From NCBI GenBank assembly GCA_964499275.1, contig CAZCKO010000004.1:13418-77417 (forward strand): a stretch of 64,000 nt of DNA, written 5' to 3'. The translations under genes were made by a program, and so were the position numbers. Positions 1 to 64,000 of the stretch are shown piece by piece; position 1 is the first letter of the stretch; the number at the start of each line of letters is the position of its first letter. The DNA comes from an uncultured Rhodospirillaceae bacterium (GTDB lineage: Bacteria; Pseudomonadota; Alphaproteobacteria; MPNO01; UBA2964). Below the pieces are notes generated by a model. The model was given only the letters and a program-made list of their open reading frames with translations, did no database searches and had not been told where the DNA came from.

Positions 1-930
1 AACGCGGAGATCGGCAACATAGTCCGCAAAAGCATCTTGCATTGAGAATTTAGGTTCCCATCCAAGCATATCTTTGGCTCTACTGATATCAAGTGGTGCC
101 GCCCTGTTCGCTGGTGGACTTCCCGGAACTATGTCAACTCGGAGATCAGGTAATTGACCCGAAATAATTTCTACAAGTTCATCGAAAGAGGTTGTGACGG
201 GATAGGCGATGTTGAAAACATTTTCGGTTGGTGCATCAATAGTTGCGCAGACATCAATTGCCTCTCCGCAATCCTTTGCGTAGAGGTAGACAAAATCCAT
301 TGTTTGTTCTTCTGGGATTTTAGCTGGTTCACCAGTTATGCCTGCCATCACCAAATCCTGAACCTTTTGTCCACCACCAGACCCCCCCCAAAAATGTCCG
401 ACGCCGAACACATTCCCGAGCCTTAGCATGAAAAGGTCAAAACCCGCTTCTATGGCATAAGCTTCAATAATCATTTCTTGTGCGACTTTTGAGTTACTGT
501 ATGCCGTTCCCGTACCAAGAAGATCATCCTCAGCGATGGGTCCTTTCCCGACCTTTCGCCAATCATATGCGCCAAACGTACTGATGTGGACTACCCTCTT
601 AATACCTGTTAGCCGCGCAGCATCGGCCACAGCCTGCGTGCCCCCAACATTGAGTGAATATCCAAAATGAATTGGGTCATTCACTTTTTTACCGATTACT
701 GAGGCTGTATTTAATATTGTATCAACTTCATATTTGTTAATCGTTGCAATTAACCCCGGAAGACTTCTTACATCCTCATTTAAATAGGTATATTCAGCAT
801 TTCCTAACTTGCTACGAATAAAACCTTCTCGAGGAATGGGGTCAACAAAGACGACTTTTTCTCCCCTGCGAACGGCGTGTTGTCCATACGATGTGCCGAC
901 GAGGCCGGCTCCTGTGATTAAAGTGGTCAT
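1..930 (-). CDS. NAD-dependent epimerase/dehydratase family protein (C-terminus cut by window start)
   Basis: Reverse-strand translation from ATG at 928-930 reads MTTLITGAGLVGTSYGQHAVRRGEKVVFVDPIPREGF..., a Rossmann GxxGxxG N-terminus. The frame stays open to position 1. It is absent from the ORF track because no stop lies in the window. Confidence 0.7.
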   Translation of the reverse strand, partial: MTTLITGAGLVGTSYGQHAVRRGEKVVFVDPIPREGFIRSKLGNAEYTYLNEDVRSLPGLIATINKYEVDTILNTASVIGKKVNDPIHFGYSLNVGGTQAVADAARLTGIKRVVHISTFGAYDWRKVGKGPIAEDDLLGTGTAYSNSKVAQEMIIEAYAIEAGFDLFMLRLGNVFGVGHFWGGSGGGQKVQDLVMAGITGEPAKIPEEQTMDFVYLYAKDCGEAIDVCATIDAPTENVFNIAYPVTTSFDELVEIISGQLPDLRVDIVPGSPPANRAAPLDISRAKDMLGWEPKFSMQDAFADYVADLRV

Positions 931-982
931 GGTTCACTCCCTGATATTTTTTAATCTATAAATTTTCAACATTACTTATATT

Positions 983-1918
983 CTAATTTTTCTGAGATTT
1001 TTTTGCATTTTCTGTTTTCAGGAGATAAAGGCTACTTCCAATTATAATAGCCGATCCACAATAACTCCACCAACCAGGCACCTCCGCAAACCAAATTATT
1101 CCTAACAAGAAGGCATATACTATCCTCATGTAATCAAATGGCATTACGAAGCTTGTATCACCAAGTCCAACGCCGTGAGTAAATAGCCCTTGTCCGACAA
1201 TCCCCAAAATTCCTGTTAAAGCCAAAAGTATGACTTCGGTCCAAGTCGGGGTTTGCCAAACAAAAATAGCAGGAATGAATGCCAATAGCGTTGTAAACAA
1301 AGCAAAGTAAAACATTATGGTGACGGTTTCTTCGGTTCGGCTTAGGAGCTTAATCGTTAGAACAACACCCGTCCCGAATATAGCTCCACCGAGGGCGACA
1401 AGGAACCAGGGGTCAAAACCCTCTCCAAAAGGCTTGGTTATTAGCAAAATTCCACAAAACCCAAAAAGAGTTACGAGCCCACGCCTAAACCCAATTACCT
1501 CGTTAAGGAACAGCGCCGCAATTATAATCATGATCAATGGGCGAGAGAACTGAATTGTCACGGTGTCGGCCAATGAAATATGGATTAAAGCGTAAAAGAA
1601 ACAAAGGTTCCCCATAAATCCGACAAAGCCGCGGGCTCCATGAAGATGAAGCTTAGACGTTTTTATGGTTTTTAGTCCTAATCGCCAGACCAAAGGGCAA
1701 ATGACAATTAATCCAGCAAGAAACCGAACGAACAAAACTTCGAAGGCTGGTAGAGTTTTTCCTAAATGTTTGACGAGGGCTGCCATCACAATCAAAAGAA
1801 AGGCCCCAACTACTACGAAACAGGCTCCTCTGATATTGGGTGAGACACGTACCCAACGAGTCAGAAAGGCATTTATTAGCGGTAACCCGGAATATTCAGT
1901 TGGAGGAGTGTCAGACAT
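983..1918 (-). CDS. EamA/DMT family transporter (10-TM permease)
   Basis: 311 aa, highly hydrophobic with about 10 predicted TM segments and two EamA-like halves. Paralogous to the tandem array downstream. Confidence 0.75.
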   Translation of the reverse strand: MSDTPPTEYSGLPLINAFLTRWVRVSPNIRGACFVVVGAFLLIVMAALVKHLGKTLPAFEVLFVRFLAGLIVICPLVWRLGLKTIKTSKLHLHGARGFVGFMGNLCFFYALIHISLADTVTIQFSRPLIMIIIAALFLNEVIGFRRGLVTLFGFCGILLITKPFGEGFDPWFLVALGGAIFGTGVVLTIKLLSRTEETVTIMFYFALFTTLLAFIPAIFVWQTPTWTEVILLALTGILGIVGQGLFTHGVGLGDTSFVMPFDYMRIVYAFLLGIIWFAEVPGWWSYCGSAIIIGSSLYLLKTENAKKSQKN

Positions 1919-2079
1919 TTTATTTTAATGTGCGCGTCACCTTTAAGGTTGTCAAATTAACCTGGAGATATTGCGAGCTTTAAGTTTAGTGCATACCGTA
2001 TAATCAAAAGATAGCTGATCTACAGTACTTGCTTTCTTTAGTGTGTCTTTTTCAGCTAAATTTAATTAAAAATGATTGA

Positions 2080-2883
2080 ATGGATGGAGCCATGGTTACC
2101 AAAGGAAAAATGGAAGATAAAACCGCATTAATCACAGGTGGTGGGGGCGCAATAGGTGGAGCATCAGCAAAATTATTGGCGGCCGAAGGTGCTCAAATTT
2201 TAGTTGCTGATGAACGTCTAGAAATGGCGGAAAATGTTGTCAGGGATATTAGGGATACCGGGGGAATTGCCAATGCAATTAAAATAGATGTATCCGACCC
2301 TGAGCAAGGAAAAGCCGCGGTTGATGCCGCTTTAACCACGTTTGGCGGGTTACATGTTCTCGTCAATGTCGCGGCGGCAGTGACACCCGATGCACCGGTG
2401 GATAAATTACCTCTTGAAGATTGGAATAAAGCATTTGCTGTAAACTTGACGGGCCCATTCCTAATGTCAAAATTTGCTATCCCGGAGATCAGGAAGGCTG
2501 GTGGGGGCACAATTATTAATATGGCTTCACAGCTTGGGACTATTGGCGTACCCGAACGTTCGGCATACTGCACAACTAAAGCGGCGCTCATCCATTTGAC
2601 TACTATTCTGGCGGCAGAGGTGGCAGAGGATAATATCCGGGTTAATTCTGTTTCTCCTGGAGTTATAGAAACTCCGCGGACACGAAGGCGCTTCGATACG
2701 TCCGAAGAGTTTCATCAATCGCGTGGAAAACTTCATATGTTAGGCCGTGTTGGTCAGCCCGAAGAAATAGCTAACGCTGTCTTGTTTTTAGCATCGGAAG
2801 AATCTTCTTTTATCACTGCAACAAACCTCCTTGTTGACGGCGGTTACATCTATTTGAAACGTCAACCAGGGGATAACGGTTGA
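2080..2883 (+). CDS. SDR family NAD(P)-dependent oxidoreductase
   Basis: TGGGGAIGGASA glycine-rich NAD(P)-binding motif. Catalytic-triad context ...S...YCTTKAA... (YxxxK). 267 aa, typical SDR length. Confidence 0.85.
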   Translation: MDGAMVTKGKMEDKTALITGGGGAIGGASAKLLAAEGAQILVADERLEMAENVVRDIRDTGGIANAIKIDVSDPEQGKAAVDAALTTFGGLHVLVNVAAAVTPDAPVDKLPLEDWNKAFAVNLTGPFLMSKFAIPEIRKAGGGTIINMASQLGTIGVPERSAYCTTKAALIHLTTILAAEVAEDNIRVNSVSPGVIETPRTRRRFDTSEEFHQSRGKLHMLGRVGQPEEIANAVLFLASEESSFITATNLLVDGGYIYLKRQPGDNG

Positions 2884-3042
2884 ATAAAAGGCTAAATTTG
2901 TAATTGACGCTGACAAAATGATCATCTTCTTATAACTTAATTGAGTAAGTTTTGTTGTCAGAATATAAACGTCGGTAAACTACAGTCAGTGAAAACCCTG
3001 TTGGGGACGAAGTGGCCCGATTTTTAAATTGGAAGAGTTGAT

Positions 3043-4065
3043 TTGACAGAAATAACGCGTGCGAATGGACATCGACTTGATGGAATTTTACCACTCGGTG
3101 AGCCGCCAATACCCGAACCACAACCCACTGATGATGATGTTTCGTTTGATCTGGAGGTTGGCCTTTCCTCGGTGCGTTCTCTAAAGTCTAAGGTGCCTCC
3201 CGATGCGCATAGTGCTCGAAACTTAGGTACAGAGAGAGAGGGGAACGCGGTCTTAATCGATGAAGACGGAACCCTTGTTACAATTGGTTACCTGATAACC
3301 GAAGCTACTGACGTTTTTATCGGTGGCCCTGATGGCAAGGAAGTGCCAGCACAGGTTGTGGGGTATGACCACCGGACTGGCTTTGGTCTGGTTCGTGTTG
3401 TGGAATCTCTTAATTTACAGCCTCTCAAAATTGCTACAAATGTTGATGATTTATTAACTGATAATAAAGTCATTATTGCAGCGGCTGGAGGCGTGCCGGC
3501 TTCAATTCTGGGAAAGGTGGAGGATCGTAGAGAATTTGCAGGATCATGGGAATACCTGCTGGACAAAGCAATATTTACATCGCCATTGCATCCAAGGTGG
3601 AGTGGGGGAGCGCTAATAGACCCTGTTAGAGGGCTTTTGGTGGGTGTTGGCTCGTTGTTTGTTCAAGACCCTGGCGGGACTAATAGTGAAAGCCAAGGAA
3701 ATATGTTTGTTCCAACAGACCTGCTGTCACCAATTTTTAAAGAGTTAGTCACCACGGGTCGCGCTAAATCGTTTTCAAAGCCATGGTTGGGAATGCAGAC
3801 TGCAGAGGCAATGGGCCATTTAGTTGTTTCTGGTGTTCACGGCGGGGGCCCCGCAGATAAGGCTGATATTCAGGTGGGGGATATTATTGAAGAGGTTGAA
3901 TCCCAGCTTGTTGATAGTTTATCAGATATGTACCGAAAATTTTGGGCAGTAGGGCCTGCAGGGGCAGATATAAGTTTACGGATAACTCGTGGATCGCACC
4001 AATTAGACATTGTCATTCGTTCTGGAGATCGTCACGATTATTTAAAAGTGCCGCGTCAGCATTGA
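3043..4065 (+). CDS. Trypsin-like (S1C/HtrA-like) serine peptidase with C-terminal PDZ domain; TTG start
   Basis: Protease-domain motifs (..WSGGALID.. serine box). A C-terminal PDZ-like segment GMQTAEAMGHLVVSGVHGGGPADKADIQVGDIIEEV. TTG start at 3043. Confidence 0.7.
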   Translation: MTEITRANGHRLDGILPLGEPPIPEPQPTDDDVSFDLEVGLSSVRSLKSKVPPDAHSARNLGTEREGNAVLIDEDGTLVTIGYLITEATDVFIGGPDGKEVPAQVVGYDHRTGFGLVRVVESLNLQPLKIATNVDDLLTDNKVIIAAAGGVPASILGKVEDRREFAGSWEYLLDKAIFTSPLHPRWSGGALIDPVRGLLVGVGSLFVQDPGGTNSESQGNMFVPTDLLSPIFKELVTTGRAKSFSKPWLGMQTAEAMGHLVVSGVHGGGPADKADIQVGDIIEEVESQLVDSLSDMYRKFWAVGPAGADISLRITRGSHQLDIVIRSGDRHDYLKVPRQH

Positions 4066-4077
4066 ACCGAAGATACC

Positions 4078-5217
4078 TTAGTTAGAAAAGGTTACTTTAT
4101 CTCCGTCGAGATTTATGTCCCACTCTGAAATAACATTACTATCTTCTTCGATTGACCGATATTTTTCACGAGTTTTACCAAATGCCTCGGGGGCCTCCAG
4201 TTGGGACAATGCCCAAATAGCCATCGCGCGCACTAACGGAGACTTATCATTTAATTTTAAATGTACGAGTGGTGTTAAGTTGCATAGCTTACTATTTCCG
4301 ATCGCAATTAAAACGTTTCGTATAAACCTGTCACGCCCTAAACGTTTTATGGGAGATCCGGAAAATAATGATCTAAAGGCAGCATCATTCAGCTGTACAA
4401 GGTCAGCAAGGTCCGGCCAGCGAAGCTCAATCCGAGATTCTAGGTCGAGTTCCTTAGTTTTAGAGGCAAATTTATTCCATGGACAAACAGCGAGGCAATC
4501 GTCACAGCCATATATACGATTGCCGATCGATTGTCGAAATTCTTTTGGTATGTGTCCTTTATGCTCGATTGTTAGGTAGGAAATACAGCGTCTTGCATCT
4601 AGCATATATTCGGAAGGAAAAGCGCTTGTTGGACAAACGGATAGGCAACGGGAGCAAGATCCACAATGGTCCTCGATTTGGTCTTCAGGTGACAGCGATA
4701 AATTTGTATAAATTTCCCCAAGAAACATCCAGGATCCAATGGTTTTAGATACTAGGTTCGTATGTTTACCCTGCCACCCTAATCCAGCTTTCGCTCCAAG
4801 AGGTTTTTCCATAACCGGTGCAGTATCAACAAATATCTTAACCTCACCATTATGTTGTTCAGTAATATAACGAGCTAGGACCCGAAGTTTCTTTTTAACA
4901 ACGTCATGATAATCGCGACCACGTGCGTAGACGGAAATTGAACCGCACTCGGGTTTTTCTAGAGTATCTAGTGGATTACCGTCTGGTCCATAATTCAGGC
5001 CAACTACGATAACACTTTTGGCTTCCGGCCAGAGGCCTGTTGGCTCCGAACGTTGCTCTACCCGCTGGCCTAACCAACCCATATCGCCATGATATCCCTT
5101 TAAAATAAAGTCCTTAAGGTCCTTTTGCGTGTTGGTGCTGAGTGAGGCAGGTGCAAAACCAATCGCGTCGAACCCGAGTGCGAGAGCATGCTTACGTATG
5201 GCATTAGTTAAAGTCAT
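4078..5217 (-). CDS. queG: tRNA epoxyqueuosine(34) reductase QueG
   Basis: Two 4Fe-4S ferredoxin motifs (CGSCSRCLSVCP, CDDCLAVCPWN). HEAT-like C-terminal region. About 380 aa, typical of QueG. Last gene of a que operon. Confidence 0.85.
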   Translation of the reverse strand: MTLTNAIRKHALALGFDAIGFAPASLSTNTQKDLKDFILKGYHGDMGWLGQRVEQRSEPTGLWPEAKSVIVVGLNYGPDGNPLDTLEKPECGSISVYARGRDYHDVVKKKLRVLARYITEQHNGEVKIFVDTAPVMEKPLGAKAGLGWQGKHTNLVSKTIGSWMFLGEIYTNLSLSPEDQIEDHCGSCSRCLSVCPTSAFPSEYMLDARRCISYLTIEHKGHIPKEFRQSIGNRIYGCDDCLAVCPWNKFASKTKELDLESRIELRWPDLADLVQLNDAAFRSLFSGSPIKRLGRDRFIRNVLIAIGNSKLCNLTPLVHLKLNDKSPLVRAMAIWALSQLEAPEAFGKTREKYRSIEEDSNVISEWDINLDGDKVTFSN

Positions 5218-5232
5218 TAGTCGTCGGGCGGA

Positions 5233-5697
5233 TTACCCGCGACCACGATAAGATGGTACATCTTGATCAGGTATCCAGAGTCCTGATGGTGGGGTGCCAC
5301 TTTGATAAAATACATCGATTGGTATTCCACCGCGCGGGTACCAATATCCACCAATACGTAGCCACTTTGGCGAAAGTAATTCCTCCAACTTTTTTCCTAT
5401 CCCGACGGTACAATCCTCGTGAAAGGCGCCGTGGTTCCGATATGAGCCAAGGTAGAGTTTCAAGGACTTGCTTTCGATGATCCAATCAGTAGGTGCATAA
5501 TCTATGATCAAGTGAGCAAAATCGGGTTGTCCGGTAATGGGACAAAGACTCGTGAATTCTGGGCAGGTGAAACGAATGAGATAGGTCTGACCAATTTGAG
5601 GGTTACCAACTCGTTCAAGCGTGGCTTGTTCAGGAGAAGCAGGCAGTGGAGTAGCATTTCCCAGTTGGGTTAGTATTTCGTCTTTGGTCTTTGTCAT
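5233..5697 (-). CDS. queF: NADPH-dependent 7-cyano-7-deazaguanine reductase QueF (type I)
   Basis: 154 aa. Carries the QueF motif [15 protein letters not shown] and the conserved Cys in [12 protein letters not shown]. Confidence 0.85.
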
Positions 5698-5713
5698 GAA
5701 AACTATCCATCCC

Positions 5714-6853
5714 TTAGTTTATTTCCGATATTATAGGCCCGGATTTCTGTTGTTCCTGGAATATTTCCACAAAGCTATCAAATGATTTTTTCTCAATTGC
5801 ATTTCTAATCTCAGCCATCAAGGTTTGATAGTAGTGCAGGTTATGAATCGTTAAAAGCATACCCGCCAGCATTTCACCTGCCTTAACAAGGTGGTTAAGG
5901 TATGCTCTGCTATACTTTTTGCAAACTCTACAACTACACTTAGCATCTAGAGGTCTGTCATCATCCGCATGCCTCGCATTTTTAAGATTTAATGAGCCCC
6001 CGTGAACATAGGCCTGACCAGTTCTTCCTGATCTTGTTGGAATTACGCAATCAAACATATCAATCCCCCGCTCTACGGCTCCTACAATATCCCCAGGTTT
6101 TCCGACCCCCATAAGATAATGAGGACGCAATTTGGGGAGTGCCGGTACCGTGTGGTTCAAAACATCAAACATCACATCCTGTGGCTCTCCAATTGCCAGA
6201 CCGCCAATGGCATAACCGTCAAATCCTGTTTCCACTAACTGAGCCACTGATTGCCGACGAAGTTCAGGGAAAATACTACCTTGGACAATACCAAACAAAC
6301 CGTACCCTGACCTTTCTTCGTATCTGTCCTTACTCCGTGCAGCCCAGCGCATTGAAAGTTCCATGGAATCGCGTGCTTTATCTTCAGTGACCGGCCATTC
6401 GGTACACTCGTCCAGAACCATCGTAATATCTGAGCCCAAAAGATTTTGAATTTCAATAGATCTCTCCGGTGTCAGCTCTATCCTCGCTCCGTCAATATGG
6501 GATTGGAACGTTACTCCCTTTTCTTCGATTGTTTTGCGATTTCGAAGTGAGAAAATCTGATATCCACCAGAATCTGTTAAAATAGGTTGATGCCAGTTCA
6601 TGAATTTATGCAAGCCACCGAGGCTTTCAATTCTCTCAGCAGTCGGACGTAGCATAAGGTGGTAGGTATTTCCGAGAATAATCTCTGCGCCGGTAGCCGC
6701 TACGTCTTCTGGCATTATGGCTTTTACCGTTCCAGCTGTACCGACAGGCATAAACGCTGGGGTATTTACCGAGCCGTGCGCAGTTCTCAAAAGTCCCCTG
6801 CGTGCTGAGCCATCGGTATTAAAGATTTCAAATTTGATACCATTCTCTGTCAT
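5714..6853 (-). CDS. tgt: Queuine tRNA-ribosyltransferase Tgt
   Basis: The N-terminus [23 protein letters not shown], the catalytic LGGLH..., the DCV motif and the Zn site CSCRVC...H are all typical of bacterial Tgt. 379 aa. Confidence 0.9.
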
Positions 6854-7881
6854 TGAAATTCACCGCGTTCTAGAAGGCAGGCATCGCCATAGGAATAAAA
6901 TCGATATTCATTTTCAATTGCGTGATTATATGCCGACTTGATTTTCTCTAGGCCGGAAAATGCGGAAACCAGCATAAAAAGTGTAGAACGAGGTAAATGA
7001 AAATTGGTAATTAGACGGTCAACAACCTGAAATTTATAGCCGGGTGTAATAAAAATATTTGTATCGCCTTCAAAAGATGCGAGTTCGCCATTTACCTTAG
7101 AGGCCGATTCAAGAAGTCGCAAAACCGTTGTGCCACAGGCTGTGATTCTACCACCTGCTCTGCGCGCTTCAATAATTCGTTCTACTGAAGTTTCATCGAG
7201 CTTTCCCCATTCGGAATGCATTTTGTGGTCATAGATATTTTGGACTTTCACAGGTAAAAATGTACCTGCCCCAACATGGAGAGTGACCTCTATTACTTCG
7301 ATACCTGCCAATTTAATCCTTTGAAGAAGTTCTTCTGTGAAATGAAGGCCGGCTGTCGGCGCTGCGACAGCTCCAGGATTTTTGGCATAAACCGTTTGAT
7401 AATTTTGATTATCAAACTTTCTTGTACCTTTCTTTCGATCAATATAGGGAGGCAAAGGCATTAAACCGTTTTTGGTTAATCCTTCAAAAAACGTTTGACC
7501 TGAAAAGTTAACCACAATTTCTCCTGCTTCCCTTTTTTCTATCACGGTTGCCAAAAAATTTGATGAGAATTTAATTATATCTCCTTCATGAAGTTTCCGC
7601 GCGGGTTTGGCAAAGGCACACCAGCTTTCATCGTTATTTATCTTATGCAATGTAATTTCTATGGACGTGTTATTACGAAGGCCGCGCAGGCGAGCGGGAA
7701 TGACTTTGGTGTTATTTAATACAAGGACGTCACCCGGGGACAATAATTTTGGCAAGTCACGGATTATCAAATCATCAAAATCTCTCGCTATGTGGAGTAG
7801 TCGGGCAGCGTCTCTCGGCGAGGAAGGTTCTTGGGCGATTAGCTCCCTGGGCAATTTAAAATCAAAGCAATCAGTTTTCAT
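6850..7881 (-). CDS. queA: S-adenosylmethionine:tRNA ribosyltransferase-isomerase QueA
   Basis: N-terminus [14 protein letters not shown] typical of QueA. 343 aa. 4-bp overlap with tgt start. Confidence 0.9.
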
Positions 7882-7989
7882 GTTTGAAACAATACATTTA
7901 AAGACCAGACTTTTTTAGCAGGATTATGTGTAGGTGTGCTATCCACCATAAAAAGTGATATACAAAGTTTTTTCAAATACAATTGATGA

Positions 7990-8889
7990 ATGCCTAAAAT
8001 TAAATCTAGATTGGCGGTATTATTTGCGCCGCTACCTGATAGTGCCAAGGGCATTGGCCTTATGCTTGGCTCTGCTGCCTCAATTTCCGGGGCAAATGGG
8101 ACCGTACAATATCTTTCACAGGGTATCCATGTTTTTGAAATAGCGTTTTTTCGGCAACTTCTTGGCCTAATTCTAATGTCTGCGCTTTTCTTGCGGGGTG
8201 GATTACGGCCATTGTTTACGAAGAAAATTTGGTTACACATTTTACGCTCGATTTTGAATGTCGTGGCGATGCTAGCTTTTTTTTATGGTTTAAGCCTTGA
8301 ACCCTTGGCGAAGGTTGTGTCTTTAGGGCTTACCGCGCCGCTATTTGCGACATTAGGTGCTGTCATTTTTCTGCGTGAGAAAATGACAGCACATCGTTGG
8401 GTTGCACTAATTATCGGAGCCATTGGCGCTTTAATAATTCTTAGACCGGGTTTGCAGGTTGTCTCCCTTGGAGCTCTTATGGTCCTAATGTCAAATATGC
8501 TGTGGGCGATAGCTTTAGTGGTAATAAAAATTCTGACCCGTACTGATACATCGGTTACTGTGGCACTCTATGCCAGCCTGCTTCAGGCCCCAATTGCATT
8601 TATATTTGCTATATTTGTTTGGCAATGGCCGTCCATCGAACAGATTGGCTGGATGGTAATGGTGGCAATTTTAGGAACAATTTCACAATTAGCTCTAACT
8701 GAGTCCTTTCGCCATGCAGACGCCACACTGGTTCTGCCCGCAGATTTTACTAAGGTAATTTGGGCAAGTTTAATTGGATATTTTTTCTTTAACCAAGTTC
8801 CGGAAATCTGGGTAGGGCTGGGTGCTATCGTAATTTGCTCAGCCGTTTTTTATAATACCTATTCTGGTCCCCATAGTTCTTCTCCATAA
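7990..8889 (+). CDS. EamA/DMT family transporter
   Basis: Hydrophobic 10-TM protein with EamA repeat signatures (..IILRPG.., C-terminal ..PEIWVGLGAIVI..). Divergent from queA. The true start may be an internal Met. Confidence 0.7.
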   Translation: MPKIKSRLAVLFAPLPDSAKGIGLMLGSAASISGANGTVQYLSQGIHVFEIAFFRQLLGLILMSALFLRGGLRPLFTKKIWLHILRSILNVVAMLAFFYGLSLEPLAKVVSLGLTAPLFATLGAVIFLREKMTAHRWVALIIGAIGALIILRPGLQVVSLGALMVLMSNMLWAIALVVIKILTRTDTSVTVALYASLLQAPIAFIFAIFVWQWPSIEQIGWMVMVAILGTISQLALTESFRHADATLVLPADFTKVIWASLIGYFFFNQVPEIWVGLGAIVICSAVFYNTYSGPHSSSP

Positions 8890-9593
8890 CGATGTAGATT
8901 GTGGCCATTTTGGCGCAGCCATGATTTACCTTCATCGACCGTCGATGAAAGTGTTCGAACAATCTGCCAAAACTTTTTTGAATGGTTCATCTCTGCTAGG
9001 TGGGTCACTTCATGGCTAACAATGTAATCTAGAACATACTCAGGTGCCATGATTAGGCGCCAAGAAAAATTTAGAGCTCCTGAAGCAGAACAGCTACCCC
9101 AACGGCTCTTCGTATCTCGAATTGTAAGTCGACTATATGTTTTATCTAGTAGAGCGGATTTTTTTTTGGCCAACATCGTTATTTCACACCCGGCTTCGCG
9201 TTTATACCAGGTCGTTATAACCCGACTTAAAACATTTTTTGGAGCCCTCACTAGCAGGTTTTCGTCTTGGCGGTGCACGTCAGCTCCTTTTTCGCTGACA
9301 TGAATTATTTTGAGAGGCTTGTCAAATAGTGGTACCATTGCACCGTCCCTAAATGGAATTGGCTCGGAAAATTTACGGAGATGTTTTGCAACCCAGGTTG
9401 TTTTTTGTCTAAGAAACGAAATCCCTTTTTGTTCCTCTATGAACCTTGGCAAAACTAGTTCCGCCTGCCCTGTTTCGGGTAATATTCTAATTTTTAGCCG
9501 CCGAGCTCTGTTGCTACGCCTTATGCTAATTTTTGCGGTCTTTCCGTTTGGAAGGTCTAATGTTGTGCTATTTAGAATTAAAATTTTTACCAT
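8859..9593 (-). CDS. YgjP-like (DUF45/M48-like) zinc metallohydrolase
   Basis: HExxH-containing motif VSHEVTHLAEMNHSKKFW characteristic of the YgjP/DUF45 family. 244 aa. Confidence 0.7.
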   Translation of the reverse strand: MVKILILNSTTLDLPNGKTAKISIRRSNRARRLKIRILPETGQAELVLPRFIEEQKGISFLRQKTTWVAKHLRKFSEPIPFRDGAMVPLFDKPLKIIHVSEKGADVHRQDENLLVRAPKNVLSRVITTWYKREAGCEITMLAKKKSALLDKTYSRLTIRDTKSRWGSCSASGALNFSWRLIMAPEYVLDYIVSHEVTHLAEMNHSKKFWQIVRTLSSTVDEGKSWLRQNGHNLHRYGEELWGPE

Positions 9594-9620
9594 TTAAGAA
9601 TAAGTCCTGACCGGTGACGT

Positions 9621-10109
9621 ATGATGCAAGTTGATGATGTATTTGAAATGCCCGGCGCCTATGTCCTTTTGATAGAATTAGATGCAATATATTCAGACGA
9701 TATCGGTGCTCTCGGCAATGTCAAATTATCTGCTGGCTATTATCTTTATTTTGGTAGTGCTCGAGGTAAGGGTGGCATGGCCGGGAGAGTTAGACGGCAT
9801 CTCAAAATTAATAAGAAGCGATATTGGCACGTTGACTGGCTAACATTCGTTGGTTCCGTAAAAAAAGTAATGCTGGTTCCTGGAGGTGTGGAATGCCAGC
9901 TGCGGAAAAAGGCGGCGGCTTTGTCAGGGCTGACCGTCCCTATATTAGGTTTTGGCAGTAGTGATTGTAACCAGTGTCCGGCGCATCTTTTAGGTGTAAA
10001 GGGAAATGGATTAACCACTCTGGAGGAGCTAAGACTAACTGTGTCTGGTCATAGTTATTCGGCCACCTCTTTTTCCTCTACTACATCAGCGCAGCCCTCC
10101 ACCGTTTGA
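9621..10109 (+). CDS. DUF123 (GIY-YIG nuclease superfamily-like) domain protein
   Basis: PGAYVLLIEL...AGYYLYFGSARGKGGMAGRVRRHLKINKKRYWHVDWL matches the conserved DUF123 core. The 3' end overlaps the convergent gene by 55 nt. Confidence 0.55.
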   Translation: MMQVDDVFEMPGAYVLLIELDAIYSDDIGALGNVKLSAGYYLYFGSARGKGGMAGRVRRHLKINKKRYWHVDWLTFVGSVKKVMLVPGGVECQLRKKAAALSGLTVPILGFGSSDCNQCPAHLLGVKGNGLTTLEELRLTVSGHSYSATSFSSTTSAQPSTV

Positions 10110-10951
10110 CGCATGGTTCTATTTTTATCCACTGTTTCACGAATTTCTGATGCAAAAGGTGACTTTGTCATCAACTTATACAATTCGGCTGATGCTTGAT
10201 GAAAACCGGTCGGCATTAAGACGGATCCCAAGGTTTTAGCGATTTCTTCCATCTCACCAATGTAACGATTGGAAACTGCGGGAAGGGCGGATGTCATTGC
10301 TTCCATGCGCTTATAAATAGCGCCTTGGCTAAAAATTAGCTCTTTATGTAATTCATCGGATACATCTAACTTCTCGGCTGCCATCAAAATTGCGGCATGG
10401 AGTGCGCTAGTACCCTTTGTTATACCCGCGTAACACATTTTGATCGCAGAAGCGGTGCCAGCTTCACTCCCGCATTGTTTGATTTCGACTCCCTTGCCGT
10501 CGAAAATATTCATACTCTCCGCTCCACTACCACTAACAAAGAAACGGGTTGGTACTGAAGCCCCTGGCGGGTTTCCTACAATTCCACCGTCGATATATGC
10601 GGCACCAGCGTTATCTATAACGGCACCAATTTTTGCAGCTGTCTCGGGTGATACCGCATTACAATCAAAATAAGGCGGCGTGTAGCCAGTTTCGGACATT
10701 TCAGAAGCAACCCGCTCAGCCTGAACCAGCGCATCACCCGGGGGTAAAATTGAAAATATAATATCTGCTTCAGCTAAAACCAATTTAACCGATCCACAAT
10801 CTCGGAAGCCTGCCGCATTCGCCCGCTCGAAAGTATTCTCGCTACGTCCTTCAAGTGCCGTGATTATATTAAAACCGTTCTCTTTAAAGGCTTTCCCCGT
10901 TGCAGCACCCATTTCCCCAGGGCTTAAAATAGCAATAGTTTTGATGGTCAT
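10055..10951 (-). CDS. NAD(P)-dependent oxidoreductase (6-phosphogluconate/3-hydroxyisobutyrate dehydrogenase-like NAD-binding fold)
   Basis: N-terminal Rossmann motif IAILSPGEMGAATGKAF. About 300 aa. Confidence 0.6.
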   Translation of the reverse strand: MTIKTIAILSPGEMGAATGKAFKENGFNIITALEGRSENTFERANAAGFRDCGSVKLVLAEADIIFSILPPGDALVQAERVASEMSETGYTPPYFDCNAVSPETAAKIGAVIDNAGAAYIDGGIVGNPPGASVPTRFFVSGSGAESMNIFDGKGVEIKQCGSEAGTASAIKMCYAGITKGTSALHAAILMAAEKLDVSDELHKELIFSQGAIYKRMEAMTSALPAVSNRYIGEMEEIAKTLGSVLMPTGFHQASAELYKLMTKSPFASEIRETVDKNRTMRQTVEGCADVVEEKEVAE

Positions 10952-11008
10952 GTTCAGGTCCTTAGAAAAAACTGATTTTACTATCTTAAAGGTGGAGGGC
11001 CAGTTCTG

Positions 11009-12457
11009 CTAGCGATCTGTTCGGAAACGCCAACCCCAAGTTACAGCGCGTAAGCAGCAAAGCGCAGAAAGCATGGGAATGATAGCTGAGAAACCCAAAA
11101 CCCAGGCCGCAACTTGGTAAATTGTTTGTTTTGAAGTTCCCTGATCTAGCCCAGCGCTATTAGCAACAAGACCAGCTGCTGCGGCGCCGAAAGCTACACC
11201 CAGGGATCGAATTGTTGGCATCGATGCTGCAGTAATCGCCTCTTCGCCCTTACGTGCAACACTCATCCCATAATTAGTCATTAGGACATTTGTTGCTCCT
11301 ATTCCAAGCCCTATTAATGCACTCCAAACTGTAACCATTACGATGGTTCCAGAGAGAATTGAGAAGGTAAAGGCAATGGTCGTAACGGCTGCAAATAACA
11401 TTCCGATAAATGACCCGCTGCGTTCCCAAAAACCGGACCATCCAGATGCAACGACCGACCCTATAGTCCAGCCTATCGAAAATGTTAAAGACAAGTACCC
11501 TAATAGTAATGGAGTAATATTGTGTAGGACTTGCAAAAATAGGGGTGTAAAGATCAGCAAGGTTGTATGGGTAACAGATATTAGAAAATATGACCAATAG
11601 GCCAAACCAACAGGTGACAAAAAGGATAACGCGAAACTGGGGAAGAGTTTTGTTTGGGAGATACCGTCTCTACGAAATGTTAGCCATACTAGCAAGATCG
11701 CTAGCAAGATAAGCCCTGTACTGATCAATGGCATTTGATATTGATTGGTGAGCCCAGCAGCCAATACTCCAGCCGCTAACATTAATAACCGACGCCAGGG
11801 AAAACGCTTTTCATCTTGTTTTCCTCCCTGGTTTGGTACTAATTTCCAGGCCATAACAATAAAAGCAATAACAACGGGGGCCTGTGCCCAAAAGGCGCCA
11901 CGCCAGGACTCAAGTTCCGCAAAAACTCCCCCTATCCCCGGACCAAATAGGGCAGCAACACTCCAAGTCGTAGAAATGGCGGCCAGAATACGTGTTCGAA
12001 TTTTGGGTGAGTAAAAATCACGGACCAGTGCCATAGATTGTGAAATTACGAGGCCACCACCGATCCCTTTAATTGCTCGACCGGCTAATAAGGTCATCAT
12101 GTCAGGTGGAATAGCACATGCAATTGTGCCTAAAAGTAGGGTCATGCCTCCCCAAACATAGCCTCGCCGAGTACCTAACCTGTCACGAAGGTAACCACCT
12201 GCAGAGGCTCCAACGATTGTTCCGACCATGTAGAGCATCGAGGTCCAGGCATAATAGGTGATACCACCTATATCGTTTACGACCGTTGGCATGATTGTCG
12301 TAATAATAAAAATATCTATTGCATGGAGAGCGATCCCGAGATTGAGCAAAATCGTGTAAAGTCCTCGGCCTTCGCGAAATAGGTCAAGCCAATTGGCTTT
12401 ACTCTCTAACATTTCTGGTTTGTTAAACTTTTTTTTACTAGACGGATCGTCAATCAT
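11009..12457 (-). CDS. MFS transporter (14-TM, DHA2-like)
   Basis: 482 aa polytopic protein with MFS signature-like loops (..GYLRDRLGTRRG.., ..LVRDFY..). Confidence 0.7.
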   Translation of the reverse strand: MIDDPSSKKKFNKPEMLESKANWLDLFREGRGLYTILLNLGIALHAIDIFIITTIMPTVVNDIGGITYYAWTSMLYMVGTIVGASAGGYLRDRLGTRRGYVWGGMTLLLGTIACAIPPDMMTLLAGRAIKGIGGGLVISQSMALVRDFYSPKIRTRILAAISTTWSVAALFGPGIGGVFAELESWRGAFWAQAPVVIAFIVMAWKLVPNQGGKQDEKRFPWRRLLMLAAGVLAAGLTNQYQMPLISTGLILLAILLVWLTFRRDGISQTKLFPSFALSFLSPVGLAYWSYFLISVTHTTLLIFTPLFLQVLHNITPLLLGYLSLTFSIGWTIGSVVASGWSGFWERSGSFIGMLFAAVTTIAFTFSILSGTIVMVTVWSALIGLGIGATNVLMTNYGMSVARKGEEAITAASMPTIRSLGVAFGAAAAGLVANSAGLDQGTSKQTIYQVAAWVLGFSAIIPMLSALCCLRAVTWGWRFRTDR

Positions 12458-12534
12458 TGAAGCAGTCTATGCTTGGTATTCAGTTTGGCCAAGTGCACAG
12501 TGCATTCGGTAAAAATGCTGTTTAAAATATATTT

Positions 12535-13569
12535 ATGATAAAATTAAGTGTTTTAGATCAGTCTCCCATTAGAACAGACGCTACTCCGGCGGACGCTGTA
12601 GCAGATACTTTATATCTTGCAGAGAAGGTGGACCAGTTGGGCTACAATCGTTATTGGCTGGCGGAACATCATAGTAGCAAGGGTTTGGCTGGCGCCGCTC
12701 CAGAAATTTTAATTCCGCAAGTGGCAGGTAGGACACAGGGCATTCGCGTTGGCTCAGGCGGAATAATGCTGAGTCACTATAGCCCACTAAAGGTCGCTGA
12801 AGCTTTTAGGACAATAGAAACCCTTTACCCTGGGCGTATAGATTTAGGAATTGGGCGCGCTCCCGGAAGTGACCAAATAACTGATCAGGCGTTACAAACT
12901 GGACCGGGAGCCCTCGGAGCGGAACACTACCCTGTTCAGGTTAGAGACTTGATGGGTTATTTGGCAGGTGAGCTTCCCAAAGACCATCCATTCGTCGGTG
13001 TAAAGGCAATGCCGGCGGGGCCAACGGTTCCGGATATTTGGATGTTAGGTTCAAGTGACCAAAGCGCTTCACTTGCCTCTTACTTTGGTGTGCCTTTCTC
13101 TTTTGCTCATTTTATTGTTGCAGAGGGCGGGCCACAGGCTGTGACATCATATCGAAAGAATTTTAGATCGTCGGGGACTTGGGCAAAGCCTATCGTTAAT
13201 ATAGGAGTGTTTGCTATAGCGGCAGACACCGAAGAAGAGGCAGAGCGCTTGATGAAATGCCGAGATCTTTCCTCAGTCCGCCAACGCACTGGTCGTGCTG
13301 GTCCGGTGCCATCATTTCTAGAAGCAGAAGCTTATGAATACTCATCCCAAGAAGAAGCATTAAGGCGATACAATCGCCAAAGGTGTGTATGGGGTACAAA
13401 AGAACAGGTGAGGGATGGACTTCTGGCCTTGGGGAAAACCTATGATGTGGATGAGTTTGTAATACTCACAATTTGTCCTACTCTAGAAACACGTTGTCGT
13501 TCCTACGAGTTGCTCGCCGAGGCTTTTGAACTTACTCCACGCCATGTTAGGGCTACAGCCGCCGAATAA
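12535..13569 (+). CDS. LLM-class (luciferase-like) flavin-dependent oxidoreductase
   Basis: MIKLSVLDQSPI...YNRYWLAEHH N-terminus typical of MsnO8/LLM family monooxygenases. 344 aa. Confidence 0.8.
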   Translation: MIKLSVLDQSPIRTDATPADAVADTLYLAEKVDQLGYNRYWLAEHHSSKGLAGAAPEILIPQVAGRTQGIRVGSGGIMLSHYSPLKVAEAFRTIETLYPGRIDLGIGRAPGSDQITDQALQTGPGALGAEHYPVQVRDLMGYLAGELPKDHPFVGVKAMPAGPTVPDIWMLGSSDQSASLASYFGVPFSFAHFIVAEGGPQAVTSYRKNFRSSGTWAKPIVNIGVFAIAADTEEEAERLMKCRDLSSVRQRTGRAGPVPSFLEAEAYEYSSQEEALRRYNRQRCVWGTKEQVRDGLLALGKTYDVDEFVILTICPTLETRCRSYELLAEAFELTPRHVRATAAE

Positions 13570-13759
13570 GATTATTTCAAATTAGTATCCTTAAATAGGT
13601 GGCGATTTAAAAAATATATCGGCAAGATTACCGAGCAAACCCGTAATAATAGGAGGGTTAGATTAGTAGATTCAGATGTTATTAGTCCCTATAAATGATT
13701 GTTTATTTTTATTACAAACCTCGATCATAAAATCAGCTAGAACTAATTGAGGAATAAGT

Positions 13760-14653
13760 TTGAAACCAAACCGTCCTATCGCCGGCATTCTATGGATGTG
13801 TTTGGCAATGTTACTCAGTGCGGCGGCCGGTGCCTGTGTACGACAGCTAAACGCAGCCATACCAACATTGGAGTTAGTATTTTTTCGAAATGTTGTTGGT
13901 TTGTTGATTTTTGTGCCATGGCTCTTGCGCCAAGGGCTCGGCGTTATGCATACAAATCGCTTGCCTTTATATTCTTTGCGGGTGTTTTTTGCATACACTG
14001 CCATGGTTTTGCTCTTTTTCGCATGGGGTGAAATGCCAATTGCCGATGTATTCGCGTTACAGTTTACAATCCCATTATTCACCATTGTGCTTGCTGTTCT
14101 AATCTTAAAACAACAGACGGATCGGCAAGCCTGGGTAGCTTGTTTTATTGGTTTTGCAGGTGCTTTGATCGTAATGCGGCCTGGCGTAATTGAGCTCACA
14201 TTGGCTTCTGCAGCTGCCATTGCGTCTGCGATGATGTCTGGAGGGTCTAACACAACATTAAAACTACTTACCAAAACAGAGAGTGTTGGAACAATCACAG
14301 TTTATTCCAACTTATTAATGTTACCCTTGGCGTTGATCCCTACATTTTTTGTATGGGTTAGCCCAACATTTGTACAACTCCAGTGGGTAATTGCTGCCGC
14401 TTTTTTTAGTGCTGTTGGTGGTTTATGTTTTACATTGGCTGTTGGTTCGGCAGATGCACGTGTAGTGCAACCATTTCAATTTACAAGAATGATTTTCGCA
14501 GCAGCAATTGGTTACTGGATGTTTTTTGAATTACCTGATACGTGGACCTGGATTGGTGCTGCAGTGATTTTTGCCGCTTCCTATTACATAGTGTTACGAG
14601 AAGCAAATAATAAAAACACTAATACTATATCGAATGGATCCCCCAACCAATGA
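13760..14653 (+). CDS. EamA/DMT transporter, array member 1 (TTG start)
   Basis: 10-TM protein. Carries the array-wide motifs ..RPG.., ADARVVQPFQFTRM and FFELPDTWTWIGAAVIF. GAGGAA RBS before TTG. Confidence 0.8.
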   Translation: MKPNRPIAGILWMCLAMLLSAAAGACVRQLNAAIPTLELVFFRNVVGLLIFVPWLLRQGLGVMHTNRLPLYSLRVFFAYTAMVLLFFAWGEMPIADVFALQFTIPLFTIVLAVLILKQQTDRQAWVACFIGFAGALIVMRPGVIELTLASAAAIASAMMSGGSNTTLKLLTKTESVGTITVYSNLLMLPLALIPTFFVWVSPTFVQLQWVIAAAFFSAVGGLCFTLAVGSADARVVQPFQFTRMIFAAAIGYWMFFELPDTWTWIGAAVIFAASYYIVLREANNKNTNTISNGSPNQ

Positions 14654-15534
14654 CATCAATCATATTTTCAAATTCGGTTGTCCGCGGAGCTTTATGGATG
14701 GTGTTCGCCACAGGGTTCCAGGCAACGGCGAGTGGTTTTGTCCGGAGACTTTCCAACGACTTTAGTGTCTTCGAGCTTGTATTTTTTTTCAGCAGTATTA
14801 GTGCGGTTTTACTTATTCCTTTTGCTATGACATTACCAAAGGGATCCTTGAGAGGGATAAAGAAGCGGTCAGGGCTTTATCTTATTCGGGGATTATTATC
14901 ATTTTGCGGCATGCTTGCATCTTTTTATGCGTATTCGGTGATGGATATTGCTAACGTGCAGGCACTATTATTTACGGTACCGCTATTCACTATCCTTCTT
15001 GCTGGAATTTTATTGGGAGAATTTGTTGGTCTACGAGGCTGGTTATCATGCGCTATTGGATTTTTGGGAGCCATAATAATAGTACGCCCCGGCGTTATTC
15101 CTGTTAACCCTGGTGCACTTGCGGCACTCGTATCCGCTTTTGCATTTGCAGCAGCTAATATAGCTATTAAGAAGCTAGGTACAACCGAGAGTCCGATCGT
15201 CATTACCATGGTATCTAACATGATAGTGGTACCCTTGTCCGCTATACCAGCCGCTTTAAATTGGGTTACCCCTACCTGGGGTCAGGTACCATGGATACTT
15301 ACGATGGGTGTTCTATTCATGGGAGCGATGGTTTGCTTGTCTTTTTCAATTAGAGAGGCGGATGCCCGAATTGTACAAACGATCAACTTTCTTCGGATGC
15401 CATGGTCGGTCTTGGTAGGGTATTTGATGTTCACTGAATTACCAGACATTTGGACCTGGTTAGGAGCAATTATTATCTTTATCGGTGCATATGACGTTCT
15501 GCGCCGTGAAGCCAATACAAAAAGCGAAGAATGA
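14650..15534 (+). CDS. EamA/DMT transporter, array member 2
   Basis: ATGA overlap with member 1. Motifs ADARIVQTINFLRMP and FTELPDIWTWLGAIIIF. Confidence 0.85.
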   Translation: MTSIIFSNSVVRGALWMVFATGFQATASGFVRRLSNDFSVFELVFFFSSISAVLLIPFAMTLPKGSLRGIKKRSGLYLIRGLLSFCGMLASFYAYSVMDIANVQALLFTVPLFTILLAGILLGEFVGLRGWLSCAIGFLGAIIIVRPGVIPVNPGALAALVSAFAFAAANIAIKKLGTTESPIVITMVSNMIVVPLSAIPAALNWVTPTWGQVPWILTMGVLFMGAMVCLSFSIREADARIVQTINFLRMPWSVLVGYLMFTELPDIWTWLGAIIIFIGAYDVLRREANTKSEE

Positions 15535-16421
15535 CTGATACCTCTGAGAACAATTCAGCTCGTCGTAAGGCAGCCATCTGGGGGATTACCTGGATGATTA
15601 TTGCTGCTGTCGGATATTCGTTAAATGCAGGTATCGTCAAACAGCTTTCATCAGACCTAAATACCCTAGAAATTGTCTTTTGGCGCTCACTTGTAGCAGT
15701 TGTCATCTTACTTCCTTTCTTTTATCGACATGTTTCTTCGGCTGGCCGAGAATCATTAAAAAATTGGCACTTGTTTTTATTGAGAGGTCTTTTTACCTAC
15801 CTCGGCATGGCGGCTACGTACTACGCCCTTGCGAATATTCCCATTGCAGAGGTTTATGCCCTGCAGTTTACCTTGCCCCTATTCATGATAATCGTCGCGG
15901 CAATATTTCTAGGCGAAAAAGCCGGTATCGGCAGTTTTTTTGCTTGTCTCGTTGGTTTAATTGGAACATTGATCATTCTCAGGCCCGGGTTTGAAACTGT
16001 TGGGTTGGCGACACTGGTCGCACTATCTTCTGCAGTATTTTACAGTATCACCAATGTATTTATTAAGATCCTGACGCGCACAGAAACCACCACGACAATT
16101 ACTATTTATGGTAATATTATCATGTTAGTTTTAGCCCTGCTTCCGTTGCTTTTTTCCTGGCGATGGCCACCTGTTCAGACAATTGTTTGGATAATAGTGT
16201 TAGGTGTATTCACCACTGGGGGTCAATGGGCTTTAACAAAGGCAATCGCAACCGCAGATGCCCGGGTCGTTTGGCCGTTCGATTTTCTACGTATGCCTTT
16301 CACTGCAGCTATTGGTTACGTGATGTTTGGGCAACTTCCCGGAATTTGGACCTGGGTTGGTGCGGTGGTCATCTTTGCTGCTGCTTATTACGTTATTCAT
16401 AAGGAGGCGACCTCTAAGTGA
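15531..16421 (+). CDS. EamA/DMT transporter, array member 3
   Basis: ATGA overlap with member 2. Motifs ADARVVWPFDFLRMP and FGQLPGIWTWVGAVVIF. Confidence 0.85.
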   Translation: MTDTSENNSARRKAAIWGITWMIIAAVGYSLNAGIVKQLSSDLNTLEIVFWRSLVAVVILLPFFYRHVSSAGRESLKNWHLFLLRGLFTYLGMAATYYALANIPIAEVYALQFTLPLFMIIVAAIFLGEKAGIGSFFACLVGLIGTLIILRPGFETVGLATLVALSSAVFYSITNVFIKILTRTETTTTITIYGNIIMLVLALLPLLFSWRWPPVQTIVWIIVLGVFTTGGQWALTKAIATADARVVWPFDFLRMPFTAAIGYVMFGQLPGIWTWVGAVVIFAAAYYVIHKEATSK

Positions 16422-17281
16422 CAGATGCCGTATACACTAATTCAATAAGGGGAGCCATCTGGATGTTGGCGGCGTCTCTTTGTTATGTTTCATCAGCGAC
16501 GCTTACGCGTTATTTGGCTGGCAGCTATCCGACATTCGAGTTGACCTTTTTGCGTTGTGTTTTTGGTGTGATGGTTCTTACGCCCTTAATTCTTCGGGGT
16601 GGAATAAATCAACTTAAGACCAAGGCATTTCCGCTCCATTGTTTAAGGACTTTAATTACCTATGTTGCGATCCTTCTGTGGTTTTACGCCACAGAGCATG
16701 TGCCTGTCGGTGATTTTTTTGCTATACAGTTTGTTTCTCCGCTTTTTACTATTGCTGTAGCGGCCCTCTTATTGCGTGAAAAAGTAGGAATCAAAAGCTG
16801 GTTAGCTGCCTTGGTCGGTTTCTTAGGGGTGATGGTTATAATTCGTCCGGGTTATATACCGGTGTCTCTAGGTATCACCGCGGCATTAGGAACGGCGGGA
16901 GCATACGCATTTGTGAATACTTGTATTAAAATTTTGTCGCGATACGACTCCCCTACCGTGATGACTTTTTATGTCAACGTCCTCATTTTGCCTTTGTCGG
17001 CTATTCCCGCTTATCTGACTTGGAAAACGCCGGAGGGAGAGGACTGGCCTATTCTGATTGGAGTGGCGCTTTTTGCTACCATGGCACAGTTTTGCGTGGC
17101 GTCGAGTATTTCACTCGCTGATGCACGTGTGGTCCAACCAATGAATTTTCTAAGAATGCCGATCGCAGCTGCAATGGGATTCATGGTGTTTGGTGAATTT
17201 CCAGATCTTTGGACTTGGTTTGGCGCTCTGATAATTTTTGGCGCAGCATGGTATGCGGTGCAGCAGGCGAAGAAAGTATGA
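16418..17281 (+). CDS. EamA/DMT transporter, array member 4 (GTG start)
   Basis: GTGA overlap with member 3. Motifs ADARVVQPMNFLRMP and FGEFPDLWTWFGALIIF. Confidence 0.85.
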   Translation: MTDAVYTNSIRGAIWMLAASLCYVSSATLTRYLAGSYPTFELTFLRCVFGVMVLTPLILRGGINQLKTKAFPLHCLRTLITYVAILLWFYATEHVPVGDFFAIQFVSPLFTIAVAALLLREKVGIKSWLAALVGFLGVMVIIRPGYIPVSLGITAALGTAGAYAFVNTCIKILSRYDSPTVMTFYVNVLILPLSAIPAYLTWKTPEGEDWPILIGVALFATMAQFCVASSISLADARVVQPMNFLRMPIAAAMGFMVFGEFPDLWTWFGALIIFGAAWYAVQQAKKV

Positions 17282-18156
17282 AGCCGATTTCAAGCCCTAT
17301 CCTTGGTTCCTTGTGGATGTTATCGAGTTGTATTTTTTACGCATGTTCTGCCTCTTTAGTACGAGAAGTGGGAGATACATATACACCATATCAAATGACC
17401 ATGATCCGTTCTTTCGTGGCCGTGGCGGTATTAGCGCCGGTTTATCTCAGGGAAGGCGGCAATCTCGTATTTATCCCGCAACGATTTTTCATGCACTTTT
17501 TGACGGGCGTCTTTACCTATCTAGGTATTGTATTTTGGTTTTTCGCGACTGCATCGATGCCCATAGCCGATTTCTTTGCCCTACAGTTTGTCACACCTCT
17601 TTTGACTATGGCTTTCGCAATCATCTTTTTACGCGAGCAATCCGATTTGAGAAGTTGGATAGCAGCTTTAATCGGTTTTTGTGGCGTACTGATAATACTT
17701 CGGCCCGGTATCATAGAAGTATCGTTTGCGGCAATAGCTGCACTCATCAGTGCATTATTTTATGCCAGTGACAATACAGTTATTAAATCTTTATCGCGTA
17801 ATGTCTCAGCAACGATGATTGTATATTATGCGCATCTTCTGATGATCCCCATTTCTTTGCCAATGGCAGCTCTTACATGGAAACAGCCCACTTTATATGA
17901 TTTTGGTGTTATCGTAGCAATTTGTTTATGTCTAACTATGGCATATCTCTCTGTTACAAAAGCGATCGCTTTGACTGTCGCACGAGTTGTTCAACCGGTA
18001 AATTTTATGAGGATGCCCATCGCTGCAGTATTTGGGTGGGTGTTGTTCAGTGAGTTTCCAGATCTCTGGACCTGGATCGGCGCCGTGGTGATATTTTGCG
18101 CAACGACATACGCAGTAAGGCGTGGTACTAGCTCGGAACGAACAGGAGACACATGA
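17278..18156 (+). CDS. EamA/DMT transporter, array member 5
   Basis: ATGA overlap with member 4; this start (MKPISS...) is preferred over the upstream in-frame M at 17209. Motifs ARVVQPVNFMRMP and FSEFPDLWTWIGAVVIF. Closest paralog of member 6. Confidence 0.85.
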   Translation: MKPISSPILGSLWMLSSCIFYACSASLVREVGDTYTPYQMTMIRSFVAVAVLAPVYLREGGNLVFIPQRFFMHFLTGVFTYLGIVFWFFATASMPIADFFALQFVTPLLTMAFAIIFLREQSDLRSWIAALIGFCGVLIILRPGIIEVSFAAIAALISALFYASDNTVIKSLSRNVSATMIVYYAHLLMIPISLPMAALTWKQPTLYDFGVIVAICLCLTMAYLSVTKAIALTVARVVQPVNFMRMPIAAVFGWVLFSEFPDLWTWIGAVVIFCATTYAVRRGTSSERTGDT

Positions 18157-19025
18157 AAAATCTTCCAATAGCAGTCCAGGGGGCGTTTTGGATGTCTGTC
18201 AGTGCGGTGTGCTATGTTGGCTCGGCCGTTTTAATCCGATTTATCGGGGAAACCTATTCTCCTTTTCTCCTGACATTTTTTCGATCTGTCATAGCAGTGA
18301 TCATACTCGCCCCAATGATCTTTAAGATTCGAGCGTCAACCCTTTGGCCCGAAAGGCCAGTCTCAGTTTTGATGACCGGTATTTTTTCTTATATTGGTAT
18401 ATTTTTATGGTTTTATGCAGCGGGACGGATGCCTGTTGCCGAGTTTTTTGCCCTTCAGTTTGCCACACCACTATTTACAATTGCCTTTGCGATCATATTT
18501 TTGCGAGAAAGGTCGGACCTTCCGAGTTGGCTCGCTACTCTTGTTGGATTTACTGGTGTTCTGATTGTCCTTCGACCAGGAATTATAGAAGTTTCCGTTG
18601 CAGCCGTTGCAGCGGTCTCCTGTGCGGCTAGTTACGCTAGTGTTAATACCTTGATTAAATCTCTTTCAAAGGCGGTTCCAACTACGGTCATTGTATTTTA
18701 TGCCAATTTCTTACTAGTACCCATTTCTCTTCCAATGGCGATTAAAGATTGGCAACTACCACATATGGTTGACTGGCCGACTATTATTGGTGCTGCAGTT
18801 TTATCGACGATTGGGTATGTAACGGTGTCAAAAGGAATAGCAATGGCGGCAGCCCGAGTGGTCCAACCTGTCAATTTTTTACGAATGCCTGTTGGTGCCG
18901 CGTTTGGCTGGGTTTTGTTTAATGAGTTTCCAGATATCTGGACGTGGATTGGTGCAATTGTCATATTTTGTGCAACGACGTACACCGTACACCGCGGTAC
19001 GGGAAACAATAAGGGAAGAAGATGA
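18153..19025 (+). CDS. EamA/DMT transporter, array member 6
   Basis: ATGA overlap with member 5. Motifs ARVVQPVNFLRMP and FNEFPDIWTWIGAIVIF. Confidence 0.85.
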   Translation: MKNLPIAVQGAFWMSVSAVCYVGSAVLIRFIGETYSPFLLTFFRSVIAVIILAPMIFKIRASTLWPERPVSVLMTGIFSYIGIFLWFYAAGRMPVAEFFALQFATPLFTIAFAIIFLRERSDLPSWLATLVGFTGVLIVLRPGIIEVSVAAVAAVSCAASYASVNTLIKSLSKAVPTTVIVFYANFLLVPISLPMAIKDWQLPHMVDWPTIIGAAVLSTIGYVTVSKGIAMAAARVVQPVNFLRMPVGAAFGWVLFNEFPDIWTWIGAIVIFCATTYTVHRGTGNNKGRR

Positions 19026-19723
19026 TCACCCTTCATTCTTGGCCGACGCCTAATGCCCACAAAGTTTCCATTATGCTGGAAGAATGTGGTTTGAATTACG
19101 AGGTTAAAGAAGTTGATATCACCGCTGGGGACCAGTTCGATTCGGAATTCCTGGAGCTTAGCCCAAATAATCGAATACCTGCCTTGGTTGACCAAGACGG
19201 ACCGGGTGGCAAATCTATTTCAGTTTTCGAATCGGGGGCAATCTTACTTTACCTGGCCGAAAAAACTGGGAAGTTTTTACCGGTCTCGGGTAAGTCCCGC
19301 TATGAAGTGATCCAGTGGCTGATGTTTCAAATGGCTAACGTCGGGCCTATTTGTGGTCAAGCCCATCATTTTCGAGATGCCGCTCTAGAACGCGTCCCAT
19401 ACGCTATAACTCGTTTTACTCTGGAAACGGCTCGCCTTTATAATGTCATGGATAGACAACTTTTCAGAACCCGTTTCCTTGCGGGTAAGGACTACACAAT
19501 AGCGGATATGGCCTGCTGGCCGTGGGTGCGGGTTCATCGCTTCCATGGCCAGTCATGGAATGACTTTCCTCATGTTAAACGTTGGTTTGATGAAATTACT
19601 TTGCGTCCCGCAGTGCAGCTAGGTATGGAACTTCTTGCTGACAAGCGGCGGAAACCCGAGGAGGTTTTGAATGAAAGGTCCCGTGATATTCTTTTCGGCC
19701 GCAGGCAAATGGAACGGCGCTAG
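19022..19723 (+). CDS. Glutathione S-transferase, Nu-class (YfcG/YghU-like)
   Basis: The N-terminal thioredoxin-like GST domain LHSWPTPNAHKV...IPALVD...VFESGAILLYLAEK and its C-terminal helical domain are typical of this class. The ATGA overlap with the last EamA gene indicates co-translation. Confidence 0.8.
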   Translation: MITLHSWPTPNAHKVSIMLEECGLNYEVKEVDITAGDQFDSEFLELSPNNRIPALVDQDGPGGKSISVFESGAILLYLAEKTGKFLPVSGKSRYEVIQWLMFQMANVGPICGQAHHFRDAALERVPYAITRFTLETARLYNVMDRQLFRTRFLAGKDYTIADMACWPWVRVHRFHGQSWNDFPHVKRWFDEITLRPAVQLGMELLADKRRKPEEVLNERSRDILFGRRQMERR

Positions 19724-19857
19724 CCTTTTGTCGATACCTAAATTAATTTCAATAAAAACTTTGTGGAGAGCTAGAGTTAAAATTCCCCTAAACCTTTTGT
19801 CCAAGATTAATGTTAAATGAAAAATAATCCGGATTTTAAAATTAAATGTTTTAACAA

Positions 19858-20358
19858 GTGATTTGTATGTTTCAGAAATTACCATTGGCGCTGCTGCCCA
19901 TTTTGATACTTTTGCTATTTATTAATCCAACACTCGCTGTAGAGGAAATTACAGCCGAAGAGGCATCTGCCAAATATAACGAGGCAGTCAGTCTTATAAA
20001 AAAGCATAAATATTCCGACGCAATAGAGTTGCTTAATGAAATAGTTGAAGCTGGTATCGATGACAAGGCTCAGCTGGCTGATGTCCTCAATATGCTTGGC
20101 TTTAGCTATCGTAAGAGTAATAAATTGAATCTTGCGATCGATAATTATAGTGAGGCTTTAAGACTAGACTCAAGTCATAAGGGTGCTAATGAGTATGTTG
20201 GTGAGGCCTATTTAGAAATGAATCAACCTCTTCTAGCCGTAAAACATTTAAAAATTTTACAAAAATTATGTGGTAAAAAATGTGTTGAATACCAGAATTT
20301 AAAAAAATCTTTCGATTTATTTTTACAAAATTCAGGGAAGAATACTGCTCAGTATTAA
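19858..20358 (+). CDS. Secreted tetratricopeptide (TPR) repeat protein
   Basis: N-terminal signal peptide (LPLALLPILILLLFINPTLA) followed by TPR-like helical repeats (..NYSEALRLDSSHKGANEYVGEAYLEM..). Confidence 0.6.
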   Translation: MICMFQKLPLALLPILILLLFINPTLAVEEITAEEASAKYNEAVSLIKKHKYSDAIELLNEIVEAGIDDKAQLADVLNMLGFSYRKSNKLNLAIDNYSEALRLDSSHKGANEYVGEAYLEMNQPLLAVKHLKILQKLCGKKCVEYQNLKKSFDLFLQNSGKNTAQY

Positions 20359-20408
20359 CAAGCTTTTAGTGCTTATTTATATAATGTTTGAATAAGTTTC
20401 CCGTCTCA

Positions 20409-21305
20409 TTATTCATCCGTGGCTTCTTTGGCTTCCTTTCGAACTGAAAAATAAGTGCTGGCGAAGATAACCAATGCACCTAGAAGGACCCATGGTGAGA
20501 ATGTTTCGCCCCAGAGAATATAGGCAATCAAAGCGATAAAGGGGAGACGAAGAAAATCGATAGGAAAACAGACAGATGTATCAATTAAGACTAACGCCTT
20601 GCTGAGACAAAAATGGGTTATAATCCCAGACGTCCCAAGGAGTAGAAGCCACGGTACATGATGCCATTGTGGCATTACCCAGAAATATACTGCGGGTCCC
20701 AAAAGAATGAGGCACTGAATCAAGTTCATGGTAAAGACCATTGTTCCAGCACTTTCAGTTTGGGACAGGACCTTGACCATTACATTTTGTGCCGAAAACA
20801 ATATTGCCCCCAAGATAACCATAAGGGTTGGTATGCTGATAGGTACAAAACCGGGACGAACAATTATTAATACACCTAAAAAACTTACCGTCATTCCAAT
20901 CCAGCGATAGAATTTAACCCGCTCGCCTATAGTCATTGCGGCGAAAGCAGCGGTTAGGGCAGGAATGGTATATTCGATTGAGGTAACGACAGCGAGTGGC
21001 ACAGATATGACGGCAAAAAAAACGCAGTATTGTGCACTCACATGGGTAACATTCCTGAGGATCTGAAAGGGTAACCGCTTAGTTAAAAGATTACTCAAAC
21101 CATACTTGGGAACCATGATTACAGAAATGGCAATTAAACCGATGATCGCTCTTAGAAAGAGTATTTCGGGGATGGTTATATCTGGCTTGAGAGCCCGGAC
21201 AGCAATGACAATTCCGGCAAGGCCGGTAACAGCGATTGACATCCAGGCCACACCACGAAGTGTTTCCGTGCGGGTTGCATTACCAGTAGTGTTTTGCTCC
21301 ATCAC
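20409..21305 (-). CDS. EamA/DMT family transporter
   Basis: 298 aa 10-TM protein with EamA repeat (..IIVRPG.., ..DFLRLPFIALIAYILWGE..). Confidence 0.75.
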   Translation of the reverse strand: MMEQNTTGNATRTETLRGVAWMSIAVTGLAGIVIAVRALKPDITIPEILFLRAIIGLIAISVIMVPKYGLSNLLTKRLPFQILRNVTHVSAQYCVFFAVISVPLAVVTSIEYTIPALTAAFAAMTIGERVKFYRWIGMTVSFLGVLIIVRPGFVPISIPTLMVILGAILFSAQNVMVKVLSQTESAGTMVFTMNLIQCLILLGPAVYFWVMPQWHHVPWLLLLGTSGIITHFCLSKALVLIDTSVCFPIDFLRLPFIALIAYILWGETFSPWVLLGALVIFASTYFSVRKEAKEATDE

Positions 21306-21401
21306 GAAAAGTACTCGCCAATCAATTAATGAAACTCGGATTTACAGAATATACTACGGAGCTTAACTTAGTGCGATAAACATAATTGGGGAGTTTCTTT
21401 A

Positions 21402-22895
21402 ATGGATGGCTCGCAGGCTGCAGGTCTTATTCACAAGGTCACATTCGGTGACCTTAGGGAATATATTGAGGAAGTTGAAAAGCTTGGAGAGTTGAGACGT
21501 GTTGAAGGCGCTACCTGGGAAGAGGATATCGGCCTTGCTGCGGAACTGCTTCTTCACAGTGAAACAGCACCCTGTGCACTCTTTGATGAAATACCGGGTT
21601 ATCCCAAGGGCCATCGGGTCTTCACTAATTTTTTTGGCGGACGCCGCCAAAATATTACCCTTGGTTTTCCTCCAAACCTTTCAAAATTTGAATTAAGCGT
21701 AGCCTTCAATAAGGCTTATCAATCGATTGTGCAAAATCCAATCCCTTATGAGACCGTAGAAACTGGGCCGGTAATGGAAAACATAATGGAAGGGGACGAT
21801 GTAGACGTGTTATCTTTCCCGACTCCCCTTTGGCATGAAGGGGACGGTGGCAGATATATTGGCACTGGATCCTTTAATGTTACCCGTGACCCTGAAGAAG
21901 ATTGGGTGAATGTTGGGACCTATCGCGTAATGGTTCATGATAAAAAAACCGTAGGATTCTATATTTCGCCTGGCAAGCATGGTCGGATTCACCGTCAAAA
22001 ATACATGTCAAAAAACCAACCCATGCCAGTTTGTGTTGTTGTTGGAATAGATCCGCTGAGTTTTCTTATGTCCTCTTCAGAAATTCCCTACGGAGTATGT
22101 GAATTTGACATAATGGGGGCGTATCGAGGCCGCCCTATTGAATGTGTAATTGGCAAGCACACTGGCCTGCCCTTCCCTGCAAATGCTGAGATTGTTCTCG
22201 AGGGGTTTTGCTATCCTGACAATCTTCACTCCGAGGGGCCTTTTGGAGAATGGACGGGTTACTATGGAAACCCCGAACATAATGGTCCGACTTTAGATAT
22301 TAAGGCAATTTATCATCGCAATAATCCAATAATGCTCGGTTGTCCGCCTCAGCGACCACCAGAAGAACAGTCCCGCTATCGTGCTGTAGTGAGGTCTGCT
22401 TTGTTGAAGGAACAAATTGAAGCAGTCGGCGTTCCAGATGTGCAGGTGGCGTGGTGCCATGAATGTGGTGGTGGGCGTATGTTTACAGCGGTATCTATTA
22501 AGCAACGGTATCCTGGCCATGCAACGCAGGCAGGTCAGATTGCCTCACAGTGCAGATTGGGGGCGTACGCTGGGAAGTTTGTAGTTGTGGTTGATGAAGA
22601 CATCGATGCATCCAATTTAGAGGATGTGATGTGGGCGCTTTGCTTCAGAGCAGATCCGGCCACTGATATTGATATAATACAAAGGGGTTGGTCGACCGGG
22701 CTGGATCCTTCTATTCACCCTGATCGTAAGGCGATTGGCGACACCACTAATAGCCGCGCTGTAATAAATGCTTGCAAACCCTTTCATTGGAAAGATAGAT
22801 ATCCGAAGGTCAATATGCCTGACCCCGAGACCTACGAGCGTGCCCAGCAAAGGTGGGGCTGGCTTCTAAACAGTAATGCACCCCCAGAAAAATAG
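21402..22895 (+). CDS. UbiD-family (prFMN-dependent) decarboxylase, paralog 1
   Basis: 497 aa with the UbiD-fold N-terminus ...WEEDIGLAAELL... and central ..GPFGEWTGYY... Clear paralog of 30673..32151. Confidence 0.8.
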   Translation: MDGSQAAGLIHKVTFGDLREYIEEVEKLGELRRVEGATWEEDIGLAAELLLHSETAPCALFDEIPGYPKGHRVFTNFFGGRRQNITLGFPPNLSKFELSVAFNKAYQSIVQNPIPYETVETGPVMENIMEGDDVDVLSFPTPLWHEGDGGRYIGTGSFNVTRDPEEDWVNVGTYRVMVHDKKTVGFYISPGKHGRIHRQKYMSKNQPMPVCVVVGIDPLSFLMSSSEIPYGVCEFDIMGAYRGRPIECVIGKHTGLPFPANAEIVLEGFCYPDNLHSEGPFGEWTGYYGNPEHNGPTLDIKAIYHRNNPIMLGCPPQRPPEEQSRYRAVVRSALLKEQIEAVGVPDVQVAWCHECGGGRMFTAVSIKQRYPGHATQAGQIASQCRLGAYAGKFVVVVDEDIDASNLEDVMWALCFRADPATDIDIIQRGWSTGLDPSIHPDRKAIGDTTNSRAVINACKPFHWKDRYPKVNMPDPETYERAQQRWGWLLNSNAPPEK

Positions 22896-22916
22896 ATACG
22901 ATGGGGAGTTAGGCTT

Positions 22917-23936
22917 TTATTCATTACCAGCGTGCTTGGCTTCGTGCCTCGTCATAACGTAGGTTGAGCCAGCGATGATAGCTGCGCCAACCCATACCCA
23001 GAAATCGGTTGTTTGATTAAATACGAGGTATGCTAAGCCAGCCGTGATGGGTAAACGTAGGTACTCGATTGGCTCAATGATTGTTGCTTCGGTATGTACA
23101 AAAGCCCTTACAAGACAATAGGGTGCTGCGGTTCCCGAGACGGCTAGGAGCAGTAGTGCAGGGATATCGGTGATTTGGGGTGTTACCCACCTGAACCAGG
23201 TAAGTGGCAACCCGAAGTCCGGGTAAGAATTAGCCAAAAACCATCCCAAATACATCGAAATAGCAGCAAAAACTGTCAATGTGAATTGGTAATAGAAAGT
23301 TGTTGTGGTTGGATGGTCTGTTTTTCCAAGAGACCGCGTATATATTGCAACCCCTGCATATGATAGGGCCGAACCAAGCACAAGAAACGCTGCTGGGCTC
23401 ATCGGCACCGCACCTGGGCGAAGAATAACGACGACGCCCGCAAAGCCGACCAGTGTACACCCTAAGCGTATAATACCAGGTCGTTCCCGCAAAAAGATAA
23501 CCGCCAAGACGACCACCATAAGTGGCACGGTGAAATGCAATGCGACGGCCTTTGCTATTGGAAGAAAGGCAAGGCCGGCAAACCATAACCACATGCCCGC
23601 AAAATTTGCCAAGTTACGTTGTATATGAAAGCCAAGACGGTTGGTTTGCCAAAATTGATTTCCCTGCCAGGAAATTATGCAGAGTAGTATCATAAGGCCA
23701 ATCAGGTTCCTAAAAAACACCAACTCAATAGCGGGAATATGATCTAATAAACGAACTGCAATGGGAACAAAGGAATGCGCTATTGCGGCAGCCAGTCCCC
23801 ATCCAGCGCCAATCAGGACTTGATTACCGGTTCTTCCGTGAGAGTTAACAGGGCCCATTAATAAAAACCATTGAAGTCTATTATCAAAAAAATGACCATC
23901 GCTATAATTATGAGACCACAGAGGCGAATGAGACAC
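22917..23936 (-). CDS. EamA/DMT family transporter
   Basis: 339 aa polytopic protein with EamA repeat (..VILRPG..). 8-nt gap to the upstream membrane-protein gene. Confidence 0.7.
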   Translation of the reverse strand: MSHSPLWSHNYSDGHFFDNRLQWFLLMGPVNSHGRTGNQVLIGAGWGLAAAIAHSFVPIAVRLLDHIPAIELVFFRNLIGLMILLCIISWQGNQFWQTNRLGFHIQRNLANFAGMWLWFAGLAFLPIAKAVALHFTVPLMVVVLAVIFLRERPGIIRLGCTLVGFAGVVVILRPGAVPMSPAAFLVLGSALSYAGVAIYTRSLGKTDHPTTTTFYYQFTLTVFAAISMYLGWFLANSYPDFGLPLTWFRWVTPQITDIPALLLLAVSGTAAPYCLVRAFVHTEATIIEPIEYLRLPITAGLAYLVFNQTTDFWVWVGAAIIAGSTYVMTRHEAKHAGNE

Positions 23937-23943
23937 CTCATGA

Positions 23944-25263
23944 TTAAGACATCATAAGGGGATTGATAATAGATAAAATTACAGCGCAAAAAGTGCCGCC
24001 TACGAATACATAAATGAAATTACTCCAACTGATCAGTCGCGTCATGGGAATTTCAAACATCGATGCTCCCGTTACAATAGAAAGACTACTAATTGATACA
24101 GCGGTACATAAACCCCAACCAGTTAATATTGCCTGCATAATGATAAGATCAGATACCCCGGTGGGAATACTTGTAAAGAGCACCAACAAGATGGTTCCCG
24201 AAACAATGGAGTGAATGGCCATGACGCCAGCAATATTCATGGCCATAATCAATATAAAGATAATCGCAGTGGCTGAAAGCTGGAGGCTCTGTAACCAATT
24301 TAATAGACCCATGTCTGGAAGAGCCTTTTCGAACACGCTACCGAGAACGGTGGCAAAAACTAAAATCGCGGTTTCCGGACCTATCCGTGGCAAACGTTGA
24401 ATAGTGGTTTTAAGAGCTGTGGGAATTGATCCGCCTGGCGAGAAAAAGACCGCTATCAGACATGGTATGGGTAAAGCCATAATTAGTGATTGCATTGTGG
24501 AAAATCCTGAAGCAATCGATGTGCCGATGACTAGCAGAGCAGCAATAGCTATAGGTGGGGCAATCGGGGCTAATGTCATGAGAGATTGCCATAAAGACTT
24601 AAGCCCTCCTTTGCGATCAAAACAGATAATAGATAGAACGATACAAAAAGAGGAAAGTGCCAGCCCCATTGATACGATCTGCCAGAGAGGCACCTTGGGC
24701 AAATATTGGCTGGCGATAGCCATTCCGACGACAAATGGAGACCACAAGGGTACCAGGGCCATACCCCGCATCGCTGCAATAAATACTTCGCGACGTTCAC
24801 TTTCCTTGGCGTTACGACCAAGTATTGGGGCCATAATTGCGAATACACTTACTTGCAGGATCGAGCCGATAAGAAAGCCACCAACGACTAATCCACTATC
24901 CCGTCTCTCTGGTTCAAGGGCGGTAAAGAGACTTCTGGCAGCAATAATTTCGGGCCGTTGCTCGGCTGTTGCTCTTAGGAGTAAAATGGTTGCTAGGAAG
25001 GTCGGAAAAATTATTGCGCGCCTTAAACCATCTTCGATTGCTCCCCACTGGTCATAAATTTGTGCCAATACCGCTGTTATTGTCACAAGAACAGAACACA
25101 GAATTTTCACGCTGCGGTTAGCTTGCGGTAAAGCACAAATGGTTGTGCACGCAAGGAGGCCGATTAATAAATCAAAGACATATGGTGTTGGAACGAGTAT
25201 TTGAATTAAGCCCAAGACCCAAAGGAGACCGAGTGTTATAAGGAGAATTCGGGTTAAAATCAA
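23944..25263 (-). CDS. Polytopic integral membrane protein of unknown function (putative permease)
   Basis: 439 aa with about 12 hydrophobic segments and no recognisable family motif. Co-oriented with and 8 nt upstream of an EamA gene. Confidence 0.5.
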   Translation of the reverse strand: MILTRILLITLGLLWVLGLIQILVPTPYVFDLLIGLLACTTICALPQANRSVKILCSVLVTITAVLAQIYDQWGAIEDGLRRAIIFPTFLATILLLRATAEQRPEIIAARSLFTALEPERRDSGLVVGGFLIGSILQVSVFAIMAPILGRNAKESERREVFIAAMRGMALVPLWSPFVVGMAIASQYLPKVPLWQIVSMGLALSSFCIVLSIICFDRKGGLKSLWQSLMTLAPIAPPIAIAALLVIGTSIASGFSTMQSLIMALPIPCLIAVFFSPGGSIPTALKTTIQRLPRIGPETAILVFATVLGSVFEKALPDMGLLNWLQSLQLSATAIIFILIMAMNIAGVMAIHSIVSGTILLVLFTSIPTGVSDLIIMQAILTGWGLCTAVSISSLSIVTGASMFEIPMTRLISWSNFIYVFVGGTFCAVILSIINPLMMS

Positions 25264-25358
25264 AATAGGCGCCTTTGTTTTACAAAAAAGCTAATTTTCA
25301 ACTGAAACATTAGGCCCAAGGACAACTTCCTATAAGTCTGCTCTATAATTACAATATT

Positions 25359-26552
25359 TTATAGTTCAGTTTTCTTTATCGAGAACAATCTGACTAATGG
25401 CAATAACAAGATACCCATAAAAGCCAACCCCGTCATTGCAATGAAAGAAAATCCGCCAAAGTTTTCGTAAAGCCAGCCTGACCCAAGCATCGCAAAGGCC
25501 ATAGTAGTTCCTACGGCGAAACTGGAATACAGGCTTTGCGCGGTTGCAGCAAATTCCGCTGGGACAGATTTTGCGATATAATAAAGAGCGGCTAAATGGG
25601 TGGCACCGAATGTAAAAGCGTGAAGCCATTGAATGCAAATCAGGTAAGTAATGTCTGTTGTTATACCAAGGATCGACCAGCGTAGAACGCCAGAAAGTCC
25701 TCCAATTGTCAAAAATATTATAGGCCCTATGCGGTCGATATATTTACCGGCTATTGCAAACAAGATAATCTCCGCGACAACCCCTTCAGCCCAAAGACCA
25801 CCAATCGTCACCTTATCAAGACCATTGGCACGCCAATGCAATGTAGAAAATCCATAATATACAGCGTGGCTAGCCTGTATCAGGCTTGCAGACATCATAA
25901 AGATGATAAGCCGCCCATTTCCTATTATGTTTAAAAAGGGTGCCAAAAACTTGTCAGTGCCCGGTGTTTTGGTTCTCGGAATTAAATGACAGATGGCAAC
26001 TGTCAACACCAAAAGTCCTATAACAAGCCACAAAATATAATCTGCCTTTTTACCCTGTAGAAAATACCCTCCTCCGATAGCGGCAACGATGAAGGTTAGC
26101 GATCCCCAGAGTCTCACTCTTCCGTAATCAATAGTCCCCGCACGAACCTTCAGCATGGTTACAGCATCTGCCATTGGCATCATGGCAAAGAGTAGAATCG
26201 AGGAACACACGCTAATTATAAAAAGGCTCCAAAATCCATCTGAAATAAAGAATAAAATATGTGTAATTAGGGCCCCCCAACCAAGTAGAATAATCATTAA
26301 GTCCGGGCGCCCATGCCGATCGGCACTTTGGGCGAGGAGAGGATTTAGAATAGCTCGGCTCCACGTTCCCACCGCAAGGATAAGACCAATTTCTATTGGG
26401 GTTATGCCTTTAGACTCTAGCCAAATGGGCCAAAATGGCATCACTATACCGATTACCGCAAAAATTGCGCCATAAATTAAGGAAATTCTAATTGCCATTA
26501 TCTTCAAGTGCCTATGAGATTGTCGCTGTGCAATGACGCCAACGTGGGACAT
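25359..26552 (-). CDS. MFS transporter, HcaT-like (3-phenylpropionate permease family)
   Basis: FWPIWLESKGITPIEIGLILAVGTWSRAILNPLLAQSADRHGRP closely parallels the HcaT/PPP-family signature. The true start may be the internal Met at about 26498. Confidence 0.6.
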   Translation of the reverse strand: MSHVGVIAQRQSHRHLKIMAIRISLIYGAIFAVIGIVMPFWPIWLESKGITPIEIGLILAVGTWSRAILNPLLAQSADRHGRPDLMIILLGWGALITHILFFISDGFWSLFIISVCSSILLFAMMPMADAVTMLKVRAGTIDYGRVRLWGSLTFIVAAIGGGYFLQGKKADYILWLVIGLLVLTVAICHLIPRTKTPGTDKFLAPFLNIIGNGRLIIFMMSASLIQASHAVYYGFSTLHWRANGLDKVTIGGLWAEGVVAEIILFAIAGKYIDRIGPIIFLTIGGLSGVLRWSILGITTDITYLICIQWLHAFTFGATHLAALYYIAKSVPAEFAATAQSLYSSFAVGTTMAFAMLGSGWLYENFGGFSFIAMTGLAFMGILLLPLVRLFSIKKTEL

Positions 26553-26591
26553 AATTGTCTTAATGTAAAACTAGATTCGGGGAGACCTAAA

Positions 26592-28328
26592 TTGGCAAAA
26601 CAAAAGATTAAAGCTGATACTACAGCAGAGGCCTATCTTACGCTTTTAGCAGACCGGGGCGTAGATTATTTGTTTGGTAATGCGGGGACAGACTTTGCTT
26701 CTGTAATTGAAGCATTGTCCAAAGCCCAGTTAGGTGAAGCGAAAGCGCCTATTCCTGTCACGGTTCCGCATGAAAATGTAGCCGTAGCAATGGCACACGG
26801 ATATTTTCTGGCGACTGGCCGGCCACAAGCTGTAATGCTTCACGTGACTGTAGGAACTGCAAACGGTGTTTGCGGGATTATGAATGCGGCGAGAGAACGG
26901 ATACCCATGTTGTTCACTGCTGGGCGTACACCCCTTACCGAAGAGGGTTTACCTGGAGCAAGAAGTATCTTCATCCATTGGGCACAGGAATTATTCGATC
27001 AAGCAGGTATGGTTCGGGAATTGGTCAAATGGGATTACGAGCTGCGGAATTTGGAACAACTTGAAACAGTAGTTGATCGAGCCCTAACGATAGCGATGTC
27101 CGAACCCAGGGGACCCGTATATTTAACGCTCCCCCGGGAAATTCTGGCCGAGGTGCCCGGTGATTTTACTTATGACAGTCCGTCAAGTCGCAACCCTACG
27201 GTAGCAGGAATACCTAATCCCAATGCAATTGATCATGCAGCGGATATGCTTAGTAAGGCAAAAAATCCCCTTATAATTTCTTCATCGTTTGGACAGACTC
27301 CAGAAGACGTCGCCGCGCTTGAGGAATTAGCTGATCAGTTTGCTATCCCGGTAGTTTGTTATCGCCCACGCTATGTAAATTTGCCTACGAGCCATGCTAT
27401 GCATGCAGGATTTGAGCCAGGACCTAAGCTGGGAAGCGCGGATGTGATTCTTACATTGGAAGCCGATACTCCCTGGATTCCAAGCCTTCATAAAATAGGC
27501 CCAGATACCAAGGTTATTCAGGCTGGTGTTGATCCGCTATTTGCAAATTATCCTATTCGAGGGTTTCGAAGTGATTTAACCCTATCGGGTGATGCCGCAG
27601 CAATTGTTAAAGCACTATCAGATGCTATGTCTGCAGATCAAGATCGTATCGCTGTCACTCGTAAGGTTGTCGCTGAAGAAAAATTGGAATTACTAGACAC
27701 CCAGAAAGCACTGCTAGAACGCCAGTCCGTGGGTGGGCCAATGGAATACCCATGGGTTGCGCATTGTATTGGACAGGCCATGAACGCGGACGATGCTTTA
27801 GTAAGTGAATCACAGCTGCCTGTCGGATTTTTAGGATCGAGACCTCCTGGGACTGTATTCGGCACTAGCCCGGCTGGTGGATTGGGTTGGGGTAATGGGG
27901 CGGCACTTGGTCTGCAGCTAGCAGATCGTTCTCGAAGGATATTTAATGTAGCGGGGGATGGGTCCTACATGTTTGGTAATCCCACACCGGCACACTTTGT
28001 GGGTGCGGCGCTAGAACTGCCAATTTGTACTATAATTCTCAATAATCGCATGTGGGGCTCGGTACGAAAATCAACACTTGGATTGCATCCGGAAGGTGCA
28101 GCTTCTCGTATGAATCGTTCACCTTTGACCGCGCTTGAACCAAATCCGGAATTTGAAAAAATTGTTGAGGCTAATGGTGGCTATGGCGAACGAGTGGATA
28201 ATGCTGAGGATTTGCCGGGGGCATTAGAACGGGCACTCAAGGCTGTAGATGTTGAAAAACGCCAAGCAGTCTTAAATGTTCAAACGTCTTATGATGATGC
28301 GCAAGCATTGGCAGATGCGAGACGTTAA
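26592..28328 (+). CDS. Thiamine pyrophosphate-dependent enzyme (acetolactate synthase / benzoylformate decarboxylase / sulfoacetaldehyde acetyltransferase superfamily); probable TTG start
   Basis: N-terminal Pyr domain (..YLFGNAGTDFASVIEAL..), central domain and a C-terminal TPP-binding GDGS motif (..NVAGDGSYMFGNP..NN..). A GGAG RBS lies just upstream of the in-frame TTG at 26592. The ORF track start at 26508 would overlap the divergent gene. Confidence 0.75.
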   Translation: MAKQKIKADTTAEAYLTLLADRGVDYLFGNAGTDFASVIEALSKAQLGEAKAPIPVTVPHENVAVAMAHGYFLATGRPQAVMLHVTVGTANGVCGIMNAARERIPMLFTAGRTPLTEEGLPGARSIFIHWAQELFDQAGMVRELVKWDYELRNLEQLETVVDRALTIAMSEPRGPVYLTLPREILAEVPGDFTYDSPSSRNPTVAGIPNPNAIDHAADMLSKAKNPLIISSSFGQTPEDVAALEELADQFAIPVVCYRPRYVNLPTSHAMHAGFEPGPKLGSADVILTLEADTPWIPSLHKIGPDTKVIQAGVDPLFANYPIRGFRSDLTLSGDAAAIVKALSDAMSADQDRIAVTRKVVAEEKLELLDTQKALLERQSVGGPMEYPWVAHCIGQAMNADDALVSESQLPVGFLGSRPPGTVFGTSPAGGLGWGNGAALGLQLADRSRRIFNVAGDGSYMFGNPTPAHFVGAALELPICTIILNNRMWGSVRKSTLGLHPEGAASRMNRSPLTALEPNPEFEKIVEANGGYGERVDNAEDLPGALERALKAVDVEKRQAVLNVQTSYDDAQALADARR

Positions 28329-28331
28329 ATT

Positions 28332-29132
28332 TCAAGCATAGCCCTGAACCATTATGGCACGACTTTCAAATTGAATTGAGCCATCCTTCTTGAAGGGGAG
28401 GGTCTCTTTGAGTTTTTCATAAACGGCATTGCGATGCTCGTCAGACATTTTTTTATAAAAACGGCCCACATTTTGTGAATTTGTGGTAATGGGTTTCCAA
28501 TAATCGTCAAGGTCACGGAAGCATGTTGTGAAGGAAAGGGTTTTTTGCTGGACGTTATTCAGTCCGGACTCCTCGAAATAATTTTTTAAAGTGTTGGCTT
28601 CCGCGATCGGAGTGCCAGTCGTTGTGCTAGTGCTTTGGTCAACAGGCGTTGTATCTTCAACTGCAGACCAAAAATGACGGGTCGTATTCATATTTGAGGC
28701 CATATCCCAATCGTACAAGGCAACAATGCCGCCCACTCGCGTCACGCGTTTCATTTCACTGATAGCTTTTGCTTTATCTGTTACGAATTTGATCATGAGT
28801 CCTGATACCACCGCGTCAAAACTTAAATCTTCAAACGGTAGGTTTTGAGCATTACCCAGCTCGAATTGAATGTCGGTATGATGAGGGTGGTTTTTTGCAG
28901 CCTGGATCGAAGTTTCTAGGGGGTCTATTCCGATCATTGTCGATGGAGAATATTTTTCAGAAATTATTTGGGTCAATGTGCCTACCCCGCAACCTACATC
29001 TAGCCAGCTCAACCCTGTTTTAGTGTCAATATTTTTGAGAAATAGTGCTGCTACCTTTCGGCTCCAACGGCCCATAAAATAGTCATATTGAGAATAGGTG
29101 TCTGAATAGGTCATTTGTGGATATCTTCCCAT
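28332..29132 (-). CDS. Class I SAM-dependent methyltransferase
   Basis: Motif I LDVGCGVGTLT. 266 aa. Confidence 0.75.
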   Translation of the reverse strand: MGRYPQMTYSDTYSQYDYFMGRWSRKVAALFLKNIDTKTGLSWLDVGCGVGTLTQIISEKYSPSTMIGIDPLETSIQAAKNHPHHTDIQFELGNAQNLPFEDLSFDAVVSGLMIKFVTDKAKAISEMKRVTRVGGIVALYDWDMASNMNTTRHFWSAVEDTTPVDQSTSTTTGTPIAEANTLKNYFEESGLNNVQQKTLSFTTCFRDLDDYWKPITTNSQNVGRFYKKMSDEHRNAVYEKLKETLPFKKDGSIQFESRAIMVQGYA

Positions 29133-30664
29133 GCTTTCTTAGCCGCTTTGCGGTCAATTTTCCCTCGGTTGTTTTTGGGTATTTCTTTTACTAGTTCAAT
29201 ATATTTTGGGCGTTTTTTTTCAGGAAGGTTCTCGTTGCAGAAAAGCACCAACGCCGTCGCGGTTAGTTTTGAATTCGGTGAAATAACTACCCAACTGGCA
29301 AGATTTTCTCCATAGACAGGGTCATGAATCCCAAAGGTCACAACTTCAAGTACACCTGGTTGTTGCGAAATTAAGGAGTCTATTTCTAATGGTGAAATAT
29401 TTACTCCGCCGCGTATAATAACATCTTTTGCTCGCCCCGTAATTCGTATAAACCCCTCATCATCAAAAAACCCAAGATCACCGGTTTTAAGAGGTTTTCC
29501 TCTTAACGACTCCGTTTCTCCACCGGCATAGAGGTAAGCGTTAGCATGCTGAGCGCTGACAGACTCTATTTCGCCGACAATACCCGGTTCCAGCAAGTTG
29601 TTGTTGTCATCTCTTATCGAAATTTTCTGATACATTCCGGCGGTTCCAACACTCCCTATTTTCCGATTTCCGGGGGTGTTTGCAGCAATGATACCCCCTT
29701 CACTCATTCCGTAGAGTTGAACCAATTCCACACCATAGATTTTTTCAAACCGTCGATGGGCATCGGCCATCAATGGGGCGGTGCTACATGAAATAAAGCG
29801 AACATTTTTAAAGATTTCTTTGCCGTTTTTAATAGGCTGTTCCAGTAACATATTTACAACTGTTGGAACGGCAACAATTATGGTGGGGCTATATGTTTCA
29901 ATCCAGTTTACGAAACGCGAATATGAAAAATTTTTTGCAAATAGTAGCGTTGCGCCTGCCAAAATAGTCGGGTTTAACGAAATCATGTGGGCTGATGCCC
30001 AGGTTATGGAACGAAACTCTAAAATTCGATCGTTGTTATTAAGTGACCAACGCTCTATTTGGTGTTGGGCAATAGCTTGATAGTTACCAAAGCTATGGAT
30101 AACTCCTTTTGGTTGGGCCGATGTCCCCGATGTGAAACAGATAACACAGTGGTCATTTGGGGTATTTTTAAGATGATATAAGTTTTTGCTATGGAGCTTT
30201 GATAATCTGGTAAAAAGGTCGGTATCGCGTCTTCTATCTTCGAAGAAAAATTTTTGTCTATTTGTTTTGGGTTCAATAATCAGGCTCCCAAACCCTCGCT
30301 CAATAAAAATAAGCTTTGGTGATATACGGTCAACCATTTCGATTAAGTGATTATAATTTACGTCGGTATTGATGGTGCAGTAGGTGGATCCAAAAGATTG
30401 TATTGCGTAATACAGGATAAGATGCTCTGTGGTGCTCTCTCCAACTACTAGGATCCTGTCATTTTTCTGTATTCCAAGGTTCCGTAGAAATTGAGCGATA
30501 CGGACACTCCAGTCCCAGAGTTCTTGCCAGGTAATAGAGTCCCCATTTTCTATTGAAACCAGGGCATCGGATGCTGGACTATTAACGACATTGCGCTCTA
30601 ATTGTTCCGAAATGGATAAGTAATTATCAGGTAAAAGATCTGTTGGCGCGGTCAAAACAACCAT
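29111..30664 (-). CDS. AMP-dependent synthetase/ligase (acyl/aryl-CoA ligase family)
   Basis: AMP-binding motif (..FTSGTSAQPKGV..). Conserved YGMSEGG and GDLGFFDDEGFIRITGRAKD segments. 517 aa. Confidence 0.85.
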   Translation of the reverse strand: MVVLTAPTDLLPDNYLSISEQLERNVVNSPASDALVSIENGDSITWQELWDWSVRIAQFLRNLGIQKNDRILVVGESTTEHLILYYAIQSFGSTYCTINTDVNYNHLIEMVDRISPKLIFIERGFGSLIIEPKTNRQKFFFEDRRRDTDLFTRLSKLHSKNLYHLKNTPNDHCVICFTSGTSAQPKGVIHSFGNYQAIAQHQIERWSLNNNDRILEFRSITWASAHMISLNPTILAGATLLFAKNFSYSRFVNWIETYSPTIIVAVPTVVNMLLEQPIKNGKEIFKNVRFISCSTAPLMADAHRRFEKIYGVELVQLYGMSEGGIIAANTPGNRKIGSVGTAGMYQKISIRDDNNNLLEPGIVGEIESVSAQHANAYLYAGGETESLRGKPLKTGDLGFFDDEGFIRITGRAKDVIIRGGVNISPLEIDSLISQQPGVLEVVTFGIHDPVYGENLASWVVISPNSKLTATALVLFCNENLPEKKRPKYIELVKEIPKNNRGKIDRKAAKKAWEDIHK

Positions 30665-30672
30665 CCGGATTT

Positions 30673-32151
30673 TTACCGCCCCTTCATCAGGTGGCCAAAC
30701 CTTTCCTCTGCCATTCGAGCTACTTCTGGACTTGGCGCATTAGACATTGGAAATTGATCTTGCCAATCAAATGGCCGACATGCATCGATAATAGCGACAG
30801 AATGAGTCATGTCACCGACTGCACGCTGTTGCGGAGTTAACATTGGATCTGCAGGAGAGTCCCATGCTCCTGTGATAAAGTCGATAGACCGTTTGGGGTC
30901 TGTTCTCACCATCATCGCCCAAATTAACTGATCAAGACGTGAGACGTCTATGTCTTCATCTGTGACGATAACATACTTTGAAGCATAGGCGGCAGCCCTG
31001 CATTGTGCCGCAATTTGACCTGCCTGGCGTGAATGTCCAGGATAGCGCTGTTTTATTGATACCCCATGTAACATTCGCGAGCCACCCGTTTCATGACACC
31101 AAACCTGCTGAATGTCGGGGACACCCGCGTCGATGATATTTTGTTTTAGCATTGCCGATCTCATAACGGCTCGGTATCGGGCAAGCTCATCGGGCCCTTG
31201 ACCCATTGGAGGTACGCCTAAAAGAATGGGGTCATTCCGGTGATATATTGCCTCTATTCGAAGTACTGTTCTGGGTTCTTTACCCCCAGCATAATGTCCT
31301 GTCCATTCGCCGAATGGGCCCTCTATCATGGTCTCATTTGGATCTACATAACCCTCCAATACGATCTCGGCATTGGCAGGAAAAGGCAGCCCCGTGACCT
31401 TACCCTCGACGAGCTGCATGGCTTTCCCCCTTAGGCCGCCAACGTAGTCTAACTCGAAGTCACCGTAAGGTGTCTCTGTTCCGCCGAAGTAAAAGGAAAG
31501 CGGGTCCCCACCGAGAACCATGCATACCGGCATTTTTGTTCCAGCCACCTTATATTTTTCACGATGAATGTAACCATGGTGTCCACGGGCTGTCAGGAAA
31601 CCTACTTCCTTTGGCCCGTGGACCTGAGCGCGATAGGCGCCCGCATTCAACCAACCTTCTTCAGGGTCTCTTGTCACGCTGTAGGTGCCAGTGCCGATAT
31701 AGCGACCTCCATCATTTTCATGCCAAATCGGAGCAGGGAATTTGGTTACGTCGATGTCATCGCCGGTCAGGATATTTTCAAATACTGGCCCATCGTCAAT
31801 AATTTCATGTTTAATCACTTTTTGATCTTCTAAAAAGTTCTCGCGATAGGCATTGGATAATTCCCACTTTGTTAAATGGTCGGGAAAGCCAAGCGTCATG
31901 TTACGACGAGTGCCAGCAAACATATTCATGAGTAAGCGGAAGCCCTTCGGACAACCCTCTACGTCTTCGAATACAACGCAAGGACCATTTTCTTCTCGTA
32001 AAACAGCTTCTGCTGCGAGGCCAATATCTTCGTGCCAGTTTGCGCCCTTCACGTATTCGACCTCTCCGAGGCGGTCCGCTAGAACTAACCACTCTCGTAA
32101 ATCTTCGTAGGCAATTTGGCCCGCATAATTGCTGCCTGACACTGTACTCAT
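30673..32151 (-). CDS. UbiD-family decarboxylase, paralog 2
   Basis: Homologous along its length to paralog 1 (WHEDIGLAAEAVL, GPFGEWTGHY). A GGAGGAAA RBS precedes the ATG at 32151; the upstream extension to 32235 is unlikely. Confidence 0.8.
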   Translation of the reverse strand: MSTVSGSNYAGQIAYEDLREWLVLADRLGEVEYVKGANWHEDIGLAAEAVLREENGPCVVFEDVEGCPKGFRLLMNMFAGTRRNMTLGFPDHLTKWELSNAYRENFLEDQKVIKHEIIDDGPVFENILTGDDIDVTKFPAPIWHENDGGRYIGTGTYSVTRDPEEGWLNAGAYRAQVHGPKEVGFLTARGHHGYIHREKYKVAGTKMPVCMVLGGDPLSFYFGGTETPYGDFELDYVGGLRGKAMQLVEGKVTGLPFPANAEIVLEGYVDPNETMIEGPFGEWTGHYAGGKEPRTVLRIEAIYHRNDPILLGVPPMGQGPDELARYRAVMRSAMLKQNIIDAGVPDIQQVWCHETGGSRMLHGVSIKQRYPGHSRQAGQIAAQCRAAAYASKYVIVTDEDIDVSRLDQLIWAMMVRTDPKRSIDFITGAWDSPADPMLTPQQRAVGDMTHSVAIIDACRPFDWQDQFPMSNAPSPEVARMAEERFGHLMKGR

Positions 32152-32369
32152 TGATTTCCTCCGCATTTCTGTTGAAAGGACTTTTACACGGTCAGGGCAA
32201 CGGAGCAAGCGGGCGTCCCTTGGTTTTGTATTCATTTGGATTTGACAAATTTAGGTCCATTTATCACCCTAATAATATGAAGTGCCTGACAGCCTAGGTC
32301 TAAATTATTATTTGAATTAACCTATTCTAATGTAGTTAAAATTTAACTCCGCGATTGGGAGGACACGGA

Positions 32370-33335
32370 ATGATTATCTATTCAGAACCTATGACAACGA
32401 GTGACCTTCCTGTAATTGATATTGGGCCCAGCTTCGCTGAGGATAAGATAGCCAGTGAAATAATTTCTAAGGAGATTGGCAAAGCATGCCAAGATACTGG
32501 TTTTTTTTATATTACAAATCACGGGGTTGATCAGGCTTTAATTGATGGAGCATTCAAAGCGACGAGCCGATTTTTTGATCAACCAGAAATTTGGAAAAAA
32601 AGATGGAATAAGCGAGGTTATTCTAACGGGTATGAACCGCCGGAAACACAAAGGCTTGATAATGAATCCCCGGGAGACATAAAAGAATCCTTTAACTTTA
32701 CAATGGGAAATATTCCGGGGACTGTCGGTTACAAAGAAAATATTTGGCCGGATAATTTTCCGGGATTTCGAGATCAATTGGAATCTTATAAAAAAGCGGT
32801 ATGGAAGGTAGGGCTTCAGGTGTCTCGTCTTATTTCTTTGTCACTGGGAATGCCGTTTGATTATTTTGATCCAACATTTTCGCAGCAAAAGTCACCGCTT
32901 CGCATCCTACGGTATCCTCCTCATCCTGAAGATACCGAATACAATCAATTGGGTTGTGGTGCTCATACCGACTGGGGATGGATAACCCTTTTGTTGCAAG
33001 ATACCGCGGGGGGCCTTGAAGTTGAAACAGCTTCGGGTGAGTGGGTTCGCGTTGAGCCAATTCCCGGCACATTTGTTGTAAATTTGGGAGATATAATGTT
33101 GCGTTGGACAAATTCCAAATACCACTCGAGCTTACACCGAGTGATGAATAATAATTCTGGGAGAAATCGTCATTCCATCGTTTTGTTTTTTAACCACGCG
33201 CATGATACCCATGTTGAGTGTCTTCCTAGTTGTCTCTCCGTCGGCGAAACACCAATCTTTTTGCCATGCACTGCTGGTGAGCATTCAACTCAACGCTATA
33301 AAGAATCGAGATCTAATTTAGGAATGACGAGTTGA
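32370..33335 (+). CDS. 2-oxoglutarate/Fe(II)-dependent oxygenase (isopenicillin N synthase-like family)
   Basis: N-terminal DIOX_N-like region (LPVIDIG...). 2OG-FeII_Oxy core with HxD...H (..CGAHTDWGWITLL.., ..SSLHRV..). GGGAGGA RBS before the ATG at 32370. Confidence 0.75.
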   Translation: MIIYSEPMTTSDLPVIDIGPSFAEDKIASEIISKEIGKACQDTGFFYITNHGVDQALIDGAFKATSRFFDQPEIWKKRWNKRGYSNGYEPPETQRLDNESPGDIKESFNFTMGNIPGTVGYKENIWPDNFPGFRDQLESYKKAVWKVGLQVSRLISLSLGMPFDYFDPTFSQQKSPLRILRYPPHPEDTEYNQLGCGAHTDWGWITLLLQDTAGGLEVETASGEWVRVEPIPGTFVVNLGDIMLRWTNSKYHSSLHRVMNNNSGRNRHSIVLFFNHAHDTHVECLPSCLSVGETPIFLPCTAGEHSTQRYKESRSNLGMTS

Positions 33336-33432
33336 ATTAGATAAATGATGGTCTCGTTGACTTGCCGTATAGTTGCGCCATCGAAGGGGCTGAGGCAAAG
33401 TGCGACTTATAATTGTGATTGGGTGAATTACT

Positions 33433-34977
33433 ATGTTAGACGGTTCTGATAATTCTACGTCATTAAAATTTGATGCTGAATATGATGTAATAGTTGTTGG
33501 CTATGGATATTCCGGTGGGATAGCTGCAATTGAAGCCTTTGATGCTGGCGCAAAAGTTTTGTTGCTTGATAAGATGGCCAATCCCGGGGGTATTTCCGTC
33601 TGTTCGTATGGAGCGATGCGCTCTGCTCATGATGCAAATGAAGCCTTTAAATATCTCGAAGCCACTAACGGTGGTCGTACGCCTTCATCAGTGAACCGAG
33701 CATTGGCGGATGGCATGGCACAAATAGAACGGTATATGAGAAAGTTAGCGGAGGTTAATGGTGCTGTTGTTAACCCCCGAGAAAAAGTTGCCAACTATCC
33801 TTTTGAAGGTTACGACACATTCTATCAAACATTGATTGAAGAAATACCGAATTTTGATCCAGCAACTTACTATCCGCATGTTCGAGGTGCTCCCGGTGGA
33901 GCAAGGGTATTTAAGACGCTTGAAGACAATGTAGCCCAACGTGATATCGATATTTGGCTTGAATCACCCGTTCAAAGGTTAGTTTATAAAACCGATGGAA
34001 CGAAGGAAATACAAGGTGCGGTAGTAGAGACAAAAAATGGCGTTTGTAAGGTAAAAGCGGGTAAAGCGGTGATATTGGCATGCGGTGGTTTTGAAGCAAA
34101 TGAGGAAATGAAACGGCAATATTGGCAGATGAAGCCAGTCCTCGCTGCAACTACTAATTCGAATACCGGGGATGGTATTCGAATGTCGCAGGAGTTGGGC
34201 GCTAAACTTTGGCACATGTGGCACTATCATGGTTCCTATGGTTTTGATCACCCAGAATACCCCTATGCTATTAGGATGAAACGCTTACCCGATTGGATTC
34301 CTGGTCGTGAAGCGACGGCGGTCGTACAAATGACGTGGATTGTCGTAGATAAATTTGGCAAACGCTATATGAATGAAAATCCACCCTACACTCAGGATAC
34401 TTCGCACAGACCAATGGAATACTACGATACTGTGACACAGGATTTTCCCCGGATTCCTTCATATGTAATTTTTGATGAAGTAGGTCGGCGCCGTTATCGG
34501 GTAGGCGCTCCAACAAGAAATGATCCGGATGCCCATTACGATTGGAGCGATGACAATATTCAGGAAATCGAGTCCGGGTTAATCCGTAAAGCTGATTCAA
34601 TATCAGAACTGGCAGAATTGATAGATATGGTTCCTGCGGAGCTTGAATCTACTCTTGCGCGGTGGAACGAAGTTTGTGCAACTAAGGATGATGTTGATTT
34701 CGGCCGTCCATCAGGGACTATGATGAAAATTCAGCGACCGCCATTTTATGCAGGGCAGGTTTGGCCTGTTGTTTCAAATACCCAGGGTGGCCCGGAACAT
34801 GATGCACAACAGCGTATCATTGATGTAGAAGACAACCCAATACCCAGACTTTATGCGGCGGGTGAGTTGGGTAGTGGTTGGGGCCATTTATACATGTCTG
34901 GTGGCAATCTCGCCGAATGCCTTGTGACAGGCCAAATTGCTGGCAAACAGGCTGCTGCATTAGATGCTTGGAGTTAG
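33433..34977 (+). CDS. FAD-dependent oxidoreductase (fumarate reductase/succinate dehydrogenase flavoprotein-like, KstD-like)
   Basis: N-terminal FAD dinucleotide-binding motif DVIVVGYGYSGGIAAIEAFDAGAKVLLLDK. C-terminal FAD_binding_2-like region. 514 aa. Confidence 0.75.
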   Translation: MLDGSDNSTSLKFDAEYDVIVVGYGYSGGIAAIEAFDAGAKVLLLDKMANPGGISVCSYGAMRSAHDANEAFKYLEATNGGRTPSSVNRALADGMAQIERYMRKLAEVNGAVVNPREKVANYPFEGYDTFYQTLIEEIPNFDPATYYPHVRGAPGGARVFKTLEDNVAQRDIDIWLESPVQRLVYKTDGTKEIQGAVVETKNGVCKVKAGKAVILACGGFEANEEMKRQYWQMKPVLAATTNSNTGDGIRMSQELGAKLWHMWHYHGSYGFDHPEYPYAIRMKRLPDWIPGREATAVVQMTWIVVDKFGKRYMNENPPYTQDTSHRPMEYYDTVTQDFPRIPSYVIFDEVGRRRYRVGAPTRNDPDAHYDWSDDNIQEIESGLIRKADSISELAELIDMVPAELESTLARWNEVCATKDDVDFGRPSGTMMKIQRPPFYAGQVWPVVSNTQGGPEHDAQQRIIDVEDNPIPRLYAAGELGSGWGHLYMSGGNLAECLVTGQIAGKQAAALDAWS

Positions 34978-35008
34978 CGGATATCAAAGGTCAGCGGTTA
35001 ATATTTTA

Positions 35009-35512
35009 TTATCCGTACCAATATAAGAATATGCCTGGATATAACTCGTACTGTAGTACTAATTCGAACAGTATATAAACGAAAACTAACGTCCCGATAG
35101 CAAGATATCCGCTTTCGCGAATAGAGTATCCGCCCCGATATTTCATCCAGCAATAAACGAATATTGGGGTACAGGGTAAAAATCCTACCAAATAAATACT
35201 TAAAACGAGAGTACCCATCCATGCGAAGATCTTCAGTTCTTGCCCTACGGTGCGGACAGTCTTATCTGCATCTTCGTCCACCTCCTCTGGGGTTTTAGCA
35301 GAAAAGATAACGGAGATTTTTTCCCCCACTTTGCTGTCAGTAAGCGCTATCAAATCTAAAATCAGTAAGGGTAACGCAATGTAACCTACCAAAAGAGGAA
35401 ACATCCGATCAGTGATCTTGTATTGATAACTGGTTACGATAAATAAAACCACTACAGCCAAGGTTATTAAAATATAATAGGCAGAAGCACGTCGATGGCT
35501 TGGAATTCTCAT
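35009..35512 (-). CDS. tctB: Tripartite tricarboxylate transporter TctB-family small membrane subunit
   Basis: 167 aa, 4-TM protein immediately downstream of tctA with a 4-bp overlap. Confidence 0.55.
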   Translation of the reverse strand: MRIPSHRRASAYYILITLAVVVLFIVTSYQYKITDRMFPLLVGYIALPLLILDLIALTDSKVGEKISVIFSAKTPEEVDEDADKTVRTVGQELKIFAWMGTLVLSIYLVGFLPCTPIFVYCWMKYRGGYSIRESGYLAIGTLVFVYILFELVLQYELYPGIFLYWYG

Positions 35513-37020
35513 TGTGAGTTCTCCTCTTTTGCTATCCGTCGTTCCTTCATCTTGCGCTTTAAGGTTGGAAAGCCCAGGCTAAGAATGGTCAAAATCATTA
35601 AAAATACCGAGAGCCATCTGGTATAAAAAATCGACCATTGGTCATCAGAAATCAGCATTGATTGATGAAAACTCAATTCAGTAATACTTCCCAAAACTAT
35701 CGCTATGGTAAAAGTCACTCTTGGATAGTTAAAGCGGATCATAAAGTAACCAATAAAGGCAAATATAAAGGCTATAACGACGTCACCTATTTCTGTGTTC
35801 AATGCGAAGGCTCCGACAAAGGCGATAATCGTTACCGTTGGTATTAGCATATGCACACTGATTCGAGTTAATAACACCATGTATTTTGCTAGACAGAGGA
35901 CTACCAGAGTTGCAAATACAGCAGAAGCTGTTAGGGCAACTACTAACGTAAAGACCAGGTCTTGATGATCCTCAAGAAGTTTTTGTCCCGGTTCAATACC
36001 GTGCAAAATCAGGACACCTAGGAATACCGCTGTTTCAGCACTACCGGGAATTCCAAAGGCAAGGGTGGGTATCAGAGACCCTCCATCTTTAGCATTATTA
36101 GCTGACTCGGGTGCAATGACGCCCTTTATGTTGCCTTTACCATATTCAATGTCAGGAGTCGGGTCACGTTGTGCTTGAGTTGAATAGCTTAAGAAGGCGG
36201 CAACGGTGCCTCCAACCCCGGGAACTGCCCCGATAAAGGTTCCATAACCTGAGCCTATTAACGTAGTAGACCAATTCTTAAAGACTGATTTTATACCGTC
36301 AGAAATCCGGCTGATTTTAACATCAGAAGTATCCTCTGAAATCGATCCTCCCTTAACTGCAAGGTTGATCATTTCGGAAATCGCGAATAATCCAATAAGA
36401 GCGGGCACCAGTTTTATGCCGTCTTCCAGAAGCGGAATACCAAAATCATACCTTACGGTGCTCGTAACGTCGTAATAGCCAACGAACCCAACCATTAATC
36501 CGACAATTGCAGTTATAAGACCCTGAAGTAGTCGGTCACCTGAAGAAACCGCGATTGCACAAAGGCCAAAAATTGCAAGCATAAAAAATTCTGGAGGGGT
36601 GAAAAGAAGCACAATGGCTTTCATAATCGGGATGACAGCAACTAAAGAAATAACCCCAATTACGCCACCGAGTGCGGATGCTGTAGCGCCTGCTCCGATT
36701 GCCATACCGGCTTTTCCCTGTTGTGCCAGCGGGTAACCATCAAATGTGGTTGCAGCATTTGGGGCAATGCCCGGTGTATTGAGTAGTATTGCGCTTACGG
36801 AGCCCCCCGTTGAGGTCGCTGCCATGACACCACCCATTAAAATTATAGCCTGCCACGGCTCCATACCAAAAGTTAGAGGGATAAGAAGCGCAACGGCGGT
36901 TGTTCCCCCAAGACCTGGAATTGCACCAAATAGTAATCCGACAGCTGAGCCTGCTGCTAATAACAGTAGCGAATGTGGTGTACTAAGATTAACAATGCCT
37001 TCAATTAATGCTTCAAACAC
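35509..37020 (-). CDS. tctA: Tripartite tricarboxylate transporter TctA-family large permease (GTG start)
   Basis: N-terminus MFEALIEGIVNL...GAIPGLGGTTAVALLIPLTFGM is typical of TctA. 503 aa. Confidence 0.85.
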   Translation of the reverse strand: MFEALIEGIVNLSTPHSLLLLAAGSAVGLLFGAIPGLGGTTAVALLIPLTFGMEPWQAIILMGGVMAATSTGGSVSAILLNTPGIAPNAATTFDGYPLAQQGKAGMAIGAGATASALGGVIGVISLVAVIPIMKAIVLLFTPPEFFMLAIFGLCAIAVSSGDRLLQGLITAIVGLMVGFVGYYDVTSTVRYDFGIPLLEDGIKLVPALIGLFAISEMINLAVKGGSISEDTSDVKISRISDGIKSVFKNWSTTLIGSGYGTFIGAVPGVGGTVAAFLSYSTQAQRDPTPDIEYGKGNIKGVIAPESANNAKDGGSLIPTLAFGIPGSAETAVFLGVLILHGIEPGQKLLEDHQDLVFTLVVALTASAVFATLVVLCLAKYMVLLTRISVHMLIPTVTIIAFVGAFALNTEIGDVVIAFIFAFIGYFMIRFNYPRVTFTIAIVLGSITELSFHQSMLISDDQWSIFYTRWLSVFLMILTILSLGFPTLKRKMKERRIAKEENSQ

Positions 37021-37132
37021 GGACTTCCCTGCTCCCCGGTGATGTGTTTTAACTTTATCCTATTATTATAATTGTCTGGCGCCAGATATCACCCACGTTT
37101 CCAACGCGTTTTAAGTTGTTCAAAGGATGAAA

Positions 37133-37165
37133 GGAGGTGGCAGATACGTTAATACCCGCCACCTC
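37133..37165 (-). terminator. GC-rich stem-loop (8-bp stem GAGGUGGC/GCCACCUC, 16-nt loop) between tctC and tctA; possible intra-operon attenuator
   Basis: Inverted repeat ggaggtggc(37133-41)...gccacctc(37158-65) read directly from the sequence. On the - strand it lies just 3' of the tctC stop and is followed by CUUUCAUCCUUUG. Confidence 0.35.
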
Positions 37166-37172
37166 TAGAGGA

Positions 37173-38177
37173 TCAACGTGTTTTTTTGTTACTGGCAGCG
37201 AGAACGTCCTTATACTTAGAATAGTATGTGACCAACTCACCTACGAGTTTTGTTGCATCTGCAGAATTCAAAGGAGACACCGGACGTCCCACTTTTTTAC
37301 CCCAAGCAACAAATTCCGGATCAGTTACAGACTTGTATAGTGCGTTCGCTAACTTGTCTTTAATTGCCTTTGGTGTTCCGGGAGTAGTTCCTACGATGCG
37401 GTCGCCACCTAAAATTGCTAAGTCTTTGTGGCCCATTTCACCGGTCGTTGGGACACCATATTGTGACTTACCGTTCGTTATTTCTAGGATAGGCCTTAAG
37501 TCTTTAAATTTTTGACGCTTCTTCTTTTTACTGCTGATGTATTTTTGAAAAGTCCCCTTTGCAAGAATGGTCAGGTCACCATCTCCCCGGACCACTGCAA
37601 GAGCATATCGAGGAGCGGATTTGTATCCTGTTATGTATTTAGGCTTAAGTCCTAATGCATTCCATAAGATGGAGCTTGCAAGAAAACCCGTCGTACCAGG
37701 ACCTGTTATTGGAATTTTAATCTGGTTTTTGGATTTTAGTACATCCTGAATAGATTTATATTTACCTTTTTTACCACTGGTTACGATTAAGTAGCGGAAT
37801 TGTGCTACGCGGCCTAACCAGTCTATCTTGCGAACATCATAGCCTGCCTTTTCACCAATGATATTGGGCATGGCGTGTCCGGGCATGTTAAACATCAAAA
37901 TATGAGATCCGTCTGGCTTTCGCTTGGCAATGAAAGCTGCCGCTTTCTTACCTCGGCCTCCAGGCAGATTTTTTGCAATGATATTGACCTTACCACCGAG
38001 GTTCTTCTTTAGGTACGGTGCTAATTTTCTTGTAATGGTGTCAAAACCGCCACCCGGACCGTAGGCGATTAAAAATGTTATATTTTTTTTTGGAAAATCA
38101 ACCGCTTTTGAAGGTGTGCCTACTACCGTGGCCACAGCACTCAAGGCAACTACGCCCATAGCAAATTTACTAAACAT
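37173..38177 (-). CDS. tctC: Tripartite tricarboxylate transporter substrate-binding protein TctC (Bug family)
   Basis: Signal peptide MFSKFAMGVVALSAVATVVG followed by a Bug/TctC-type periplasmic binding fold. 334 aa. Confidence 0.8.
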   Translation of the reverse strand: MFSKFAMGVVALSAVATVVGTPSKAVDFPKKNITFLIAYGPGGGFDTITRKLAPYLKKNLGGKVNIIAKNLPGGRGKKAAAFIAKRKPDGSHILMFNMPGHAMPNIIGEKAGYDVRKIDWLGRVAQFRYLIVTSGKKGKYKSIQDVLKSKNQIKIPITGPGTTGFLASSILWNALGLKPKYITGYKSAPRYALAVVRGDGDLTILAKGTFQKYISSKKKKRQKFKDLRPILEITNGKSQYGVPTTGEMGHKDLAILGGDRIVGTTPGTPKAIKDKLANALYKSVTDPEFVAWGKKVGRPVSPLNSADATKLVGELVTYYSKYKDVLAASNKKTR

Positions 38178-38395
38178 AAAATACCTCCCTGATATTTCAT
38201 TTGCTCCTTTTATTATTTTTGGAGCATTTAATGTAACTAACGGTCTTTAGTCTAGACGAACTGAATTGTCCTGTTAACCCGGAAATGAATAAAATATATA
38301 GAATGTCAGAACACTTGGGCTCGTTTCACACTCCAAATGAGTGTTATCATTCAGTTAAAAGCTTTGTAAGCTACGTTGGTGTTAGTGAGATCATA

Positions 38396-39241
38396 ATGGC
38401 GAATGTAAAACCAAATCTGGATATTGTACCGACACACCCCGCAGTTGGGGCGAGGGTTACTGGTGTTGATTTGAGCAAACCCGTCAGCGAAGGCCTGGCT
38501 CAACAGATGCGTAATATTTTTATTCAATACTCCGTTCTATGTTTTCCAGATCAGGACATTACTAATGATCATCAGGCTGATTTTGCTAAAATTTTTGGTC
38601 ACGCTGATACAGCCGACCGGAGTACGGGAGATCCCGATAATAAGCAGTCCAAACGCGGGGTTATGTATGTAAGTAATATTCGGGAAGATGGTAAGTTAAT
38701 AGGCGTTCTTCCCGATGGAGAGATGCATTTCCATTCAGATGGTGCACACCGAGAGAAGCCTTACAGGGCCACCACGCTTTTTGCTTTGGAGGTACCCTCG
38801 ATTGGTGGTGAGACAAAGTTTTCTGCCATGGCGGCGGCATATGAGGCGTTAACAAAACCTCAGCGGTCTAGTCTGGAAAACCTGCAAGCGCGTCACGTTT
38901 TTAACTATAACAAAACTACTCGCGAAGAGATGCGTCGGGATAAAGATGTTTCATATGCCATCCACCCTCTGGTTAAAATTCATCCAGATTCAGGAAGGAA
39001 GTCACTTTATTTAAGCCGTTTAATGACAAGTGATATTATTGGTATGGCGACAGAAGAAAGTGAAAATTTATTAATCAAGCTATTTGCCCACTGTGAAAAA
39101 TCAGAATTTGTTTACGAGCACAAATGGGTTCCGGGCGATCTCGTGATTTGGGATAATCGCAGTGTCAACCATGCTAGAAATGATTTTCCTGGTGATCAGC
39201 GTCGATTACTTCGACGTTATACAATATCCGAACCGAACTAA
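38396..39241 (+). CDS. TauD/TfdA-family Fe(II)/2OG dioxygenase
   Basis: HxD motif (..MHFHSDGAH..) and C-terminal ..WDNRSVNHAR..RRL..RYTI.. typical of TauD/TfdA. The internal ATG at 38396 gives the family-typical length of about 281 aa. Confidence 0.75.
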   Translation: MANVKPNLDIVPTHPAVGARVTGVDLSKPVSEGLAQQMRNIFIQYSVLCFPDQDITNDHQADFAKIFGHADTADRSTGDPDNKQSKRGVMYVSNIREDGKLIGVLPDGEMHFHSDGAHREKPYRATTLFALEVPSIGGETKFSAMAAAYEALTKPQRSSLENLQARHVFNYNKTTREEMRRDKDVSYAIHPLVKIHPDSGRKSLYLSRLMTSDIIGMATEESENLLIKLFAHCEKSEFVYEHKWVPGDLVIWDNRSVNHARNDFPGDQRRLLRRYTISEPN

Positions 39242-39253
39242 TGAAATTTTTAG

Positions 39254-40096
39254 TTAGTCAAACCTATCGACCGTCATGTTTCCGAGTTCACGAACTTTAG
39301 CACGATATGCTTGGACGGCTTGCTTGTGGCGAACGGTATTACCTATATCATCTTCAGCAATAGGCGCTAATTCGTGATCAAAATTTCCAAATAGGTCTTT
39401 TCCGCGCACTAGCAAAGCGCTGGTCCGGGTTTCACCTAATTGTTTCAGATATGGCGGATGATAAATAAATGTGATGCCCATTCGTCGGTCTTTACCCTTG
39501 TTTGGAGAAGAACCATGAACCAGGAACGCGTGATGAATTGATGCCTCACCAGGCTGCAGTATCGCCGATACGGGGTCAGTGACGTCGTCGCTTATATCCA
39601 CATTTTGCCCACTCGACAGCATGTTTCCTTGCCTGGTGTCCGGCGTTTTTAGGTTCCGCAATCCACTTTTATGGGAGGTTGGCATAAAACGCATGCAACC
39701 ACTTTTCTCGTTAGCAGGAGAAAGAGCTATCCAGGCGGTTAAAACTTGGCACGGTTTATGCCCAAAGTAAGTATTGTCTTGGTGCCAACTAACGTAGGCA
39801 TCATCATTAGGCTCCTTTATCCACGCTGTGTTGTGATAAACCATTATGTCGGGTCCAATAAGGTCCTCAACTGTATCAAGTAATTTAGGGTGGGTTGCCA
39901 TTTCGAAAGCCCACGGAAATCGCAAATAAAATTTTGTTTGTCCAATACCGCGAAAAAAATCGCCCATTGTTGATTCGGTGTTTTCTACATGTGTACGGTA
40001 TTTGGTTACCTCATCACGATCTAAAATTTGGACCGGAGTGACGAACCCATTTTGTCTATATCCTGCTATCTGGCTTTCGTTCAAAACCTTAGGCAA
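39254..40096 (-). CDS. Phytanoyl-CoA dioxygenase (PhyH) family Fe(II)/2OG oxygenase
   Basis: N-terminus LNESQIAGYRQNGFVTPVQILDRDEV and ..WHQD..H.. are typical of the PhyH family. 280 aa. Confidence 0.75.
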   Translation of the reverse strand: MPKVLNESQIAGYRQNGFVTPVQILDRDEVTKYRTHVENTESTMGDFFRGIGQTKFYLRFPWAFEMATHPKLLDTVEDLIGPDIMVYHNTAWIKEPNDDAYVSWHQDNTYFGHKPCQVLTAWIALSPANEKSGCMRFMPTSHKSGLRNLKTPDTRQGNMLSSGQNVDISDDVTDPVSAILQPGEASIHHAFLVHGSSPNKGKDRRMGITFIYHPPYLKQLGETRTSALLVRGKDLFGNFDHELAPIAEDDIGNTVRHKQAVQAYRAKVRELGNMTVDRFD

Positions 40097-40123
40097 TGCG
40101 TCCTCCCCATTTAAGGGTTAGTT

Positions 40124-40897
40124 TTATTGAGACTGCAGAAACGTCCTAAGAACCTCAGTAAACTCTTCGGGACGATCGATTGTTGATAAGTGTCCAGCGC
40201 CATCAATAATTTTTATTTCTGAGCCAGAAATTCCGTCACGTATAAATTCTGATTCCGTAATTGGACTAGTTTCATCGGCCTGCCCGGCAATAATCAATGT
40301 CGGTTCCGTAACCAGTTTGAGGTCGCTGCTAGCATCATAAGTTAGCAACGCACGAATGGTACTGACATAAGATTTTGGCGGGCATTTAGATATCTCCTGT
40401 GCGAGTTCATCTAGCTTTTCGATAGGGGTAGTGGGCATTAACTGATCACCAGCATACTGGCTACCAAATTCAAGCATCGAAAGGTAGGCGACCGCTTCTT
40501 GAGTCGCATAAATACGATCTTCTGACCCTTCGCGTAGGCGGGCAAAGCTGTTTGCAAGGGTCATGGAAAGGGCTACGTCTGGATACAGTCTGTTAAAACA
40601 CAGCCCAATTGGACCTCCCATAGAGAGACCCACCAGATGGCAGCTGTCTACGTTGAGTTGATCCAGCACAGCTTTTAAGTCAGCGGCACATTCTTCTATC
40701 GAGAAACTCCCATTAAAAGAGGAGGCGCCATGACCGCGGCAATCGGGTACTATACAGCGGAAATTGGCTTTGAGGTCAGCAACCTGGTCAAGAAACAAGT
40801 AACTATTCGTACCCATCGAGTGGATAAATAGTATAGCAGGGCCATCACCCTCATCCACGAAGAATATTTTTTCACCGTTGGCTTCAATCGTTGGCAT
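40124..40897 (-). CDS. Alpha/beta-fold hydrolase
   Basis: Nucleophile elbow GLSMGG. Catalytic Asp/His context in 257 aa. Confidence 0.75.
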   Translation of the reverse strand: MPTIEANGEKIFFVDEGDGPAILFIHSMGTNSYLFLDQVADLKANFRCIVPDCRGHGASSFNGSFSIEECAADLKAVLDQLNVDSCHLVGLSMGGPIGLCFNRLYPDVALSMTLANSFARLREGSEDRIYATQEAVAYLSMLEFGSQYAGDQLMPTTPIEKLDELAQEISKCPPKSYVSTIRALLTYDASSDLKLVTEPTLIIAGQADETSPITESEFIRDGISGSEIKIIDGAGHLSTIDRPEEFTEVLRTFLQSQ

Positions 40898-40983
40898 AAG
40901 CTGACCTTCAAGGTGTAATGTCTAAATCAAATAATAGCTAAAACCTAACACTGGTGGGTTATCCGCGAAACCCTCACAGAATT

Positions 40984-41841
40984 TTATACAGCGTTAATCA
41001 TAGGCGACCCTTCAAGGGTGCAACGTCTCAAAAGCCGTTTTTCGTCAGCCGGAAAGTCAGTTCGAGCATGGGTTGAACAACGGTTGTCCCACATTGCCAA
41101 GTCACCTTTCTTCCAAACATGTTCATATACAACTCTTGGGTCTTCCGCGATTTCAATAAGTTTTCGCAGAATTTGATCGCTGTCTTCGTTCTCCAAATCT
41201 TCAATAATCGCAGAAATGAGTCGGCTGACGTAAAGTGCCGTTTTGCCAGTTTCAGGGTGTTTGACAAAAATAGGTTGCCACTGATGTTGAATGCCATCGA
41301 GACCATTTTTAAGGTCAACTTTTTCCAGCATGGTAAAGTTATATGCTTGTAAAACTTTTCGGCCTTGCAGTTTTTTTCTCAAGTCCTCCGGGATGTTTTC
41401 ATATGCTAGATATTGATTTGCAAATTTAGTATTTCCCCCGGTCGAGGGAAGTTCTATAGCATGTAATAGTGTCGCTTTGTGAGGTTCCGGCCTATAACTC
41501 ATATCGTGATGAAACCACATTTCCCCATCTTGTAATGAACCTATGTAGTTGCCATTCTCATCACGCTGATTGGTTACCAACATAATACTCCCATCATAAC
41601 CATTGGTAACTTCGTTCTGGTTCTCAAGCGGTGTTGCTCTAATACCAACATTACCAAACTGATTGGCGAATGCTACTTGTTCATCCTTTGTGAGTGATTG
41701 GTCCCGAAATATTAATACGATATGATCAAGCCAGGCTTGGTAAATTTCCTCGATGTTGTTTTTGCCGAGCGGTTTACGGAGATCAATTTCTGTTATTTCA
41801 GCACCTATTGGGCTGTTAAATGGCGTGATTTTATATGTCAC
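40984..41841 (-). CDS. TauD/TfdA-family Fe(II)/2OG dioxygenase
   Basis: ..MWFHHDMSY..(HxD), ..WDNRCSTHART..RRLLRRCTL... Paralog of 41870..42748. Confidence 0.8.
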   Translation of the reverse strand: MTYKITPFNSPIGAEITEIDLRKPLGKNNIEEIYQAWLDHIVLIFRDQSLTKDEQVAFANQFGNVGIRATPLENQNEVTNGYDGSIMLVTNQRDENGNYIGSLQDGEMWFHHDMSYRPEPHKATLLHAIELPSTGGNTKFANQYLAYENIPEDLRKKLQGRKVLQAYNFTMLEKVDLKNGLDGIQHQWQPIFVKHPETGKTALYVSRLISAIIEDLENEDSDQILRKLIEIAEDPRVVYEHVWKKGDLAMWDNRCSTHARTDFPADEKRLLRRCTLEGSPMINAV

Positions 41842-41869
41842 AATTAACTCCCTTTAACCGGTATAAATA

Positions 41870-42748
41870 TTAAGAAGCTGCGATCATTTCCTGACCGAGC
41901 AAGGTGCAACGACGTAAAAGCCTACGTTCATTTGCTGGAAAGTCGGTGCGTGCATGGCAAGAGCAGTAATTATCCCACATCGCCAATTCTCCTTCCGTCC
42001 ATGCATGTTCATAAAAATTACTGCCAGCTTCGCTTATCGTGTAAAGCTCTTCGAGGATGGCGTCGCTTTCATCGCGGGGTATTCCATCGATCCTGGCGGT
42101 CATAAGCCTGTTGACATACAGTGCTGTGCGCCCCGTTTCTGGATGACGAACGAAGATTGGCTGCGATCTGTTATGAATTCCAGTCATATCGCCGTCAATA
42201 TCAACCGTTTGTGTCATATGGTAATCATATACCTGCAACGCCGTTCGGTCTTTGAGTTCATTTTTTAATTTTTCTGGTATCAGGTCGTAGGCACGGTACA
42301 TATTTGAAAAACGTGTGTTGCCGCCGGTTGAAGGGATATCAATGGCATAAAGCATTGTGCCTTTATGCGGCTTTGGCATGTAACACATGTCATGATGAAA
42401 ATACATTTCTCCGTCGGGTAGGGACCCCACGTAGCGTCCTTTTTCATCTTTTACATTGGTCACCAACATTATTGCATCGTTATAATTTGCGCCTTCGGGT
42501 CGTTGTTCTGGGCGGCGCGACCGTGTTCCGGTATCGCCAAACTTTTTGGCAAAGTTAAGCTGCTGGTTCTGCGTTAGTTCTTGTTCCGGGAAGATTAAAA
42601 CGATGTAATCATGCCAAGCTTGAGTAATTTCTTTAACTGCCTGAGCATTAAGTGGTTTGCCAATATCGACCCCAGTTACTTTTGCCCCGAGTGCATCAGA
42701 GAGCGGGGTAACGGTTAGTTTTGATTTAAGAACACTAGCCATAGTCAC
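41870..42748 (-). CDS. TauD/TfdA-family Fe(II)/2OG dioxygenase
   Basis: ..MYFHHDMCY.., ..WDNYCSCHART..RRLLRRCTL... 292 aa. Confidence 0.8.
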   Translation of the reverse strand: MTMASVLKSKLTVTPLSDALGAKVTGVDIGKPLNAQAVKEITQAWHDYIVLIFPEQELTQNQQLNFAKKFGDTGTRSRRPEQRPEGANYNDAIMLVTNVKDEKGRYVGSLPDGEMYFHHDMCYMPKPHKGTMLYAIDIPSTGGNTRFSNMYRAYDLIPEKLKNELKDRTALQVYDYHMTQTVDIDGDMTGIHNRSQPIFVRHPETGRTALYVNRLMTARIDGIPRDESDAILEELYTISEAGSNFYEHAWTEGELAMWDNYCSCHARTDFPANERRLLRRCTLLGQEMIAAS

Positions 42749-42862
42749 AAATCCTATATATCTCTATTCCAAACATTATAGCTGCATGGCAGAAGGGATT
42801 CCAGCCAGTGTAAAGTAATTAATAAAATTAGAACTAAGTGAAAGCGTCTAGATACCCCTGTA

Positions 42863-43582
42863 ATGAGAGAGAAAAATTCTGAAATAAACCGTTCTCTGTT
42901 AGATATTTTTGATCAACAAGCGTCAAAGGCCGAGCGCGGAGAGTTGATTGGAGAGATTTATGACTTCCTCGCTTTGCTAAACGGCATCAAGCCTGTCTTT
43001 CTGCATGGACGTGGCCATACTCCTGTGGAATGGGTCGAACCAATCAAAAAGTTGGCTTGTGGTTTAAATTTTTTTGTCATTGAAGGTTTTTATTGGGATG
43101 CCACGCCTTATGACGAGTTCCCCAATTGGTATCAAGAGCATTGTCGCAATCAATTGTTGCCATTTCGAGCTTGGTATATTTGTAAAGAGGCGGAGTTAGC
43201 AGCTGCCATAAAAAATATTAACAATACAGGTGGGCGCCTAACGATGGCTGAAGAGGCCTCTTTGTTAGGCTATCCGGAGTGTTGTGTGCGTGCTCATTAT
43301 GAGCGCGCCTGTAGATACCATAGGGGCACTTTGTCTATCCTCAAACGTTTGGGAAAGGGTGATCAAAACCAAATGCAGGCCCTCGCGATTGGGAATGCGC
43401 ACCTTATTCCTGTAACGGCGCAAGAAATCGAAGACTTTGATTTTGCCTTTAAAATTCATGCACCAAGAGTAGGGAGTTGGAATATGTGTGACTCCTGTTC
43501 GAGAGGAGCCAAGCCCTTCTCGGATAATTTGGTAAAAAAATATTTAAGCGTAATTGAAAAAACCGGTTTGGCGATTTACTAA
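42863..43582 (+). CDS. Hypothetical Cys-rich protein
   Basis: 239 aa with no recognised family. Cys clusters YPECCVRAHYERACRYH and CDSCSRG. Confidence 0.4.
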   Translation: MREKNSEINRSLLDIFDQQASKAERGELIGEIYDFLALLNGIKPVFLHGRGHTPVEWVEPIKKLACGLNFFVIEGFYWDATPYDEFPNWYQEHCRNQLLPFRAWYICKEAELAAAIKNINNTGGRLTMAEEASLLGYPECCVRAHYERACRYHRGTLSILKRLGKGDQNQMQALAIGNAHLIPVTAQEIEDFDFAFKIHAPRVGSWNMCDSCSRGAKPFSDNLVKKYLSVIEKTGLAIY

Positions 43583-44403
43583 GCTGTCGCGAGAGCCACA
43601 TTAGCTGCAGTAATTACACGCAAGCCCTTGTCAGGATCTACAAACCCTGAAAGGGCCTCGGCAACTTGGGCTTTTAGATTTTCCAGACCCACTTTATCTA
43701 ATTGTTCTAGAGCGTGCCTCGAAGAAGGCCCACCAGCCGCAAGAGATTCTATAAAATGTTCTGAAGAGGCGAAATAACTATCCATTTGTTTTCGCACGAC
43801 AGCGATATCGCGAAAGCCTGCCTCCTGAAAAAGGTCGCCCAGAATAACCGGGTCACCAAATGAAAATGGATGTGTAACCCCCTTCGCGTCGACGCCGTTT
43901 TCTTCTAATGCTGCTGCAATTGCCGCGTGAGCGGGGTTCCTGTCGGGGGGGCAATAGGCTGTTAATGCTAGCCGTCCCCCCACTGCTAAAACACGTTTCA
44001 TTTCCGCTAGAGCTTTACCTTTTTCAGAAAGAAATTGCAGAAGTTGATTGCCGACGACGATGTCAAAGGAGTTATCTTGATATGGCATATTTATCACGTC
44101 ACCCCGGTGCCATTCTATTTCTTTTTTTTTATCAAGTGTCTTGGCATAGGCGATCATTCCGGCGTTAAAATCTATTGCAGATACAGAACCCTCGTTCCCA
44201 ATAATCTGCTTTGCGTATCGTGCTGCTGCGCCACTTCCGCAGCCTACATCAAGTAATCGGTCCCCCTTCTTTGTTCCCGCAAGATCTATCATCGACTCTG
44301 ACCAGGGTCCAAAGATGGTTGGCACTAAAAACTTTTCAAATGCTTCCGCAGCAGACGTGTCCACTTCATTGCTATTAGAATTGGTAACCATATGAAATCT
44401 CAA
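43579..44403 (-). CDS. Class I SAM-dependent methyltransferase
   Basis: Motif I LLDVGCGSGAAARYA. 274 aa. Confidence 0.75.
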   Translation of the reverse strand: MRFHMVTNSNSNEVDTSAAEAFEKFLVPTIFGPWSESMIDLAGTKKGDRLLDVGCGSGAAARYAKQIIGNEGSVSAIDFNAGMIAYAKTLDKKKEIEWHRGDVINMPYQDNSFDIVVGNQLLQFLSEKGKALAEMKRVLAVGGRLALTAYCPPDRNPAHAAIAAALEENGVDAKGVTHPFSFGDPVILGDLFQEAGFRDIAVVRKQMDSYFASSEHFIESLAAGGPSSRHALEQLDKVGLENLKAQVAEALSGFVDPDKGLRVITAANVALATA

Positions 44404-44482
44404 CCGATTTAAGCTATTATGCGTAAGAAATACGAACGACCCCTAATGATATTATTAGTGTGAGTCATTATTGCCCAAATCT

Positions 44483-45409
44483 CTAGGCCGCTTTCTTTGT
44501 GGTTTTTTTATCGAGTAACCCAGCCCGCTTCAAAACTCCATCTAGGCGTTTTTCAAGCTCCTTAGATGCTGGCATCATGGGAAGACGGTGTTCATTTTTC
44601 GGCATGATACCCAATTTTTTCATCATGTATTTCATGGGTGTTGGGTTCGTGTCAAAAAATACTGCCTGGTTAATCTCGAAAAGGTCATAGTGAATTTTTT
44701 GTGCGGCCTTCATATTTCCTTTCCATACCTGTTCGCACATGCGGGCGAGTTCCCCCGGCATTAAGTTTCCGACCGCATTCATAAGGCCGCAGGCACCAAC
44801 CGTCATCATTGGGTAAGATAGATCCTCAAGGCCCACAAAGATACGAAAATCCTTTCCAAAGTGATCAATACATTTCGACACGAAACCAAGGTCATCAACG
44901 GCGTGTTTCATACCGACAAAGTTGGGACAGTTTTTACTGATTTGATCAAGTGTACTTAGCGTAACGGAAACAGCAGCGCGCCCTGGGATATGGTAGATCA
45001 TCCAAGGGAGTTTTGTTCTTTTACCGAGGTCACTGTAGTAAGCAATGAGCCCACTTTGAGGAGGGCGGATGTAATAGGGGGTCACGATCAATAATGCGTC
45101 AGCGCCTGCCTTGTCAGCGTGCTCCGTCAGTGCCGCGGTTTCAGCTAGGCTCTGCGAGCCTGTTGCCGCGACAATAGGAACTTTTCCACCGGCGGCTTCT
45201 ATGGCAACATCGACTGTGCGGTTGCGCTCTTCAGTTGTTAGTGTGGATGGTTCAGAGGTGGTGCCATTTACGAGAATTCCGTGGGAGCCATTTTTGACTT
45301 GGAACTCTACTAAACCGGCATAAGCATCGTAATCTATCGATCCATTTCTAAAAGGTGTGATAAGTGGGGGTATAGACCCTTTCAAAAATGTTTTTGGTAA
45401 ACGCATCAT
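44483..45409 (-). CDS. Dihydrodipicolinate synthase/N-acetylneuraminate lyase (DapA) family lyase
   Basis: ITPF...G..DY.A...LVEFQ...G..GILVNGTTSE motif with the Schiff-base Lys region typical of the DapA family. Start taken at the Met that avoids overlap with the upstream cupin gene. Confidence 0.7.
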   Translation of the reverse strand: MMRLPKTFLKGSIPPLITPFRNGSIDYDAYAGLVEFQVKNGSHGILVNGTTSEPSTLTTEERNRTVDVAIEAAGGKVPIVAATGSQSLAETAALTEHADKAGADALLIVTPYYIRPPQSGLIAYYSDLGKRTKLPWMIYHIPGRAAVSVTLSTLDQISKNCPNFVGMKHAVDDLGFVSKCIDHFGKDFRIFVGLEDLSYPMMTVGACGLMNAVGNLMPGELARMCEQVWKGNMKAAQKIHYDLFEINQAVFFDTNPTPMKYMMKKLGIMPKNEHRLPMMPASKELEKRLDGVLKRAGLLDKKTTKKAA

Positions 45410-45413
45410 TGGT

Positions 45414-46532
45414 TCAGCTCGCAATTTTTTCACGATTAGTATCAAAACCCATTTCCGCCCCAAGGACACTCCAAGGTTTCTTTAGGTCTTCTTGCCACAA
45501 TAAAGATTCCATTACGATGTTCAGTGGCTGGTCCTGGATTGTTAATTCGTAGATTGGATCCGTACCGGTACTGGCATGATTGTGTACACCCCAGCCCGGC
45601 GCGGTGAGCAGTAAATCACCGGACTGCCACTCATAAACTTTACCTTCGACGGTTGAACGTCCTTCTCCTTGAAAAATATAGTTCATAGCTGCAGATACGT
45701 GGCGGTGTGGTTTATCTACAATGCCGGGGGGACGAATGGTAATTGTCGCAAAAAAGTTTGGTGTGGTGCCGTTGGTCCGGCCAGTCATCGGATTCCATAA
45801 AAGGTAAAGACGGCGACCCACGTAGTCAGAACCAAGTGCCGAAAGTTTATCGAGCTCGGCTTTGACTTTTTTCCATGGCCAATGAAGCGCACGCGACTCA
45901 ACGGATTCGGGCGCTATTAAAATTTCATAAGGCATAAGCCATGCACCATCGTCTGTAAGCTCGAATGTACCGTAGGGACTTTTTCGTCGGGGATCGTCTT
46001 CAGCAATCTCTCCTTCTTTTTTTTCTTCCACTACTTGAACATCAGCCGGGGGGTCTTCTTCAACAATGTGGACGTTCATCTTTTCAAGGAGCGGAGCGTT
46101 AGTATACGTCAAGCGGACCTGGACTTCATCTGTATCATTGACATGGATATAGGTTTGCATTGATGGAAAGTTGAACACGTCAAATTGCTCAAAATCTATT
46201 CGTTTCCCACCAACGACGGAGTGTCCTCCTCCCCGAATACAGAAATTAACCTGTGTTGAGTTGTGGCGGATGGGGCGTGTCTGCTCCCCCGGGTTAAGGA
46301 CTTCAAGAATTGGGCGAATACCCGGTGCCAAGCCCAAGCCAACGCCGAGTTTGTGTGAATCCGGGTGAACAATCCAGCTTTGTCGACGGCCATTATTGGG
46401 TGTTGCCATATTAGACAATCTTTCAATTTCGTCATCGAAGTCGGATTTTTTTATGATGGCGGGCTCCCATAATTCGGGAGAGGGTTCTGTCGTACCTGAT
46501 TTGTCTATGAAAATTCCTTTTTGCTCGGCCAT
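45414..46532 (-). CDS. Cupin-domain protein (bicupin, gentisate 1,2-dioxygenase-like?)
   Basis: 372 aa with two cupin-like beta-barrel regions, including a His-rich segment ..GWGVHNHASTG... The family assignment is tentative. Confidence 0.45.
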   Translation of the reverse strand: MAEQKGIFIDKSGTTEPSPELWEPAIIKKSDFDDEIERLSNMATPNNGRRQSWIVHPDSHKLGVGLGLAPGIRPILEVLNPGEQTRPIRHNSTQVNFCIRGGGHSVVGGKRIDFEQFDVFNFPSMQTYIHVNDTDEVQVRLTYTNAPLLEKMNVHIVEEDPPADVQVVEEKKEGEIAEDDPRRKSPYGTFELTDDGAWLMPYEILIAPESVESRALHWPWKKVKAELDKLSALGSDYVGRRLYLLWNPMTGRTNGTTPNFFATITIRPPGIVDKPHRHVSAAMNYIFQGEGRSTVEGKVYEWQSGDLLLTAPGWGVHNHASTGTDPIYELTIQDQPLNIVMESLLWQEDLKKPWSVLGAEMGFDTNREKIAS

Positions 46533-46552
46533 GACTCTTCTCCATTAAATTC

Positions 46553-46585
46553 AATTCATATCTCAATAGGTTTGAGATATGAATT
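46553..46585. promoter_or_regulatory. Perfect 14-bp inverted repeat AATTCATATCTCAA-N5-TTGAGATATGAATT, 20 bp upstream of the cupin gene start; candidate operator or 5'-UTR stem-loop
   Basis: Read directly from the sequence. It sits in the 255-bp intergenic region between UbiD paralog 3 and the cupin-DapA-like genes. Confidence 0.4.
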
Positions 46586-46787
46586 TAAGTTCGTTGACCT
46601 TCTGATTAGGCCAGAGATCTAAAATATTAATTACTTGGATACTTTATTTTCTCTCTGCATTAAAGGTCCTTCTATTGTCTTTTATTGGTCGCGGTCGAAA
46701 TTCTTTCCAAGTAAGACGAGGGTTCTAGCGGTCCAGGGTTGGTTCGTACCCAATCGATTGCCTTAATCACATCCCTATAAAAATTGT

Positions 46788-48191
46788 TCAAGGCAAAAAG
46801 TCCTCAATATTTACGGAGCTATAGTTGGTTGGCATTGCACGGTCAAACCGTGTTTTATCTTCGATTCGTGTGCTCCACGGTTTAGTAGCGTCGATTGCAA
46901 CCTTAGTGCCGATCCTGTACATCGGGCTCATACCCGGGACAATGTCTGATACGTTGTCGAGAGACCAAATTCGTGTATTATCAATTTTGAAAACATCACT
47001 ATCAGCATGCACTCGGGTCGTTAAAGACCAGAATACCTGATTGAGGTTAGCGGCATCCATATCCTCATCAATTGCTATGGCGAGTTTTGGATGAAGATAG
47101 GGGCTTGATAATGCGGCCATTAGGGCGGTTTTAGCCTGACCGGCGCTGCGTGGCCTAATCTTTATGACAACAGCCATCAGACCAGATACACCAAGGCATC
47201 TTACATCCAAGAGGTCCATCCCTCCTTCAACCTTTGACAAGTGTTCAAAAAGGGCGGCTTCAATGCATGTACCCGTGATAGATTGAGGATCCGTCATGGG
47301 TGCTCCGGAATGCATTCCATAGAATATTGGATCTTTACGATGTGTAATTGCTTTGAGGACGAAAATTTCTGTTGACCCTTCTTCAGCATATCCCCCAGTA
47401 ACTTCACCAAAGGGCCCTTCCTCCGTCATCGCATCAGGTAGGATTTCTCCTTCTATAATTATTTCGGCATCTGCTGGAACCTCAAGATCACTGGTTTCGC
47501 ATTTTACTATTCGCACTGGGTCCTCTAGCAAGCCTCCAGCTAATGATAATTCATCGATTCCGTAGCGTGTTGTAAAGCCACCTGCGTACAAAATGGCCGG
47601 ATGCACACCGACTACCATCGCGACAGGCATTGGTTGATTAAGGGTTTGATATTTTTGATAAGTTCTCAAAGCGTGACGCGGACAAATCAAAAATCCACTT
47701 CGATCTGGCCCCAATATTTGCTGACGATGATATGACATATTTCGTATGCCAGTTTCTGGGTCTTTGATCACGGCCATGCCGGCAGCGATGTAAGGACCTG
47801 GGTCTTTCTCGGATGTCCACATTGCTGGAAGTTTAGTTAAATCTGCATCATTTCCCGTGAGAATTACTTCTTTCACCGGTGCATCTTTAGCTTCAACTAT
47901 AATAGGGTCTAAGGGTTTTTTAATGCGTTGAACGACCGTTGGAATTACCTCCTCTTCTGATACCCCAAAACCAATAGCCCATTTACGACGGTCGGTGATA
48001 ACTTGGCTCGCCAGTCGCCAGCCAGGAAATCCTTCAAGGTTGGTAAATAGGGTTGATTTTCCAAACCGATCATAGGTTTTCCAACCAATAGCCGAAACAT
48101 CCTCAGACGGATTGGTTGGCTTTTCTATGCGGATGAGTTCTCCTTGCTGTTCAAGGTTTTGAACATGGCCACGGAATGATTGGTCGCGCAT
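46788..48191 (-). CDS. UbiD-family decarboxylase, paralog 3 (divergent)
   Basis: 467 aa. UbiD-like segments (..EEGPFGEVTGGY.., ..MAVVIKI..). More distant from paralogs 1 and 2. Confidence 0.7.
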   Translation of the reverse strand: MRDQSFRGHVQNLEQQGELIRIEKPTNPSEDVSAIGWKTYDRFGKSTLFTNLEGFPGWRLASQVITDRRKWAIGFGVSEEEVIPTVVQRIKKPLDPIIVEAKDAPVKEVILTGNDADLTKLPAMWTSEKDPGPYIAAGMAVIKDPETGIRNMSYHRQQILGPDRSGFLICPRHALRTYQKYQTLNQPMPVAMVVGVHPAILYAGGFTTRYGIDELSLAGGLLEDPVRIVKCETSDLEVPADAEIIIEGEILPDAMTEEGPFGEVTGGYAEEGSTEIFVLKAITHRKDPIFYGMHSGAPMTDPQSITGTCIEAALFEHLSKVEGGMDLLDVRCLGVSGLMAVVIKIRPRSAGQAKTALMAALSSPYLHPKLAIAIDEDMDAANLNQVFWSLTTRVHADSDVFKIDNTRIWSLDNVSDIVPGMSPMYRIGTKVAIDATKPWSTRIEDKTRFDRAMPTNYSSVNIEDFLP

Positions 48192-48419
48192 TGAGGTATT
48201 ACCCTACTTTAGAAGTTATAGAACTATGTATATTTTGCGCGGCAGGGCATGCGAGTGCAACAGTAACAGTCTGTTATCTTGGTTATATATCAAAATAGAA
48301 GGGATTTCAGCTTATTTGGATTTTTAAACAGGCATTTATGACGTAATTTAAATATTTAGAGTGCCGACCATTTTCTATAACAGTTTTATACTCTAAGTTA
48401 ATGTTTTTAATATTTTTTT

Positions 48420-49619
48420 ATGAACGAGAAAGATCCTTCCATGACATCCTCTTTTAATCCTCCTGTTAGAAAACTTATGGGACCGGGGCCCTCTGATGTT
48501 CATCCTCGTGTACTTGGAGCGATGGCGCGTCCTACGATCGGTCATCTCGACCCCGAGTTTTCTCGTATGATGGAAGAGATTAAAGATTTGCTTCGGTATG
48601 CTTTTAAAACAACAAATTCCCTCACCATACCGGTGTCTGGTCCTGGTTCGGTTGGAATGGAAACCTGTTTTGTTAATCTTATTGAGCCGGGTGATAAGGT
48701 TATAGTGTGCCAAAACGGGGCATTTGGTGGACGAATGAAGGAAAATGTCGAGCGATGTGGCGCTGCACCTGTGATGATCTTGGATGATTGGGGCAAACCG
48801 GTAGATATTAACAAAGTAGAAGATACTTTAAGAAATAATTCTGATGTTAAGGCATTAGCCTTCGTGCATGCAGAGACATCAACAGGAGTACAATCTGACG
48901 CCGCTGGCATTTGTAGGTTGGCAAATGAGTATGGAGTATTGTCGATCGTTGACGCTGTCACTTCATTGGGAGGCACTCCGGTTCTTACTGATGAATGGAA
49001 GGCTGATGCTGTGTACTCTGGGTCGCAAAAATGTCTTTCATGCATGCCGGGTATTTCACCAGTAACTATAAGTCAAAGAGCTGCTGATGTTGTGAGAAGT
49101 CGTAACCAAAAGGTACAAAGTTGGTTCATGGATTTAAATTTGGTAATGGGCTACTGGAGCGGGGAGGGGTCCCGTGTTTACCATCACACTGCACCTATCA
49201 ATCCGCTTTATGCGATCCATGAAGCTTTGGTGATGTTATCAGAGGAGGGTCTCGAACAGGCATGGGAACGCCACGCGAAAATGCATGATGCCCTTCGGGA
49301 GGGGCTAGAGGCCATGGGTTTGTCTTTGATTGTTGAGAAAAAATACCGTCTTCCACAATTAAATACCGTGTCTGTTCCTGAGGGCGTAGATGAGGCAAAG
49401 GTAAGGGCTACTTTATTGTCGCGTTACAATTTGGAAATCGGTGCGGGCCTTGGTGATCTCGCAGGAAAGGTCTGGCGTGTCGGTCTTATGGGTCAGAGTG
49501 CTACCGGGGAACATGTGACCCTGTTCTTGAGTGCTATGGAAGATGCTCTTTTGCAGCAAGGTGCTGCTGGTATAAAAGCTGGTGCAGCTTTGCCGGCGGC
49601 ACGCGCTGTGATTGAATAA
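48420..49619 (+). CDS. Class V aminotransferase (serine--glyoxylate/alanine--glyoxylate aminotransferase-like, PLP-dependent)
   Basis: ..LMGPGPS.. N-terminus. PLP-Lys context ..VYSGSQKCLS... 399 aa, typical of AGT/SGAT family. Confidence 0.8.
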   Translation: MNEKDPSMTSSFNPPVRKLMGPGPSDVHPRVLGAMARPTIGHLDPEFSRMMEEIKDLLRYAFKTTNSLTIPVSGPGSVGMETCFVNLIEPGDKVIVCQNGAFGGRMKENVERCGAAPVMILDDWGKPVDINKVEDTLRNNSDVKALAFVHAETSTGVQSDAAGICRLANEYGVLSIVDAVTSLGGTPVLTDEWKADAVYSGSQKCLSCMPGISPVTISQRAADVVRSRNQKVQSWFMDLNLVMGYWSGEGSRVYHHTAPINPLYAIHEALVMLSEEGLEQAWERHAKMHDALREGLEAMGLSLIVEKKYRLPQLNTVSVPEGVDEAKVRATLLSRYNLEIGAGLGDLAGKVWRVGLMGQSATGEHVTLFLSAMEDALLQQGAAGIKAGAALPAARAVIE

Positions 49620-49631
49620 CATTGGTCATCC

Positions 49632-50378
49632 ATGGAAATTGAAACATTTAATAGAGGCGGTTATCGCTATATTCGCGGGCCATTTCAATATTCGGGTGGT
49701 GTTGCAGCTGAGCCGGGGTTTTGTATTGAACGAGCTAGGTTCAAAAAGCCATTGCCGATTAACAAGGGCTTCGAACGGATAGAGGAGTATTTGACCGGGA
49801 TAGGGCGTCCTTTAATAGCACTCTGCGCATGCGAGTTGCGCTCGCCAGCTCCGTTTACTGAACAAGGGTTTGTAGATTTCAACAGAATTTATGTCGGTAC
49901 ACTTGAGCGCTGGGGAATCTTCATCAACGAGGAAAATCCGATCGCGCGTTCCAACGTTTGTCCGGAGAATAATCCGCCTTTGGAACCCTGTTTCGAGGCT
50001 TTCTCGTACACTGTCCCTGTATTAGAAAAAAATACCAGCTTCGTTATATCAGGCTCGGCGGAAGCGCCAGAGGGATTGGGGAGTTATGGTGACCGCATAA
50101 TACGGTTGGGTAACCAATCATCAGAAGCGATGCGTCAGAAAGCTAGGTATGTTCTTGGTGTCATGGAATCCCGTATGGCAGCACTTGGAAAAAAATGGAG
50201 CGATGCAACCGTAACGCAGAGTTATACGGTTTACGATTTGCATCCATTTTTAGCAGACGAAATAATTGCATGTGGAGCTGCTAGAAGTGGGCTCACCTGG
50301 TATTACGCTCGTCCACCTGTAGAGGGGTTAGATTTTGAGATGGATGTCAGAGGTGTTCCCACCGAAAGAGTAATTTGA
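49632..50378 (+). CDS. Hypothetical protein
   Basis: 248 aa, family not recognised. Good coding periodicity and no overlap. Confidence 0.4.
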   Translation: MEIETFNRGGYRYIRGPFQYSGGVAAEPGFCIERARFKKPLPINKGFERIEEYLTGIGRPLIALCACELRSPAPFTEQGFVDFNRIYVGTLERWGIFINEENPIARSNVCPENNPPLEPCFEAFSYTVPVLEKNTSFVISGSAEAPEGLGSYGDRIIRLGNQSSEAMRQKARYVLGVMESRMAALGKKWSDATVTQSYTVYDLHPFLADEIIACGAARSGLTWYYARPPVEGLDFEMDVRGVPTERVI

Positions 50379-50388
50379 CATCTTGATA

Positions 50389-51336
50389 TCAGGAATCTGA
50401 CGCTCCGTAATAAAGCATCACGGTATGTTTGGCTTCTGCAAAGAACAACCAACGCTCTATCATTGTTCCCACCATAACCAGAATTACCGCAAGTATGGCT
50501 CCGGGAATCTTAATCCATGGATCAGATTCAACAGTAATTAATGCAAGGCTCCAAGGAATAAGGAAATAGGTAAAGAAGGCCCACCGACGAAGTTTTTCCG
50601 CATGTTTTCGAGCAATATTAAACCCCATTTCCTGTTGTACATAATTTTCTTGAGTATTAGGGGCATCAAGTAATTTTACGGATCCAAGATCGCCAAGACC
50701 AGTTGCATGTTCTGGGGGTACCCAAGTGGGTGAAGTATCTAAAAACATCCAGTATTTTCGTTTGAGCCATAACGCTAGAATTCCCGTAATGACAACAATC
50801 ATACCAATTCCGGGTGTATGTAAATCAAATAGGTGTGCAAGAAGATTAAACCAAATACTTCCCGTCCATAGAGAGAATGCGAGATATACTCGAACCGTGT
50901 GACGATTAAACCATGCACGGACGGTTCGAAGCGTAGCATAAATCATTGACGTGGCGTATACCGTCAATACCGCGAAAAGTATTGTTAACACTGCCATAAG
51001 TCGCCAGGCGCCACCATGATCTTCGAAAATCACCCAGCCCATTGCAAAAAAACTAAAAGGAAAAAACCCCGAAACCGCTAAAATACCCTCGCGCGAGAGC
51101 CAAGAAGATCGCCACTGAGATAATGCCCGCCAGGCTCGTTCTGGATGCCCGAGATGGTATGTGGATGCAATGAGGCCACTAACTATCATGGAAAATGCGA
51201 AAAAAAATCCGGTAAAACCAAACCATCGAACGGGATCTATCCATTGTGCAGCGGCGAACAGACCCATCAAAAAAAGCAGACCGTATCCGGCGCCAGAAAA
51301 TGTTGTGAAAAATATTACGGAGTAAGCTGGGTGCAT
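50389..51336 (-). CDS. DmsC/NrfD-like membrane anchor subunit of a molybdoenzyme complex
   Basis: 315 aa, about 8 TM segments. Immediately downstream of the 4Fe-4S and Mo subunits. Confidence 0.6.
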   Translation of the reverse strand: MHPAYSVIFFTTFSGAGYGLLFLMGLFAAAQWIDPVRWFGFTGFFFAFSMIVSGLIASTYHLGHPERAWRALSQWRSSWLSREGILAVSGFFPFSFFAMGWVIFEDHGGAWRLMAVLTILFAVLTVYATSMIYATLRTVRAWFNRHTVRVYLAFSLWTGSIWFNLLAHLFDLHTPGIGMIVVITGILALWLKRKYWMFLDTSPTWVPPEHATGLGDLGSVKLLDAPNTQENYVQQEMGFNIARKHAEKLRRWAFFTYFLIPWSLALITVESDPWIKIPGAILAVILVMVGTMIERWLFFAEAKHTVMLYYGASDS

Positions 51337-51355
51337 GAAAGATTCTTAACCTTGA

Positions 51356-52111
51356 CTATCGTGTGAGTACTCGATCAATCCAGCGAAATAGACCGCCAGC
51401 TTCTTCACTCTCTTGATGCGCTACAATAGGCGTAAGTCGTTTTGGCTGTTCGCTCTGATAGGCAGCGCTTTTCGGTCGAGGGGGTAAATATTTATTTACT
51501 GGTTGGTAATGTAATTCCGGCATGAGATCGTAGCCTTGGCGTTCTTCAACAATCCGAGAGACATCAGAATTAGGATCGCCGAGATCACCGAAATGTCGCG
51601 CGTTTGCCGGGCAGGTTGAGACACATACCGGTAGTCGGTCGGTTTCTTCGAGGTTTTCGTTATAAATGCGATCTATGCATAGTGTGCATTTTTTCATTAC
51701 ACCAGAATCGCCGTCATATTCACGAGCGCCGTAGGGACAGGCCCAGCTGCACAGCTTGCAGCCAATACAAATATCTTCGTTAACGAGTACGATTCCATCT
51801 TCGGCTCGTTTATATGAAGCACCGGTCGGACAGACTTCTACGCAGGCAGGCTGTTCACAATGCAGGCATGACCGTGGAAAGTGCACGGTTCGGCCGTCAG
51901 CTCCTTGCCCGCACTCAAATGTATGGACGCGATTGAACCAAACACCCTCCGCATTCTGGCCAAATGGATCGTTGTCCGGAAGAGGGGCCGAATGCCCACT
52001 GGTATTCCATTCTTTGCAGTTTACAGCGCAGGCATGGCAGCCAACACAAATATCCAGGTCGATAACTAGACCTAGTTTCTTACCGGAAGTGTTTTGTGGA
52101 ATTTCGGTCAT
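51356..52111 (-). CDS. 4Fe-4S dicluster (DmsB-like) electron-transfer subunit
   Basis: Four Cys clusters (CVGCHACAVNC, CLHCEQPACVEVCP, CIGCKLCSWACP, CTLC...CVSTCP). 251 aa. Confidence 0.85.
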   Translation of the reverse strand: MTEIPQNTSGKKLGLVIDLDICVGCHACAVNCKEWNTSGHSAPLPDNDPFGQNAEGVWFNRVHTFECGQGADGRTVHFPRSCLHCEQPACVEVCPTGASYKRAEDGIVLVNEDICIGCKLCSWACPYGAREYDGDSGVMKKCTLCIDRIYNENLEETDRLPVCVSTCPANARHFGDLGDPNSDVSRIVEERQGYDLMPELHYQPVNKYLPPRPKSAAYQSEQPKRLTPIVAHQESEEAGGLFRWIDRVLTR

Positions 52112-55005
52112 TTTGGTTCTTCAAGCTTATGAGTGCGGGAATACATTCGTCCATATCGTAAAATTTTTGGTCTCTTCGGTAGGGCCTCGGGGGGGTGTAG
52201 AGTATCAAACTGAGGCTCACTCGTCTCATTTTCTTGGCCATCGGCCTTCTCAATGCGGACCCGTAAGTCGTACCACGCGGCTTGACCGGTTATGGGGTCG
52301 GAATTGGCATATCGGAACCCGTCTCCCTTTTCTGGTAGTAACTCGGAAATGACGTGATTGAGCAAAAATCCTTTTTTAGATTCTGGTGAGTCTGGATCTA
52401 AATTCCACGCTCCCGATTGCTTACCTATGGCGTTCCAAGTCCAGACTGTGAGTTCGTTTACGCCCTCCATAAGTCGAGCCTGTGTTTTAACCCTGCTGTG
52501 ATGACTTATTACCCAAACCCAGTCTCCATCTTCGATGTCAAAAGATTCTGCTGTTTTACGATTGATATAAAGTGGGTTTTTTCCATGAATTTGACGCAGC
52601 CAAGCATTTTGGGATCCCCAGCTTTGATACATAGCCATGGGCCGCTGGGTTAAAGCATGCATTGGATACAACTCGGTATTAATGGCTTCCCCCTCGAGTG
52701 GCGGATACCAAATTGGCATTGGATCAAAATATTTTTCAATTCGTTCTCGATACTTATCTGGTGGTTGTATTTGCCCATGACCTTGGGCTGCCAGTCTGAA
52801 TTTCTGCATTGGTTCTGAGTATACTTGTAGGATTATTTGATTAGATGCTCCTATAAAACCCACCGAGGCGGCATATTCTAGATAGTCACGATTGGCATGT
52901 TTAAAGTAGTGTTGTTCGGGTGGCAGCTTGTATTCCCAAAAGCAACCATTCTCTATATATTTATCCAGCTGATTCTTATTAGGGGCTCCTGTGCCGTGAT
53001 TTTTTCCGTCTTCACCGCGCCAGCCAGCAAGAGACCCAATGCCTGGGGCCCTTTCATGATTAACTATGTAATCCGGATATCCTCCTGGATATTTGGGGCT
53101 TCCGTCTTCATTTGTGAGTCCAGGTAATTTAATTCGGGCACCGAGGTCAATCAAAACACTTTGAAAAGGTCGGACATCTCGATCAGGCTCCACAACCGGT
53201 TGGCGAATGGAATCAGCAGCAGCTTCAGCGCTGCAGATCGGTCTATCTAAAAGTGATATACAATCCCAGCGTTCGAGATATGTTGTGTCGGGTAATACCA
53301 AATCAGCATAGGCTACCATTTCTGAAAAATAGGTATCTGAATACAAAATTTTTGGTATTTTGTAATCGCCGGTTTCTTCATCCCTGGCCGTGAGCATTTC
53401 TTTCGTTCCTGCTGTATTCATCGAGGAATTCCAGCTCATATTGGCCATATACATGAACAAAAGATCGATTGGGTATGGGTCCTGATTGTGGGCATTGGTA
53501 ATAACCATATGCATCATGCCATGTGCCGCAATTGGCGCTTCCCATGAAAATGCATGGTCAATTCGTCTTGGTGTTCCATCCTCGTTGACCAATAAATCCT
53601 CCGGGCCAGCTGGAAATCCCAGGGGTGGTCCTGCCATAGGGGCACCCGGTACAATCTGATCGTCTTTACCGGTCGGTTTTAAAGGTGGAGGTGCTGCCTT
53701 TGGGAAAGGCGGCTTATAACGGAAGCCCCCAGGACAATCGATGCTACCCAAAAGAATTTGAAGCAGGTGAAGTGCGCGGCAGGTGTGAAAACCATTTGAA
53801 TGGGCGGAAATTCCTCGCATTGCATGCATAGAAACTGGCCGTCCGATCATTTTATCATGTCGACGGCCGGCCCAATCTGTCCACGGTTGTTCAATATTTA
53901 TCTCTTGTTCGAAAGCCGTCTCTGTAATTTCAGAGGCAATTCGGCGAATTGTTGAAGCTGATACCCCGGTTTCTTGTTCTGCGGCCTCTGGAGAGTATTG
54001 TTGGTTAAGATACCTTGTCGCCATTAAAGCGAAAGCTGGAACCGCTTCTCGGCTATCATCTAGACGAAATGAACCTGTTAAAGCGGGCGTGACACCAGCA
54101 AGGCGCGCGTCGGCAGCTTGATTTGTGCCGGTATCCCAACAAACCGGCTCGCCGTCGATACCTCGTGCGAACAAGCCGTCATCAGCGCCTCCGGGGTTTT
54201 GTATAACAAGCCAAGGTAAATTTGTGTACCGGACTATATAATCAAGATCAATTTTATCCGCTTTTAGGAGTTCGTGGACTAATGCCAGAATGAATTTACC
54301 GTCCGTACCTGGGCGAATACCTATCCATTCGTCTGCAATTGCCGAGTATCCAGTTCGGATCGGGTTTAATGAAACAAACTTGGCACCATTTTTCTTGAGT
54401 TTGGATAGGCCCGCTTTGATTGGATTGCTATCGTGATCTTCGGCCACTCCAAACATTAGCATGTATTTTGTTAATTCCCAGTCAGGTTCGCCAAATTCCC
54501 AAAATGAACCTCCGATGGTGTAAATTCCCCCCGCAGCCATATTAACCGAACAAAGACCACCGTGAGCAGCATGATTTGGTGTTCCAAATTGACTTGCCCA
54601 CCAACCAGTCAATGCTTGGCTTTGATCTCGCCCAGTAAAAAAAGCAAGTTTGCGAGGGTCTGATTTTCGAATATCGTTAAGCCATTTACTGGCGAGTTCT
54701 AAAGCTTCATCCCATTCGACCTCCTTAAACTCGGCTTTTCCACGTTCACCAACCCTTTTTAAGGGTTTTGTAAGGCGAGCTGGAGAATAATGGTTCATAA
54801 TTCCTGCAGAACCTTTGGCACACAACACCCCTTTGTTTACGGGGTGATCGCTATTACCCTCAATATAACGAATGCCGCCATCTTTCATGTGCACTTTGAT
54901 GCCACATCGGCAGTCGCACATGTAGCAGGTGGTATATTTTATTTCGTCGGAGACCGTAGGAGAGGTGTTGATCTCTTCAATCGGTTCAAAGTACCCACGT
55001 GTCAT
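52108..55005 (-). CDS. Molybdopterin (bis-MGD) oxidoreductase catalytic subunit, DMSO-reductase family, no Tat signal
   Basis: N-terminal [4Fe-4S] motif CYMCDCRCG...C. 965 aa molybdopterin oxidoreductase fold. 4-bp overlap with the FeS subunit. The N-terminus MTRGYFEPIEEINTSPT lacks a twin-arginine signal. Confidence 0.8.
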   Translation of the reverse strand: MTRGYFEPIEEINTSPTVSDEIKYTTCYMCDCRCGIKVHMKDGGIRYIEGNSDHPVNKGVLCAKGSAGIMNHYSPARLTKPLKRVGERGKAEFKEVEWDEALELASKWLNDIRKSDPRKLAFFTGRDQSQALTGWWASQFGTPNHAAHGGLCSVNMAAGGIYTIGGSFWEFGEPDWELTKYMLMFGVAEDHDSNPIKAGLSKLKKNGAKFVSLNPIRTGYSAIADEWIGIRPGTDGKFILALVHELLKADKIDLDYIVRYTNLPWLVIQNPGGADDGLFARGIDGEPVCWDTGTNQAADARLAGVTPALTGSFRLDDSREAVPAFALMATRYLNQQYSPEAAEQETGVSASTIRRIASEITETAFEQEINIEQPWTDWAGRRHDKMIGRPVSMHAMRGISAHSNGFHTCRALHLLQILLGSIDCPGGFRYKPPFPKAAPPPLKPTGKDDQIVPGAPMAGPPLGFPAGPEDLLVNEDGTPRRIDHAFSWEAPIAAHGMMHMVITNAHNQDPYPIDLLFMYMANMSWNSSMNTAGTKEMLTARDEETGDYKIPKILYSDTYFSEMVAYADLVLPDTTYLERWDCISLLDRPICSAEAAADSIRQPVVEPDRDVRPFQSVLIDLGARIKLPGLTNEDGSPKYPGGYPDYIVNHERAPGIGSLAGWRGEDGKNHGTGAPNKNQLDKYIENGCFWEYKLPPEQHYFKHANRDYLEYAASVGFIGASNQIILQVYSEPMQKFRLAAQGHGQIQPPDKYRERIEKYFDPMPIWYPPLEGEAINTELYPMHALTQRPMAMYQSWGSQNAWLRQIHGKNPLYINRKTAESFDIEDGDWVWVISHHSRVKTQARLMEGVNELTVWTWNAIGKQSGAWNLDPDSPESKKGFLLNHVISELLPEKGDGFRYANSDPITGQAAWYDLRVRIEKADGQENETSEPQFDTLHPPEALPKRPKILRYGRMYSRTHKLEEPK

Positions 55006-55155
55006 AAGGTAAACCTTTTTTGCTGGCTGGTTTGTTAAAAGAGAATAATGCTGTCGTCAAACCTTTGAGAATAGTTATTTCCAAACTATCATTCTTTTGC
55101 ATTATACCAACTCGAAAGTTGAGATTACTCTATTAGTAGGATTAAAATTTGATAT

Positions 55156-56019
55156 ATGAATTTTGCAGTAAAAACCTTTTTCGATAGTGAAACTAACAAC
55201 GCAACATATGTGGTGTGGGATAACCAATTTAAGAATTGTATAATTATCGACTCTCTCCTTAATTTTGATGTAGCTGCTGGAAAAATCTTTACTGAGGCAG
55301 CTGATAATCTGATCTCTTTCATCACGGAAAATGGATTAAAGGCCCGGTGGATTTTGGAAACCCATATTCATGCGGACCATTTAAGTGCCGCTTCGTATTT
55401 GAAACAAAAGCTGGGAGGCAGGACTGGGATTAGCGCAGGGGTTTGTGAAGTACAAAGATATTTTAAAACGCTCTATGGATTGGGGGATGAGTTTTCATGT
55501 GATGGGTCACAATTTGATCACCTTTTTACCGATGGTGAAAAGTTCTCCGTTGGGACTCTTGAGGTAAAGGTAATTCATACGCCGGGTCACACCCCTTCGT
55601 GTGCAACTTATATAATTGATGAGAACGCCTTTACTGGTGATACATTCTTTATGCCAGATTCAGGCACTGCGCGGTGCGACTTCCCAGGGGGTAGTTCAAA
55701 GGAACTTTATAAATCACTTCGAAAGATTTTGGCTCTCCCACCTGAAACACGCCAATTTATCAACCATGATTATGGTTGCGGCGGTTCACGAGCCTTTTGC
55801 TGCGAAACATCGGTTGCCGAACAGTGCCACTCTAATGTTCACATGAATGGAAAGACAACTGAAGATCAGTTTATTTCGATGCGAAGGGAGCGTGATGCTA
55901 CACTGGCGGTTCCACGCCTAATATTACCCGCGATCCAAGTAAATATAAGGGCGGGCAACCTGCCAATGGCGGACCAAAATGGAAAATTTTACCTAAAAAT
56001 TCCGATCAATTCGTTCTAG
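55156..56019 (+). CDS. MBL-fold metallo-hydrolase
   Basis: HxHxDH motif (ETHIHADHLSAA). 287 aa. Confidence 0.75.
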   Translation: MNFAVKTFFDSETNNATYVVWDNQFKNCIIIDSLLNFDVAAGKIFTEAADNLISFITENGLKARWILETHIHADHLSAASYLKQKLGGRTGISAGVCEVQRYFKTLYGLGDEFSCDGSQFDHLFTDGEKFSVGTLEVKVIHTPGHTPSCATYIIDENAFTGDTFFMPDSGTARCDFPGGSSKELYKSLRKILALPPETRQFINHDYGCGGSRAFCCETSVAEQCHSNVHMNGKTTEDQFISMRRERDATLAVPRLILPAIQVNIRAGNLPMADQNGKFYLKIPINSF

Positions 56020-56025
56020 AAAACT

Positions 56026-59000
56026 CTATAAATTCGCGGTCAAAGGTCTTTCATTTTCATTAGCCATAGTTCCCTGCTGACGTCTCAAAAGTGGTGTTAC
56101 AAAAGATAGTAGCGGGGGGATGATCAGTAGGGTCAGGACTGCAGAAAGTGCGAGGCCACCTAAAACTACTGAACCGAGACCACGATAAAGTTCCGACCCA
56201 GCACCTGGTATGACGACCAGCGGCATCATCCCAAATACACTTGTTAAGGTTGACATAAAAATAGGCCGAATCCTGTTCCGTGTTGCTTCAGCAATGGCGT
56301 CATATGCGTCCATTGATTCTACCCTTACATGATGAAGCGTCTGGTGAACTAAAAGGATGGCGTTATTGACAACGGTACCTACTAAAATCACGAAGCCTAG
56401 AAGTGTCAACATATCGAGGGCTTGGAACGTGTATATATTAAGTATTGAAAGACCTGCAACGCCACCGGCTGTAGCAAGTGGTACGGAAAACATGATCAAC
56501 AGTGGAAAGACAAAACTTTCAAACAAGATTGCCATTACTAAATAAACAATTGCCACCGCAATTAACAAGTTCCACAACATTGCATTCCAGGTCTTATTAA
56601 GCTCATCAGCGGTTCCAGACATTGTGAGCCTGACACCAGGCGGAAGTCCCTTTTTTACCATCGGATTGATGACGTTTTGTTGCACTTTTTGTATTGCTGT
56701 TTCTAAAGCTATGTTTTCCGGCGGTCTTATCTGTAAGGTTACGGTCCTTATTCTTTCCAAGTGTCGAATCTGGGTAGGACCTTCTGTCACATCTAGCTTT
56801 GCTAGTGAAGACGCTGAAAGAATTTGGCCGGTTCTTGTGACCACAGGTAAATTTCCAACACCTTGGGTTGACGTAATCTTATCCGTTAATCCCCTCAGTG
56901 TAAGATCGATGCGTTTACTACCTTTCGTAATTTCGGTTACACGTAAACCATCATTAAAAACATCTACAGATAAGCCGAGATCCCTGGCCGTAAGTCCAAC
57001 ATCGGCTAATCGTAAAAGGTCAGGAATGAGCCGGACCTCTGGTGCGCCGAGTTCGAGGCCCGGCTTTGGCCTTATTCTCGCAGAGGGTAATGCACGCCGT
57101 AAAGTTTGAACTCCTTCACGGGCTAATGCCAATAAGGTCTCTAGATCTGGCCCTGTGATATCCAAATCAATTATTTCTGACCCCCCAAAACCCCGGCCAA
57201 ATAGAGCTCTTTGCTTAGCGAATCCGAATGTACCGGGTTCACTAAAAACTGCACGACGCATGATAGGGATTAGCTCTTTGGCTCTTGTGGGGTCAGTAGC
57301 AGAGGCACCCATAAAAGTTGATGTTGACCGAGTTACAAACCAAAATCTTTCCATACGGACGTCACCCAGATCACATTTCTTAATTTTCGGTGGGAAAATT
57401 TCTAATCGTTTGTACCAAGCAGTGCATTTCTTGGGCTTTTCGCCGGGTTTCGCCCAATATCGACGTGTCATGTTCTCGGTCTTCGTTGCCATATCATTAA
57501 GCGTTTTCAAGTTATAACCGGGCGGTGGGTTAGCAATAGCCAGTATGAAATTTTGATTACCACTCGGGAGGTAGCTTAATTTAGGTAAAAATGCCCAAGT
57601 GCCTAATCCAGCAAGTCCGCACACGCAAATAATAACAATAGCTGCAAGCGCTCTGTTCTGGATAACTCTTCGGGTAAACCCGGCAATCAAAGCGGCAAAA
57701 CCACTTGCAAATCCATCAAGAATGGGAATGCGCCTGTTTTTAGCTAAGTTTTGGGTGTTATCCCCTAATAGTTTGTTGGCGAGGGCCGGTACGACTGTGA
57801 TAGAAACAATAAGGGATAAAAGAACTGCTACCGATAGAGCAACAGCAATATCACGAAAAAGCTGTCCAACAATTAAATTCATCACCAAAATGGGTGCAAA
57901 AACTACAACAGTCGTAATAGCTGAAGCCATAATAGCACCCCAAACCTCGCCAGCGCCCCGGACAGCTCCCTCTAATTTGGATTGTCCCATTTCCCGGTGT
58001 CTGTAAATATTTTCAAGTACCACGATCGCTGCATCCACAACCATCCCGACCGCAAAAGCAATACCTGCAAGTGAAATAACATTTATCGAACGGCCTAATG
58101 CGGCGAGTGCTACAAAAGATCCTATTACTGAAACAGGTATCGCCAATGTTACTACGGCAGTGGCTCCAAAGGAGCGTAAAAATAGAAAAAGAATTATGGC
58201 CGCAAGCGACCCACCCAACCATATATTCTGTGTGACAAGGTTAATGGCGTATTTGATGTAAACGGTATCATCACGGACTTGATTCATGATTAATCCGGCC
58301 CCAGGCATTACGTCACGATTAAGATCTTCTACGACCTTTCGTATCCCCTTCATGGTTTCAATGACGTTGGCGCCTGTATCCCGAATTGTGTTTACGACAA
58401 TAGCATTTTTCCCGCGGTTTCTGATGCGGGCACTTCTTTTCTTGTGGCCAAACTCGACATGAGCAACATCCCCGACCCGAACACGCAATACCCTACCGCT
58501 AACGGGGTCCTTTTGTGCCCGGAGGACTACTTCGCGAACCCTTTGTACGGTATTAAGTTCGCTCTGCGTTCGTACCGTATACTGTCGCTTGCCTTCATCG
58601 ACCTCGCCAGCTGACAGATTAATGTTTGTGCCCCGCAAAGCGTTATTTAACTCTGCAATTGTTAATCGGTAATGTGCGAGTCGTTGTGGGTCTACGATGA
58701 CCCGAATTTCAGATTCGTTCCCGCCATAGACATTTACAAGGGCAACACCGTCAATCCGTTCAAGACGATCACGTACAATGTCGTCCACAAAGTCCCCATA
58801 GGATCTGATAGGACGACTGTTGCTTGGCAAAGTTTCAACAGTAAACCAAGCTATTGGATTGTCATCTGTATCCCGCGTTCGTAGAATTGGCTCATCCGCC
58901 TCCTCCGGCAGACCGGTGACTTGTTGCAGTCGATTGTTGACCAGCAGGATAGATCGATTGCGATCGGTATTAACATTGAATTCCAGAATTATTTGTGAAC

Positions 59001-59262
59001 GGCCACGGCGTGAGCGTGATTCCATCCTTTCCAGCCCCTCGAGGCCTTTTAGACGCTCTTCTTGTGGAATGGTGACCTCTCTCTCCACCTCTGCAGGCGA
59101 AGCTCCAGGCCATTTTGTTTGAACAATGAGGAGTGGTTTACGGACATCGGGGGTCAGTTGTATCGGGATGACCTTTAGGGCAATTATGCCCATGAGTACG
59201 ACCATTAAAACAACTGAGAGGACTGCGACTGGCCTTTTAACAGCACGTTCAATTAGATTCAT
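56026..59262 (-). CDS. RND efflux transporter permease (AcrB/HAE family)
   Basis: 1078 aa with 12 TM segments, two large periplasmic loops and AcrB-like conserved segments. Confidence 0.9.
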   Translation of the reverse strand: MNLIERAVKRPVAVLSVVLMVVLMGIIALKVIPIQLTPDVRKPLLIVQTKWPGASPAEVEREVTIPQEERLKGLEGLERMESRSRRGRSQIILEFNVNTDRNRSILLVNNRLQQVTGLPEEADEPILRTRDTDDNPIAWFTVETLPSNSRPIRSYGDFVDDIVRDRLERIDGVALVNVYGGNESEIRVIVDPQRLAHYRLTIAELNNALRGTNINLSAGEVDEGKRQYTVRTQSELNTVQRVREVVLRAQKDPVSGRVLRVRVGDVAHVEFGHKKRSARIRNRGKNAIVVNTIRDTGANVIETMKGIRKVVEDLNRDVMPGAGLIMNQVRDDTVYIKYAINLVTQNIWLGGSLAAIILFLFLRSFGATAVVTLAIPVSVIGSFVALAALGRSINVISLAGIAFAVGMVVDAAIVVLENIYRHREMGQSKLEGAVRGAGEVWGAIMASAITTVVVFAPILVMNLIVGQLFRDIAVALSVAVLLSLIVSITVVPALANKLLGDNTQNLAKNRRIPILDGFASGFAALIAGFTRRVIQNRALAAIVIICVCGLAGLGTWAFLPKLSYLPSGNQNFILAIANPPPGYNLKTLNDMATKTENMTRRYWAKPGEKPKKCTAWYKRLEIFPPKIKKCDLGDVRMERFWFVTRSTSTFMGASATDPTRAKELIPIMRRAVFSEPGTFGFAKQRALFGRGFGGSEIIDLDITGPDLETLLALAREGVQTLRRALPSARIRPKPGLELGAPEVRLIPDLLRLADVGLTARDLGLSVDVFNDGLRVTEITKGSKRIDLTLRGLTDKITSTQGVGNLPVVTRTGQILSASSLAKLDVTEGPTQIRHLERIRTVTLQIRPPENIALETAIQKVQQNVINPMVKKGLPPGVRLTMSGTADELNKTWNAMLWNLLIAVAIVYLVMAILFESFVFPLLIMFSVPLATAGGVAGLSILNIYTFQALDMLTLLGFVILVGTVVNNAILLVHQTLHHVRVESMDAYDAIAEATRNRIRPIFMSTLTSVFGMMPLVVIPGAGSELYRGLGSVVLGGLALSAVLTLLIIPPLLSFVTPLLRRQQGTMANENERPLTANL

Positions 59263-59265
59263 ATT

Positions 59266-60690
59266 TTAACTCTTGTCGCCGAATTTTAATTTACCATTGC
59301 GGTTATTATTCCGCCTCTTTTTCTTCCCCCCAAAGGTATTACCGCTTCGGTTTCCCCAGCCGCGTTTGCCCTGCTGCCGAACTTTTTCTTGCCACTTACG
59401 ACGGATTCGTTTTTGTCCAGGTTCAGCGATTTTTATTTTTTGACGTGGGCGTAATCTTTCATTTCCACGAATGACAACCTTATCACCAGGCTTAAGGCCC
59501 CGTAAAACTTCAAACCGGAGGCCAAATGCGTCCCCCAGCTCGACCCGCCGCATATTTGCCCGCAACCCACTATCGGTTTCCTTGACAACAAAGACAACCC
59601 GCTTCCCTCGACGTTGTGTTATTGCATCTTTATGAACAGTTACGGCCTGCCTAGTCGCCCCAGATGGGATGTGTAAAACGACACTTTGATTGGAGGCAAT
59701 GGTTCCAGTCGGATTAAAAAATAATGGTGAAAACCTCACTATTCTTGTTCTAGAAAGCGCATTTTCTTGTGGCACGATGGCGCGGACTGATGCTTTAAAA
59801 GATCTCCCAAATTCTGGTTTTACATCTATCTCTATTCCGTTGGTCAGTCCTCCTAGGCGATTTGCCGGAACCTCCGCTTCAACTTCAAGGGATTTTTCAT
59901 TAAGGATCGTTACGACTGGCCCGCCCAGGCTCACATAATCACCAGTCTCAACGGCCCTATTGATGATAACTCCATCAAAAGGAGCAATGACCTTAGCATT
60001 AAAAAGGTTAATATTGGCCATACGTAGTTTGGCGCGCGCCTGTTCCCGCTTGGCCTTGGCTTCAATTAATGCACTTTGTATACGTTCGACATCACGAAGT
60101 TTGTCTTGGTAACGCGCGGACGAGAAAGCAGAAGATTTTCTAAGACGTTTCAGCCTTTCAAGCTCTTGGTTTGCTAGACTCAGTTGTACCCCTACGGTAC
60201 GGATCTTTGCAGAAGATTCCTTGAGTTCGGCCGCCTTTAGCTCTCTTTCTGCCTTAAGCATACTGGAAATCAATGTCGCGATTGTGTCGCCTTTTTTCAC
60301 TCGGTCGCCTACATGAACCCTGACGTCCTCTATTGCACCTTTAGTTCGAGCAGCTACAACACCAGTTTGCCGAGCAATTACTCGCCCGTAAACCTGTACA
60401 GTTTCAACAGCGGTACCTTTTGTAACTAAATCAACAAATACTTTTGCAGAACCGCGGCTACCACGTTTACCTCGGCGTCCTTTTCGATATTTCCGTTTTT
60501 GCTTTTTAGCCTTTTTCGTTCCATCCTTGGCAGTATATAGTTGGGAACCTACTTCTTTCGTTGTCCTTTGGGCATTTGCGCCGGAGCAAGGTATTTGCAT
60601 AATGAGAGTAATTCCGCAAATAATAAATGCGGTAAACAACACATTACGTGCCGAAAAATGACGGCGGGATCTTTTATTCCAGATTTTCAT
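59266..60690 (-). CDS. RND efflux periplasmic adaptor (HlyD/MFP family) with K/R/G-rich N-proximal and C-terminal low-complexity extensions
   Basis: N-terminal TM helix. Coiled-coil and beta-barrel MFP core. 4-nt gap to the RND pump gene. Confidence 0.8.
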   Translation of the reverse strand: MKIWNKRSRRHFSARNVLFTAFIICGITLIMQIPCSGANAQRTTKEVGSQLYTAKDGTKKAKKQKRKYRKGRRGKRGSRGSAKVFVDLVTKGTAVETVQVYGRVIARQTGVVAARTKGAIEDVRVHVGDRVKKGDTIATLISSMLKAERELKAAELKESSAKIRTVGVQLSLANQELERLKRLRKSSAFSSARYQDKLRDVERIQSALIEAKAKREQARAKLRMANINLFNAKVIAPFDGVIINRAVETGDYVSLGGPVVTILNEKSLEVEAEVPANRLGGLTNGIEIDVKPEFGRSFKASVRAIVPQENALSRTRIVRFSPLFFNPTGTIASNQSVVLHIPSGATRQAVTVHKDAITQRRGKRVVFVVKETDSGLRANMRRVELGDAFGLRFEVLRGLKPGDKVVIRGNERLRPRQKIKIAEPGQKRIRRKWQEKVRQQGKRGWGNRSGNTFGGKKKRRNNNRNGKLKFGDKS

Positions 60691-60884
60691 TTGGGCACAA
60701 AACCTAAGTTATATTTCCTAAAGTATAGGCCGTATAGGCGCTCCCAGAAAAGTAGAAAGTATTTCTAATAGCATTTACTCAATGCATACAATCTTCTTCA
60801 GTTGACATTAGTGACACGCTGTTTTTTTATTAAAATAAAAAATCTATTCTATAGTCATAATTCCTTACGTGATTGAGAAGCTAA

Positions 60885-61814
60885 ATGACCACTTTAATTT
60901 TTAGCCATGACAGTGCAGAATATCATGATATGGGACGAGGGCACCCAGAGTGCCCCGATCGTATAAAAGCGGTAAAACGAGCGCTGGAGGCTGATCGATT
61001 TAAAGGTCTTGATCATATAGAAGCTCCGCTCGCTACAATCGAACAAATTTCTAGAATTCATGAACAATCCTATGTGGAGAGGCTAATAGAATCAGTCCCT
61101 AAAGAAGGACTTAAAAATATAGACCCAGACACTGCACTTTGTCCTCACTCTGGAGAGGCGGCGCTAAGAGCGTCTGGCGCAGTTATTGCAGCTGTTGATT
61201 CGATCATGTGTGGAGATGCTAATTCGGCCTTTTGTGCCGTTCGCCCCCCCGGACATCATGCCGAGCCAAATCGGGGAATGGGGTTTTGTCTCTTTAACAA
61301 TATTGCAATTGGTGTTCAGCATGCTCGAGTTGCCCATAACATTGATCGCGTTGCAGTGGTGGATTTCGACGTTCATCATGGCAACGGGACACAAGCCGCA
61401 TTTTGGTCAGACCCAAATGTGCTTTTTGCTTCATCGCACCAATATCCGTTCTATCCGGGCACCGGCGCTGCGGAAGAGACTGGGGTAGGAAATATATTTA
61501 ATGTCCCATTAGCTGACGGAACAGGATCCGCGCATTTTCGAAGTGAGATTGAAACTGTAGTTTTGCCCGCTCTAGAAAACTTTGAGCCACAACTTATATT
61601 ACTTTCGGCGGGTTTTGATGCCCATAGTAGAGACCCACTAGCCAACTTACATTTAGAGGAAGAAGACTTTGGTTGGATTACCAATAAATTAGTGGATATT
61701 GCAGGAGAATTTTGTGATGGAAAGATTATTTCGTCGCTCGAAGGGGGTTATGATTTGACTGCTCTTTCTAACTGTGTGACAGCTCATTTGACCGAATTGG
61801 TGCGGGCTTCTTGA
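60885..61814 (+). CDS. Histone deacetylase-family (AcuC/AphA-like) amidohydrolase
   Basis: ..HPECPDR.., catalytic DFDVHHGNGTQ and GGYD motifs. 309 aa. Confidence 0.85.
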   Translation: MTTLIFSHDSAEYHDMGRGHPECPDRIKAVKRALEADRFKGLDHIEAPLATIEQISRIHEQSYVERLIESVPKEGLKNIDPDTALCPHSGEAALRASGAVIAAVDSIMCGDANSAFCAVRPPGHHAEPNRGMGFCLFNNIAIGVQHARVAHNIDRVAVVDFDVHHGNGTQAAFWSDPNVLFASSHQYPFYPGTGAAEETGVGNIFNVPLADGTGSAHFRSEIETVVLPALENFEPQLILLSAGFDAHSRDPLANLHLEEEDFGWITNKLVDIAGEFCDGKIISSLEGGYDLTALSNCVTAHLTELVRAS

Positions 61815-61939
61815 TCATTTTTCTATATATTATTTAGATTTTAACGTTTACTTAGGCATTAGTTTGGATTAGCACGCAGAGACTATCTTTTAGCTCCTAT
61901 TGAACGTTGTTTTGCATAAACAATTTTGGATTTAAAGAA

Positions 61940-62191
61940 ATGGAAACTGACGAAAAAAGAGTAAAAATCGCTTCACTTTCATTCGAAGGAGCCCTGGCTG
62001 AACTTGAAGAAATCGTTCGACAATTGGAACAAGGTAAAGGAGAACTTGAAGATGCGATTGGTGCTTACGAACGGGGAGCTGCGTTAAAAAAGCACTGTGA
62101 ACTAAAACTCAAGGAAGCCAAAGCCAGAGTAGAGAAAATTAAATTTGGGTCGGACGGCCCCGAAGGGTTGGAGCAAATAGACCTTGACTGA
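61940..62191 (+). CDS. xseB: Exodeoxyribonuclease VII small subunit
   Basis: LSFEGALAELEEIVRQLEQGKGELEDAIGAYERGAALKKHCE matches XseB. The internal Met gives the expected length of about 83 aa. Followed by ispA. Confidence 0.8.
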   Translation: METDEKRVKIASLSFEGALAELEEIVRQLEQGKGELEDAIGAYERGAALKKHCELKLKEAKARVEKIKFGSDGPEGLEQIDLD

Positions 62192-63086
62192 AGCGCACGC
62201 TTTGGGGCTACCTGAAGCTATGGCAGAATGGGCAGATGTCGTAGAGAGATTCTTATATGATATATTAAGTCCACAGGAGTGCCCCCAGGAACAACTGTTT
62301 GAGGCGATGCGCTATGCTTCGCTTGAGGGAGGAAAGCGGCTTAGACCTTTCCTCACTTTAAAAAGCGCTAGATTGTTTGAAGCACCAGAAAAATATGCGT
62401 TAAGGGTAGGTACAGCTATTGAACTTATACATTGTTATTCGTTGATCCATGACGACTTACCCGCAATGGATGATGATGACTTCAGGCGTGGAAGACCGTC
62501 TTGTCACTTGGCGTTTGATGAAGCCACAGCAATTCTGGCTGGTGATGCCCTGCAGGCTCTTGCATTTGAAATACTATGCGATTCAGAAACTCATCCCGAT
62601 GCAAATATAAGAGTGGAGTTGATAAAAGGGCTCGCAATGGCCTCTGGGGCACTAGGAATGGTTGGGGGCCAGATGATCGACTTAGTATCTGAAAATAGCG
62701 ATGTAGATTTAAAAACAATCACAAAAATGCAAAGACTGAAAACAGGGGCATTGATTAGTTTTTCATGTGAAGCAGGTGCTATTCTAGGGAAAGCCTCTAA
62801 CGAGGAAAATGAGGCCTTATTGAATTATGCCCAAGACATTGGTCTAGCATTTCAAATTACTGATGATCTATTGGATGTATTAGGTACGAAAGAAGTCACT
62901 GGAAAGAGTATCAATAAGGACGGAGCGGCGGGCAAAGCAACATTTGTATCTTTGCTTGGCGTTTCAGAAGCACAAAAACGAGCTCAATCTTTGGCTGATA
63001 AAGCGATCAGGCGACTTGACATGTTTGGTGATAAAGCTGCACACCTTAAGGCGATTGCAGATTTCGTCGTTGAAAGGCGCGCATAG
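62184..63086 (+). CDS. ispA: (2E,6E)-Farnesyl diphosphate synthase / polyprenyl synthetase
   Basis: First and second Asp-rich motifs (LIHDDLPAMDDDDFRRG; ..FQITDDLLD..). 300 aa. Sits in the classic xseB-ispA-dxs arrangement. Confidence 0.9.
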   Translation: MTEAHALGLPEAMAEWADVVERFLYDILSPQECPQEQLFEAMRYASLEGGKRLRPFLTLKSARLFEAPEKYALRVGTAIELIHCYSLIHDDLPAMDDDDFRRGRPSCHLAFDEATAILAGDALQALAFEILCDSETHPDANIRVELIKGLAMASGALGMVGGQMIDLVSENSDVDLKTITKMQRLKTGALISFSCEAGAILGKASNEENEALLNYAQDIGLAFQITDDLLDVLGTKEVTGKSINKDGAAGKATFVSLLGVSEAQKRAQSLADKAIRRLDMFGDKAAHLKAIADFVVERRA

Positions 63087-63095
63087 GAGGGTGTA

Positions 63096-64000
63096 TTGAG
63101 TAAAAGGCCAGAAACGCCATTGCTAGATGTGGTTAAGGTACCGGCTGACCTAAGAAAATTAAAAGAAAGCGAATTAAAAGTCTTTGCTGATGAACTTAGG
63201 TCTGAAACTATAGACGCGGTTTCGTCGACCGGTGGCCATTTGGGTGCGGGTTTAGGAGTCGTAGAGCTTACGGTCGCACTCCACTACGTTTTTAATACGC
63301 CAACTGATCGTTTGGTTTGGGATGTCGGGCATCAAGCTTATCCGCATAAAATTATTACTGGTCGGCGCGATAAAATTCGTACACTCCGTCAAGGTGGAGG
63401 GCTTTCAGGTTTTACGAAGCGGGCTGAGAGTGAATATGATCCATTTGGTGCAGCGCATGCTGCTACGTCAATCTCGGCGGCTTTAGGGTTTGCGGTTGCG
63501 CAGGAGCTTAAGGGCAAAAAAAATAACTCGATTGCAGTGATTGGTGATGGTTCCATGACGGCAGGTATGGCTTATGAAGCGATGAATAATGCCGGCTCCA
63601 TGGATACTCGTTTAATTGTAATTTTAAACGATAATGACATGTCAATAGCTCCTCCAGTTGGAGCAATGAGTGCGTATCTTTCTCGATTAATTTCATCACG
63701 ATATTATCGTTCGCTGCGGCATTTAATGCGAGATCTAGCAAAAAAATTTCCCAAACCCATAGAACAGGCTGCGACTAAATCCGAAGAATATGCGCGTGGT
63801 CTGGTTACAGGCGGTACAATGTTTGAAGAACTTGGTTTTTTTTACATTGGGCCAGTTGACGGTCATAATCTGGATCACCTTTTGCCTGTATTGAAGAACG
63901 TACGGGATTCAAAAGAGCCTGGTCCGGTCCTTGTTCACGTCGTTACTAAAAAAGGCGGGGGTTACCCGCCCGCAGAGGCGGCGGCTGATAAATACCACGG
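63096..64000 (+). CDS. dxs: 1-deoxy-D-xylulose-5-phosphate synthase (N-terminal part; TTG start; continues beyond window)
   Basis: ...[42 protein letters not shown]...[19 protein letters not shown] is the DXS TPP-binding N-terminus. AGGAGG RBS 5 nt before the TTG. Confidence 0.9.

Follow-up and report, generated by a model that had tools for sequence, protein, structure and literature searches.

[quoted passage not shown] Reports of the family cover R. pomeroyi, A. vinosum, and A. aeolicus (PMC6335251; PMC8076601), and later biochemical work on A. aeolicus is credited with showing sulfite:quinone activity of its enzyme (Boughanemi 2020, cited in PMC8076601). The Psr and Phs enzymes are Tat exported and face the periplasm, with the termini of PsrC on the P-side (PMC8076601). 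Descriptions of SoeABC date back to 2012-2013, a biochemical characterization followed in 2020, and the Tat-less state of the complex is a textbook property. Pyrogallol-phloroglucinol transhydroxylase and acetylene hydratase, which are likewise Tat-less cytoplasmic Mo/W-bis-PGD enzymes, are soluble and not known to have a membrane anchor. NarGHI is another cytoplasm-facing, quinone-linked complex iron-sulfur molybdoenzyme whose catalytic dimer is not exported, and its NarI is a di-heme b anchor not known to be related to DmsC/NrfD.

Here we compare with these systems a three-gene operon from a 64,000-nucleotide stretch of DNA (the window) of an uncultured Rhodospirillaceae bacterium. The operon is an ordinary member of the SoeABC family and something already known; as judged from its sequence, it very probably encodes a membrane-bound, cytoplasm-facing sulfite:quinone oxidoreductase (EC 1.8.5.6). 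It adds a data point, namely, uncultured marine Rhodospirillaceae-like heterotrophs with genes for putative cytoplasmic sulfite oxidation beside a persulfide dioxygenase.

The operon and its catalytic subunit

The operon lies on the minus strand in the order soeA-soeB-soeC, and its open reading frame (ORF) coordinates were verified as given in an earlier note on this DNA. The soeA gene (52108-55005; 965 amino acids, 108.1 kDa) encodes the Mo-bis-PGD catalytic subunit, as assigned from Pfam matches and cluster names. The start of soeB (51356-52111; 251 amino acids, 27.9 kDa), which encodes the ferredoxin subunit, overlaps the soeA stop by 4 nucleotides (ATGA). The soeC gene (50389-51336; 315 amino acids, 36.0 kDa) encodes a DmsC/NrfD-type, quinone-interacting anchor. 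The subunit sizes of 108, 28, and 36 kDa are close to the published A. vinosum values. Pfam matches to each of the three ORFs bear out the earlier description of a molybdenum enzyme with a 4Fe-4S subunit and a DmsC-like anchor: SoeA has the domains Molybdop_Fe4S4, Molybdopterin, and Molydop_binding, SoeB matches the four-cluster domain Fer4_11 and has four [4Fe-4S] Cys groups that begin at C22, C82, C115, and C142, and SoeC matches DmsC (E value of 1e-19).

SoeA begins with MTRGYFEPIEEINTSPT, and its FS0 [4Fe-4S] motif is C27-x2-C30-x3-C34-x27-C62, in agreement with a Cys cluster that had been placed from about residue 27. Cys152 is the putative Mo ligand; in an alignment with T. thermophilus PsrA (2VPW), it falls opposite Cys173, which is reported to be the Mo ligand of that enzyme (Jormakka et al. 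2008). The FS0 motif is spelled CYMCDCRCG here and CYMCACRCG in nearly all homologues.

Neither an RR pair nor a hydrophobic stretch occurs within residues 1 to 60 of SoeA, and there is no RR motif within the first 40 residues of SoeB or SoeC. Mis-called starts are known in the superfamily; the representative P0176, for example, opens with residues that resemble the hydrophobic portion of a Tat signal cut short. A start of this kind, or a truncated leader, would make the Tat-less N terminus an artifact and the enzyme a periplasmic one of the DmsA/PsrA type. However, the frame 5' of the soeA ATG at 55005 reads stop-RQHYSLLTNQPAKKVYL-M: an in-frame stop precedes the ATG by 17 codons, and because no ATG, GTG, or TTG intervenes, a Tat leader on SoeA is impossible. 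The upstream stop refutes the artifact, as it does any upstream alternative start encoding a Tat motif. An equally short N terminus in about 130 independent homologues, together with the inverted charge bias of the anchor relative to DmsC, argues in the same direction, and we give a mis-called start practically no credence. The observation that the catalytic subunit lacks a Tat signal, from which the earlier note had started, is hence sound.

The Tat motif is absent in all of the approximately 130 full-length SoeA homologues that are 70 to 100% identical. A search of representatives (1.84 billion proteins; mostly fragments), used for locating where Tat motifs reappear, found them solely in representatives that are at most 40% identical to SoeA. 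The lack of a Tat signal is a family-wide hallmark of SoeABC and not an anomaly, and the missing export signal is explained because the operon belongs to this family. A TorD/DmsD-type chaperone, for which a search nearby had been proposed, was not present among the approximately 60 ORFs scanned in the window.

Membrane anchor and predicted orientation

SoeC has 8 predicted transmembrane helices (hydrophobic segments) and, as a member of its family, would be free of heme. Its loops on the side of the termini contain 19 lysine and arginine residues versus 3 on the opposite side; the E. coli DmsC control, scored in the same way, has 4 versus 8, a bias reversed relative to that of SoeC. All 36 of the 36 eight-transmembrane family members show a charge bias like that of SoeC. 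By this charge bias, the N and C termini of SoeC are predicted to be cytoplasmic and the orientation to be inverted compared with DmsC and PsrC, in line with the literature on SoeC; the earlier note had asked for such a topology prediction. With no Tat signal and the predicted inversion of the anchor, the proposal of a cytoplasm-facing complex is almost certainly right. Residues S6, H61, S78, S81, and E83 of SoeC are spaced like those listed for the quinone site of A. aeolicus SoeC (aq_1231), and they are conserved at 95 to 100% across the family.

The known SoeABC enzymes (A. vinosum Alvin_2491-2489, which corresponds to ADC63403-1; A. aeolicus; and R. pomeroyi) share with the window complex the three-subunit makeup, the cofactor set, the 8-transmembrane anchor, the absence of a signal peptide on any subunit, and the predicted cytoplasmic orientation with an inverted anchor, and the A. 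aeolicus enzyme also shares the pattern of SoeC quinone-site residues. We found no differences of substance. Unlike in the known cases, the host here is an uncultured marine Rhodospirillaceae-like heterotroph and not a sulfur lithotroph, and the operon is paired with a persulfide dioxygenase gene and not with dsr, hdr, or tusA genes. Among solved structures and curated models, the closest come from PsrABC and PhsABC (T. thermophilus 2VPW-2VPZ; Salmonella PhsA), which have a four-cluster B subunit and an NrfD-type C subunit; in contrast to them, the window complex is without a Tat signal and the charge bias of its anchor is opposite. PsrA is also about 200 residues shorter than SoeA, and good alignment is limited to the N-terminal approximately 250 residues. 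E. coli DmsABC has the same A/B/C architecture and an anchor of the same Pfam DmsC family, but DmsA bears a long leader of the twin-arginine type (SRRGLV), the charge bias of DmsC is opposite, and the DmsA models score SoeA far below their cutoffs.

We hypothesize that SoeA, with its Mo-bis-PGD and one [4Fe-4S] cluster, oxidizes cytoplasmic sulfite to sulfate and that SoeC would receive the electrons by way of the four [4Fe-4S] clusters of SoeB. As an eight-helix, heme-less NrfD/DmsC-type protein with a membrane orientation opposite to that of PsrC and DmsC, SoeC would reduce quinone near the cytoplasmic face. Such a complex would need no Tat leader because all three subunits would assemble from the cytoplasmic side. 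The analysis directly supports the gene content, the cofactor motifs, and the lack of export signals, along with the charge-bias topology, the conservation within the family, and the synteny; we infer which substrate and which electron acceptor are used and that the complex is coupled to the dioxygenase.

Family assignment and substrate

No NCBIfam equivalog scored above its cutoff for any of the three subunits. NCBIfam holds no SoeA model; hence, no curated cutoff was passed. The best score for SoeA was obtained with PhsA (233 bits versus a cutoff of 694), and the scores with dmsA_ynfE (144; cutoff, 778), TtrA (87; cutoff, 1750), and ArrA (98; cutoff, 1600) were lower still. With no twin-arginine leader and no score above a curated cutoff, we rejected membership in the periplasmic DmsABC, PsrABC, PhsABC, and TtrABC groups. 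A NarGHI-type nitrate reductase was rejected as well, given a narG score of 36 bits versus a cutoff of 1084 and an anchor of the DmsC family instead of NarI. Polysulfide reductase PsrA was the best of 33 PDB matches of SoeA with E values of 1e-10 or lower.

The 90%-identity cluster of SoeA includes a protein named "sulfite dehydrogenase (quinone) subunit SoeA" by JGI, the corresponding cluster of SoeB includes one that JGI named "SoeB," and several SoeA homologues that are 71 to 72% identical also bear the JGI name SoeA. The NCBI-derived names in the SoeA cluster are "formate dehydrogenase," "DMSO reductase," and the generic "molybdopterin oxidoreductase." SoeABC is easily mistaken for a novelty by genome readers because these names are generic or point to other enzymes and because NCBIfam lacks a SoeA model. 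Orthology to characterized SoeA proteins is presumed from automated KO-type naming and from how tightly the family is conserved, with further indirect support from the SoeC residues that match those of aq_1231.

Could a SoeABC-like enzyme act on another small sulfur compound or oxyanion, as a quinol-dependent thiosulfate, polysulfide, or tetrathionate reductase or as an arsenite oxidase? Such a role would be consistent with PhsA as the nearest curated model and PsrA as the nearest structure. According to a genome survey of Thioalkalivibrio from 2019, the activity of SoeABC was then backed by genetic evidence only, and a divergent SoeA group II exists that is approximately 55% similar to group I (PMC6382920). 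A transcriptome paper on Thioalkalivibrio reportedly proposes a gene as a candidate for alternative arsenite oxidation, and SoeABC is mentioned there too. However, the PhsA score is only about a third of its cutoff, and SoeA shares 62 to 87% identity with the main family of alpha- and gammaproteobacteria, in contrast to a more distant tier at approximately 55% (P0171). SoeA is also the name given by the KO-type naming of JGI, the adjoining persulfide dioxygenase makes sulfite, and sulfite:quinone activity is the biochemical activity cited for the A. aeolicus enzyme. We consider a different substrate unlikely and favor a SoeABC sulfite:quinone oxidoreductase.

Gene neighborhood and the persulfide dioxygenase

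The gene adjoining soeC, in convergent orientation, encodes CnbZ (equivalog matched at 363 bits in a profile search of the neighbors; cutoff, 220), and other neighbors match the families of class V aminotransferases, gentisate/5-aminosalicylate-dioxygenase-like cupins, UbiD decarboxylases, and HpaI-like aldolases. This setting, and the Tat-less state that the enzyme shares with transhydroxylase, is what speaks for the suggestion of the earlier note that the operon provides an oxygen-independent enzyme, facing the cytoplasm, for the hydroxylation or dehydrogenation of a (hetero)aromatic substrate, part of the surrounding aromatic-catabolic island and similar to pyrogallol transhydroxylase or resorcinol hydroxylase. 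However, the aromatic genes belong to transcription units other than soeABC. We compared the flanks within 7 kb of soeA in the best 80 soeA loci/genomes among the matches listed in a genome contig scan, and none of the 80 contained genes for CnbZ, the class V aminotransferase, UbiD, the cupin, or DHDPS. The idea of an aromatic hydroxylase is unsupported because these neighbors are absent from the related loci. Moreover, the 33 PDB matches with E values of 1e-10 or lower do not include pyrogallol transhydroxylase, and the conserved DmsC-type anchor contrasts with the soluble transhydroxylase, which is not known to have such an anchor. Acetylene hydratase (2E7Z) is a weak PDB match (E value of 4e-23). 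With a sulfite-producing neighbor that recurs, a new aromatic hydroxylase is very unlikely, and the suggestion is disfavored.

Within the same 80 best loci among the matches listed, soeB lies directly downstream of soeA in 75, and soeC follows in soeABC order in 68; none of the 80 is from Allochromatium, Aquifex, or Ruegeria. The sole recurring neighbor is persulfide dioxygenase, beside soeABC in only 7 of these 80 loci. Four of the loci (L003, L004, L006, and L011) have the divergent pdo-soeA pairing found in the window and differ in their outer flanks, and the pairing of pdo with soeABC recurs in at least three flanking contexts among alphaproteobacteria.

In the window, pdo (55156-56019, plus strand, divergent from soeA) encodes a type II persulfide dioxygenase of 287 amino acids. 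Its product scores 359 bits against the dioxygenase part of NCBIfam Blh and matches the PDB entries 9G8T (E value of 4e-99) and 4YSK/4YSL (E value of 2e-91); 4YSK is the Pseudomonas putida persulfide dioxygenase. The earlier note described the neighboring genes correctly, but its "MBL-fold hydrolase" is this dioxygenase and not a generic hydrolase. The enzyme is a likely source of cytoplasmic sulfite: it would probably supply sulfite from glutathione persulfide, so that Pdo and SoeABC together could convert sulfane sulfur to sulfate and clear toxic sulfite. Release from organosulfonates is a possible alternative source.

Tentatively, and with more doubt than confidence, we suggest that divergent pdo-soeABC forms a self-contained, coregulated module by which aerobic marine heterotrophs oxidize persulfide in the cytoplasm to sulfate: sulfite would come from the O2-dependent dioxygenase, and its two electrons would enter the quinone pool through SoeABC. 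If so, a step that usually counts as pure detoxification would yield energy. The two enzymes are not obligatorily coupled, because in a study of Beggiatoa the dioxygenase was active while SoeABC was undetectable (PMC11507549).

The divergent intergenic region between soeA and pdo (55006-55155; 150 bp) holds promoter-like hexamers, and a promoter scan of these 150 bp found sites no more numerous than expected by chance. With L003, the closest relative among the matches listed, the region has only short stretches in common, such as TATAATGCAAA and TTTGACGnCAGC. An operator shared between pdo-soeA regions was rejected on these two grounds. Palindromes are present at 55108-55121 (CAACTttcgAGTTG) and 55071-55089 (ATAGTTtggaaatAACTAT). 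Any function of the hexamers and palindromes is putative; the palindromes could be the operator of a sulfur-responsive regulator.

The SoeABC operon and its family

The complex encoded in the window is an ordinary member of the known SoeABC family, and one public source already labels its proteins SoeA and SoeB. Three closely spaced open reading frames on the minus strand run from 55005 to 50389: soeA (52108-55005; 965 aa, computed mass 108.1 kDa), with the Pfam domains Molybdop_Fe4S4, Molybdopterin, and Molydop_binding; soeB (51356-52111; 251 aa, 27.9 kDa), a four-cluster ferredoxin matching Pfam Fer4_11; and soeC (50389-51336; 315 aa, 36.0 kDa), which matches the Pfam DmsC anchor family (E value of 1e-19). 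The ATG of soeB overlaps the soeA stop codon (ATGA), and 19 nt separate soeB from soeC. The gene order is widely kept: among the best 80 of the matches listed for soeA (62-87% identity; mainly alphaproteobacteria, with a few gammaproteobacteria), 75 carry a SoeB gene after soeA and 68 also a SoeC gene, and in most loci that fall short the contig ends early.

SoeA and SoeB contain the full set of cofactor motifs. The FS0 motif of SoeA reads C27-x2-C30-x3-C34-x27-C62, the four Cys groups of SoeB begin at residues 22, 82, 115, and 142, and SoeA Cys152 lines up with Thermus thermophilus PsrA Cys173, the Mo ligand in that structure. In A. vinosum and A. aeolicus, SoeABC is described as a sulfite:quinone oxidoreductase, with Mo-bisPGD and one [4Fe-4S] cluster in SoeA, four [4Fe-4S] clusters in SoeB, and an NrfD-like SoeC (PMC8076601). 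The first report of the enzyme came from Ruegeria pomeroyi, and in A. vinosum it is a major cytoplasmic enzyme oxidizing sulfite (PMC6335251).

Residue 31 of SoeA (window 54913-54915) is an Asp within FS0 (CYMCDCRCG), where nearly all homologues have CYMCACRCG; within the same 90% cluster, P0129 is the only other member with this Asp.

How is the family assignment made? None of the NCBIfam equivalog models reached its cut-off (the best, thiosulfate reductase PhsA, scored 233 of the required 694 bits), the PDB copy searched contained no SoeABC structure, and the top solved structure for SoeA was polysulfide reductase PsrA (2VPW; E value of 9e-41). A search of 5.8 billion proteins returned hundreds of sequences of ~960-975 aa that are 70-87% identical to SoeA, which by this measure form a very tight family. 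Several of them carry the JGI name "sulfite dehydrogenase (quinone) subunit SoeA," and the 90%-identity clusters of the window proteins themselves contain members called SoeA and SoeB by JGI. NCBI-derived names in the same clusters are mixed ("formate dehydrogenase," "DMSO reductase," and the generic "molybdopterin oxidoreductase"), which may account for the unassigned look of the locus. Orthology to the characterized SoeA proteins of A. vinosum (ADC63403.1), A. aeolicus, and R. pomeroyi is indirect.

Orientation of the complex in the membrane

The earlier note described a three-subunit molybdopterin enzyme whose catalytic subunit lacks a Tat leader, and this description holds. SoeA begins with MTRGYFEPIEEINTSPT, with neither an RR pair nor a hydrophobic segment ahead of the Cys cluster that starts at C27, and the first 40 residues of SoeB and SoeC are likewise free of a twin-arginine motif. 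A mis-called soeA start is ruled out by the sequence: 17 codons 5' of the ATG the frame runs into a stop codon, with no ATG, GTG, or TTG between, and hence a longer, leader-bearing SoeA is impossible.

The missing leader had been regarded as a departure from the norm, which it is not. All of the ~130 full-length SoeA homologues at 70-100% identity lack the RR motif, and their Cys clusters start at residues 21-47, except for one protein in which the cluster starts at residue 68 and whose long N-terminus is probably mis-called. Twin-arginine motifs (RRHFL, TRRDFL) are confined to library representatives at ≤40% identity. The peripheral subunits of SoeABC have been placed on the cytoplasmic (N) side, with SoeC "expected to be in an inverted orientation" (PMC8076601), and given this placement the absence of a Tat leader is a hallmark of the SoeABC family and no anomaly.

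The anchor agrees with the cytoplasm-facing arrangement that the earlier note had deduced. Hydropathy combined with a positive-inside (Lys+Arg) count predicted eight helices in SoeC, with 19 Lys+Arg in the terminus-side loops and 3 in the opposite ones, so that its termini are predicted to be cytoplasmic. For E. coli DmsC, the same script gave 4 versus 8 and thus periplasmic termini, in agreement with the measured DmsC topology. All 36 family members with eight predicted helices are biased like the window SoeC (medians of 19.5 versus 1). The SoeC anchor is therefore predicted to be inverted relative to DmsC and also to PsrC, whose termini are on the P side (PMC8076601), as computed for E. coli DmsC. 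Moreover, the quinone-site residues of A. aeolicus SoeC, Ser6, His65, Ser82, Ser85, and Glu87 (PMC8076601), have counterparts in S6, H61, S78, S81, and E83 of the window SoeC, with identical His-to-Glu spacing and 95-100% conservation among 41 family members.

Possible sulfite sources and genomic neighborhood

We hypothesize that the complex oxidizes sulfite to sulfate in the cytoplasm at the Mo center of SoeA; this mechanism is very probably the right one. The gene content, motifs, missing signals, topology bias, and synteny are observed, and what we infer is which substrate and acceptor the complex uses and that it is coupled to a neighboring dioxygenase. A different sulfur or oxyanion substrate is much less probable, as SoeA falls in the main family tier (62-87% identity) and not in the distant tier at ~55%.

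Where would the sulfite for SoeABC come from? The gene pdo (55156-56019, plus strand) lies 150 bp from soeA and is divergent from it. The earlier note was right about an adjoining gene, but its label, "MBL-fold hydrolase," gives way to persulfide dioxygenase, which is what the product is by its sequence matches: its match to NCBIfam Blh (359 bits) spans the dioxygenase portion of that model, and in the PDB it matches 9G8T (E value of 4e-99) and 4YSK/4YSL (E value of 2e-91), of which 4YSK is the type II persulfide dioxygenase of Pseudomonas putida. Such an enzyme would make sulfite, the SoeABC substrate, in the cytoplasm, and organosulfonate cleavage could possibly contribute too. Among the best 80 of the matches listed, four related loci (L003, L004, L006, and L011) share the divergent pair with different outer flanks, and in three more the persulfide dioxygenase lies within 4 kb. 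The two enzymes need not be coupled, since SoeABC was undetectable in Beggiatoa although the dioxygenase was active there (PMC11507549).

The pdo-soeA intergenic region contains two palindromes, ATAGTTtggaaatAACTAT and CAACTttcgAGTTG (55071-55089 and 55108-55121), both with AACT/AGTT half-sites. Both are weakly conserved in L003, the closest relative among the matches listed, and they may be operators.

The earlier note had also suggested an oxygen-independent hydroxylase or dehydrogenase for a (hetero)aromatic substrate, citing an aromatic catabolic setting. The neighbors are real: a probable aminoaromatic catabolic cluster at 44483-50378 encodes a CnbZ equivalog (2-amino-5-chloromuconate deaminase; 363 bits, above the cut-off), a class V aminotransferase, a cupin resembling 5-aminosalicylate/gentisate 1,2-dioxygenase, a UbiD decarboxylase, and an HpaI/DapA-like (DHDPS-type) aldolase. 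However, these genes form transcription units separate from soeABC, and none of them lies near soeABC in the best 80 of the matches listed. This synteny, the conserved membrane anchor, and the lack of a transhydroxylase among the 33 structure matches of SoeA with an E value of ≤1e-10 contradict an aromatic hydroxylase.

The soeABC flanks vary among the same best 80 of the matches listed. Genes for a MocR-type (PLP) regulator (12 loci), alanine dehydrogenase (7), and an omega-aminotransferase (4) are the commonest; an EamA transporter and betaine-homocysteine methyltransferase recur in 7 each. Examples from other alphaproteobacteria are the soeABC loci L007, L013, L035-L037, L039, L045, L050, L052, L053, and L069. 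The combination of MocR-type regulator, alanine dehydrogenase, and omega-aminotransferase is reminiscent of aminosulfonate (taurine-type) catabolism, from which sulfite can also arise, and suggests, as a lead only, that the recurring flanks are linked to this pathway. In the window, at a distance of 8-16 kb from soeABC, there are three paralogous TauD-family Fe(II)/2-oxoglutarate dioxygenases; with nearby PhyH-family and 2OG-Fe(II) oxygenase genes they occupy 32355-33335, 38285-39241, 39254-40096, 40984-41841, and 41870-42748. The paralogues might release sulfite from sulfonates and feed SoeABC, although all score below the TauD cut-off (140-167 versus 313 bits).

Other genes in the window

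Ten EamA/DMT-family transporter genes within 24 kb (983-23936) form an unusually dense paralogue array (983-1918, 7990-8889, six at 13760-19025, 20409-21305, and 22917-23936). The six run head to tail (13760-14653, 14650-15534, 15531-16421, 16418-17281, 17209-18156, and 18153-19025) and are followed by a GST gene (19022-19723). Three paralogues of UbiD-family (prenylated-FMN type) decarboxylases have genes for a CoA ligase, a ThDP enzyme, and MFS/TTT transporters around them; two (21402-22895 and 30673-32235) score best with phenylphosphate carboxylase beta and the third (46788-48191) with VdcC and the generic UbiD model, and all three stay below every specific equivalog cut-off. Two open reading frames had no family match, one at 23944-25263 (439 aa) in Pfam and NCBIfam and the other at 42863-43582 (239 aa) in a Pfam scan only. 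An ordinary housekeeping cluster for queuosine tRNA modification (queG, queF, tgt, and queA; 4078-7881, minus strand) suggests that the window is chromosomal.
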